A stretch of 41,720 nucleotides of DNA from Spirochaetota bacterium (GCA_050298055.1 JBNKTL010000046.1:1-41720), one strand, 5' to 3'. Counted from the first letter of the stretch, positions 1 through 41,720 are shown. Notes: generated by a model not told the origin, from the letters alone. Program-made: numbers and translations.

Positions 1-2
1 CA

Positions 3-1313
3 CTTATTCTTCTTTTCTTATTTATTGTCCAGATCAATTTACCTGTTTATCCCCAGCTCATTAAAAGAAATGATGTGTTAATGAGAAACGGTGATGACAG
101 GGAATTTCAGGATCTCCACATCTTCTGCAGGAAGAAATTCTACTATATTACATTTGACCTGATTGACGACGAAAATGTTATTTCTGAGATATACCAGCCC
201 ATGGAACATCACCTGTTTATCATAAGGCATGAATATATCGAGCCGATCAAACGGATCATCGAATCGGAAAATTTCCTGGAAGAGGTCTTGAGAGTATACA
301 GTGAATACAAGCTCAAGATGAAAGAGCTCATATCAAAAAGACAGTATAAGATTATTTCCGCGCTCAGTTTTAAAAGCCAGGGATTAATTTCAACCGAGCT
401 TTATAAGCTGAACAGTGAATACAGGAATCTCATCAACCAGCTGGAAGATAAGCTCTATAAGAATATTATCGAAAAGATACTTTTAGGATCACCTGTGGTC
501 CGGGATTACCCTGAATACACCGGGATGGAGATAACGCCAAAACAGGGGGTCTACGAGGAATTTAAGACCGTTAATTATACAACCAAAAACCTCAAGAGAA
601 AGAGTTTCAAAGAACCGGAACTCCTGGACCTTGTAAATGAGAATATGGAAATATATAAAGAGTGGGCCAAAGGTTTTGATAAACTGAAAAGCCTCTCATC
701 GAGACTCCGGATGATTGAAAAAGACCTGAAAAGAAGTACCACTTCCGGGAAAATACGGAGTCTTTGCAGGAAGCTCAACAGTTCCTCCCATAAATGGCTT
801 GCGGGAATGGTCAAGATCGAGATAGATTATCTCAACTACAGGGAGAACCTGAAAACACTGGAGGAGTTTCTTGAAGAGAAGATCAAGATAATCGATAAAG
901 TCAGATACCAGGAAGAGGGGGAGACCGATGAAGAGGTTGAGGAGAGAAAAAGGGAAATCGAGACGGAGGAACAGGAGAAACAGTATGAGGACAGCGAAGA
1001 CCGGAGAGAAAGACGGAAAGAGAACACGAGAGTAAAAACCGTAAACAGGGACATAAAGAAGATAATATCGGAAATAGCAAATATTCAGGTGAAAAGACCG
1101 GAGTATGAAAACATACAGAAAACAATGATAAAGTTCAGGACCCTCATAGACAAAAAGGAGGAGGAGGCCCGGGACTATATCCGGGAAAAGAGAGAGAAAC
1201 CCTGGAAAGACTTTGTAAAAAGCTGGTGGAAGCAATACGATACAATTCCCCGAAAGGTCTACATCTTCCCCGATGTTTATAATGAGAAAAAACAGGAATG
1301 GAAGGATGATTAA
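3..1313 (+). CDS. Hypothetical exported, coiled-coil-rich protein (5'-truncated by the window edge)
   Basis: The frame of the 75..1313 ORF is open back to position 3 (LILLFLFIVQINLPVYPQLIKRNDV...), a hydrophobic signal-peptide-like stretch, so the true start is upstream of the window. The body is E/K/R-rich and helical; no family recognised. Confidence 0.75.
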   Translation, partial: LILLFLFIVQINLPVYPQLIKRNDVLMRNGDDREFQDLHIFCRKKFYYITFDLIDDENVISEIYQPMEHHLFIIRHEYIEPIKRIIESENFLEEVLRVYSEYKLKMKELISKRQYKIISALSFKSQGLISTELYKLNSEYRNLINQLEDKLYKNIIEKILLGSPVVRDYPEYTGMEITPKQGVYEEFKTVNYTTKNLKRKSFKEPELLDLVNENMEIYKEWAKGFDKLKSLSSRLRMIEKDLKRSTTSGKIRSLCRKLNSSSHKWLAGMVKIEIDYLNYRENLKTLEEFLEEKIKIIDKVRYQEEGETDEEVEERKREIETEEQEKQYEDSEDRRERRKENTRVKTVNRDIKKIISEIANIQVKRPEYENIQKTMIKFRTLIDKKEEEARDYIREKREKPWKDFVKSWWKQYDTIPRKVYIFPDVYNEKKQEWKDD

Positions 1314-1327
1314 TAAAATAATGTGAA

Positions 1328-3370
1328 ATGGCAATAAAAAATATTTTTAACTTCATACCGGCCCTCTTAAAATCCTTCCGGAATATTAAGAAAGGCAGTT
1401 CGTATAAAGAGACAGATGAATACGAGAATCTCTATCAGTCCAGGGAACTTGCCGAACTGGCAAACAGGGCCAAAAGCGATTTTCTCGCAAACATCAGCCA
1501 TGAAATCAGAACACCTCTGAACAACATCCAGGGCTACATTGAACTCATGGAACGTACCCCCCTTAATGTAAAACAGTACAAGTACCTGCATATCATAAAC
1601 AAGAGCGCAAACGATTTACTGGGCCTGATCAATGATGTTCTTGACTTCACGAAAATAGAAAACATGAAAATGGAAATTGACGCTCTCCCTTTCAGGTTTG
1701 TAAGTGAAATCCAGTCTGTTATTGAACTCTTCAACCTCAAGGCACAGAAAAAAAATATCAGACTCCTCTCTTTCATTGAACCGGATATTCCCCCTGAACT
1801 TATCGGAGACCCCCTGCGCATCAAACAGGTCCTTACGAATCTCCTGAGCAATGCCGTAAAGTTCACCCATGACGAAGGCATTATCAATATTGATATCACA
1901 CGGGTTAAAGAGGAGGAAACTTCCCTAGAATTGTGTTTCTCCGTGAAAGATAACGGGATCGGAATCACAGAAAACAGGCAGAAAGAGATATTTGAATCGT
2001 TTGTCCAGGAAGGAAGGTTTGTCTCAAGCAGGTATGGCGGTACAGGTCTTGGTCTGAGCATCTGCAAAAACCTTGTCAAACTCATGGGGGGCACACTGCA
2101 GCTTGAAAGTCAAAGGGGTACCGGCAGCAGGTTTTTCTTTAACATTACACTCAGCAAAAGTCAAGAAAGGCATGAGAATGAAGTCCGTAAAGATTACAAT
2201 ATTTCCCTGAAAACCGCTGTATTGTCCCATAGTGAAAACGACCTTCTCTATAAAAATCTCTTAAAAAAATACCTGGATTCCATGAACTTTTATCTTCTTG
2301 AAGAGTACCATGAAGTAAAGGAAAAGGATATTGATCTGTTTTTCTATCTCATCAGCAGCAGTAATCCGGAAGACCTCCCCCCCCTGTTGAAAAAAGAAAA
2401 GGATTTTAAAGTCATTGCCATTGAGGACGATTTGATTGTTGAAAACAGTGATGCATTAAAAAATATATTTGACGCATCTATTCACCAGCCCCTGAACGCT
2501 GTGAAAATACTCAAAGCAATTTCTGAAATCTATCCCGGCTCACCATACAGATTCAGGACAGCAAAAACGGAAGATACCGGGCAGGGCACGATCTATAATG
2601 CAAAGGTCCTTGTTGCAGACGATAATACCGACAGCCGTAATTTTGTAAAAATCATGCTGAACAACCTGGAAATAGATGCTGATACCGCGGAAAACGGGCT
2701 GGACGCAGTTAATAAAATTGGAAAAAATCACTATGACCTCGTTTTTCTCGATATGAACATGCCTGTTTACACCGGCATTGAGGTTGTTGAAATTGCCCTG
2801 GAAAGGGAAAAGGAGAAAAGCCTTCAACACACTCCCTTTGTTGCTCTCACGGCACGTGCTGTTAAAGGGGACAGGGAGCTTTTCCTCTCTTCGGGATTTG
2901 ATGACTATATTGCCAAACCGGTAAACAGAAAAAAGCTGAAAGAGATGCTGGACAGATACCTCTTTCACCTGAAAAAACTTCAGCCTGAAGAGCAGGAAAT
3001 TAAGGAGACCGATACCGGCCATGAGAACAGACCCGGTGAACAGTATGATATTAATGCCGCCGCAAAAGAAATGGGGATAAGCAGACCTCAACTTTTAAAA
3101 ATATTACCAGCATCTTTTCAAAGAATAGACAGAGACCTTGAAGCATTGAAAAACGCAATTGACAATAATGATTTAGAAAATATCTATGAGTTCTCACACA
3201 AGATAAAAGGCACCTTTTACAATTTTCTCTTCAACAGTATAGGAAATATTGCCCGTGAAATAGAAATAAATTCAAACGAAAAAAAAGATGTTGATTATAA
3301 TAATCTTTTTAATAATATAATCACAGGTATTGGGTTACTGAAAGAAAGCATAAATAAAAATAAAAAGTAA
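1328..3370 (+). CDS. Hybrid histidine kinase (HisKA-HATPase-degenerate REC-REC-Hpt) with no obvious sensor domain
   Basis: H-box AKSDFLANISHEIRTPL, N-box QVLTNLLSNAVKFT, G1 DNGIGI, G2 GGTGLGL, receiver VLVADD...LVFLDMNMP...KP, C-terminal Hpt-like FSHKIKG. Confidence 0.93.
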   Translation: MAIKNIFNFIPALLKSFRNIKKGSSYKETDEYENLYQSRELAELANRAKSDFLANISHEIRTPLNNIQGYIELMERTPLNVKQYKYLHIINKSANDLLGLINDVLDFTKIENMKMEIDALPFRFVSEIQSVIELFNLKAQKKNIRLLSFIEPDIPPELIGDPLRIKQVLTNLLSNAVKFTHDEGIINIDITRVKEEETSLELCFSVKDNGIGITENRQKEIFESFVQEGRFVSSRYGGTGLGLSICKNLVKLMGGTLQLESQRGTGSRFFFNITLSKSQERHENEVRKDYNISLKTAVLSHSENDLLYKNLLKKYLDSMNFYLLEEYHEVKEKDIDLFFYLISSSNPEDLPPLLKKEKDFKVIAIEDDLIVENSDALKNIFDASIHQPLNAVKILKAISEIYPGSPYRFRTAKTEDTGQGTIYNAKVLVADDNTDSRNFVKIMLNNLEIDADTAENGLDAVNKIGKNHYDLVFLDMNMPVYTGIEVVEIALEREKEKSLQHTPFVALTARAVKGDRELFLSSGFDDYIAKPVNRKKLKEMLDRYLFHLKKLQPEEQEIKETDTGHENRPGEQYDINAAAKEMGISRPQLLKILPASFQRIDRDLEALKNAIDNNDLENIYEFSHKIKGTFYNFLFNSIGNIAREIEINSNEKKDVDYNNLFNNIITGIGLLKESINKNKK

Positions 3371-3495
3371 CGACTCAGCTATGTATAAAATAATAAACAA
3401 AATACCTGATATGTGCCCGCCGCCTTCGGCGGCGGGCACATATTGTTGGTTTTTATATTATATATACATATTTTGCCATATAGCTGAGTAATTAC
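3367..3495. repeat. MITE/REP-like element with terminal inverted repeats and a central GC-rich palindrome (copy 1)
   Basis: Ends GTAACGACTCAGCTAT / ATAGCTGAGTAATTAC are inverted repeats (14/16). Central perfect 16-bp stem ATATGTGCCCGCCGCC-TTC-GGCGGCGGGCACATAT (3409-3443). Related copy at ~17264-17395. Confidence 0.65.
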
Positions 3496-3546
3496 AATAA
3501 AAATAAAAGTAATGACTTAGTAAGATATTGCGATTAAGGTGTTCCC

Positions 3547-4311
3547 ATGGATATTGTTCTTTTTATTGATGATGACCGGTCTTTTCTCGATGTTGTTGAG
3601 GCCCAGCTTTCCGGTAACAGTTTCAGGGTCTTCACCAGTACTTCGGGAAGTGAAGGCCTGAAAACCGCATCCTCGCTTAACCCGGACCTGATCATCTGCG
3701 ATATCCATATGCCGGGAATGGACGGCTTCGAAGTCCTGAAAAACCTCAGAAGGGACACTATAACAAAAACCATTCCCGTTATCATGCTTACGGGAATTAC
3801 CCATAAGGAAGCGCTCTACAAGGCAATGCGGTATAATATTGTGGATTATATCATAAAACCGTATAAACCCGATCTCCTGATAAAAAAAATGCACGCAGCA
3901 ATCCATTACAATAAATTAAAAAAGGAAAGGGAGATATCGGATGAGAGTGAACATCTCTTAATAAGCAGGGACACCGACTCTGTCATCATTTCATTTAACA
4001 CTCCCCTTAAATCGACAGGATTAATATCAGAAATTAAAAATGTTTTCAGCAGTTTTTTTCTCAGGTCACTTGCAGATAAAAAGTGCATTATTGACCTGCG
4101 GTCCCTTGACGAAATGGGGCCCGATGACACAAAAGTCCTGGGACTGGTAATAAAGCTCTTCGGGACCAGGGAACTTCTTATTATCGCGGGAAGGCATTAC
4201 GGTGAAATTGTAGCCAGTCCAAAACTCGATGACATTATCTTCGGTGAGACGACACATCTCTTCATCTCCTATGGAGACATGGAGATATTTCTCCAGAAAA
4301 AAGCAGGCTAA
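3547..4311 (+). CDS. Response regulator: N-terminal receiver with a possible STAS-like C-terminal domain
   Basis: VLFIDDD...LIICDIHMPGMDG...MLTG...YIIKPY receiver motifs. The C-terminal IIDLRSLDEMG pattern resembles STAS (inference). Confidence 0.85.
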   Translation: MDIVLFIDDDRSFLDVVEAQLSGNSFRVFTSTSGSEGLKTASSLNPDLIICDIHMPGMDGFEVLKNLRRDTITKTIPVIMLTGITHKEALYKAMRYNIVDYIIKPYKPDLLIKKMHAAIHYNKLKKEREISDESEHLLISRDTDSVIISFNTPLKSTGLISEIKNVFSSFFLRSLADKKCIIDLRSLDEMGPDDTKVLGLVIKLFGTRELLIIAGRHYGEIVASPKLDDIIFGETTHLFISYGDMEIFLQKKAG

Positions 4312-4314
4312 ATA

Positions 4315-4341
4315 AAAAGGGCGCCCCACGGGCACCCTTTT
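4315..4341. terminator. Bidirectional intrinsic terminator between convergent genes
   Basis: AAAAGGGCGCCC-CAC-GGGCACCCTTTT hairpin with A/T tails on both sides, between the response regulator (+) and the paralog array (-). Confidence 0.75.
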
Positions 4342-4372
4342 GTTCCTTTAATGATCTCTCATAATCCGCTTT

Positions 4373-6010
4373 CTATTGACCCTGTGCCTCTCCTTCCGGC
4401 TCTACCAGTTTCGGCAGACAGTACTTGTCGATAATCTCATTCTGGTATTCACCCATCCACCGCGTGACCGGTATACACGATTCGATCTCCCGGTAGCTTT
4501 TGCCGAAGATGCCGAGCTTCATCATCTCATTGATGCATTTTGCGGCCCCTTCATATGCAACTTCCTTGGAACCGTTGAGTGTCTGTATGGTGAATTTCTT
4601 TGTGCTGTCACCATACATGAACGACCTCTCTGTCTTCAAAATCTTATCGATATTTGCCTGGGAGACAATCTCGTTAAGGGTTGTCAGTTTAAGTGTTTCA
4701 TTGGGATTATTGTTGTTAATGACCAGCCTGTTTTGAAAATCTTTGTGGATCTGGTCAGAGATAGTGCCGTCTTCATTTTTCACGTACCAGTTGTACCTGA
4801 TGTTCTTCCTGCAGAGTTTGGACTTGTAGTACATGTTCATGAGGTTGCGGTCCGCCCGCTCAATTTCAATGAGGAATTCCGCGTTGGAGTTGAGGATCTG
4901 CTTCTTCTCAAAGAGGGACATCTTCCGTTTCTCCTCTGTCCCGTCAGGTTTTTTATAGACCGAGAAAGTGTCCTGCGAGAGGCTGATCAGGTTCTGAAAC
5001 TGCGTGTTCTCTACCCAGGGAACAACCTCTATACTTGAGACCTTCCCGGTCCTCGGGTTCTGCATGGACATAAAGGCGTCCTTGATGGCAGCCTTGAATG
5101 TTTCAAGGTCATATGATATGATCGAAGCCTTTTCATTTTTCCCCAGGCCGAAGGCAAGGGTTGTAATGCTCAGGTGTTTGGACGCGACCTCCTCCTGGAA
5201 CTTCTCACTGAGCTTTTCACTCTCGGTCTTCTGTCCCGTCTGCCACTCCCTGTTATACTCGCCCGCAGCCCTGTTCCCGTATTTCCATTTGCTCGTATAT
5301 GCCCTGAAGCTCTTTATCTGGGTCTCAAGTTTACCTTCAAACTCAGAGTCGCTGTTCCTTTTCTCGGTTTTATATTCAAAAAAGGAGAGAAAAGTTGCCT
5401 TCCTTCCTATTGACCTCACATAGTATGGGCCGCAACTGTTGAAGAAACCGGGAATATCGTTATTGAGAAGGAGCTGTGATGCCGACTGGCTCATCTTTGA
5501 TTTGGCTTCATCCACTGAAGCATAGTAGCTGTAAATATCGATTGAAACGGTAATCACATGACTATAAAGGTCAACGGTGTCTACTGTTGTCTTTTTACCG
5601 ACCTTATTCTGCTGTTTCCTGATAATCTCCCTGTACTCAGAAGAACCGCTCCACTGTCCCCAGCCTTTCCAGGCCCAGGAGCCTAATTTCTTTGAGGTTT
5701 CCGTTCCCGGCCCTGCGGCCTCCTTTGTATCTCCCGACGTTGTGGCCCGTTTTTTCGTTGTATCTTCCATTGAAGTGAATTTATAGGTGAAGTCGTACGA
5801 GGGTTCGGTCAGTACAACATTTTCCAGGCAGGTTGACTGAAACGTATTGGACCCGATTGAGTACCCCCTGCCCAGGACAGGTGTGGCCAGTGTGTCCCGT
5901 ATCCTGCTGTCCTGGATAACCGTGGGCGCCGCGAAAATACTGCTTCCGGCTGCTGTTGTCACTATTACAGCAACGGCCAGTACTACTTTCTTCCCTTTCA
6001 TTCTTATCAT
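4373..6010 (-). CDS. Secreted MACPF-like family protein, paralog 1
   Basis: Signal peptide; TPVLGRGYSIGSNTFQSTC, FFNSCGPYYVRSIGR, AFGLGKNEKA, EVVPWVENT, KYCLP; six conserved Cys; RBS AAGGAG upstream. The CDS is solid; the fold assignment is inference. Confidence 0.7.
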   Translation of the reverse strand: MIRMKGKKVVLAVAVIVTTAAGSSIFAAPTVIQDSRIRDTLATPVLGRGYSIGSNTFQSTCLENVVLTEPSYDFTYKFTSMEDTTKKRATTSGDTKEAAGPGTETSKKLGSWAWKGWGQWSGSSEYREIIRKQQNKVGKKTTVDTVDLYSHVITVSIDIYSYYASVDEAKSKMSQSASQLLLNNDIPGFFNSCGPYYVRSIGRKATFLSFFEYKTEKRNSDSEFEGKLETQIKSFRAYTSKWKYGNRAAGEYNREWQTGQKTESEKLSEKFQEEVASKHLSITTLAFGLGKNEKASIISYDLETFKAAIKDAFMSMQNPRTGKVSSIEVVPWVENTQFQNLISLSQDTFSVYKKPDGTEEKRKMSLFEKKQILNSNAEFLIEIERADRNLMNMYYKSKLCRKNIRYNWYVKNEDGTISDQIHKDFQNRLVINNNNPNETLKLTTLNEIVSQANIDKILKTERSFMYGDSTKKFTIQTLNGSKEVAYEGAAKCINEMMKLGIFGKSYREIESCIPVTRWMGEYQNEIIDKYCLPKLVEPEGEAQGQ

Positions 6011-6083
6011 GATATCACTCCTTCTTGTTAAATAACAGCTCGCATATATCTTGTTAAATCATTTTTCCGCAAAAGACCCGTAA

Positions 6084-7529
6084 TCACTCTGCTTTCGGTT
6101 TTGCCAGTGTGGGCATACAGTAATCATCGATAACACTGTTGACCTTGGGAACAAACTTGTTCCTCAGCGCCTTGCATACGGGAATATCACGCCAGCTCTT
6201 TTTAAAGATCCCCTGGTTCATGATCTCCTTAATACACTGGGCGGCCCCGTCGTTTCCGTACATAAAATCCTCTTCATCCTGGTAGAGCCTTTCAATGGCT
6301 TCCGGACTGAGCTCCCTGTCCAGCTCCGCGATTTTCATTGTTTTGGGATACCTGTTGTTCTGAATATCAGCATCCTCAAGACCGGGCATAAACTTTCCTT
6401 CCCTCTTCCAGTTTGAATCAATAATGTTCCTGCATATCAAAGCCTTATAATAGAGGTCCGTAAGCGTACGGGCAGTCCTGTCAATTCTCGCGAGAAACTC
6501 GGCATTCAGGTTCAGGATATGCTTCTTTTCAAAGAGAAGGAGTTTCTTCCCCTTTTCATTCTCGGTATCTTCTTCCAGCTTGATAAAATTCTGGAACTCG
6601 GCATTTTCAACCCAGGGAACGATCTCCATGGTGGTGACCCTTCCTGTCATGGCATCCTGCATGGACATAAACGCGTCCTTGATTGCCGCTTTATATGTGG
6701 GCAGGTCATAGGCGATAAGTGTGGCATTCTCATTCTTCCCAAGGCCCCACGCCTTTGTGGTAATGGTGAGTTTTTTCTTCCGCGCCATGGATTCAAATGA
6801 GGATTTTACGCTTAAATTGAGTGACGCGCCTCCGCCTCCCATGACCTTCACAAGGGATGACCCGAAGCCCTTGATGGCCAGCTCAAGCTGCATCTCGAAC
6901 TCCTTGTTTCTTTCTGTACTTTCATCAAGGTAGGTAAAGATCGACACAAATTTCGCATTTCTTCCCAGTGACCGGATATAGTATGAACCGCAGCTGTGGA
7001 AAAAACCGGGAATGTCATTGTTCAGGAGGAGCGTCTTTGAAGCGTCACCGAGCCGGGTATTGCTCTCATCAACCGACGCATAGTAGGTGTCAACATTGAT
7101 GTCCACCCTTATGTTGTGATAGAACATCCTCTTACCCTCAACCGTTGTAGACGAACCGCTTGTCTTCACATCAAAGGCAAGATAGCTCAGGTCCACCTTC
7201 CCGCTCACAGTAGATGCCTTTTTCTCGGTGTCCTCTTTCTCCATGGATTTGAAGGTGTAGTCAAAGTCGTATGAGGGCTTGGTGATCTTGATGTCCTTCA
7301 TACACGTGGACTGGTAGGTATTTGTTGCCAGGGAATAGCCCCGGCCAAGTACCGGTGTTGTGGCAAGGTCCGAGATCCTGTTGTCCCGAATAATTGTGGG
7401 CCCTCCGGACAATCCGCCGTGCATTATTATAACAACTGAAGCAGTGAATAATATGATACTGAGTATGTTCTTTTTCATTAAATAATTCCCGGACTTGCGC
7501 TTTTTTTTATTTCCTGGATATATATTCAT
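6084..7529 (-). CDS. Secreted MACPF-like family protein, paralog 2 (alternative start 7478)
   Basis: Same motif series: TPVLGRGYSLATNTYQSTC, FFHSCGSYYIRSLGR, AWGLGKNE, EIVPWVENA, DYCMP; signal peptide from MKKNILS. Confidence 0.7.
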   Translation of the reverse strand: MNIYPGNKKKRKSGNYLMKKNILSIILFTASVVIIMHGGLSGGPTIIRDNRISDLATTPVLGRGYSLATNTYQSTCMKDIKITKPSYDFDYTFKSMEKEDTEKKASTVSGKVDLSYLAFDVKTSGSSTTVEGKRMFYHNIRVDINVDTYYASVDESNTRLGDASKTLLLNNDIPGFFHSCGSYYIRSLGRNAKFVSIFTYLDESTERNKEFEMQLELAIKGFGSSLVKVMGGGGASLNLSVKSSFESMARKKKLTITTKAWGLGKNENATLIAYDLPTYKAAIKDAFMSMQDAMTGRVTTMEIVPWVENAEFQNFIKLEEDTENEKGKKLLLFEKKHILNLNAEFLARIDRTARTLTDLYYKALICRNIIDSNWKREGKFMPGLEDADIQNNRYPKTMKIAELDRELSPEAIERLYQDEEDFMYGNDGAAQCIKEIMNQGIFKKSWRDIPVCKALRNKFVPKVNSVIDDYCMPTLAKPKAE

Positions 7530-7551
7530 TTATCCTCATTCCTGTTAAGCC

Positions 7552-9114
7552 CTATTTCCTCTTCCTCTCACTTGTCAGTATAGGCATGCAGTAATTTTCT
7601 ACTGTTTCATCTTCAGCGTTTGCCATCTTCTCAATAAGATCATTGCACTCCTTAAACTCCCTGTAGCTTACCCTGAAAATTCCGCTTCTCATGATCTTCT
7701 TCATACAGGCTGCCGCTCCGCCGCCCGATTCAGCACCCGGAACACCTGAACTGCCGTACATAAAGATCTTTTCCCTTTTGAGAAATCCGTCAATACGTTC
7801 ATCGGTCAATACCTGGTCCAGCTTTGAAAGCATGATGGTTTCACCTGTTCGGTTATTGAGGATTTTGCTGTTCCTGTACTCAGGTTTCAGACTACCACGG
7901 TTCTTATAGTTTATATCGATCTGCTGTTTGCATATCTTGGCTTTATAGTAGATATTCATCATGTTCCTGTCAGCCCTTTCGATCTCCGCCAGGAACTCCG
8001 CATTCTGGTTGAGGAGCTGCTTTTTCTCATAGAGGAGAAGCTTTCTTGTTTTTGTCTTTAGCGGGCCCCCTCCGGGAACTCCTTCTTCAGACTTTACTGC
8101 GGCTTCCGGTTCATCCTCATTGAGCTTTATAAGGTCCTGGAACTCGGTATTCTCAACCCAGGGAACAACTTCAATACTGGAAACTTTCCCCGTCCGGGGA
8201 TTCTGCATTGAGAGAAATGCGTCCTTTATTGCCGCCTTGAATGTATCGATGTCATAGGATATCAGGGTCGCCTTCTCGTTCTTCCCCAGGCCGAACGCGG
8301 CAACGGTAATTGTCAGCTGCCGTGACGACGCGTTCCTCCTGAATTCATAGCCGGCATGATCAACGGTTGAGACTGTTCTTTCGTTAGTAGTTTCACCCTC
8401 TTCACCGGCAGTCTCCTCTTCCCCTTCACCTTTATTCATTGTCTTTTCCATCTTCTTGCCAAAGCCCTTTATCTGCTCCTCAAGCTGAGTCTCAAACCGG
8501 GCGTCCGTGGTATCGGTCCGGGTCTTGTAGGTGAATATTGAAACGAACTTGGCGTTTCTCCCTATTGACCGGACATAGTATGAGCCGCAGCTTGAGAAAA
8601 AACCGGGCAGATCTTTATTCAGGATAAGCTGTGCCGCCGTGTTGCTCATCTTCGTATTGCTTTCATCAACCGACGCGTAGTATGAGTTCAGGTTTATAAC
8701 AACAAATATGTGATGTGAGAATGTCTTTGTTTCGGTTGTAACGGCCGAAGTTGTTGTCCTTGTACCGGTCCTCTCTTCGGTGGACTCTTCGGACTTTCCT
8801 TCACTGAAAACCTTGTTTTTCAGCTGGTTGCGGAACTCGCTGCTGAAAGACTTTGTGTCAATATAGCGGAGATCACTCTCTTTTTCAAGGGAGTCAAAGG
8901 TATAGGTAAAATCGTACGAGGGTTCAGTGAGTTTAATTCCCGTAAGGCACGTTGACTGGAAAGTATTGGTAGAGATGGAATACCCTCTCCCCAACACAGG
9001 GGTTGTTGCGATATTGGTGATCCTGTTGTCCTGGATGATCGTCGGGCCCGAATAGGCAATACCGGAAATAACCGGAATCGCAATAGCCGCAAGTACCTTT
9101 TTAATTTTTTTCAT
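7552..9114 (-). CDS. Secreted MACPF-like family protein, paralog 3
   Basis: Signal peptide; TPVLGRGYSISTNTFQSTC, FFSSCGSYYVRSIGR, AFGLGKNE, EVVPWVENT, NYCMP; acidic and Thr-rich inserts. Confidence 0.7.
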   Translation of the reverse strand: MKKIKKVLAAIAIPVISGIAYSGPTIIQDNRITNIATTPVLGRGYSISTNTFQSTCLTGIKLTEPSYDFTYTFDSLEKESDLRYIDTKSFSSEFRNQLKNKVFSEGKSEESTEERTGTRTTTSAVTTETKTFSHHIFVVINLNSYYASVDESNTKMSNTAAQLILNKDLPGFFSSCGSYYVRSIGRNAKFVSIFTYKTRTDTTDARFETQLEEQIKGFGKKMEKTMNKGEGEEETAGEEGETTNERTVSTVDHAGYEFRRNASSRQLTITVAAFGLGKNEKATLISYDIDTFKAAIKDAFLSMQNPRTGKVSSIEVVPWVENTEFQDLIKLNEDEPEAAVKSEEGVPGGGPLKTKTRKLLLYEKKQLLNQNAEFLAEIERADRNMMNIYYKAKICKQQIDINYKNRGSLKPEYRNSKILNNRTGETIMLSKLDQVLTDERIDGFLKREKIFMYGSSGVPGAESGGGAAACMKKIMRSGIFRVSYREFKECNDLIEKMANAEDETVENYCMPILTSERKRK

Positions 9115-9146
9115 ACTCTTCCCTGATTCACTTTCCTTATACTTAT

Positions 9147-10712
9147 TTAATCCAGAGGTACGGGCATGCAGTAGTAATCCACGGTTTCGTCCTCAACCTC
9201 TCCCATATGCGCCTGGAGGGCCTTGCATTCTTCATGCAGCCTGTAGCTTACGCTGAAGATCCCTTTATCCATTATGGTCTTTATGCAGGCAGATGCCCCC
9301 CCCTTGGGGACCTTGCATTCTTCATCACCACCTTCCTTCCCATACATAAAGCATCTCTCTTTCTTCAACAGGTTGTTTACCCTTTCTTCCGTTAAATACG
9401 TATCCAGTTCGGAAAGCTTTTTGAGGTCCCCTGTCTTATGGTTAGTCAGCAGAAGATTCTTTGCGTTATCAGTCAGGGCGCCGCCCTGCTTCCAGTTCCC
9501 ATCGATGTTCTTTCTGCAGAGACGCGCCTTATAGAACATGTTGAGAAGGTTCCGGTCAACCCTTTCTATCTCCATGAGAAATTCCGCGTTGAGGTTGAGG
9601 GTTATCTTTTTTTCATAGAGGACCTGCCCTTTTTTCACCAGTTTCTTTTTCGGTTCCTTTGTGGCAGGGTCGATGACCGGTTTCCCCTCCGCGTCCTTTT
9701 CCACGTCATAGACGTCTTCTGATTTTTCAAGCCCAACCAGCGCCTGGAATTCCGTGTTTTCAACCCAGGGAACAACCTCTATACTGACGACCTTTCCCGT
9801 CCTCGGATTTTGCATTGCCATGAAAGCGTCCTTAATGGCCAGCTTGAACGACTGAAGGTCATAGGAGATCAGGGTGGCTTTTTCATTCTTCCCCAAGCCA
9901 TATGCCGCGGTTGTTATGGTGAGGTTTGTCCGTGTGGCTTCACTGTTGAACTGCCGTGAATCGGTCTGCTCCTGTGTATCCTCAGAGGAACTGGTGGTGG
10001 TAGTGCTGCTTGTCCACCCCCAGCTTGTGCTGCTTGAGAACCTCTTCAGGGATGTCCTGAGCCGGGACTCAAAGGAGATGTCCCGGGACTCTGTTTCCGT
10101 CTGGTAGGAAAACCTCGATATCAGCCTCGCCTTCCTTCCGATAGACCTCACATAGTAGGGCCCGCAGCTCGAGAAGAAGCCGGGAAGGTCTTTTCTCTGG
10201 AGAAGGGTCATTGCCGAATTGCTCAACTGTGATCTTCCCTCGTCAAGAGACGCGTAGTATGAATAGAGGTCTATTGTTGCATAGAGATCGTGATTATAAT
10301 ATGTCCTGTTGTTCCTCACCGAAGTGGTTGATGATCTCTGGATGTCATAGGTCTGCCTGAATGTTGACTTGCTCCCGAATCCGAAAAATGACTTTCGTTT
10401 TGACCTGCTGTATGAACTGCTCTGACTTCTCGACGTGGCCTGGGTCCTGGAGGATGACTCCTTTCCCGCAACCTCCCCCGATTCAAAATAGTATTCCATA
10501 TCGTATGAGGGTTCCGTGAGGATAACCTTTTTCAGGCACGAGGACTGAAATGTGTTTGTCCCGATTGAGTATCCCCTCCCCAGAAGCGGGGTTGTTGCAA
10601 GGTCTGTTATCCGGTTGTCCCTGATAACCGTTGGCCCCGCACTGAGCTTTATGCTGACTGCCGCAACTGTGAAAATAAATAGACAGAGTAATGATTTCGT
10701 TAATAATCTCAT
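9147..10712 (-). CDS. Secreted MACPF-like family protein, paralog 4
   Basis: Signal peptide; TPLLGRGYSIGTNTFQSSC, FFSSCGPYYVRSIGR, AYGLGKNE, EVVPWVENT, YYCMP; long Ser/Thr inserts with SFFGFG and SWGW tips. Confidence 0.7.
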   Translation of the reverse strand: MRLLTKSLLCLFIFTVAAVSIKLSAGPTVIRDNRITDLATTPLLGRGYSIGTNTFQSSCLKKVILTEPSYDMEYYFESGEVAGKESSSRTQATSRSQSSSYSRSKRKSFFGFGSKSTFRQTYDIQRSSTTSVRNNRTYYNHDLYATIDLYSYYASLDEGRSQLSNSAMTLLQRKDLPGFFSSCGPYYVRSIGRKARLISRFSYQTETESRDISFESRLRTSLKRFSSSTSWGWTSSTTTTSSSEDTQEQTDSRQFNSEATRTNLTITTAAYGLGKNEKATLISYDLQSFKLAIKDAFMAMQNPRTGKVVSIEVVPWVENTEFQALVGLEKSEDVYDVEKDAEGKPVIDPATKEPKKKLVKKGQVLYEKKITLNLNAEFLMEIERVDRNLLNMFYKARLCRKNIDGNWKQGGALTDNAKNLLLTNHKTGDLKKLSELDTYLTEERVNNLLKKERCFMYGKEGGDEECKVPKGGASACIKTIMDKGIFSVSYRLHEECKALQAHMGEVEDETVDYYCMPVPLD

Positions 10713-10849
10713 TGGTAGACCCTTTTATTAGATATCGAATAACATACAAACAAGGAACAATACTATATGTATCAGTGAATAATACTTTTATACTTCAGCA
10801 GATAAATCAAGTACTTTTTCTTTCCACATAATGATAATTCAAAATCACT

Positions 10850-13429
10850 TTATTTCTCATCTCCGTTTCTCTTTATAAATTTCCCCTCTCCCGTGAGCCT
10901 GTTTTTCCTGAATTGACCTTCGTACCTGTCGCCGTCACTCCAGGTATATACACCTTTCCCTTCTCTTTTATTGTTCTTCCATTCACCCGAGTAAACATCA
11001 CCGTTTCTCCAGTAGAGTGTCCCCCTGCCGTTCCTGTTGTCCCCGGAAAACATTCCCTCAAAAACATCCCCGTTTCTCCACCTGTAGATCCCAAAACCCT
11101 CCCTTTTGTCATTCCTCCACTCACCGGTGAAGCTGTCCCCGTTGGGCCATCTCTGTGAACCCATTCCTTCTTTTTTCCCGTTTTTAAAAAGACCGGAATA
11201 CATGGTTTTGTCAGGATGCACAATTGTCCCTTCACCTTCCGCGTGTTTTCCCCTGGTCTCACCTGTATAGACGTTGCCATTCTTTTCAATGTATGTTGTG
11301 ACTTTATGCTTTTCTCCTTTAGTATAAGAAAGAACATCCAGCTGCTCCGGAGAGAGGGTCCTGTGGACCTTGAAGTATTCGATCCATGGCTCAAGGTAAA
11401 GCCTTACAGGTACGGCCTTCTCGTCACTTCTGAAGAGTTCAATGATCCTCTCCTTGTTTTTGAAAAAATTCTTAAGGGTTTTCGGCTCAAGAAGATTTTC
11501 TCCTTCTGAAAATGACGGGATCAGTCCGGATATGCATCCGCTTCCCTGTTGTGTGCCGGCGGGGACCTGTGTGAGCTTTTCCTTCATTGGTCCCGTTTTT
11601 GACAGGGCACCGGCACCCTGTTTTTCCGGGATACCATATGGTTTTATTTCAATGTCATCGCCACTCTTATTAAAAGAAAAATAGTAAACAAATCCCCTTC
11701 TGTGCTTTACCTGGCTTACATAGTGAGTTCCGCACCTGGCGTAAAATCTGTTTATGTTTTCCTTTGCCAGTTTCTCCGCTTCCTTTGTAAGTTTAAATCC
11801 CGTTGCAAGCTTCCGCGAATAGCCCCCGATCTCCAGGAACCCGCGGTAGCGCACCCTCTCCGGTTCGGGCTTTTTCCAGAAGAGAAAAATTCTCTTCCAG
11901 AGAGGCCGCCGGATTACTTCATGGGGAGTGTAGCTGCCGATTACCCGGAAGTCTCGTGAAGAATCTGTCTCAACGGGTTTTACCGATTTTGCATCCATAC
12001 ACATTCCGGGATAGACTTTTCCGGTCATATCCATCTGCTGCCCCAGTTTAACAGGTCCCGGAACATTTTCAGTCTGCTCATGGTCTGAATACCTGTAGCC
12101 GGTATATTCCCTGTCAATTGACTCCGGGTCTGCCACAAGAAACTGTGTCAGCTGAACAGGTCTGTGGGTCTCCTTCCACATCTGCGGCATATCCCTTTCT
12201 ACCGAAACAGGCAGATTTTTGCATGAGCTGCTGCTGTCAATCATTCTGGTAAAATCGATGATAACGCTGCACTGGGGGATCTCCATGAGAGAGATTGACC
12301 TGTCATCCGAAGCTTTATTATAACACCTGTTATACTGGTCACGGTTAACCCAGTTTCTCGCCTCGATCATCTCATCGAGACAATCATAAACAAAAATCCT
12401 TTCTTTTCTGTCCCTGACCTTTTCCGCGGTCCTTTTTACCTGGTAATATTTAATGTTGAAGTTTCTCAGAGATGTTTCAAGAGCATTCAGTGACTTGAAG
12501 ATAGACTCATCCGATGATTCTGAAAGTTTAATAAAGCTTTTATCCATTCCAAATTTCTTCATCGGTCCGAACTGCTTCCAGGGCATGGTTTCATAACCTG
12601 TGATTTCTCCCTTGCCGGAATTGAGCAGTGAATGGATTGCCCTGTTGAGAAATCCGCTCACATCCTCCCCGTACTTTTTTCTCAGGGGGAACTCAGCCGG
12701 GTCGAAAAAATAATCGGTCCCCACGTCCAGTGAAAAATAGGTATCATGTGAAGAAGGGAGGTCCCGGAAAATTCCCGCCTGCAGGCTGTTCTCCGGGACT
12801 TCAGTGATCCTTTTCCTGATTATTTCTTTCACCCTGTCTTCTTCCTTCCCCGGAGCAACATAATAGGCAACAAAGAGCTTGATCCGGGAATTGTACCGGG
12901 TTGAATAGACATAATCGGTACCGCAGGCCTCAAAGAACCTGTTGATATCACCTGTTTTAATAATATCATTTACATAAGAAAGAAATTCCGCTCTTTCTTC
13001 CGATATGACCGAGTACCGGTTTTTGAGTTTAACGACAATGAGGAAGGAGACCTGTTTTTTTTTCTGAAGATTAAATTCCGCGGACCTCTTCAGACTCTCC
13101 CTGACAAAAAATTCTGTTCTCCTGTTTTTACTTTTAAAATCTTTGTGGACCCGGTGAAATTCAAAAGTAAGCTCCCCTCCCCGTGTTTCACTCTTAACAT
13201 GCGAAAGGCAGGTCTTGGGAAGGTAACCGGAACCTGTGTACTTGAGGCCGGTTCCTATAAAGTTCGCTTCATCAAAGATATAGGGGATTTTTTCAGCCGA
13301 GTGGAGTACCGGTTTCCACTTAAAGGATTTACAACCGCTTGAAACCAGCAGGAGAAACACAAATACGAGTTGCGGATATATTTTTAAGAGAATGCCGGAT
13401 ATGGTTTTTCCTGAAATCATTGCGCACAA
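10850..13429 (-). CDS. Lipoprotein with two tandem diverged MACPF-like domains and C-terminal MORN repeats (start possibly 13420)
   Basis: Lipobox LLLVSSGC. Domain 1: IGTG...KTCL...RFFEACGTDYV...ETMPW. Domain 2: LGQQM...GMCM...RFYARCGTHYV...LEPWIE. About six MORN repeats at the C-terminus. Confidence 0.7.
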   Translation of the reverse strand: MCAMISGKTISGILLKIYPQLVFVFLLLVSSGCKSFKWKPVLHSAEKIPYIFDEANFIGTGLKYTGSGYLPKTCLSHVKSETRGGELTFEFHRVHKDFKSKNRRTEFFVRESLKRSAEFNLQKKKQVSFLIVVKLKNRYSVISEERAEFLSYVNDIIKTGDINRFFEACGTDYVYSTRYNSRIKLFVAYYVAPGKEEDRVKEIIRKRITEVPENSLQAGIFRDLPSSHDTYFSLDVGTDYFFDPAEFPLRKKYGEDVSGFLNRAIHSLLNSGKGEITGYETMPWKQFGPMKKFGMDKSFIKLSESSDESIFKSLNALETSLRNFNIKYYQVKRTAEKVRDRKERIFVYDCLDEMIEARNWVNRDQYNRCYNKASDDRSISLMEIPQCSVIIDFTRMIDSSSSCKNLPVSVERDMPQMWKETHRPVQLTQFLVADPESIDREYTGYRYSDHEQTENVPGPVKLGQQMDMTGKVYPGMCMDAKSVKPVETDSSRDFRVIGSYTPHEVIRRPLWKRIFLFWKKPEPERVRYRGFLEIGGYSRKLATGFKLTKEAEKLAKENINRFYARCGTHYVSQVKHRRGFVYYFSFNKSGDDIEIKPYGIPEKQGAGALSKTGPMKEKLTQVPAGTQQGSGCISGLIPSFSEGENLLEPKTLKNFFKNKERIIELFRSDEKAVPVRLYLEPWIEYFKVHRTLSPEQLDVLSYTKGEKHKVTTYIEKNGNVYTGETRGKHAEGEGTIVHPDKTMYSGLFKNGKKEGMGSQRWPNGDSFTGEWRNDKREGFGIYRWRNGDVFEGMFSGDNRNGRGTLYWRNGDVYSGEWKNNKREGKGVYTWSDGDRYEGQFRKNRLTGEGKFIKRNGDEK
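10853..11300 (-). repeat. MORN repeat region (~6 units of 23 aa)
   Basis: Units such as NGDSFTGEWRNDKREGFGIYRWR / NGDVFEGMFSGDNRNGRGTLYWR / NGDVYSGEWKNNKREGKGVYTWS. Confidence 0.9.
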
Positions 13430-13440
13430 TTGAAAATGAT

Positions 13441-15096
13441 TTACCGTTTGATATCTTCATTCATATCTTCAAGGCTTTTGGGAGGCTCCTTATTTTCCTC
13501 TTTCATTTCCTCTTTATTTTTTTTATCCATGAGGTCTTTCAGGGAATCCGGTTTTATCTTCTCTTTGTCTTTGTCACCGGTCAGGTTGACATCCGATTTT
13601 GTACCCGTTTTCTCTTTTACGTCCGGCTCCTTTTTCTCCTTCTGGTAAACGATCTTTGACGGTTTTGGCATGCAGTACTGGTCAAGAAAGTTTGTCCCGA
13701 GCCTGTTATACTTCATTGCTTTTACACAGCTCGGGATTCTCCGGTAATCCGCTTTATCAAGCCCTGTCTCATATATTTTATTGATACAGTCAAGGGCCCC
13801 GTCATTCTTACCTTGGATACCGTAAAGAAACTCCCTGTTTTTTCTGAGAATATCGTCCGGAGGATTTTTCGCGAAGTATCTTATGAATTCATCAATGGAT
13901 ATAAAAAGGTCTTTATCGTTTTCATTTGACTGGTTGTAGAACAGGGTCCTGTCCATGTCATATTTTATGACCTTCTGTTCAATGAGTTCCGTGAGGGTGG
14001 TAAATTTTTTCTCCTTTGTTTCAAGGCCCAGCCAGCTGTCATACTTCTGCCTGCTCTCCCTGTCCACATAGTTCTCATAAAGATGCTTCCTGCACATGCC
14101 GGCCTTGTAAAACTGTTCAACCTGCTGTGTGCTTATTCGGTTTATCTCTTTAATGACCCCTGTATTTGCTTCCAGTTTCTGCTGGCGTATAAACTGTCTT
14201 TCTCCCTCCTTTACATCCTTTCCGATAAAAGAAACAAGTTCGGGATTCTCTATCCAGGGGACGATCTCGATACTGCTTATGACACCGGAATTGGGGTCCT
14301 GCATCAGCTTTACCGCGTCCTGTATTGTCTGCCTGAACTGTTCAATATCAACAGGAATGAGGTTAACCATGTTACCCTTGGAGAGGCCCACACCCTTTAT
14401 ATAAACCCTGAGCCCCCTGTACTCCGCGTCATCGGTAAACTCCTTCCCCGGCTTTCCCTTGCCCTGAAAGTTGAAGAGTCCCTTTTCAAGGTTTTTTTTA
14501 AATTCCCCATCCTTTTCATTATCATCGGACTGCCTGTACTGGAGGAGGGCCACATAGGTGGAAAAGCTCCCCACAGCCCTGACATAGTGGTGGCCGCAGC
14601 TGTTGAAAAACGCCACATACTGCTTCCTCTCCAGCAGCTGTCTCACACTTTTACTGAGCTGTGAACTGGTTTCGTCAAGGGCATAGTAGTATGATTTGAT
14701 CTCCAGGTTCACCAGGAGGTTTTGAAGATGATACGTATTCCCCCCGGCGGATTCCCGCTCCGAATAGTACTTTTTAAGGAACTGGGTCAGGTTTGCCTTA
14801 CTGAGCCTGTCCTTCCCGGAAACAGAGATGTTCTTAAAAAAGTCACTGTTGATAACCGTAAGCTCATAATCGAGATCAAAGGTGGGCTTTGTCTTTACAA
14901 TTTTTTCAAAACACATGGACTGCAGCCTGTTGCTGTATATGGAGTAGCCGCGGCCGATAGTGGGAAACCCGTTAAGGTTTTCTATCCTGTTGTCTTCGAT
15001 GACCTTTGGTGATCCTTCCAGCAAACCGGAAGAAACAGCAGCAATAAAGAGAGATATCAGCAATATGGCGAGATTTTTTTTTCTAGTTATATGCAT
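13441..15096 (-). CDS. Secreted MACPF-like family protein, divergent paralog with a charged C-terminal tail
   Basis: Signal peptide; FPTIGRGYSIYSNRLQSMC, FFNSCGHHYVRAVGS, GVGLSKG, EIVPWIENP, QYCMP; six conserved Cys; K/E-rich tail. Confidence 0.68.
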   Translation of the reverse strand: MHITRKKNLAILLISLFIAAVSSGLLEGSPKVIEDNRIENLNGFPTIGRGYSIYSNRLQSMCFEKIVKTKPTFDLDYELTVINSDFFKNISVSGKDRLSKANLTQFLKKYYSERESAGGNTYHLQNLLVNLEIKSYYYALDETSSQLSKSVRQLLERKQYVAFFNSCGHHYVRAVGSFSTYVALLQYRQSDDNEKDGEFKKNLEKGLFNFQGKGKPGKEFTDDAEYRGLRVYIKGVGLSKGNMVNLIPVDIEQFRQTIQDAVKLMQDPNSGVISSIEIVPWIENPELVSFIGKDVKEGERQFIRQQKLEANTGVIKEINRISTQQVEQFYKAGMCRKHLYENYVDRESRQKYDSWLGLETKEKKFTTLTELIEQKVIKYDMDRTLFYNQSNENDKDLFISIDEFIRYFAKNPPDDILRKNREFLYGIQGKNDGALDCINKIYETGLDKADYRRIPSCVKAMKYNRLGTNFLDQYCMPKPSKIVYQKEKKEPDVKEKTGTKSDVNLTGDKDKEKIKPDSLKDLMDKKNKEEMKEENKEPPKSLEDMNEDIKR

Positions 15097-15209
15097 ATGG
15101 TTTTAAAGCTGCAACTACCTGAATGATGAGGTAAAACTCTCCTTCCTCCCTCTCTCTTAAGCGCCCGGGAGAGGAGTGTCGGGCCGGAACAGGTTATCCA
15201 TTAATAAAA

Positions 15210-15686
15210 TCAGTTGGAAATATAAATCCCTGAACCTATCCACCAGGAGTTATTGACCTTATGAACATAGCCCAGTTTCGGTTCAATCCTCTTGGTCTTC
15301 GGGTGGAACCACTTATATTTTATCCACCCGCTTCCTTGTCTCCTGACGATTTTCACCATCTCCTGAACAATGAGCTTACCTGTGGGGTCCTTCAATTCAC
15401 TGAAGTTATTGCCAACCCACTTCGGATTGGCGCCATGAGCAATGACCCTGCACGAATAGTCGTAGCCGAATATATAGAGCTCACCGCGGTTATAAAGACC
15501 GCTCTTATCATGAAACTCTTCCACGGCCTTCTCCCTGCCGTATATTTTTATAAATGCCAGGGCTTCCTTTACAAATCCCACAAGCTCTTCTTTGGTGACT
15601 TTTTTCCCATATTTTGGATTATATCGTGCATCGCTGAAGGTTGTTGCAAAGAGAACGATCAGCAGAATAAATGTCAAACTTCTCAT
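15210..15686 (-). CDS. Stand-alone exported single Cache-domain protein
   Basis: ATG at 15686 preceded by GAAGGAG; signal peptide; GELYIFGYD...IAHGANP...KDPTGK...GSGWIKYKW.HP...PKLGY...WWIGSGIY, typical of single Cache domains. Confidence 0.85.
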   Translation of the reverse strand: MRSLTFILLIVLFATTFSDARYNPKYGKKVTKEELVGFVKEALAFIKIYGREKAVEEFHDKSGLYNRGELYIFGYDYSCRVIAHGANPKWVGNNFSELKDPTGKLIVQEMVKIVRRQGSGWIKYKWFHPKTKRIEPKLGYVHKVNNSWWIGSGIYISN

Positions 15687-15713
15687 TTTGACTCCTTCAA
15701 TAATAATTATTGA

Positions 15714-15746
15714 AACCGGCCCATGGATGGACATGATGCCGGTTTG
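15714..15746 (-). terminator. Possible terminator/hairpin downstream of the first array gene
   Basis: AAACCGGC...GCCGGTTT inverted repeat with inner CATG/CATG pairing, just after the stop of 15783..17216. Confidence 0.45.
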
Positions 15747-15782
15747 ATTTAATGAACCAATTAAAACAAAACAGAGTTTCCC

Positions 15783-17216
15783 TTATTGTTTGGGTGGTTT
15801 CTCAGGTTCCGATTTCGGTTTGGCAAGCTGGGGCATGCAGAAATTATCAATCTTCTCATTCATGACTGCTGACATCTTGCTCCGCATATCCCGGCACTCC
15901 TTTATATCACGCCAGCTAATTGTGAACATACCCGATTCAAGAAGCTTCTCAATGCACACATTTGCTCCCTTACCCTGGCCGCCACCACCGCCGCCGCCGC
16001 CGGTGCCGCCGGATGCCTTACCATACATAAACATTTCCTCATCAGTAAGCAGTTTGTCTACACTGGCATCGGAAAGCATTTTATCAAGCTCGCCAAGCTG
16101 CATGGTTTCATTGGGGAACTTGTTATTTACAAGTATAGCGGCGGTATAATTGGGATGCAGCTTGTCACCCTTATACCAGTTGGCCCTGATATCCTGCTGA
16201 CAGATCTTTGCCTTGTAGAATATATTCATGAAGTTCCTGTCTGCCCTTTCCAGTTCGGCAAGGAACTCGGCGTTTAGATTCAGAATATGCTTTTTCTTGT
16301 AAAGGAGCATGGGCTTCCCCCCGGTTGCAGGGTCCGGGACCTCCTTTTCAAGCTTGATCAATGACTGGAATTCAGTATTCTCCACCCAGGGAACAATCTC
16401 CATGGATGTGACCTTTCCTGTCATGGGGTTCTGCATTGAGATAAAGGCATCCTTGATGGCCGCTTTGAATGTTTCCAGATCGTAGGATATAAGAGTTGCG
16501 CCCTCGTTCTTCCCGAGGCCATAGGCATTTGTGGTAATTGTAAGTTTCTTATTAGATGCCTGCTGCGAAACACTGGATGATATGGCGCTCCTGGACCCGC
16601 CCTCAACTCCGAAAGCCTTTACTGACATTTCAAGGGCAGCCTCAAATGCGGCATCCTTTGTCTCCTCAACGCTTGTATAACTGAATATTGAAACGAACTT
16701 CGCGTTCCTGCCCAGGGACCTGACGTAATATGATCCGCAGCTTGAAAAGAAACCGGGAATATCGTTGTTGGTAAGGAGCATCCCCGCGGAAGAACTCATC
16801 TTGGACTTGGCCTCATCAACAGAGGCATAGTAGGTGTCCATGTTGATCTCAACATAGATATGGTGAAAAAACTCCTTTTTACCGCTGGCGTAGGTAAACT
16901 TCTGGCTCATGTCCACGGAGATCCCCATATACCCGGCACTTGCACCAGTCTCCTGGGACGTACTTGTTGCTGTTGACTTTGATGATTCAACCGATTCAAA
17001 GACATAGGTAAAATCATAAGAGGGATCGGTCACAACAATATCATCAAGGCACTTGGACTGGAAGGTGTTTGTCACAATTGTATATCCCCTTCCCAGGGTG
17101 GGAGTCATTGCTATATCGGTAATTCTCTTGTCCCTGATTATCGTCGGCCCTGCAAATACACTGGCGGCAATTACAGTAATAAGAAAAACAGATATTAGGC
17201 TGATTACTCTTTTCAT
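15783..17216 (-). CDS. Secreted MACPF-like family protein, first gene of the array
   Basis: Signal peptide (ASVFA|GPT); TPTLGRGYTIVTNTFQSKC, FFSSCGSYYVRSLGR, AYGLGKNE, EIVPWVENT, NFCMP; poly-Gly loop. Confidence 0.7.
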   Translation of the reverse strand: MKRVISLISVFLITVIAASVFAGPTIIRDKRITDIAMTPTLGRGYTIVTNTFQSKCLDDIVVTDPSYDFTYVFESVESSKSTATSTSQETGASAGYMGISVDMSQKFTYASGKKEFFHHIYVEINMDTYYASVDEAKSKMSSSAGMLLTNNDIPGFFSSCGSYYVRSLGRNAKFVSIFSYTSVEETKDAAFEAALEMSVKAFGVEGGSRSAISSSVSQQASNKKLTITTNAYGLGKNEGATLISYDLETFKAAIKDAFISMQNPMTGKVTSMEIVPWVENTEFQSLIKLEKEVPDPATGGKPMLLYKKKHILNLNAEFLAELERADRNFMNIFYKAKICQQDIRANWYKGDKLHPNYTAAILVNNKFPNETMQLGELDKMLSDASVDKLLTDEEMFMYGKASGGTGGGGGGGGQGKGANVCIEKLLESGMFTISWRDIKECRDMRSKMSAVMNEKIDNFCMPQLAKPKSEPEKPPKQ

Positions 17217-17263
17217 GATCCCTCGCTCACTTCATGATATCACTTAATATTAATCAAAAATAA

Positions 17264-17395
17264 TTGCCACTATAGCTGAAATATACATATTTGATCAAAT
17301 ATCATCAATGTGTCCCCGCCGCCTTCAGCGGCGGATACACATCAGTTTTCTTATATTCAATAACATGTCTATTTTATACATAGCTGATTAGTAAC
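17264..17395. repeat. MITE/REP-like element, copy 2 (degenerate)
   Basis: Palindrome ATGTGTCCCCGCCGC-CTTCA-GCGGCGGATACACAT (17308-17342). The right end TATTTTATACATAGCTGATTAGTAAC is an inverted near-match of copy 1's left end, with 17 nt (CAGCTATGTATAAAATA) exact. Confidence 0.6.
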
Positions 17396-17413
17396 AAAAA
17401 ATAATTGTATGCA

Positions 17414-17442
17414 ATTTAATATTGAATTATTGATTATATCAA
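17414..17442 (-). promoter_or_regulatory. Candidate sigma70 promoter for the paralog array
   Basis: Minus strand TTGATA-N17-TTAAAT about 200 nt upstream of 17216. The AT-rich context weakens it. Confidence 0.35.
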
Positions 17443-17733
17443 GCATTTTTTAGGAATATCTTTTATTTAACAGGAAAGATTAAAAATCGAGTCTGGTTTC
17501 ATCGGTACATTTCCAGATTCTTTATCCCATCTTCATCATGTAAATCCTGTCCCGGGCTTTCGGAAAGAGTTTCTCTTTTAAAGCTGAATAGTAACCATAA
17601 TTGTTGATTTTTTGACAAAAAAAATTATTTTTAACCACAGGGCTGAGTTGTTACAAAAAATCCTTGAATAAAACCTTTGCTTTAAATAGGTAGATACACG
17701 GATATTTAACCAATAGATAAAAGGGAAAATAAA

Positions 17734-18063
17734 ATGAAGAAAACAGTTTCGGTCCTCCTTCTCTTTGCTGTGACAACCATCATCTCCTGCAAAAAGAGTG
17801 TTGATTTAAGCGGAAAATATCGAAAAGCATCGGGGGATTACAGGTATGACATAATCATTTTTGAAAAAGCCGGGGGAGACAAATATAATATTACCGGTTA
17901 TACCGATGAAGTAAAAAAATTCAGCACAACAGGCAAATTGAAGGATAATGAGATTGAGATGGGATGGATGTCCAGACTTACTTTTAAAGAGGACTTTAAT
18001 CAGTTTTATCTCCATTCGGGCAAAGGAAGTGTCTACATTAAGGATAACACAGGTAAAAAATAA
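17734..18063 (+). CDS. Small lipoprotein, probably beta-rich
   Basis: MKKTVSVLLLFAVTTIISC lipobox; alternating beta-strand pattern; resembles 23301..23681. Confidence 0.8.
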   Translation: MKKTVSVLLLFAVTTIISCKKSVDLSGKYRKASGDYRYDIIIFEKAGGDKYNITGYTDEVKKFSTTGKLKDNEIEMGWMSRLTFKEDFNQFYLHSGKGSVYIKDNTGKK

Positions 18064-18134
18064 AATCCTTTACTCTGTCATGATTGCACCCGATATCTCT
18101 TCAACTCGTAATCCGGAACTCGAAACTTGGAACT

Positions 18135-19412
18135 TTATCGCTCCGGTCTCCCCAAAACATTCAGGACCCTCCAGACCTTGCCGTCACATACCAGGGTAAC
18201 ACCTTCATCCTTTACAATCTCAAGCTTTTTTGATCTGAGCCTTATCTTCTGGGAGGCAAGAATAAAATCACCTTCAATGGTCATAACGGAATCACCGGTG
18301 TTAAAAACATGAAGGACCTGCCCGTCAACCCCCTTACTGAATCCCCTGACCCTCTTTGTTTTTTCCGCAAAGATTATCCCGATACCGGTTACATCAAAAT
18401 TCAGAAGTTCACTCCCCCTGAAGGTCATGCTTCGAAGAACAAATGCGCCGGTTTTCAGATCGGTTGCCACTTCAACATGCATGCTCTTAAAGTTTTTGGC
18501 CTGGTTAACAAACCTCTCTTTATTGTTCAGGATGTTCCTGTCCCTGACTTTGTTCTTTCCTTCTATACTGAAGATTCTTCGTGAATTTTTCTCCGAGGTC
18601 ACCCTGTTCCTCTTTATTTCCTCCTGTCTCCTTTTATCGGCATTCTTGATGATCTTAATATCAAGACTGTTTTCCCCGGTTACTTCCCTCAAGAGTTGTA
18701 TCATGCCGGAATTTTTTCTGATCCCATGCACATTCTCCTCTCTGTTGTTGATGATATTCTCAATCTCCTTATCAGCCAGTCCGGGCTCTCCCTTTTCTCC
18801 CCGTGGACCTCTCTCACCTTTCTCTCCCTGAACTCCCGGAAATCCCCGGGGACCGCGCTCTCCCCGGGGACCGCGTTCACCCCTCTCGCCTTTAACTCCG
18901 GGGTATCCCTGGGAACCTTTTTCTCCCCGGGGACCTCTCTCACCTTTCTCTCCCTGAACTCCCCGGTCTCCTTTCTCACCCTTCTCACCTTTCTCCCCGG
19001 GAAGGCCCCGGTCTCCTTTCTCGCCTTTCTCGCCTTTCTCCCCGGCAGGACCCAGGTCTCCCTTTTCTCCTTTATCACCCTTGAAGCCGGGTCTTCCCGT
19101 AAAACCCTGGATACCCCGCTCACCTCTTTCACCCTGCTGCCCCCCGGGGCCTCTGTCACCTTTTTCACCTTTCTCACCGGGAGGACCCTGTTCACCTTTC
19201 TCGCCCTTTTCCCCTTTTTCACAGGGACAGTCACTTTCATTACGAGAACCGGGTTTCTTCCCCGTATCGAACATCCCGGCAAAGACTCTCATACTATCAT
19301 AACTATTGTCAAAACCGGGTAAATGCTTCTGCATGTTTACCGGAAGGGCATAACAGAGAGTTATAAGCAGAATCGTAAAGAACAGGTCACTGTTGAGCAG
19401 ATGTTTTTTCAT
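18135..19412 (-). CDS. Exported collagen-like protein (Cys motif, Gly-X-Y, coiled coil, C-terminal beta domain)
   Basis: Hydrophobic N-terminus, DCPC motif, ~49 uninterrupted GXY triplets, an Asn/Ile heptad-like neck, then a ~110-aa beta-rich head. Confidence 0.88.
   Translation of the reverse strand: MKKHLLNSDLFFTILLITLCYALPVNMQKHLPGFDNSYDSMRVFAGMFDTGKKPGSRNESDCPCEKGEKGEKGEQGPPGEKGEKGDRGPGGQQGERGERGIQGFTGRPGFKGDKGEKGDLGPAGEKGEKGEKGDRGLPGEKGEKGEKGDRGVQGEKGERGPRGEKGSQGYPGVKGERGERGPRGERGPRGFPGVQGEKGERGPRGEKGEPGLADKEIENIINNREENVHGIRKNSGMIQLLREVTGENSLDIKIIKNADKRRQEEIKRNRVTSEKNSRRIFSIEGKNKVRDRNILNNKERFVNQAKNFKSMHVEVATDLKTGAFVLRSMTFRGSELLNFDVTGIGIIFAEKTKRVRGFSKGVDGQVLHVFNTGDSVMTIEGDFILASQKIRLRSKKLEIVKDEGVTLVCDGKVWRVLNVLGRPER
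18774..19214 (-). repeat. Collagen Gly-X-Y repeat tract
   Basis: GEK/GER/GPR/GDR triplets with 9-nt periodicity; the block GVQGEKGERGPRGEK occurs twice. Confidence 0.95.
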
Positions 19413-19457
19413 TGTATCCCTTGTAAATAATAGATTATCATTTTATTCATATCAGTA

Positions 19458-19478
19458 CCCCCCTTTATTAAAGGGGGG
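19458..19478. repeat. Short intergenic palindrome
   Basis: CCCCCCTTT-ATT-AAAGGGGGG between the glycosyltransferase and collagen genes. Confidence 0.5.
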
Positions 19479-19503
19479 ACAGTTTTCCCCATACTTTTCA
19501 CTC

Positions 19504-21312
19504 TCACTGTTTTACATACCCCGTAAACTCACTGCAAGCCTTTTTCCATAGCCGGGGATCAATACCCGGGTGAAGCAGGTCGGCAATTTCACCCGATTTT
19601 CTTTTCACCCTCTCGTCCCCGTCTCCCGCGGACAGGTCCCGAAAAAGAAGTGAAAACCGCTTGAGGATATCACGAATAAAGTAGTGGCCCTTCACGGAGA
19701 CATTGACCTTCACCGTGCTCAGATCACCGCAGAGTTCCGCGGCAAAATCAAGATTTGACGGGCCCCTGTCCTCATTGATACTGAAAAGGATCCCCCGTCT
19801 CTTTACCTCCCTGTTGAGGTGCATAAGGAGAGGCGCGGAACTGGAAACCAGGGGATGCTTTTTTCTGCTCATATATTTCTTAAAATAGAAAAAATTATTT
19901 ACCGTTGTAATATTCATCTCCTCAAGATCCTGCCTGATAGTGACATCCAGTTTCATGAGAACATTCTCCATGTACCAGGGAAACTGGAAGAGGTTCACAA
20001 CGGGAAACCTGGTCCCCTTTCCGGAAGGGACCCCGTAGAAGGTATCGAAATCGCTGCCGGAGAGGAAGAGATGCTCCTTCTCAAGGGACCGGGATATGTT
20101 CTTCCGGTAAATATCCACAAAGTTGTTTGCCATCCCCCTGAAGTATGGGACGCTTCCGGCAGTTCTCATGACGATGAATATAAGAGGGAGCGCAGCAACC
20201 AGAAGCCTGAGGCGGCTCTTTTTATCAGGCAGATTGAGAAAAAATTCAATTCCCTGGGATGTTGCGATAAAAACAAAGGGAGAGAAAAACACCAGGTACC
20301 TCTCCATATAGCCGTAAGAATTATCAGAGACAAAATTGGAAAGAGAACCGAGAAGCGCCAGCCCGGAAACGAGAGCCGCAGAAAGAACAGCGGCAACCCC
20401 CTTCTCTCTCCTGAAAAGTCTCAGCATTCCGAAAAAAGGGAGAAAAAGGAATATCGTAAACCCGGGAATAATATCCGCAACAAGCATATCAAGCCCGGTA
20501 AATCTCTCCTTTACATGGGTACCGATATTCAGCTGAAACCCGCCCAGGTCTTTACGCATGAGATGATGATAAATATCAGTGAGGTTGCTGATATTTCCCC
20601 AGTCGGGCCAGGGATGGGCGCTGTTCCGGAGAAAGGGAAGGGAAAGATAAAGGAGCGAGGCCGTCACAACAGGAAGGAGCAGTATGAAGGCCCCTTCGGC
20701 ATATCCTGTTCTCCTTCCGGAGACATTGACAGCCAGACCATAGAGCAAAAAAAGAGCAGAGATCCCCGAAACCGGGTGATGGGCCAGGGAGAGCCCTGTG
20801 ATAAGGGCTGCCAGGCTGAGGTTTCTCCTGACTTTCTCTTCCCCAGTTGACGCGACAGAAAAATAGATCACAGAGAAGATCAGTGTCTGGACCGCGGTAT
20901 ACTTGTCCGGCTGAAGGGCAAGACCCATAACCAGGGGGTATGTGGAATAGAATATACTTCCAATGAGTGAAGCCGTTATACCTGCCCTGAGTTCTCTTGA
21001 TACTAAATATATCAGCCAGGCATTTAAAATATGCATGGAAAATGAGAGCATGCTCAGGGGATAAGCGGAATCGACAGGAGTAAAAAGGTTCATGAAACCG
21101 TAGAGCAGCCTGTCAACCCATGCCTGGACCGGGAAACCGGGAGGATGGAGAACACCTCCCTGCAAAGCTGTCATGAGCATTTCGGCGCTGTCGGGGTCCT
21201 GGGGATACTCCGCAAGCCAGAGAGCAAAGGGCAGGTTGATCAGGATAATGAGAAGTATGATAAATTTTTCCCTGCTGCATTGATCAAGTATCTCTCTCAC
21301 AGACTTTTTCAT
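19504..21312 (-). CDS. Polytopic membrane GT-C glycosyltransferase (DUF2723/TMEM260-like)
   Basis: DSAE and HPPGFP motifs in the first loop, GLSLAHH, PDWGN, ERY; about 11 hydrophobic segments and a soluble C-terminal domain. Confidence 0.75.
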   Translation of the reverse strand: MKKSVREILDQCSREKFIILLIILINLPFALWLAEYPQDPDSAEMLMTALQGGVLHPPGFPVQAWVDRLLYGFMNLFTPVDSAYPLSMLSFSMHILNAWLIYLVSRELRAGITASLIGSIFYSTYPLVMGLALQPDKYTAVQTLIFSVIYFSVASTGEEKVRRNLSLAALITGLSLAHHPVSGISALFLLYGLAVNVSGRRTGYAEGAFILLLPVVTASLLYLSLPFLRNSAHPWPDWGNISNLTDIYHHLMRKDLGGFQLNIGTHVKERFTGLDMLVADIIPGFTIFLFLPFFGMLRLFRREKGVAAVLSAALVSGLALLGSLSNFVSDNSYGYMERYLVFFSPFVFIATSQGIEFFLNLPDKKSRLRLLVAALPLIFIVMRTAGSVPYFRGMANNFVDIYRKNISRSLEKEHLFLSGSDFDTFYGVPSGKGTRFPVVNLFQFPWYMENVLMKLDVTIRQDLEEMNITTVNNFFYFKKYMSRKKHPLVSSSAPLLMHLNREVKRRGILFSINEDRGPSNLDFAAELCGDLSTVKVNVSVKGHYFIRDILKRFSLLFRDLSAGDGDERVKRKSGEIADLLHPGIDPRLWKKACSEFTGYVKQ

Positions 21313-21447
21313 AAACAGAGAAAAAATGTCATCTTTTTATATTTCAACCATTTTTTCATTTTTCAGAAAACTGTACCATTTATTCTTCACACAAGTAAAA
21401 ATCCATCCTCTTTTACTGACATAGAGATCATGCAGAATGATTTTCTG

Positions 21448-21476
21448 TTGACAGGCCCCTCTCTATTCAGTACATA
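21448..21476 (+). promoter_or_regulatory. Candidate sigma70 promoter
   Basis: TTGACA-N17-TACATA upstream of the small ORF at 21680. Confidence 0.45.
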
Positions 21477-21679
21477 TATTAGTATAAAAAGTCAAAATGT
21501 GCCCGGAGAGCCGATTGTGAAAAAAAAGTCATTTTAAAAGGGAATAATGAAGACTTGAAGACATTGCATATTGAGAAAGAACAACTTTCAATGAGGATGT
21601 GACCTTAAATAATATGATTCATTTTCTTGAGTCAGAAAAGTGCTCCAACGAGAAACTGAGAATTTTGTGAGGTTGCATT

Positions 21680-21838
21680 ATGAAAGTTGATACATTTTTA
21701 CTTTTTTTAGCGCTGCTGTTAGCTATTTTATTTATTGCAGGTATAATCCGGGCTCTTAAAAATGACATATCCATAAATAGTGAAAAGCCCGGTCAACAGA
21801 TGAAGAAAGATGATGATAATGATATTGAAGAAGAATAA
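21680..21838 (+). CDS. Small 52-aa single-pass membrane protein (not in the ORF track)
   Basis: MKVDTFLLFLALLLAILFIAGIIRALKNDISINSEKPGQQMKKDDDNDIEEE*, with GAGGT RBS upstream; TM helix and acidic tail. Confidence 0.6.
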   Translation: MKVDTFLLFLALLLAILFIAGIIRALKNDISINSEKPGQQMKKDDDNDIEEE

Positions 21839-21935
21839 ATTTTCGATGAGTGTTCTCCTCTTCATTCAAGCGAAAATTTAATTTCATCGGGATCCATTAC
21901 TCCCGGTCCGCTAAAAAAGTTTATAAACCACAGGT

Positions 21936-22625
21936 TCATAACTGCCTTAAAAGACCGGATATCCTCCTGTAGATCAACTCATGGCCCGTCTTATCTATGT
22001 GGAGTTCATCCAGTGAAATCCTGTTGATATCGAAGCTGCCGTCAAATATTTCAACAACCGATACGTTACAGTAGAGATCAGCGACTTTATTCATTATGGT
22101 GTTATACCGGGTAATGTTCCCGGCAATATGGGGGCTTTTGCTGATAAAGAGATCCGAGGGTTTGTTTATGGGAATGGCCAGTACCCGGGCGGATATCTTT
22201 TTTGCCCTGCTGAAAAAACTGTTCAGGTTGCTATAAAAGTCCCCGGGGCTTACATCGGCAAGTCCGGGATCCCTTACCCTGTTCTTTTTCACGAACCGGA
22301 TATACTTCTCCCTTAATCCGGAAGGAAGTATTCTGGATACAATAAAGAACTCCAGCCCCTTTTTGTTAAAGAGCCGCGGCGCGCACTCGGTTATCCCAAA
22401 CTGCAGAATAACAGTCCCCGGCATATAGGTCTCCAGGAGATCAACACCGCCGCCCCCTTCAGTGACCAGCCTGAAGGATGTTGTTCCCCTCTCGCTTTTA
22501 TCCATAATATCAAAACCGGGAAATTCATTCTTCAGCCTGCATATCCATGTATCCTCATACATGACTTCCGGTCTCGGCATGGAGATCGAATCCCCGATTA
22601 TCAACACTCTTCTGTTTCTGTCCAA
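21936..22625 (-). CDS. SGNH/GDSL-family hydrolase
   Basis: Block I IIGDSIS, block III-like QFGITEC, block V DELH...GH. Confidence 0.82.
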   Translation of the reverse strand: MDRNRRVLIIGDSISMPRPEVMYEDTWICRLKNEFPGFDIMDKSERGTTSFRLVTEGGGGVDLLETYMPGTVILQFGITECAPRLFNKKGLEFFIVSRILPSGLREKYIRFVKKNRVRDPGLADVSPGDFYSNLNSFFSRAKKISARVLAIPINKPSDLFISKSPHIAGNITRYNTIMNKVADLYCNVSVVEIFDGSFDINRISLDELHIDKTGHELIYRRISGLLRQL

Positions 22626-22836
22626 TAAATACTCCTTCTAGAATCCCGGATAGAGAAACATTTATGAAATAAAAATAAACCGGAAAGAGTCAAATAGAAA
22701 AAGCTTTCTAGCGGATCAATTTCTCCTGCTTGACAAAAATTATCCCGTTTATCAATGTTCCTGTGAAAAAGACCACCGGAGTCTTCCGGCCCCGGCCGGC
22801 TCTTTTTGAGAAAAATTTTTGGAGGAAACCGAGAAA

Positions 22837-23115
22837 ATGAAAAAAAGAATTATCCTGGCCTCATTTCTGTTGCTGGCTTTTATTGCCGGATGCGGAGGAG
22901 GAGAGCCAAAAGAGAGTATGCAGATCATCAACAATCTGCTGGCAAAGAAGTTCGATATGACCGATACTCAACGCAATGACGTAAAACGCCTTGTTGAAGA
23001 GGGGAAAAAACTTAAAGCCGAAAATAAAAACGCAGAAGCTGAAAAAGCCCTTGCGGAAGCCATAAAAATTCTCAAATATGCTGAAGAAGCCGATCGTTTT
23101 AATAAATCAGAATAG
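22837..23115 (+). CDS. Small helical lipoprotein
   Basis: ATG 22837 after GGAGG; lipobox LLAFIAGC; helical Ala/Glu/Lys body. Confidence 0.78.
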   Translation: MKKRIILASFLLLAFIAGCGGGEPKESMQIINNLLAKKFDMTDTQRNDVKRLVEEGKKLKAENKNAEAEKALAEAIKILKYAEEADRFNKSE

Positions 23116-23300
23116 CATTATACGCAGTGAAGGTGCGGCAAACCAGCCGCGCCGGATATCTGCACTCTCATTTCCCGGTTATGTTCCACTCCCGGTAACG
23201 TTTTTCATTGTATTAATCTAATAATTCATCAATAATAATACGATAATGTAAACAGGGCTTACCAGTGGTTTGCATACTATCTATTCTACAGGATATTGTC

Positions 23301-23681
23301 ATGAAGGATATGAGAAGAACATACATGATTCCATTTCTTATTCTCCTCCTTGTTCCGTGCTGCAGGGAAAAGGATTTTGCCGTTGACGTAAGCGGAAAGT
23401 TTATACTTGAGAGCTGTACCGATTCTCAAACAGGAAAGAGCAGGTTCAGCAACAAAGTCTCTACTGTTATCAAGCTGAAGAAGCTCACTGAACATGAATA
23501 CCAGGTTGAATATATCGGGGGAGATGCAAGCGGCACCAAGCTCAACAGCCATGTTGAGGGAAGAGAGTTAAGGGGTGATCTCGGTGATGTGACCGTAAGA
23601 TACCGATTTAACAAAAGACTTGATAGCATCAGCTATTCGAGTTTCGGTATGGATTGCATCTATATAAAGCTCAATAAATAA
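23301..23681 (+). CDS. Putative lipoprotein, beta-rich
   Basis: IPFLILLLVPCC signal; VDVSGKF...YIK pattern shared with 17734..18063. The start codon is uncertain. Confidence 0.65.
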   Translation: MKDMRRTYMIPFLILLLVPCCREKDFAVDVSGKFILESCTDSQTGKSRFSNKVSTVIKLKKLTEHEYQVEYIGGDASGTKLNSHVEGRELRGDLGDVTVRYRFNKRLDSISYSSFGMDCIYIKLNK

Positions 23682-23691
23682 ATTCCCTCTC

Positions 23692-24447
23692 CTATTTGCT
23701 CTTCTTCCCCAGGGCCCGGTCCAGGAGCATCATATCGGAACCGCTCAGGAACGTGCCGTCATCAATATAGAAGGCAGGGACACCGTCAATGCCCAGGAGG
23801 TCCGAAAGAGAGTTTCCCCTGTGAAACGCCTTCTTTCCTTCGCTGCACTGGTACTGCGCCGTGTCCTTTGACTTCTTCCAGTCAGGCTTGCTGTATTCTT
23901 CAAAAGTCAACTTCCTGCAGACTGCCTCTATTGATTTGGCCTTTCCCTGCTCACCGTGAACGGTTACCAGGATAAAGTTGAAAACCACACCATGTTTATC
24001 AGCAAGGCCCTTTACGCTCTTGATCGCCCCGTTGCAGAAACCGCAGAGGGGATCGGTAAACATGTAGACCGACCTGCCTTTCTTTACCTGCGGTATGTAG
24101 GAAAAAGAGACTGCCTTTTTTATGCTCTCCATGTTCTTCTTAAAATTTCCCGCCTTGATACTATTGATGGTCTCCTCTGTGAGTTTCTCACCTTCTTTGT
24201 AAAGGTTACCCGTCAGGACAAAGTCCTTTCCGGCATAGAGGGGGATGAGCTGATCGTTGAAATTGATTATTATCTCGCACAGGCCCCTGACCGGTTTTTT
24301 TGATACGATGCTGAAATTTCGAACGGGAAGATGCTTTTTAATAAACCCACTATCTATCCCCGAACAGAGATCATCCGCATTTATTGTCCCGGAATGAAAA
24401 AAGATAACTGCCATAAGTATTGTAAATGCTAAGAGTCTGTATTTCAT
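23692..24447 (-). CDS. DsbC/DsbG-like periplasmic thiol:disulfide isomerase
   Basis: Signal peptide, N-terminal dimerisation-like domain (GLCEI...LYAGKDFVLTGNLY), FTDPLCGFC active site, GIDGVPA cis-Pro loop. Confidence 0.82.
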   Translation of the reverse strand: MKYRLLAFTILMAVIFFHSGTINADDLCSGIDSGFIKKHLPVRNFSIVSKKPVRGLCEIIINFNDQLIPLYAGKDFVLTGNLYKEGEKLTEETINSIKAGNFKKNMESIKKAVSFSYIPQVKKGRSVYMFTDPLCGFCNGAIKSVKGLADKHGVVFNFILVTVHGEQGKAKSIEAVCRKLTFEEYSKPDWKKSKDTAQYQCSEGKKAFHRGNSLSDLLGIDGVPAFYIDDGTFLSGSDMMLLDRALGKKSK

Positions 24448-24450
24448 GAA

Positions 24451-24888
24451 TTATTTTTCCCCGTTTTCTAATTTAGTATGTGTAATCCTGCTGTTTGAGA
24501 TATTTATTCTTACCCGGTACTCATCGGTAACAAGGACCTTTTTGCATGAATCAAAACCGCTGCAGTATACCCTGAAAAGGTGTGTACTTTTCTCTGTCTT
24601 TAAAAAGTGTATGGATTTGATACTGTATTCATGGTAGATTTCATCGCACTTCTCCTGTACCAGGAAGGGGTCCCTGCTCCTGACCGGATTACTGTAGGTA
24701 ATCCCCTTTTCCCGGAAATATTTACTAATCACGGGAGTGTATGTTTTTATCAATTCATCGCTCTTTGATAAAGCCAGGGACGCGGTACCTGTTAAGAGAA
24801 ACAGGAAGGAGAAGAGAGTCATTATTATTTTCAGAAATCTCATATTCATTGATATCACAAAAAACCAACTAATAACGAAAAAGTTCAA
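24451..24888 (-). CDS. Hypothetical exported protein
   Basis: Signal-like N-terminus, three Cys, stop 3 nt from the start of the dsbC-like gene. The start is probably at MNMRFL. Confidence 0.6.
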   Translation of the reverse strand: MNFFVISWFFVISMNMRFLKIIMTLFSFLFLLTGTASLALSKSDELIKTYTPVISKYFREKGITYSNPVRSRDPFLVQEKCDEIYHEYSIKSIHFLKTEKSTHLFRVYCSGFDSCKKVLVTDEYRVRINISNSRITHTKLENGEK

Positions 24889-24969
24889 GAAAAAAACCTT
24901 TTAAGAGAGCATATTTATAAGAAAACATCCGCAGCTTGATGGAGGTTTGCAGCATGAGGAGAAGAGGTT

Positions 24970-25242
24970 TCAGGCAGTTCTGACTCCCGACGATCTCCTT
25001 TCCCCCCTTCTTCTGTCACCCTTCTTCCTTTTGAAAATTCTCCTGTCACAAAAACGTCTTTCTCTCATTTCATTTTCACTGTTTTCATCATACGGCTTTC
25101 CTGTGAAAAAACATTTTATCCGTTTCTTTCTGCAGTAGACAAAGAGAACGGCAGCCAGTACCAGGAGAACAGGAAGAAGAATTTTTACCAGCTGCAGAAC
25201 ACCGGCGGCAAACAGGGTGCTTATGATATCCGTATTTATCAT
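24970..25242 (-). CDS. Small membrane protein with ERR/DRR arginine-rich tail
   Basis: GGGGAGAG RBS; TM segment; C-terminal ERRFCDRR...DRRRGERR. Confidence 0.65.
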   Translation of the reverse strand: MINTDIISTLFAAGVLQLVKILLPVLLVLAAVLFVYCRKKRIKCFFTGKPYDENSENEMRERRFCDRRIFKRKKGDRRRGERRSSGVRTA

Positions 25243-25380
25243 TTTACTCTCCCCATTTTATATTATACAAAATTTCATGCCGGGTCAATTTTTTTCATGG
25301 AATTTTTATAACGAATCAGCTTATAATAATTTTAACAATATGTCCCTAATAATTATTTTGGAATAAATAGTGTTTTTTTT

Positions 25381-25404
25381 TAACAAAATCTGTAAAAGAG
25401 CGTC
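25381..25404 (+). promoter_or_regulatory. Candidate ECF-sigma promoter
   Basis: TAAC-N16-CGTC, matching the generic AAC...CGT ECF consensus, upstream of the DUF2892 gene. Confidence 0.35.
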
Positions 25405-25459
25405 TTATTATTTAAGAATATTTTAATATATTAAAACTCTATTTTAAGGAGGACCTCCA

Positions 25460-25663
25460 ATGACAAAGAATATGGGAACCGTTGACAGGATCATAAGGAC
25501 AGTGCTTGCCATTGTTATTATTGTACTCTACGTAACAGGACAGATAACCGGAACTGCAGCCATAGTACTGGGAATTATCGCAGCAATGTTCCTTTTAACA
25601 AGTTTAATCGGGTTTTGCCCCGCTTATCTGCCTTTTGGAATCAAGACAACAAAGGGCGAATAG
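25460..25663 (+). CDS. DUF2892 (YgaP-like) membrane protein
   Basis: NMGTVDRIIR...two TM helices...GFCPAY.PFGI.T; strong RBS AAGGAGG. Confidence 0.9.
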   Translation: MTKNMGTVDRIIRTVLAIVIIVLYVTGQITGTAAIVLGIIAAMFLLTSLIGFCPAYLPFGIKTTKGE

Positions 25664-25677
25664 ACCGGGATAAGGAT

Positions 25678-26148
25678 CTACCAGTAAAAACCGCAGCAGA
25701 AGATGATGTTATCATATTTCTCAAAATAGGTAATCTTCTGCTGCACCTTTCCCGACTTCGGTTCGGTATACCGGTACTCAACCCACCCGCTTCCGTTGGT
25801 TTTAGCCTTAAAGACAATCTCTCTCCTGAAAAACTTGCCGCTCTCATCCGGAATATCGTGGAGTTTTCCCCCGATAAGGCTTGAATTTATTGGATGTGCA
25901 ATGACCGTGCCCTCAATATCATATGCAAATCCATAGAGGCTTCCGAGAACAAAACATCCTCTGGGATTACTCATCTCCTTCAGGGTTTTTTCCCTTCCAT
26001 GTTTTTTGTAGTAGGTGATAGCTTTTTTTACCATCTCCCGCGCGGCGCTTTTCAGCTGCTCACCCTTGAGGTTCCCGGCATCCCCCGGTCCGGGATTTAC
26101 CGAATATGCAAAACAGATAATTATTAATGCTGATAATAATACTCTCAT
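25678..26148 (-). CDS. Second stand-alone exported single Cache-domain protein
   Basis: Start ATG 26148; signal peptide; GSLYGFAYD...IAHP...DESGK...GSGWVEYRY..P; paralogous to 15210..15686. Confidence 0.83.
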   Translation of the reverse strand: MRVLLSALIIICFAYSVNPGPGDAGNLKGEQLKSAAREMVKKAITYYKKHGREKTLKEMSNPRGCFVLGSLYGFAYDIEGTVIAHPINSSLIGGKLHDIPDESGKFFRREIVFKAKTNGSGWVEYRYTEPKSGKVQQKITYFEKYDNIIFCCGFYW

Positions 26149-26202
26149 ATGAACTCTCCGTCGCTCATTTAATTGGTCACTTATCACTGGTGATAAACGG
26201 CC

Positions 26203-27657
26203 TCACCTCACTGTGAACGCAATAAACATTGAACCATCCCTGATCTTTATAAACATCCTCACTGTCTCCCCCTTTTTTACACCCTTGAGCATTATATTAA
26301 AACCCCGGGGGCCGGATATTTTTCTGCCGTTCAATTTTATGATAACATGACCCTGGCGAAGCCCGGCTTCGGAGGCCATGCTTCCGGGGTCAACATCCTC
26401 TACCATAACACCGCCACTCTTACCGATGCCGTACTGCTTTCTCTCACTCTCGCTGAGCTTTCTTACCTTTATGCCCAGAACGGGGGTCCCGGTCTTCCCC
26501 CGGTCTTCCTTACCGGTTATGCTCGTATCATCGGGAAGTTCTCCGAGCTTCACCCTCAATCTCTTTTTCTTCCTGTCCCTGAGAACAACGATCTCAACCT
26601 CTTTACCCACCCCGGCCATGGAGGTAATCAGGGGAAGATCCGATGAGTCGTTGATCTCCCTGCCGTCAAAGGTGAGGATGATATCACCTGTCTTTATCCC
26701 GGCCTTTTCACCGGGACCGTTTTTCATGACCTCGCTCACAAGGGCGCCCCCGGCCCTCTTCAGGCCGAAGGATTTTGCAAGCTCATCGGTCACCTTCTGG
26801 ATCCTGATGCCTATCCAGCTCCTGGTCACCTTTCCCCGGGCCTTCAGCTGGGGAATGAGGCTTTTCGCGAGATTTATGGGAATGGCAAAACCTATCCCCT
26901 GGCCGGAAGCAATGATGGCGGTATTTATTCCTACAACCTTCCCGTTCATGTCGATAAGGGGCCCGCCGGAATTTCCGGGATTGATGGACGCGTCGGTCTG
27001 GATAAAGTTATAGTATCCCTGTCTGCCGCCGGGATTGACCTCCTTCCTCCCCTTTGCGCTGACAATCCCCGCGGTAACGGTATGCTCAAGCCCGAAGGGG
27101 TTCCCGATGGCGATCACCCAGTCCCCTATCTTCAGCCCTGACGAATCTCCAAGCTCCGCGTAAGGAAGTTTTTCCTTCGAATCGATCTTGATGAGGGCGA
27201 TGTCCGACTTGGGGTCCTTGCCGATAACTTTCGCCTTGAACTGCCTCCTGTCATTCATCTTTACAATAATGGACGTCGCGTTGTCAATCACATGATTATT
27301 TGTGAGGATATACCCGTCACCGGAGATGATCACGCCGCTTCCCTCGCCTTTCTTCCTGAAATCCCTGGGGATACGGGGAAAAGGCATACCGGGGAAACCC
27401 TTGAAATATTTTTTAAAGTCATCGGGGAGATCAAAATCGGGCCCCCTGAACCTGTTATCGCCGTTAATGTTGCTTTTCATTTTAAATTCTGTTTTAACAT
27501 TGACCACAGCGGGGACCAGCTTTTTGATAATCGGATTTAATGACGGGATGGTACCGGACATTCCCGGGACCGGCCGGATAAAACAGCCCGCAGCAATTAT
27601 TGTTGCCGCGGCAAAAATAACATTTATTGAATTTTTTTGACAACTTCTTCTCATCAT
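26203..27657 (-). CDS. degP: DegP/DegQ (HtrA, Do family) serine protease with two PDZ domains
   Basis: GSGVII...TNNHVI, SDIALIKI, IQTDASINPGNSGGPL, two PDZ domains. Confidence 0.93.
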   Translation of the reverse strand: MMRRSCQKNSINVIFAAATIIAAGCFIRPVPGMSGTIPSLNPIIKKLVPAVVNVKTEFKMKSNINGDNRFRGPDFDLPDDFKKYFKGFPGMPFPRIPRDFRKKGEGSGVIISGDGYILTNNHVIDNATSIIVKMNDRRQFKAKVIGKDPKSDIALIKIDSKEKLPYAELGDSSGLKIGDWVIAIGNPFGLEHTVTAGIVSAKGRKEVNPGGRQGYYNFIQTDASINPGNSGGPLIDMNGKVVGINTAIIASGQGIGFAIPINLAKSLIPQLKARGKVTRSWIGIRIQKVTDELAKSFGLKRAGGALVSEVMKNGPGEKAGIKTGDIILTFDGREINDSSDLPLITSMAGVGKEVEIVVLRDRKKKRLRVKLGELPDDTSITGKEDRGKTGTPVLGIKVRKLSESERKQYGIGKSGGVMVEDVDPGSMASEAGLRQGHVIIKLNGRKISGPRGFNIMLKGVKKGETVRMFIKIRDGSMFIAFTVR

Positions 27658-27711
27658 AAAATTACCCTTTTGAGACTCCCTGTGGCAGAGTTTATTATTT
27701 CACGGGAATGA

Positions 27712-27739
27712 AGTGTAATGGATTGTAACAGATTGTCAA
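27712..27739 (-). promoter_or_regulatory. degP promoter overlapped by three 10-nt-phased direct repeats
   Basis: Minus strand TTGACA-N16-TACACT; repeats TGACAAT/TTACAAT/TTACACT at exact 10-nt spacing. Confidence 0.5.
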
Positions 27740-27765
27740 GCTTGAATAGAAAAAAGTAAGCCCTT

Positions 27766-28146
27766 TTAAACGGTTTTGCTCAGCTCATTATAGAGCATTC
27801 CGGCTATACCGAGCTTTGTGTTTTTCGAAAGGTTCAGGGCATACTCATCATAGAGCATATCTTCAAAGACCTCTTCGGCAAACCCTCCGTGAAGCCAGTC
27901 GCTTTTATGGACGGTTTTCCTCATTTCATTAAACATTTTTGCAACGAAGAGAGATTCCATCTCAATACATGTGTCCATGAGCTTCTTGTCCCGGACTTTC
28001 TCTTTTCCGTTACTCCTTGAAGCTTTTACCGCTGAGCTGAGCTGCTCACTGAAACTCGCTTTATTTTCGGCACTCCTGACACTGCCGCTCACCCTGTTGT
28101 TTATTCCGAACCTGGCGTTGTTCATTATACCCTTTATATCTGTCAT
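27766..28146 (-). CDS. flgJ: FlgJ-like rod-binding protein (no muramidase domain)
   Basis: EMESLFVAKMFNEMRKTV...FEDMLYDEYA...LGIAGMLY; follows flgI. Confidence 0.85.
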   Translation of the reverse strand: MTDIKGIMNNARFGINNRVSGSVRSAENKASFSEQLSSAVKASRSNGKEKVRDKKLMDTCIEMESLFVAKMFNEMRKTVHKSDWLHGGFAEEVFEDMLYDEYALNLSKNTKLGIAGMLYNELSKTV

Positions 28147-28155
28147 AAGCTTCTC

Positions 28156-29160
28156 CTACTTGATAATGAGCTCGGCGTAAAGCGCTCCCGCGTCCTGAAG
28201 TGCCTTGAGTATGGCAATGATGTCCGATGTGGACGCGCCGATTGAGTTCAGCATGTCAACAAGGTCTTTCACGGAACTGATGTCCCCCACATGAGACGCG
28301 GACCCTTTTTTGCTGCTGCCGGAGATCTCAACGGTAATACCTTCCCTGCTGACCATGGCCTCCGATACCCTCACGGAACCTCCCGCCGCGATGGTCCCGG
28401 TCCTTTCATTTATCACGATCCTCGCCTTCAGGGCGGGAGTTATCTCAATGTTCTGAACGGCGGATATAAATTCCGGGATATCCGTCTCTTTCTGTATGCT
28501 GAGACGTATCTTCCCGTCAACCAGCTGCGGCTTTGAAGCGGGAAACTTCGATTTTATCCCCTTGATAACATCATGGGCAAGGGAATAGTCCCAGTTCTTG
28601 AGGACGATAAATATACTGTTGTTGTTTACAATATTCGGGATGATCTCCCTCTCGATGACGCCGCCGTTGCTGATGACGGCAACGGTCTTCACTCCCCTTC
28701 TTTTTTCCCTGGGGACCTGAAGGGTGAGAGCGCCCTGTACAACGGCATAGATGATATTATCAGCGCCCTTGAGGGGTGACTGCACCAGGATCCCCCCCTC
28801 CAGGGACTTGGCATCTCCGATGGAGGAGACGGTGATATCGATCCTGTCCCCCACCCGCACAAAGGGAGGGAGCTGCCCGGTGAGGAGAACCGCCGCGGTG
28901 TTCTTTGAAACCAGGTCATTCCCTTCCATCCCCAGGTTTTTCAGGAGGTTCTTGAGAGATGATTTCGTGACCGAAGACCTGGTGTCGCCGGTGCCCTGCA
29001 GGCCCACAACCAGCCCGTATCCGTAGAGCTGGTTGTATTTGAGGCCGCTTATATATGATATGTCCCTGAGCTTTACCGATACGCCGGCCCTGAGGCCCGC
29101 ACAGAGACTGATAACCAAAAGGAGTACCTGAAGCCCTGTTTTGTATTTCCCGGTATTCAT
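28156..29160 (-). CDS. flgI: Flagellar P-ring protein
   Basis: NQLYGYGLVVGLQGTGD, KNTAAV, VSSIGDAKSLEGG, INERTGTI, ILKALQDAGALYAEL. Confidence 0.95.
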   Translation of the reverse strand: MNTGKYKTGLQVLLLVISLCAGLRAGVSVKLRDISYISGLKYNQLYGYGLVVGLQGTGDTRSSVTKSSLKNLLKNLGMEGNDLVSKNTAAVLLTGQLPPFVRVGDRIDITVSSIGDAKSLEGGILVQSPLKGADNIIYAVVQGALTLQVPREKRRGVKTVAVISNGGVIEREIIPNIVNNNSIFIVLKNWDYSLAHDVIKGIKSKFPASKPQLVDGKIRLSIQKETDIPEFISAVQNIEITPALKARIVINERTGTIAAGGSVRVSEAMVSREGITVEISGSSKKGSASHVGDISSVKDLVDMLNSIGASTSDIIAILKALQDAGALYAELIIK

Positions 29161-29795
29161 TATTTAGCAAGCTCCGAGAGCATTTTCTGAAGGTAGTCTA
29201 TGATGATCTGCTGTTTCTCCTGTTCCGTAAGGGTGCTGCCGGCCGTTTCTTTCTCCTTGAGCTGCGGCCTTGTTATGGTGATCCCTTCCCCTCTTCCCCG
29301 TACCTGGAGCCTGAAATTAACAATATTTGACGAATCAACGTTTCTTCCGTTGATGAGAAAGGGGTCAACCAGCCCGGACACGGTGATGGTGTTTGTGGTC
29401 CCGTTGAAAGAGTATGCGCGGGTACCGGTAATGGAATAGCTTCCTCCCGCGCCCCGTCCCACAACCGAGGCCGCAACAGAGAGGTTGAGCCGGCCCTTCT
29501 CCGAAACAGCCGTTGAGTTCCGGTAAGTGAGATTTTTATTGGCCGAAACTTTGGGGAGAAAGCCCGTTATGGTAACATCGGGATTGGAAGAGATACCGGA
29601 TGTTGTCCGGGAGTTGATGTTGAGAGTAAATCTCATGTTTGAGACATCGTTTATATTCACGATGAGGATATCCCCCACACGGATGCTGTTTGCCGATGAA
29701 TAGATGTTCCTGTCCCTCCAGATAGTCCTGGAGGAGAGCGTCCCGCCGGATACCGTTGCAAAGATGAGCAGTGTTATGGTCACAACTTTTTTCAA
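29160..29795 (-). CDS. flgH: Flagellar L-ring family protein (non-lipidated variant)
   Basis: IRVGDILIVNI, ITGTRAY.FNG...ITVSGLV.P...VDSSNIVN pattern; lies between flgA and flgI; TTG start. Confidence 0.8.
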   Translation of the reverse strand: MKKVVTITLLIFATVSGGTLSSRTIWRDRNIYSSANSIRVGDILIVNINDVSNMRFTLNINSRTTSGISSNPDVTITGFLPKVSANKNLTYRNSTAVSEKGRLNLSVAASVVGRGAGGSYSITGTRAYSFNGTTNTITVSGLVDPFLINGRNVDSSNIVNFRLQVRGRGEGITITRPQLKEKETAGSTLTEQEKQQIIIDYLQKMLSELAK

Positions 29796-30322
29796 AGCTT
29801 TATCTCCACCTTCCCCTTACCGGTTATTTTTCCGCGGACAATTCTTTTGTTCCTGAGCCGCACTTCTATCTCATCTCCCCGGGACCCGTTCCCCCGGGCC
29901 CTGCCGGTCACCTCCACCCTCATCCTTTTCTTAATGACAATGACCTTCACACTGTCCCCGTTTTTCACAAGTACACCTGCCGGTTCCCCGCTTTCGGACA
30001 GTCTGCCCTCTGTCATGTCACTGCTCTCATGTATCCTCGACGCGCTGCCGTATATGGAAATAAGTCCGCCGGTCATCCCCCTGACGATCCTGTAGAGTTC
30101 GCTTCTGTCCACAAGACCGTCCGAGTAGTAACCGCTTAAAATAACTTCCCTGCCCACGGCCTCAACGTCTTTTTTATCACCCTCGATCCGGGCAATGTCC
30201 ATGACCCTGAGTTCAGCGGTGCCCTTATACACCCGGGGGATAAGGTAGAGCTTCACGTCAGCTTTCAGTGAAGCCAGGGGGACGACCAGGAAAAGAAGAC
30301 TGTATATTATTCTCTGTTTCAT
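29792..30322 (-). CDS. flgA: Flagellar P-ring formation chaperone (short form)
   Basis: C-terminal LVKNGDSVKV...VTGRARGNGSRGDEIEVR...IVRGKI.GKGKVEI; overlaps flgG and flgH. Confidence 0.78.
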   Translation of the reverse strand: MKQRIIYSLLFLVVPLASLKADVKLYLIPRVYKGTAELRVMDIARIEGDKKDVEAVGREVILSGYYSDGLVDRSELYRIVRGMTGGLISIYGSASRIHESSDMTEGRLSESGEPAGVLVKNGDSVKVIVIKKRMRVEVTGRARGNGSRGDEIEVRLRNKRIVRGKITGKGKVEIKL

Positions 30323-31116
30323 TATCTCTTCAGGGCGATTGCCGTCGCAAGCATGGAGTCCGATGTCTGGATCGCCTTGGAATTTATCTCATAGGCGCGC
30401 TGGGCAACGATCATGTTCACCATCTCCTCCACCACTTTCACATTGGACATCTCCAGGAACCCCTGGTGAAGCTTGGCCATGCCGTCCAGGCCCGGCTGCC
30501 CCGGGATCTCCTCCCCCGATGCGGGTGTTGTCTTGAAAAGGTTGCCCCCTATGCTCTGGAGTCCCGCCGGGTTCACAAACCTGTATATCTCCATCTGCCC
30601 GATATCCACCGGGTCGTCCTCACCCACGATCTTTACGGTGATCCTTCCGTCCTGGCTGATGGAAAGTGTCTCCATAATTGAATTTTCGGGGAGAACAAGC
30701 TGCGGCTCAAGAAGATAGCCGTTGGAGGTAACAACCTGCCTGTTGGAATCAATCTTGAAAGAGCCGTCCCGTGTATACGCCATTGTCCCGTCATACATCT
30801 GTATCTTAAAGAACCCGTCACCCTCCATGGCAATGTCAAGCTTGTTGCCCGTGGCCTGGAGGCTCCCCTGGGTGAACATCTTCTGTGTTGCGGCGACCTT
30901 CACCCCGTGGCCCACCTGGATACCTGTGGGTACCTCCGTGACCTCGGTGGCCGGGGTCCCCGCCATGAGAACGGTCTGGTAGAGGAGATCTTCAAACTCC
31001 GCCCTCTGTTTCTTGAAACCGGTGGTATTTACATTTGAAAGGTTATTGGAAACGGTATCAATATTAAACTGCTGTCCGATCATTCCCGATGCTGCGGTCC
31101 ACAGTGATCTCATCAT
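30322..31116 (-). CDS. flgG: Flagellar basal-body distal rod protein
   Basis: MMRSLWTAASGM...NNLSNVNTTGFKK...YTRDGSF...LEMSNVKVVEEMVNMIVAQRAYEINSKAI. Confidence 0.97.
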   Translation of the reverse strand: MMRSLWTAASGMIGQQFNIDTVSNNLSNVNTTGFKKQRAEFEDLLYQTVLMAGTPATEVTEVPTGIQVGHGVKVAATQKMFTQGSLQATGNKLDIAMEGDGFFKIQMYDGTMAYTRDGSFKIDSNRQVVTSNGYLLEPQLVLPENSIMETLSISQDGRITVKIVGEDDPVDIGQMEIYRFVNPAGLQSIGGNLFKTTPASGEEIPGQPGLDGMAKLHQGFLEMSNVKVVEEMVNMIVAQRAYEINSKAIQTSDSMLATAIALKR

Positions 31117-31302
31117 GGCTGTTCACCCCGTAAAATATAATAATATGTGCGGGCATACGGTTTAAACCATACACCCCTCATTATAACATCGGAACATAAT
31201 CTGTATGCCTTAACAGGAAAAATATCCTTAAAAATACGGTTTTTTCTTGCGCTCCACCGGAAGGAAAATAAATTATGGTTAAATTTGAATATCGGGGTTT
31301 AT

Positions 31303-32190
31303 ATGAAAAAATCATTCGGAGTTGTTGTTCTTTCTTTTCTCGTCTTTCTTTCCGTCAATTGCTGCAACGAAATAAAAGCGGAAGATACCTACTGCAGAAC
31401 AAAGTATCCTGTTGTCCTGGTGCACGGTCTCGGTTTCAGGGACGATGCTCATCTCGTGAAATACTGGGGAAAGATTGACAAACACCTGAAAAAGAGGGGC
31501 GCACGTGTAATACTGGCGCACCAGCAGGCCTACGCGTCACACAGGGACAACGCCCTTTTAATTAAAAAGGAGATCGAGAAGTTTCTGAAGGAAAACCCCT
31601 CTTATAAAAAAGTCAATATCATCGCCCACTCCAAGGGGGGGATCGAATCGCGGTATATGATAACAAAGCTCAACATGGCGGACAGGGTGGCGAGCCTCAC
31701 CACGCTTGCCACACCCCACAGGGGTTCCTCCATTGCCGACATTGTCATGGGGAAGATAAAGTCTGACAGGAAGATCATTGTCAAACTCATCAACATGATG
31801 GCGAAACTCCTGGGAGACAAAAAACCGGACTCATACGACGCCGGGTTACAGCTGACAACGGAGTATATGAAGATTTTTAACAGGGAAGTACCCGATATGA
31901 AGAACGTCTATTACCAGAGCTACGCCGCTGAGATAGACCGGAACTTCCCCAACCCCTTCTGGAGGAAGCTCCGGAAGGTCCTGAATAAGTATGAGGGGCC
32001 CAACGACAGCCTGGTCTCAATAAAGTCCGCGGTCTGGGGAGATTTCCGGGGCGTGGTCAAATGCAACGGGAAGCCCCTGGTTTCTCATGCGGATATTATA
32101 GGCATGCATATTATCACCGGGGAGTTTTGTTTTAAGGCTGATCACTTCTTCCAGGAGCTGGTGCACAGGTTGAGGGAGATGGGGTATTGA
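31303..32190 (+). CDS. Exported alpha/beta-hydrolase lipase/esterase
   Basis: Likely start 31303; TKYPVVLVHG, AHSKGG nucleophile elbow, TPHRGS, NDSLVS, SHADII. Confidence 0.9.
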   Translation: MKKSFGVVVLSFLVFLSVNCCNEIKAEDTYCRTKYPVVLVHGLGFRDDAHLVKYWGKIDKHLKKRGARVILAHQQAYASHRDNALLIKKEIEKFLKENPSYKKVNIIAHSKGGIESRYMITKLNMADRVASLTTLATPHRGSSIADIVMGKIKSDRKIIVKLINMMAKLLGDKKPDSYDAGLQLTTEYMKIFNREVPDMKNVYYQSYAAEIDRNFPNPFWRKLRKVLNKYEGPNDSLVSIKSAVWGDFRGVVKCNGKPLVSHADIIGMHIITGEFCFKADHFFQELVHRLREMGY

Positions 32191-32201
32191 GGGAGATGGG
32201 G
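32170..32201 (+). repeat. 15-bp tandem direct repeat spanning the lipase stop codon
   Basis: TTGAGGGAGATGGGG at 32170-32184 and 32187-32201. Confidence 0.85.
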
Positions 32202-32256
32202 ATGTTTTAAGTATTTATTAGTTACTACTTTCCATTATGAGTACAATTCTATAATA

Positions 32257-32700
32257 TTAAAAAAACTTCTTAAACAATCCCGTAATAAAGCCGTCATCTT
32301 CATATTCATATTCATCACTCATCATTTTATTAAGTTCTTTATCTGGGATATAATCAAAATCACAATGAATATAACCTGATTTTTGAATTCCAAATTGCAT
32401 AAAATTATATGCCTTTTCTCCATAGCTAAAACTTTTTGAAGATAATCTGAATGCAGTATCGAGATTATCAATTGCAATATGAAACAGCCATTCAATAATA
32501 GCCTTTTCCCCATAACCAGCTTTCTTTTTATTCCAGAAATCCTTAATCATTTTCATATCTTTTTCATTGAAATGATGTCTTTCCTGTCTGTGATTATGAC
32601 CAAGCTTGTCTTTGGGTTCATCTATCCACCTATGTAAATCAGCAAAATCAAAACCAGTTCTTTTTTTACTTATTGCACAATGTGTTCTAAAGTTAGGCAT
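32257..32700 (-). CDS. His-rich hypothetical protein (possibly metal-binding, DUF6915-like)
   Basis: HCAIS...LHRWID.PK...HNHRQERHH...HIAID; GGAGG RBS; AT-rich. Family resemblance is from memory only. Confidence 0.65.
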   Translation of the reverse strand: MPNFRTHCAISKKRTGFDFADLHRWIDEPKDKLGHNHRQERHHFNEKDMKMIKDFWNKKKAGYGEKAIIEWLFHIAIDNLDTAFRLSSKSFSYGEKAYNFMQFGIQKSGYIHCDFDYIPDKELNKMMSDEYEYEDDGFITGLFKKFF

Positions 32701-32740
32701 TATAACCTCCCATTGATATTGATTTTATTATTTTAATTAT

Positions 32741-33643
32741 TTAACTTACTCTCAAAAACTCCTGATATTTCCAATCCAGATGATCTCTATTAGGCCAGTT
32801 AATTTGTTTAGATGGCAGAATAATTTTTTTATCATGAAGCCCCTTTAATCCATGCTGAAGCATTGGGCCATCTTCTTCATCGAGTATTTTTTTACATACT
32901 TGAATTTTATAATCTGGTGTTATCCCTATGAAATAACTATCAAATGCAGCATGATGAAGTTTGCATAATGAAATTCCATTCGAGACTATCGGCTCCCCTT
33001 TTGGATGCTCATCAGGAATTATATGTGCTGCATCCAGCAATTCCCTGTGTTTAAGTCTGCACAGGGAACACTGTGACAGATAGGCGTCCAGTACTCTTTC
33101 TCTGAAGCTTCTTTGATGCAAACGGACTTTCACAGTTGATGTTATGTATGTTCTTCTACCAGTTGCGGAATCATTGATTTGGAATGAATAATCTTCTTTT
33201 CTTTGTATTTCTGCAATATCTTCCAGTACAAGTTTAAAGCACAGGTTTTCCGGTTCATCTGTTACTATATAAACTGGCCAGATTGCCATATACTTTCCGG
33301 GTATTAATCCAATTAAATAAATCAAAGGTAGTTTTCTTTTATATACTTCTCTTAGTCCGACATTATCTCTATGGTTAGGGTCAGTTCCTCTGTATCTATA
33401 TCTCAACATTTCACTATCATCTATTTTATCATCGTATGATGAATTTGGTGAGGTATTTATTGAAAGTGGTAATTCCATTATTTTTGGTTTGAATATTCCC
33501 TGTGGGGAGATTAATGGGATTCGCTGATCGGTATAAACGAAGCCTTGTTGGAGTATTTCTCTTGGGATGACGTCATTGTAAATTTGGGCTTGCTTAGTTA
33601 GCCAGTTGAAAGCTGCGAGTCTTATTTGGAGGTCGGGTTCCAT
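32741..33643 (-). CDS. HNH endonuclease, putative modification-dependent restriction enzyme
   Basis: RLHQRSFRERVLDAY..QCSLC...LDAAHIIP...NGISLCKLHHAAFD; N-terminal GIFKP...YDD...YRYRG...DN..LR region resembles an SRA-like reader (inference). Confidence 0.85.
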   Translation of the reverse strand: MEPDLQIRLAAFNWLTKQAQIYNDVIPREILQQGFVYTDQRIPLISPQGIFKPKIMELPLSINTSPNSSYDDKIDDSEMLRYRYRGTDPNHRDNVGLREVYKRKLPLIYLIGLIPGKYMAIWPVYIVTDEPENLCFKLVLEDIAEIQRKEDYSFQINDSATGRRTYITSTVKVRLHQRSFRERVLDAYLSQCSLCRLKHRELLDAAHIIPDEHPKGEPIVSNGISLCKLHHAAFDSYFIGITPDYKIQVCKKILDEEDGPMLQHGLKGLHDKKIILPSKQINWPNRDHLDWKYQEFLRVS

Positions 33644-33645
33644 TA

Positions 33646-34362
33646 TTATTTATGTTTTTCTATATCAATAAAGTCTGAAAAACTATAATTATGATAACCT
33701 GTATTAAAAGATTTAGTCTTATCAGGAAACCCAAATGTGTAACAATCATGTAGCATTGTAAACTTTGCAATATTTTTAATAATTTCAGATATATTTTTCA
33801 ATACAGTTATAAATATTTCATGCAAATCAATCTCATTTTTCAAACTAAATGCTTTAAAAAATAATTTATTATCTTTAATATGAACAAGTGATCCAAAAGA
33901 AGATCCAAAATTATTTATATGCACTACTTCATTTCTAAATGGTTTTAAATAGGGTTCTATAAAATTATTTAGAGTATCCTTAGCATAAGTTAAAAATTCA
34001 TTCTTAATTTTAAGATGCATACCACTAGCTCGGTTTATCATCTTTTTTTCAACTATACTTTTTGAACTGAATAAAAATGCATCAAAATCAAAAAAAATAG
34101 CATCTGATATTGGCATTAAGAAATTTTTTGAATTAAGATGAGATTTTTCTTTTAACTCAACTTCGATTCTTTCAAGATTTTGCAAATAATTTTCAGCATA
34201 GTACATTGTTCTTTTTGTGTATCTGCTAAATACTATTTTAAAAATATCAACCTCAGTTAAAGTGTAATCACTTGGGAAATTAGGACAGAATGTGAAAAAT
34301 GAATTAATCAATTCAGCTAATCCTCGATTATATCTGACTATCTTTAATAATTCATCATTCAT
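33646..34362 (-). CDS. AT-rich hypothetical protein with HEPN-like R-x4-H motif
   Basis: Helical protein with FDAFLFSSKS and FRNEVVH; 2 nt from the HNH gene start. Confidence 0.6.
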   Translation of the reverse strand: MNDELLKIVRYNRGLAELINSFFTFCPNFPSDYTLTEVDIFKIVFSRYTKRTMYYAENYLQNLERIEVELKEKSHLNSKNFLMPISDAIFFDFDAFLFSSKSIVEKKMINRASGMHLKIKNEFLTYAKDTLNNFIEPYLKPFRNEVVHINNFGSSFGSLVHIKDNKLFFKAFSLKNEIDLHEIFITVLKNISEIIKNIAKFTMLHDCYTFGFPDKTKSFNTGYHNYSFSDFIDIEKHK

Positions 34363-34719
34363 TATTTAGATCCATTCATTATCCTTTCCCAGAAATAATT
34401 ACTATTGTCTTTTACACCATCCTGAATGTTATATGTCTCATCCAAAAACAAACCCCGGTAAAAACAAAAACAAAATGTCAATTAAACCCGCAACACCACA
34501 TCAATACAAAAACAGTACTCCCCCCGGATTATCTGTCAATTAAAAATTCACTTATCATAAAACACCCGGGAAAACGCCGCTCCCATGGGACAGGGGGCAA
34601 TCTATTCCGTAACTCATTTGCCTTAATCTCTTCATCTCCCTCACAACAAAACGCAATAGCCCACATAATTAAAAACAGCACCGGCACCCGTGATACAACC
34701 GCCGGCCCGCAAAAAACAT

Positions 34720-34756
34720 ATTGACTATTCTGCACCACTACTGCAGAATAGTCAAT
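34720..34756. promoter_or_regulatory. Perfect 15-bp inverted repeat forming a symmetric promoter/operator
   Basis: ATTGACTATTCTGCA-CCACTAC-TGCAGAATAGTCAAT, which reads TTGACT-N17-CAGAAT on both strands and ends 1 nt before ATG 34758. Confidence 0.7.
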
Positions 34757-34757
34757 T

Positions 34758-35951
34758 ATGAAAATCAGACGGGAAATTGCCGCGCGGCTTGAGAGTGAAT
34801 TCAACCGGAAGGAAATATCAATACTTCTCGGACCGCGGCAGGTGGGCAAAACTTTCCTTCTGGACGAACTGGCAAAAATCGCGAAAAAGAAAAAACTCCG
34901 TTTCCGGTATTATAACCTGGAGGTCCCTTCGGACACCATCATATTCAACAGGCCCGACACTGAAATCTTTGAAGAATTAACACACAATACCGACGTGGTC
35001 TTCATCGACGAATTTCATTACATAAAAAACGCGTCGCAAATATTCAAAGCGGTCTTCGACAGCAAAAAAAAAGTGAAGATATTCGCGTCCGGTTCCTCCT
35101 CCATTGAGATCCATAAACATTTAAAGGAAAGTCTCGCGGGCAGAAGGCTTATATCCCTTATTTACCCGTTAAATTATCACGAATTTTCTCAGACAAAAGA
35201 AAAAAATATTTTCGAACGCTACCTGGTATTCGGCGGCATGCCGGGACTTGTGCATTTCAGCCGGGAAGACGAAAAGATACGCCTGTTAAATGAAATTCTG
35301 GAAACCTATATTCAAAAAGACATCAAGTCATTACTCAAAGAAGAAAATATCCGGGCTTTCAATACCCTGCTCTATCTCTTGGCTGAGAACCAGGGAAGCA
35401 TAACATCGGTCAGCAATCTTTCGCATGAAATTGGCCTGACCGCAAATACCATAAGTAAATATCTTTCCCTGCTGGAACAGACATTCGTGATTTTTCCCGT
35501 AAGTTCATACGCGAAAAATATCGGCAATGAGCTTAAAAAATCCAAAAAATACTATTTCTTTGATACCGGTATCAGAAATGTAATATTGAAAGATTTCGGG
35601 AAACCCAATGACAGGGACGATACGGGCATACTGAATGAAACATTTATTCTTCTTCAGATGCGCTACAATTTAAAACCGAATTTCGACATTAAATTCTGGA
35701 GAAACAAGCAGGGACAGGAAATTGACTTTGTCCTTTTAAAAAACAGAAAGCCTTTTCTCATCGAAGTAAAAACCGGTTTAAACGCCCCTGACATTCCCGG
35801 CGCCTTTAAAATATTCATTAATAATTATCCGGATACCCTGGGAGGGATCGTCTTTTCAAATAATTTTGAAGGGGAAAGGGACTTCCGGGGTAAAAAGATC
35901 CGTTTTATGAAACATGAAGGTATAATGAAATTTATCGCGAAAACCCTGTAG
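34758..35951 (+). CDS. AAA+ ATPase with wHTH and C-terminal PD-(D/E)xK-like domain (COG1373 / AAA_14 + DUF4143)
   Basis: GPRQVGKT, FIDEFH, SGSSS, ESLAGRR, FGGMP, KYYFFDTG, EIDFV...IEVK. Confidence 0.9.
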   Translation: MKIRREIAARLESEFNRKEISILLGPRQVGKTFLLDELAKIAKKKKLRFRYYNLEVPSDTIIFNRPDTEIFEELTHNTDVVFIDEFHYIKNASQIFKAVFDSKKKVKIFASGSSSIEIHKHLKESLAGRRLISLIYPLNYHEFSQTKEKNIFERYLVFGGMPGLVHFSREDEKIRLLNEILETYIQKDIKSLLKEENIRAFNTLLYLLAENQGSITSVSNLSHEIGLTANTISKYLSLLEQTFVIFPVSSYAKNIGNELKKSKKYYFFDTGIRNVILKDFGKPNDRDDTGILNETFILLQMRYNLKPNFDIKFWRNKQGQEIDFVLLKNRKPFLIEVKTGLNAPDIPGAFKIFINNYPDTLGGIVFSNNFEGERDFRGKKIRFMKHEGIMKFIAKTL

Positions 35952-36009
35952 TTAATCCCGCCCGCATGCTTCCTGCCGTTCTCTTTTTATTTTTTACAGA
36001 CAAAAATAC

Positions 36010-36038
36010 TTGAACAGGGAAATTTTCTGTAATACAAT
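36010..36038 (+). promoter_or_regulatory. sigma70 promoter
   Basis: TTGAAC-N17-TACAAT upstream of the 36063 ORF. Confidence 0.55.
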
Positions 36039-36062
36039 ATTTGCTTTCACTATATAAGAGCA

Positions 36063-36479
36063 GTGAACAGCAGGAAGAGTATAATGCCCATTGTTTTTGA
36101 ATATGACGAAGAAAACAATATTCTCTATGAAAAGGGAGAGGGTACCATAAGCCTGGATGAATTTATCGAATACAGGGAAAAACTGGCAGGCATAAAGATA
36201 AGGTCCGGCCTGAGGTGCCTGGCGGATTACAGGGAAGCAGTTGTGAATTATTCTTACGACGAGATGTGGTCGGCCTTAACAAATATTAATAAAGTTGCGG
36301 ATAATTTTGAGGATATTCGTATTGCAATCTGTGCTTCCGATGATCTCGGTTTTGGAATGGCGCGGATGTACAGTTCCATAACCGAAAATAATAATTATAA
36401 GACAAACGTTTTTCGCTCAATAGAAGACGCGTGCGTCTGGCTCGGGATAAACTATAATTCGAAATTACTCAGAAGATAG
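36063..36479 (+). CDS. Hypothetical STAS/SpoIIAA-like small protein (start possibly 36084)
   Basis: LADYRE...RIAI...DLGFGMARMY...VFRSIEDA..WLG pattern typical of STAS/SEC14-like small proteins. Confidence 0.7.
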   Translation: MNSRKSIMPIVFEYDEENNILYEKGEGTISLDEFIEYREKLAGIKIRSGLRCLADYREAVVNYSYDEMWSALTNINKVADNFEDIRIAICASDDLGFGMARMYSSITENNNYKTNVFRSIEDACVWLGINYNSKLLRR

Positions 36480-36495
36480 AAACCCTTTCTCTTAT

Positions 36496-36528
36496 ATGAC
36501 AAAGCCGGCTGAAAGCCGGCTTTGTCAT
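36496..36528. terminator. Bidirectional terminator hairpin
   Basis: ATGACAAAGCCGGCT-GAA-AGCCGGCTTTGTCAT, a perfect stem between convergent genes. Confidence 0.8.
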
Positions 36529-36542
36529 GTTCCCATACGCGC

Positions 36543-38357
36543 CTATTCCAGCGCATACATGGATTCGATTTCAGCAGCGTACTTCTTGCTGATAACGCCT
36601 CTTTTCACCTTTTGTGTGGGTGTCAGTTCCTCGGTCTCCTGTGTCCATTCCGCATCGAGCAGCGTGAACTTTCTTATCTGTTCAACCCTTGAGTACTGTG
36701 CAGTATACTTCCTGATCTCATCTTCAATAAGCTTTATCACGGCGGTATTATTGGCTATTTCGCTGTTATCAGAAAAAGTATACCCCTGCTTTTGGCCCCA
36801 CTTGATCAACTCCTCGAAATTCGGTATCACCAGGGCCGAGAGATACTTTCTCCTGTCGCCAATGACGGCAACCTGTTCAATAAACCTCGACTCCTTAAGG
36901 CTGTTCTCTATATTTTGCGGAGAGATGTTCTTCCCGCCCGCGGTTACAATGATATCCTTGATTCTTCCGGTAATTGAGAGATAGCCGTCTTCATCGATAA
37001 TTCCGATATCACCGGTCCTGAAAAAACCGTCCTTTGTAAAGACTTCCTTTGTGGCCTTGGGATTTTTATAGTAACCCTTCATGACCTGCGGTCCCTTGAT
37101 AAGGATCTCTCCTTCATCCGATATTTTTACCTTTGTTTCCGGGATAGGAGGGCCCACCGTTCCCGGTTTAATATTACCCGGCAGATTCACATTGGTTACG
37201 GGAGTTGTCTCGGTGAGACCAAAACCTTCAATAACGGAGATCTCCATCCCCAGGAAAAACTCCGCGTCGGATACAGAGAGAGGTCCTCCCCCGGAGACGG
37301 CAAACTTCAACCTGTCCATTCCAAGGGCCACCTTCAGTTTACTGAACACCAGCTTGTCCGCAAGGTTATAGAGCACCGCGAAGAGCCCGGATCTGGGTGC
37401 CCCCGAACACATATAGGGAAGGTTCTTTTTGGCCATATTCATGGCGAAGTTGAATATTCCCTTCTTCACCGCGGAAGCATCGGACACCTTGGCAAGGATC
37501 CCCGCATGGACCTTTTCATAGATTCTCGGGACACTGACCATAATGGTCGGCCGCACCTCCAGAAAGTTCTCCATGAGAGTGGAGATATCTTCGGCAAAAG
37601 CGACCTTACAGCCCATGGTAATCGGCATATAGTAACCGGCCGTTCTCTCCAGTGAATGTGAAAGGGGAAGGAATGAGAGAAAGATATCATCCTCAGTGAG
37701 GTATTTGTTTATATCGGGAATTTTCATGATATTGTTCACGTTTGAAATAAAATTGCCGTGTGTAAGCATGACCCCTTTCGGATTTCCCGTGGTTCCCGAT
37801 GTGTAAATTATCGTTGCCAGATCATCCGGTTTAATTGCCTTAAGTTTTGCGTCAAAGTCCTTTTTCTTTTTGTAACCCTGTCCTTTTTTCAGGGCTTCTC
37901 CGATAGTTATGACTCCCTTCTTCTTACTGCCCGGTTCATCAAATATTACCATGTTTTTGACCTTGGACAGTTTTCTTTTTACCTTCAGGACCCTGTCAAG
38001 ATGGCTTTCAGTCCCCGCAAAGCAGACCGTAGAACCGGAGTTATTGAGAATATACTCGGCTTCTTCAGATGAGTTTGTGGCATAAATCGGAACATTGACC
38101 GCACCAATGGATGTTATGGCCAGGTCGGCGACCCACCACTCATACCTGTTGGGAGAAAAGAGCCCGACCCTTTCTCCTTTTTTTACGCCTATGGAAAGAA
38201 GGTAGCATGCAAGATCGTGAACCATTTCGTTCATCTCATTCCATGATAAATCCGTATAAAAACCATCCTTTTTATAAGCGACACAGGCCTTATCTCCCCT
38301 CTTTTCTGCCATGTTCTGAAACTTGGCAGCCAGTGAATTATCTTTAAACTTTCCCAC
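36543..38357 (-). CDS. fadD: Long-chain fatty acid-CoA ligase (AMP-binding, FadD family)
   Basis: GTG 38357 after GGGAGG; YTSGTTGNPKG, LPLSHSLER, EGFGLTET, FRTGDIG, ITGRIKD, ELTPTQKVKR. Confidence 0.92.
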   Translation of the reverse strand: MGKFKDNSLAAKFQNMAEKRGDKACVAYKKDGFYTDLSWNEMNEMVHDLACYLLSIGVKKGERVGLFSPNRYEWWVADLAITSIGAVNVPIYATNSSEEAEYILNNSGSTVCFAGTESHLDRVLKVKRKLSKVKNMVIFDEPGSKKKGVITIGEALKKGQGYKKKKDFDAKLKAIKPDDLATIIYTSGTTGNPKGVMLTHGNFISNVNNIMKIPDINKYLTEDDIFLSFLPLSHSLERTAGYYMPITMGCKVAFAEDISTLMENFLEVRPTIMVSVPRIYEKVHAGILAKVSDASAVKKGIFNFAMNMAKKNLPYMCSGAPRSGLFAVLYNLADKLVFSKLKVALGMDRLKFAVSGGGPLSVSDAEFFLGMEISVIEGFGLTETTPVTNVNLPGNIKPGTVGPPIPETKVKISDEGEILIKGPQVMKGYYKNPKATKEVFTKDGFFRTGDIGIIDEDGYLSITGRIKDIIVTAGGKNISPQNIENSLKESRFIEQVAVIGDRRKYLSALVIPNFEELIKWGQKQGYTFSDNSEIANNTAVIKLIEDEIRKYTAQYSRVEQIRKFTLLDAEWTQETEELTPTQKVKRGVISKKYAAEIESMYALE

Positions 38358-38732
38358 AATGACCTCCCGTCTCTGCAATTGTTGAATTTTCAAAATTATA
38401 GATAGAATATGTTGTAATAAAATCAAATGTGCAATATAAATTCCACCATTTTTTTTCTCTCTTTTGACCTAAAAATTATTAATTTTCCGCAGAGAAATTT
38501 GGTTCCGTGTTTCAGGTCATGGGAAAATAGTTTCATACAAAGAGCACAAAGTATACAAAGGGAAAAAAGAGTGTAAGAAAGGAGACAGGGAGATGGAGGG
38601 GATAGGGGGATAAGATAAGTCAGAAATAACCCGGTGAATTTTCCGGGTGTTTTTCATAAAGAAAAATTCTTGACACCAGACTGTTCTGATACCAGATTCC
38701 TAAATGATTTTTTATTCCAAGGAGCACCTGTT

Positions 38733-39866
38733 TTGGCAGAATCTAACAAAAAAAAGAAATCCGCAAAAAAGAAAACACCTGTAGAAAGCACGGCTGTCAA
38801 AAAGAAAAAAACCGCAAAAAAGACGGCTTCTGTTAAAACAGCAAAAACTGCTTTAAAAAAATCTGTTAAAAGCAAAAAGAAATCTGTCAAAAAACCGGCA
38901 AAAAAGCAGACACCAAAAAAAACCGTTAAAAAAGTCAACCGTCCAAACAAAAAGGAACCCGCAAAAAAGATAAACAGGGAAGAGCGGATGAAGTCCCTCA
39001 TACCCAAAACTCTCCTTGATGAATCCCGGCCGGAAATAAAGACAACGTATACGAAAGAATCATCTGACAGGAAACCGGTTAAAAAGAAACCGTACCCGGA
39101 GGACATCTCAGAATCTGAACTGGCGGCAAAGGAAAGGGGCGATGAGCCCATGACAGTTGTGGATCACCTTGATGAGATGAGGTCCCGGCTGCTCTACAGC
39201 CTTATGACGGTAATCATTTTTACATTTGCGGGATTTTTTCTTTCGGATGATCTCCTTTATTTCATCAACAAACCCTTCATTGCGACCGGGCAAAAACTGA
39301 ACATCTTTAAACTCACAGGCGGATTCATCATCAGGCTTAAAGCCTCTTTTGTGGCGGGGCTCATGCTGGGCCTGCCCGTTATTCTTTACCATGTCTGGAA
39401 GTTCATAGCGCCTGCCATCTCAAAAAAAGACCGCAGGTTTTCCCTTACAGCTCTCGTAGCGGCATTTTTTCTCTTCTATGGGGGGATGGCATTTGTCTTT
39501 TTTCTTTTACTTCCCTTTGCAATTGACATGCTCCTGGGATTTATCGGTGCGGAGATGCTGAGCACAATCGGGGCAAGTGACTATATGAGTTTTATCCTCA
39601 TGATGAGTATTGCCATGGGCGTACTCTTTGAATTGCCCATTGTTGTAATGATTCTCACACGGATCGGTATCCTCACTCCCGCATTTCTCATCCAGATGAG
39701 GAAATATTCAGTTGTGATTATCTGGATAATCGCGGCAATAATAACACCCCAGGATATTCTCTCACAGGTCCTTGTAGCCGTACCTCTCATGTTTCTCTAC
39801 GAGATCTCGATAGTTATTTCCCGGATCATGACGGTGAGGAAAAAGAAAAGAGAGGCGCAGGAGTAA
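38733..39866 (+). CDS. tatC: Twin-arginine translocase TatC with a long Lys-rich N-terminal extension
   Basis: TTG 38733 after AAGGAG; MTVVDHLDEMRSRL, WKFIAPA, FELP, AAIITP.D..SQ...AVPL..LYEISI. Confidence 0.92.
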   Translation: MAESNKKKKSAKKKTPVESTAVKKKKTAKKTASVKTAKTALKKSVKSKKKSVKKPAKKQTPKKTVKKVNRPNKKEPAKKINREERMKSLIPKTLLDESRPEIKTTYTKESSDRKPVKKKPYPEDISESELAAKERGDEPMTVVDHLDEMRSRLLYSLMTVIIFTFAGFFLSDDLLYFINKPFIATGQKLNIFKLTGGFIIRLKASFVAGLMLGLPVILYHVWKFIAPAISKKDRRFSLTALVAAFFLFYGGMAFVFFLLLPFAIDMLLGFIGAEMLSTIGASDYMSFILMMSIAMGVLFELPIVVMILTRIGILTPAFLIQMRKYSVVIIWIIAAIITPQDILSQVLVAVPLMFLYEISIVISRIMTVRKKKREAQE

Positions 39867-39872
39867 ATTGGC

Positions 39873-39900
39873 TTGACTGAAGCGGTTAAAAATCTATAAT
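39873..39900 (+). promoter_or_regulatory. sigma70 promoter for pgk
   Basis: TTGACT-N16-TATAAT. Confidence 0.6.
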
Positions 39901-40079
39901 ATTATTAATTGAATATATGATACATCAGAGCTGAGTCGGACATCGACTGCATGATTTTTAACTGATTACAAAAATGTAACCCCTGAATGAACCAGGGATT
40001 ACAAAAGCAGATTGGTGTAAAATATGCGGGCTCAGCACGAGTGACAATATTTTGACTTTTCATTCATAAGGGTAATGGT

Positions 40080-41267
40080 ATGACAATCAGGTATATTGAT
40101 GAAGTTGACGTAAAAGAGAAGCGTGTTCTCATAAAGGTTGATTACAACGTCCCCTACAATGAGAATAGGGAAATCACCGATGAAACCCGGATAACATCAA
40201 CCCTCCCCACCATAAACTACTGCCTTGAAAACAACGCAAAAATCATCCTGGTCTCTCACCTCGGAAGACCCAAGGGAAAAAAGGTGAATGAGATGAGCCT
40301 CAGGCCTGTGAGAGACAGGCTCTCAGAACTCATAAAAAAAGAGATAAAGTTCTCCGATTCTGATATAAATGAAGAAACGGTAAAAGTAACCGAAGAGATG
40401 AAACCGGGAGAAATACTGCTCCTTGAAAATATACGCTTTTTCCCGGAAGAAGAGAAGAATGACGATAATTTCGGGAAAAGACTTGCAGCGCTTGCGGATG
40501 TCTATGTAAACGATGCCTTTGCAGTTGCCCATCGCGGCCATGCCTCAAACGACTCAATAACCAGGCATATTAAAAACTGCTGCGCAGGATTTCTTTTAAA
40601 AAATGAAATTGAATACTTCAATAAGGCAATTGATAATCCGGAAAGGCCTCTTGGCGCGCTCATCGGCGGGGCAAAGGTGTCCGGTAAACTGGAAGTATTA
40701 AATAATATTCTGGAAAAGGTGGATTATCTTATCATCGGCGGCGGGATGGCCTTTACCTTTCTCAAGGCAAAGGGCTTCACTACAGGAAAATCACTCATGG
40801 AGGAGGACCTCGTTGATGACGCCATGGAGATCATGAAAAGCGCCGAGTCAAAGGGCAAAAATATACTGCTTCCCGTAGATATTGTGGCAGCCGAAGAGTT
40901 TGATAACGAATCACCGCAGACCATAGTCCGGGCATCATCAATTCCCGACAACCTCATGGGCCTGGATATCGGTCCCGAAACAATAAAGCTCTTCTCTTCA
41001 AAGATTATGGACTCCAGGACAATCATCTGGAACGGGCCAATGGGCGCATTCGAGATGCCGAATTTCTCCAACGGGACCAATAAAATCGCGGAGATCATCG
41101 CAGATACCGACTGCCTGAGTATAGTAGGAGGGGGCGATAGCGTGACCGCCGTTAACCAGGCGGGTATTGCCGGGAAGATATCATATATATCCACCGGGGG
41201 AGGCGCCTTTCTGGACCTCATGGGAGGAAAAACACTGCCGGCACTTAAAGCTCTGGGCAGGTGTTAA
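40080..41267 (+). CDS. pgk: Phosphoglycerate kinase
   Basis: VDYNVP, SHLGRPKG, LLENIRF, YVNDAFAVAHR, GGAKVSGK, WNGPMGAFE, GGGDS, ISTGGGA. Confidence 0.98.
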   Translation: MTIRYIDEVDVKEKRVLIKVDYNVPYNENREITDETRITSTLPTINYCLENNAKIILVSHLGRPKGKKVNEMSLRPVRDRLSELIKKEIKFSDSDINEETVKVTEEMKPGEILLLENIRFFPEEEKNDDNFGKRLAALADVYVNDAFAVAHRGHASNDSITRHIKNCCAGFLLKNEIEYFNKAIDNPERPLGALIGGAKVSGKLEVLNNILEKVDYLIIGGGMAFTFLKAKGFTTGKSLMEEDLVDDAMEIMKSAESKGKNILLPVDIVAAEEFDNESPQTIVRASSIPDNLMGLDIGPETIKLFSSKIMDSRTIIWNGPMGAFEMPNFSNGTNKIAEIIADTDCLSIVGGGDSVTAVNQAGIAGKISYISTGGGAFLDLMGGKTLPALKALGRC

Positions 41268-41297
41268 GATATTTTCGCAGGATACCGAAGAACCCAC

Positions 41298-41720
41298 TCA
41301 AAAGAAATTCACGAATACTTTCAGGGAAATATTGATGACCAGGTGAATAAGAAACGCAGGCCAGAAAGAATTTCCCCTGTACGCGACAAAACCGAAATAA
41401 AGCCCCATGGGGATACAGGCGAAAATCTCCAGAACCGGTTTTCCCATATGCATGAGAGTAAAGGGGACCATCTGGATGACAATGCTTCCCTCGCCGAATC
41501 TCTCCTTCAAGCCCATGAGCATAAATCCCCTGAAAAGAAACTCCCAGGCAAAAAGCTTTACTGTAAAGTCAGCGGTATAACTGACCATGTTCAGGCTCCT
41601 GCTGCTATAGTACCGGGAAATTGAGGCATCCCGCGAAGCAATAAAAAGTATGATCAGCGCAACCAAGGATGCAACTCCCACATGAACACTCCATACCCTT
41701 ATATTACCCGGCCTCAACCC
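41298..41720 (-). CDS. CPBP (CAAX/Abi) intramembrane metalloprotease, 5'-truncated by the window edge
   Basis: WEFLFRGF, FTLMHMGKP, AFLIH motifs; the frame is open to the window end. Confidence 0.85.
   Translation of the reverse strand, partial: GLRPGNIRVWSVHVGVASLVALIILFIASRDASISRYYSSRSLNMVSYTADFTVKLFAWEFLFRGFMLMGLKERFGEGSIVIQMVPFTLMHMGKPVLEIFACIPMGLYFGFVAYRGNSFWPAFLIHLVINISLKVFVNFF

Follow-up and report, generated by a model that had tools for sequence, protein, structure and literature searches.

A run of co-directional genes in a Spirochaetota bacterium encodes six exported paralogs with a predicted MACPF/CDC fold, together with a lipoprotein (protein C) in which MORN repeats accompany two degenerate copies of the MACPF/CDC-like core. 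The genes lie in the window, a 41,720-nucleotide stretch (GCA_050298055.1, JBNKTL010000046.1:1-41720), between positions 4,373 and 17,216. We put at about 0.5 the probability that this cassette is a conserved locus of a MACPF/CDC-superfamily branch hitherto without annotation and that, as our analysis suggests, its distinct subunit types act together, as in the complement membrane attack complex (MAC) and the CDCL toxins of Bacteroidota. The first-pass annotation of this DNA had described seven co-directional genes sharing one exported domain. The shared-domain exported array stands, with corrections to gene count, to C and to motif placement: there are seven such ORFs, six of them clear paralogs, but C is related to the others by profile only, and an eighth co-directional gene, encoding a single-Cache protein, is not paralogous.

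Table 1 Features of the cassette and its surroundings, in window coordinates.
Feature	Position	Strand	Details
Paralog A	15783..17216	-	ORF, 477 aa
Paralog A domains			residues 1-22 signal peptide; 23-290 MACPF/CDC-like core; 291-477 helical C-terminal domain with four invariant Cys
Predicted TMH1 of A	16881..16988	-	residues 77-112; Ser/Thr-rich, poorly modelled, hypervariable among paralogs
Predicted TMH2 of A	16542..16670	-	residues 183-225; two helices between strands 3 and 4 in the soluble model
Small exported single-Cache protein	15210..15734	-	174 aa; start probably internal Met17; Pfam sCache_2, E 2e-20
Paralog B	13441..15096	-	ORF, 551 aa
Protein C	10850..13429	-	ORF, 859 aa
C, first core copy	12530..13297	-	residues 45-300
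C, second, partial core copy	11315..11989	-	residues 481-705; F-Y-A-R-C-G-T-H-Y-V and a second PW motif
C, MORN-repeat domain	10850..11314	-	residues 706-859; Pfam MORN, E 1e-30
Paralog D	9147..10712	-	ORF, 521 aa
Paralog E	7552..9114	-	ORF, 520 aa
Paralog F	6084..7529	-	ORF, 481 aa
Paralog G	4373..6010	-	ORF, 545 aa
Small lipoprotein	17734..18063	+	109 aa by translation; lipobox I-I-S-C; divergent from A
Collagen-repeat protein	18135..19412	-	425 aa; directly upstream of A; Pfam Collagen, E 7e-27
Exported thioredoxin-fold protein, DsbC-like	23692..24447	-	C-G-F-C motif; weak Pfam Thioredoxin_2 match

Intergenic gaps within the cassette are 11–137 bp. A promoter and terminator scan found no clear internal terminator on its minus strand, and terminator calls were close to chance level (17 found, 16.8 expected). 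The stretch is present in four DNA sequencing runs from two studies, and no RNA run is listed as carrying it. A PADLOC scan of 13 locus proteins gave no match and hence no hint of a known anti-phage system. Pfam scans of the cassette and its neighbours revealed no evident dedicated secretion genes in the cassette; as Sec signals reach the periplasm only, this counts against a co-acting pore.

The fold was assessed by structure prediction and a Foldseek search, as the first-pass annotation had proposed. The AF2 model of paralog A (pLDDT 82.1, pTM 0.73) contains a bent central antiparallel β-sheet and two flanking helical clusters (TMH1 and TMH2), and 50 out of the 50 PDB matches listed by Foldseek are MACPF/CDC proteins. 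A Foldseek-independent search of all against representatives (48,161 chains) placed CDC, CDCL and MACPF chains at ranks 1–5, with scores of 9.3 for pneumolysin, 8.2 for a Gram-negative CDC, 7.9 for CDCL-long, 7.6 for stonustoxin and 7.5 for MPEG-1. Protein-language-model neighbours include clusters bearing MACPF or Thiol_cytolysin. The proposed MACPF-likeness is thereby upheld at the level of the fold, but among solved structures CDC and CDCL proteins lie nearer than classical MACPF proteins, and PF01823 matches none of the seven. Elements in the A model run in the order strand, TMH1, YY strand, D1 excursion, GR strand, TMH2, strand, glycine turn, short strand, helix, which by our mapping from this model would be the order found in CDCs such as pneumolysin and perfringolysin O. 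The C-terminal domain of A, helical in the model, gave only generic helical-bundle matches in the Foldseek-independent search.

Paralogs A, D, E, F and G share 44–52% mutual identity. B, the most divergent of the six, is 29–31% identical to these and has a Lys/Glu-rich C-terminal tail. Judged by eye, the six N-termini have a basic start and a hydrophobic stretch, followed by a conserved G-P-T-I-I that opens the mature protein; the export signals noted earlier for all seven proteins are thus six Sec-type signals and a lipobox on C. The ordered motifs of the first-pass annotation (P..GRGY..QS.C, YYA..DE, FF.SCG.YY.R, GLGK, E.VPW.EN and C.P) each correspond to invariant or near-invariant columns in the six paralogs and 56 family members. 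They had been ascribed to all seven proteins, but C retains only some of them (FFxxCGT, PW). The family comprises 568 cluster representatives (E ≤ 1e-3, clusters at 50% identity) among 1.84 billion proteins, which excludes a chance resemblance.

The MACPF signature reads (Y/W)-G-(T/S)-H-(F/Y)-x6-G-G. In this region C has C-G-T-H-Y and the six paralogs C-G-x-[YH]-Y-x4-G-[RS]. The strict pattern occurs in 0/7 window proteins and the Pfam scan of the seven gave no MACPF or Thiol_cytolysin match at E ≤ 1, both of which count against a co-acting pore. For CDCs and CDCLs, PMC7527733 describes a motif F/Y-F/Y-Xn-YGR on strands 2 and 3 with a downstream glycine pair. Here, the pattern [FY][FY]-x30-45-[LIVY]-G-R is found in five of the seven proteins (A, D, E, F and G), with L/I replacing Y; B has V-G-S. 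Y-Y, 37 residues and then [LI]-G-R likewise occurs in 5/7, G-L-G-K occupies the place of the CDC/CDCL G-G, and the motifs fall on long strands of the predicted model. The CDC undecapeptide pattern was found in 0/7 proteins.

Other profile searches were negative. An NCBIfam scan of the seven proteins returned nothing, and a six-paralog profile run against all PDB sequences returned only two chance matches (E 2.3). Pfam scans of 31 distant family members found MACPF or Thiol_cytolysin in none at E ≤ 0.01; fusions to SPOR or periplasmic solute-binding domains do occur among these. The genome has no match to PF01823, nor any to PF01289 in a six-frame search at E ≤ 0.01, and 14 control genomes are equally without a PF01289 match. 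The family is invisible to Pfam and NCBIfam, and its current annotation is hypothetical only. A literature search found no published description of it, in keeping with the earlier suggestion that such a complex might be undescribed in this lineage; what is new is the family itself, how many conserved subunit types it has, and the tandem-domain lipoprotein. The text supplements of PMC7527733 name no Leptospira, Spirochaete, Myxococcus or Bdellovibrio; the species list of its Fig. S4 lies outside this check, and some overlap with that paper's ~300 CDCLs is conceivable.

The two predicted hairpin-forming regions stand out from the rest of the protein. Inter-paralog identity in TMH1 is 17%, compared with 58–75% in the core, and residues 79–95 of A have pLDDT below 50. 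TMH2 is modelled as helices at residues 189–200 and 209–222. β-Amphipathic periodicity (z > 1.64) was detected in TMH2 of 68% and TMH1 of 34% of 56 members, compared with 0–7% for five control regions. The TMH regions span 31–98 residues overall, with lengths specific to each orthogroup: 50–73 and 51–76 residues across orthologs of D, where they are long and Ser/Thr-rich; a constant 36 and 52–54 in F; and 64–69 and 65–70 in G, the longest among the paralogs. Those of B are short and conserved and have the weakest amphipathic signal among the six (z of 0.4 and 1.1, below the threshold). C has no amphipathic hairpin segments, with periodicity in 12% of its 16 orthologs. The lack of a hairpin signal in C and B would be expected of non-inserting platform subunits.

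Protein C (AF2 model, pLDDT 77.5) is recognised as kin of the paralogs by profile methods only (hmmsearch E 3e-11; hhalign probability 97.6%, E 3.6e-12, 234 columns), and its second core copy aligns with the first by hhalign at 93% (E 3.5e-7, 146 columns). Its lipobox residue Cys33 is invariant in 16/16 orthologs, all drawn from the loci compared here. The string RFYARCGTHYV, previously assigned to one of the paralogs, is present, but it lies in the degenerate internal second domain copy of C and not in an ordinary paralog. Over the GTHY stretch, the ortholog of C from locus L004 matches Pfam MACPF with 24.0 bits (E 5e-5; cut-off 21.5 bits), the only one of 16 above the cut-off, and four more match at E 0.04–0.14. 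Because the L004 ortholog passes the cut-off exactly there, sequence comparison supports the GTHY motif of C as a true relic of the MACPF signature. A profile of the second core run against the PDB found astrotactin-2, a MACPF protein, over the signature region at E 0.76, which is not significant. In the fold search with C, the listed matches were filled by MORN and left the second core uncovered, and a word-based homolog search found only four close relatives.

Phylogenetic analysis of 74 proteins (quick search, SH-aLRT support) divided the paralogs into well-supported orthogroups: B 100, F 100, G 98, E 97, D 95 and A 92. The B clade contains all 13 position-2 proteins and one Methylococcales copy from a different position; among 15 B orthologs, PG_binding_1 was found in two and SPOR in one. 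Such domains, like the SPOR or solute-binding fusions of distant members, could mean retention in the producer's own envelope, which counts against a co-acting pore. In most other genomes, the core run of paralogs ends with F. G is a variable extra orthogroup, sister to D, forming a clade with the position 5 proteins of L017 and L011. Orthogroups A, B, D, E and F co-occur with C in the six Spirochaetota-type arrays whose sequence is complete or almost complete (the window, L001, L003/17, L004, L007/11 and L014, the last with rearranged order). L008, L010 and L012 have B to F, their sequence ending at or before A, and that of L005 ends after D. The Myxococcota loci L021, L022 and L028 keep an A-B-C trio, while Bacteriovoracaceae and Oligoflexia loci (L031-L033) have single copies or pairs. 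Extra variable copies comprise G, x8, x9 and a solo copy on contig C76; these would suit a toxin repertoire equally, and so count against a co-acting pore. The cassette is rare and patchy, occurring in 3/41 relatives and 3/301 genomes sampled in the phylum, and it spans phyla, with carriers among Spirochaetota, Myxococcota and Bdellovibrionota MAGs. The synteny survey suggested in the first-pass annotation thus bore fruit: the same orthogroups recur together in distant genomes, and tree and synteny agree that distinct paralogous subunit types are conserved together as orthologs, as in MAC and CDCL systems.

Several neighbours recur with the cassette. Homologs of the Cache protein lie inside or at the end of it in L001, L017, L011, L008, L010 and L012. 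The collagen-repeat protein has homologs directly upstream of A in L001, L003, L007 and L014. Homologs of the small lipoprotein adjoin A in L001 and L014, making it a possible accessory or immunity candidate, and those of the DsbC-like protein, possibly a folding helper for the six-cysteine paralogs, are found no more than a few kb away from it in L001, L004, L008, L010 and L012.

The known systems closest to the cassette are the Bacteroidota CDCLs (EaCDCL, BfCDCL; PMC7527733, PMC11169675, PMC11952106), two- and three-component toxins in which CDCL-long recruits CDCL-short in a MAC-like manner (PMC11169675). The principle of a MAC-like multi-component bacterial pore is therefore not new. The earlier statement that bacterial MACPF-type toxins mostly have one or two components has to make room for these pores, but there are indeed more subunit types here. 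Both systems consist of bacterial, non-cholesterol MACPF/CDC proteins from adjacent paralogous genes on separate phylogenetic branches, with, it appears, an F/Y-F/Y-Xn-[Y/L/I]GR motif followed by a glycine turn, and with a C-terminal domain unrelated to CDC domain 4 and a lipoprotein as part of the system. They differ in that CDCLs were collected by a PF01289 match (PMC11169675), a profile without a match at E ≤ 1 in the seven proteins; in gene number (2–3 per CDCL set, six conserved orthogroups and variable extras here); in lipoprotein (SpII) signals, carried by CDCL components and here by C only; and in hosts, here MAGs of Spirochaetota, Myxococcota and Bdellovibrionota in place of Bacteroidota. 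C, with its tandem degenerate core and MORN repeats, has no CDCL counterpart.

Complement MAC (C6, C7, C8alpha, C8beta, C9) likewise retains several ancient MACPF paralogs as distinct orthologs, with hairpin length and polarity varying by subunit type and some subunits apparently non-inserting. Kinship is at the superfamily level only: the cassette lacks TSP, LDLRA and EGF modules and a C5b-like platform, and whereas hetero-oligomerisation of MAC is proven, the cassette is known from sequence and predicted structures. In contrast to CDCs, it lacks the Ig-like domain 4 and a PF01289 match, resides in Gram-negative-type hosts, is multi-component and has longer TMH regions. Plu-MACPF, the Bacteroides BSAPs and BT_3439 are also bacterial, and some are antibacterial, but they match Pfam MACPF and act alone, unlike the conserved multi-paralog set described here.

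The data establish the fold, the family and its orthogroups, the amphipathic signal of the hairpin regions and the rarity of the cassette; from them we infer a working model that covers pore formation, co-assembly, subunit roles and target. The six paralogs (A, B, D, E, F and G) would be exported by Sec, each with a CDC-type core and a disulfide-bonded helical domain, the core being a bent β-sheet whose two helical clusters may refold into membrane hairpins. C, presumably anchored in the membrane by its lipid and lacking hairpin-like segments, could be a non-inserting platform, perhaps with B, that nucleates or controls subunit assembly. The subunits that bear hairpins (A, D, E, F and G) would then assemble into a β-barrel that perforates the target membrane; the target is probably another bacterium. 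An extended version, which we regard as rather doubtful in its entirety, makes the cassette a bacterial MAC counterpart of at least six MACPF/CDC-like subunit types, in which C, its two pore domains dead and its MORN module binding membrane, nucleates or gates ordered recruitment and type-specific hairpin lengths yield an irregular hetero-oligomeric giant β-barrel. This would be used on other cells by environmental spirochaetes, myxobacteria and bdellovibrio-like bacteria, having evolved independently of the animal MAC and the Bacteroidota CDCLs.

Alternatively, each paralog may be a self-sufficient, homo-oligomeric pore former with its own target range, the array reflecting tandem duplication only and C conferring immunity as a degenerate decoy, which would cap or block assembly on the producer in the way of BcdI or CD59. 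We consider this unlikely. It would account for the single copies and pairs in L031-L033, for the lineage-specific extras (x8, x9, the second position-5 type and the solo copy on C76) and for a C without amphipathic hairpin segments, and it has precedents in a Chitinophaga strain with seven full-length CDCLs (PMC7527733) and in CDCL immunity conferred by a surface lipoprotein (PMC11169675). However, divergence between the paralogs is concentrated in the hairpins (17–29% identity), while the C-terminal domain, the expected receptor binder, is more conserved (39–45%). Moreover, the same orthogroups are kept together in deeply divergent genomes with little turnover, and even Myxococcota conserve B and C as partners of A.

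A self-directed machine, in which the proteins remain periplasmic and build a large channel or scaffold into one of the producer's own membranes (outer or inner) to serve secretion, uptake, vesicle release or regulated lysis, is quite improbable. Sec or lipoprotein signals in a cassette with no dedicated secretion genes would fit it, as would the PG_binding_1 and SPOR domains of some B orthologs, the SPOR and periplasmic solute-binding fusions of distant members and the recurrence nearby of a DsbC-like protein and a periplasmic Cache protein; yet the rare, patchy, phylum-crossing distribution is the pattern of an accessory weapon rather than of envelope machinery. We know of no characterised MACPF/CDC protein that is a resident channel of its producer. 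Least probable of all is a non-lytic role, as adhesins or binding proteins, or a spurious resemblance to the fold. Some MACPF proteins, such as astrotactin, are non-lytic, and sequence searches of Pfam and the PDB matched none of the six paralogs. Against this, four independent lines concur (two structure-search methods, language-model neighbours, the Pfam MACPF match of a C ortholog, and motif order and spacing), and the amphipathic β signal is specific to the two hairpin-forming regions of the fold.

Assembly of a MACPF/CDC pore from several paralogs was long held to be unique to animal complement, until the two- and three-component CDCLs extended it to bacteria in 2024. The cassette possibly represents a bacterial equivalent of complement MAC with many components. 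If its products co-assemble, it would, with its six to seven distinct and conserved subunit types, surpass all other bacterial systems of this kind in complexity, and it would be distinguished by type-specific hairpin lengths and by a lipoprotein bearing two degenerate cores. It is small enough for expression and reconstitution, and would offer a tractable model for the evolution of ordered hetero-oligomeric pores from a homo-oligomeric ancestor, for the nucleation or capping of assembly by non-inserting subunits, and for the uses of large pores in environmental and predatory bacteria. The 568 clusters now annotated only as hypothetical could receive a family name.

The cassette comprises eight co-directional ORFs on the minus strand of the window (4373-17216), separated by gaps of 11-137 bp. 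The first-pass annotation had described seven co-directional paralogs; seven family genes are indeed present, but the co-directional run holds an eighth ORF, the sCache gene, which encodes a single-Cache protein and not a paralog. Six of the family genes encode exported paralogs (A, B and D to G) and the seventh, C, a lipoprotein relative recognised only by profile methods. Identity among A, D, E, F and G is 44-52%, and B shares 29-31% with these five. Inspected by eye, the six paralogs show Sec-type N-termini; C carries a lipobox, and its cysteine is kept in 16/16 orthologs. Exactly six cysteines, at aligned positions, are found in each of mature A, B, E, F and G. All the motifs listed in the first-pass annotation fall on invariant or near-invariant columns, both across the six paralogs and across 56 aligned members of the family. 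In B orthologs (alignment A6) the long, low-complexity C-terminal tail ends in a recurring S-[FL]-[ED]-D-[LMIF] motif, with several repeats in locus L013; the motif might act as a peptide for docking or sorting.

Features of the cassette, its surroundings and related loci. Positions refer to the window unless a contig or a locus fetched from another genome (L numbers) is named; TMH1 and TMH2 are the lengths (residues) of the predicted membrane-hairpin regions in each orthogroup.
Feature	Position	Strand	Description	TMH1	TMH2
A	15783-17216	-	477 aa	about 36	about 43
sCache	15210-15734	-	174 aa; single-Cache protein (Pfam sCache_2, E 2e-20)		
B	13441-15096	-	551 aa	37	40-60
B C-terminal tail	13441-13650	-	Lys/Glu/Asp-rich in orthologs		
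C	10850-13429	-	859 aa		
D	9147-10712	-	521 aa	50-73	51-76
E	7552-9114	-	520 aa	38-52	49-69
F	6084-7529	-	481 aa	36	52-54
G	4373-6010	-	545 aa	64-69	65-70
Collagen-repeat protein	18135-19412	-	425 aa, exported; ~150 residues G-x-y; Pfam Collagen E 7e-27; C-terminal half without assignment		
TMEM260-like protein	19504-21312	-	602-aa membrane protein; weak (O-mannosyltransferase-like) match, E 5e-5		
Second Cache gene and protease	25678-27657	-	small sCache_2 protein (169 aa); HtrA/DegP-type protease, two PDZ domains		
Two-component block	3-4311	+	436-aa ORF without Pfam match; hybrid histidine kinase (receiver and Hpt domains); response regulator, output domain unassigned		
Hairpin	3407-3445		perfect 18-bp stem, after kinase gene		
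Flagellar basal-body cluster	27766-31116	-	FlgG-like rod, FlgA, FlgH L-ring, FlgI P-ring, rod-binding FlgJ-like		
Low-GC stretch	32257-35951		GC 0.32-0.39; HNH_2 endonuclease-like gene, AAA_14/DUF4143 ATPase		
Solo family member	G000 contig C76:6500-7828	-	442 aa		
Split C ortholog	L001:13703-16233		two ORFs, 436 + 407 aa		
Extra ORF between C and D	L003:11299-13431/L017:2741-4873; L007:15791-17533/L011:2944-4686		710 or 580 aa		
B-type with inserted PG_binding_1	L021:2279-3970; L022:1610-3292		two Myxococcota MAGs		
B-type ending in SPOR domain	L027:6334-8415		Methylococcales MAG		

Pfam and NCBIfam scans of the seven proteins returned nothing except MORN repeats in C, with neither PF01289 nor PF01823 matched, and a profile of the six paralogs found no match among PDB sequences. 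Named homologs are all "hypothetical protein". Searched exhaustively with HMMER, 1.84 billion cluster representatives yielded 568 matches at E<=1e-3, 221 of them at E<=1e-30. None of 31 distant members scanned carried MACPF or Thiol_cytolysin; one had a SPOR domain and two a solute-binding domain. We found no description of the family in the literature, the text compared being that outside the Figure S4 species list of ~300 CDC-like proteins (CDCLs; PMC7527733).

The proposed MACPF-like fold was borne out by the AlphaFold2 model of A (56 sequences; mean pLDDT 82.1, pTM 0.73), for which all 50 listed Foldseek matches in the PDB were MACPF/CDC proteins (E 1.7e-4 to 1.3e-2). A Foldseek-independent search of 48,161 representatives ranked pneumolysin (9.3), a Gram-negative CDC (8.2), CDCL-long (7.9), stonustoxin (7.6) and MPEG-1 (7.5) first to fifth, and language-model neighbours (scores 0.90-0.94) include clusters with some MACPF- or Thiol_cytolysin-carrying members. 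The model runs from a strand (66-76) through a variable, poorly modelled segment (77-112), a long strand (113-133) with the invariant Y129-Y130 at its end, helices (142-160), a further long strand (163-182) with [L/I]168-G169-R170, two helices within 183-225 and a strand (226-232) to G233-L-G235-K, a short strand (240-244) and a helix (247-261). As modelled, this order would correspond to cholesterol-dependent cytolysin (CDC) domains 1-3: strand 1, TMH1, strand 2, D1 excursion, strand 3, TMH2, strand 4, glycine turn, strand 5 and alpha-beta loop helix. Five of the seven window proteins have a Y-Y, 37 residues, [LI]-G-R pattern. The CDC/CDCL motif is F/Y-F/Y-Xn-YGR, F230-Y231-X41-Y273-G-R in perfringolysin O (PMC7527733); judged by order, spacing and secondary structure, the two are probably equivalent. 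The seven genes represent a new sequence family within the MACPF/CDC superfamily.

Conservation is lowest in the two segments at the TMH positions: A, D, E, F and G share 17% and 29% identity there, compared with 58-75% in the core and 39-45% in the C-terminal domain. Beta-type (i, i+2) amphipathic periodicity, scored against shuffles, exceeded z 1.64 in 68% of 56 members for TMH2 and 34% for TMH1, whereas five control regions within these proteins gave only 0-7%; alpha-type periodicity showed no enrichment in the two segments (4-7%). TMH lengths are orthogroup-specific and kept across genomes, and at matched core identity (60-70%) TMH identity is 31% in ortholog pairs versus 21% in paralog pairs. 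The signal is weakest in B (z 1.1 and 0.4), and the equivalent segments of C have none (12% of 16 orthologs). The amphipathic signal expected of regions that become hairpins in the MACPF/CDC fold is present in most subunits and absent from B and C.

The model of C (pLDDT 77.5) has four parts, including a helical middle region and, at residues 481-705, an incomplete second core, which hhalign relates to the first (93%, E 3.5e-7, 146 columns). RFYARCGTHYV, compared in the first-pass annotation with the MACPF signature, lies in this second core. In the L004 ortholog the equivalent stretch passes Pfam MACPF (E 5e-5, 24.0 bits, cut-off 21.5); four further C orthologs match at E 0.04-0.14. MORN repeats occur in 9/16 C orthologs. 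The C ortholog is split in L001, the closest relative; the cause could be a real division of the gene, a frameshift or faulty assembly.

Scanning 185,579 species genomes gave 36 loci, all in MAGs, which are labelled Spirochaetota/Leptospirales, Myxococcota, Bacteriovoracaceae/Oligoflexia, one Methylococcales and one "Deltaproteobacteria". Among 41 related genomes the family (profile E<=1e-10) occurs in three, namely G000, the source of the window, and 2/24 of the same family, and in 0/16 from other families of the order; an even phylum sample gave 3/301. Every carrier has several copies. The order A-B-C, then D and more paralogs, with F closing the core run, is found in L001, L003/L017, L004, L005 (cut), L007/L011, L008, L010 and L012, paired labels denoting one array; L017 and L011 have extra copies, x8 and x9, after the Cache gene. 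The window differs in having F sixth and G last, L014 has the same gene set with two blocks swapped, and A-B-C stands alone in Myxococcota loci L021, L022 and L028. The extra ORF between C and D in two genomes resembles none of the window's genes and may encode a further component. In a tree of 74 proteins (IQ-TREE, LG+G4, quick search; long branches flagged for some B-type rows), SH-aLRT support was 100 for B and F, 97 for E, 95 for D, 98 for G (sister to D) and 92 for A. Every orthogroup spans several genomes, and variable extra groups were also seen. The solo eighth member in G000 groups with orthogroup A and a solo copy in L016. At least six distinct subunit types have been retained together over deep divergence.

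A small Cache protein lies near the cassette in 7/10 distinct arrays; a DsbC-like protein (C-G-F-C) recurs in six and a small lipoprotein in three. The collagen-repeat gene is directly upstream of A in 5/10 arrays, and since these include L001, L003, L007 and L014 besides the window, its product may be part of the system; L004 has a weaker match ~9 kb off on the opposite strand. The TMEM260-like gene has a homolog at the corresponding position in L001. Because the hairpin regions of D and A are Ser/Thr-rich, the paralogs could conceivably be O-glycosylated, though this is purely speculative. The second Cache gene adjoins the HtrA/DegP-type protease; the pairing of periplasmic Cache protein and exported machinery recurs within the window. 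The two-component block adjoins the cassette and converges on its G end, hence transcription is mutually facing; its conservation does not extend to the other loci. The low-GC stretch is possibly a small islet of mobile or defence genes. In the flagellar cluster, the L-ring gene is a potentially interesting find for a spirochaete-like genome.

By analogy with the complement membrane attack complex (MAC) and CDCLs, the subunits together would form a multi-component pore. Counting against a joint pore, there is no evidence of contacts between subunits, the only evident export is by Sec or as lipoprotein, and peptidoglycan-binding domains occur on 3/15 B orthologs, where the PG_binding_1 and SPOR sequences hint at a periplasmic, peptidoglycan-associated localisation. 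The variable extra copies would also fit a set of toxins that act independently of each other.

The closest known system is that of the Bacteroidota CDCLs. These are two or three adjacent paralogs, of which one long subunit brings in many short ones; a protease activates them and a lipoprotein immunity factor blocks them (PMC11169675, PMC11952106). CDCLs were collected with PF01289, whereas the cassette proteins fail PF01289 and PF01823; they carry lipoprotein signals, whereas in the cassette only C does; they comprise two or three paralogs, against six to seven conserved types here; and they offer no counterpart to the tandem dead cores and MORN repeats of C. Within a joint pore, C would be a membrane-anchored, non-inserting double core acting as platform or gatekeeper. 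Because the distribution is accessory and crosses phyla, including predatory lineages, the likely target would be another cell.
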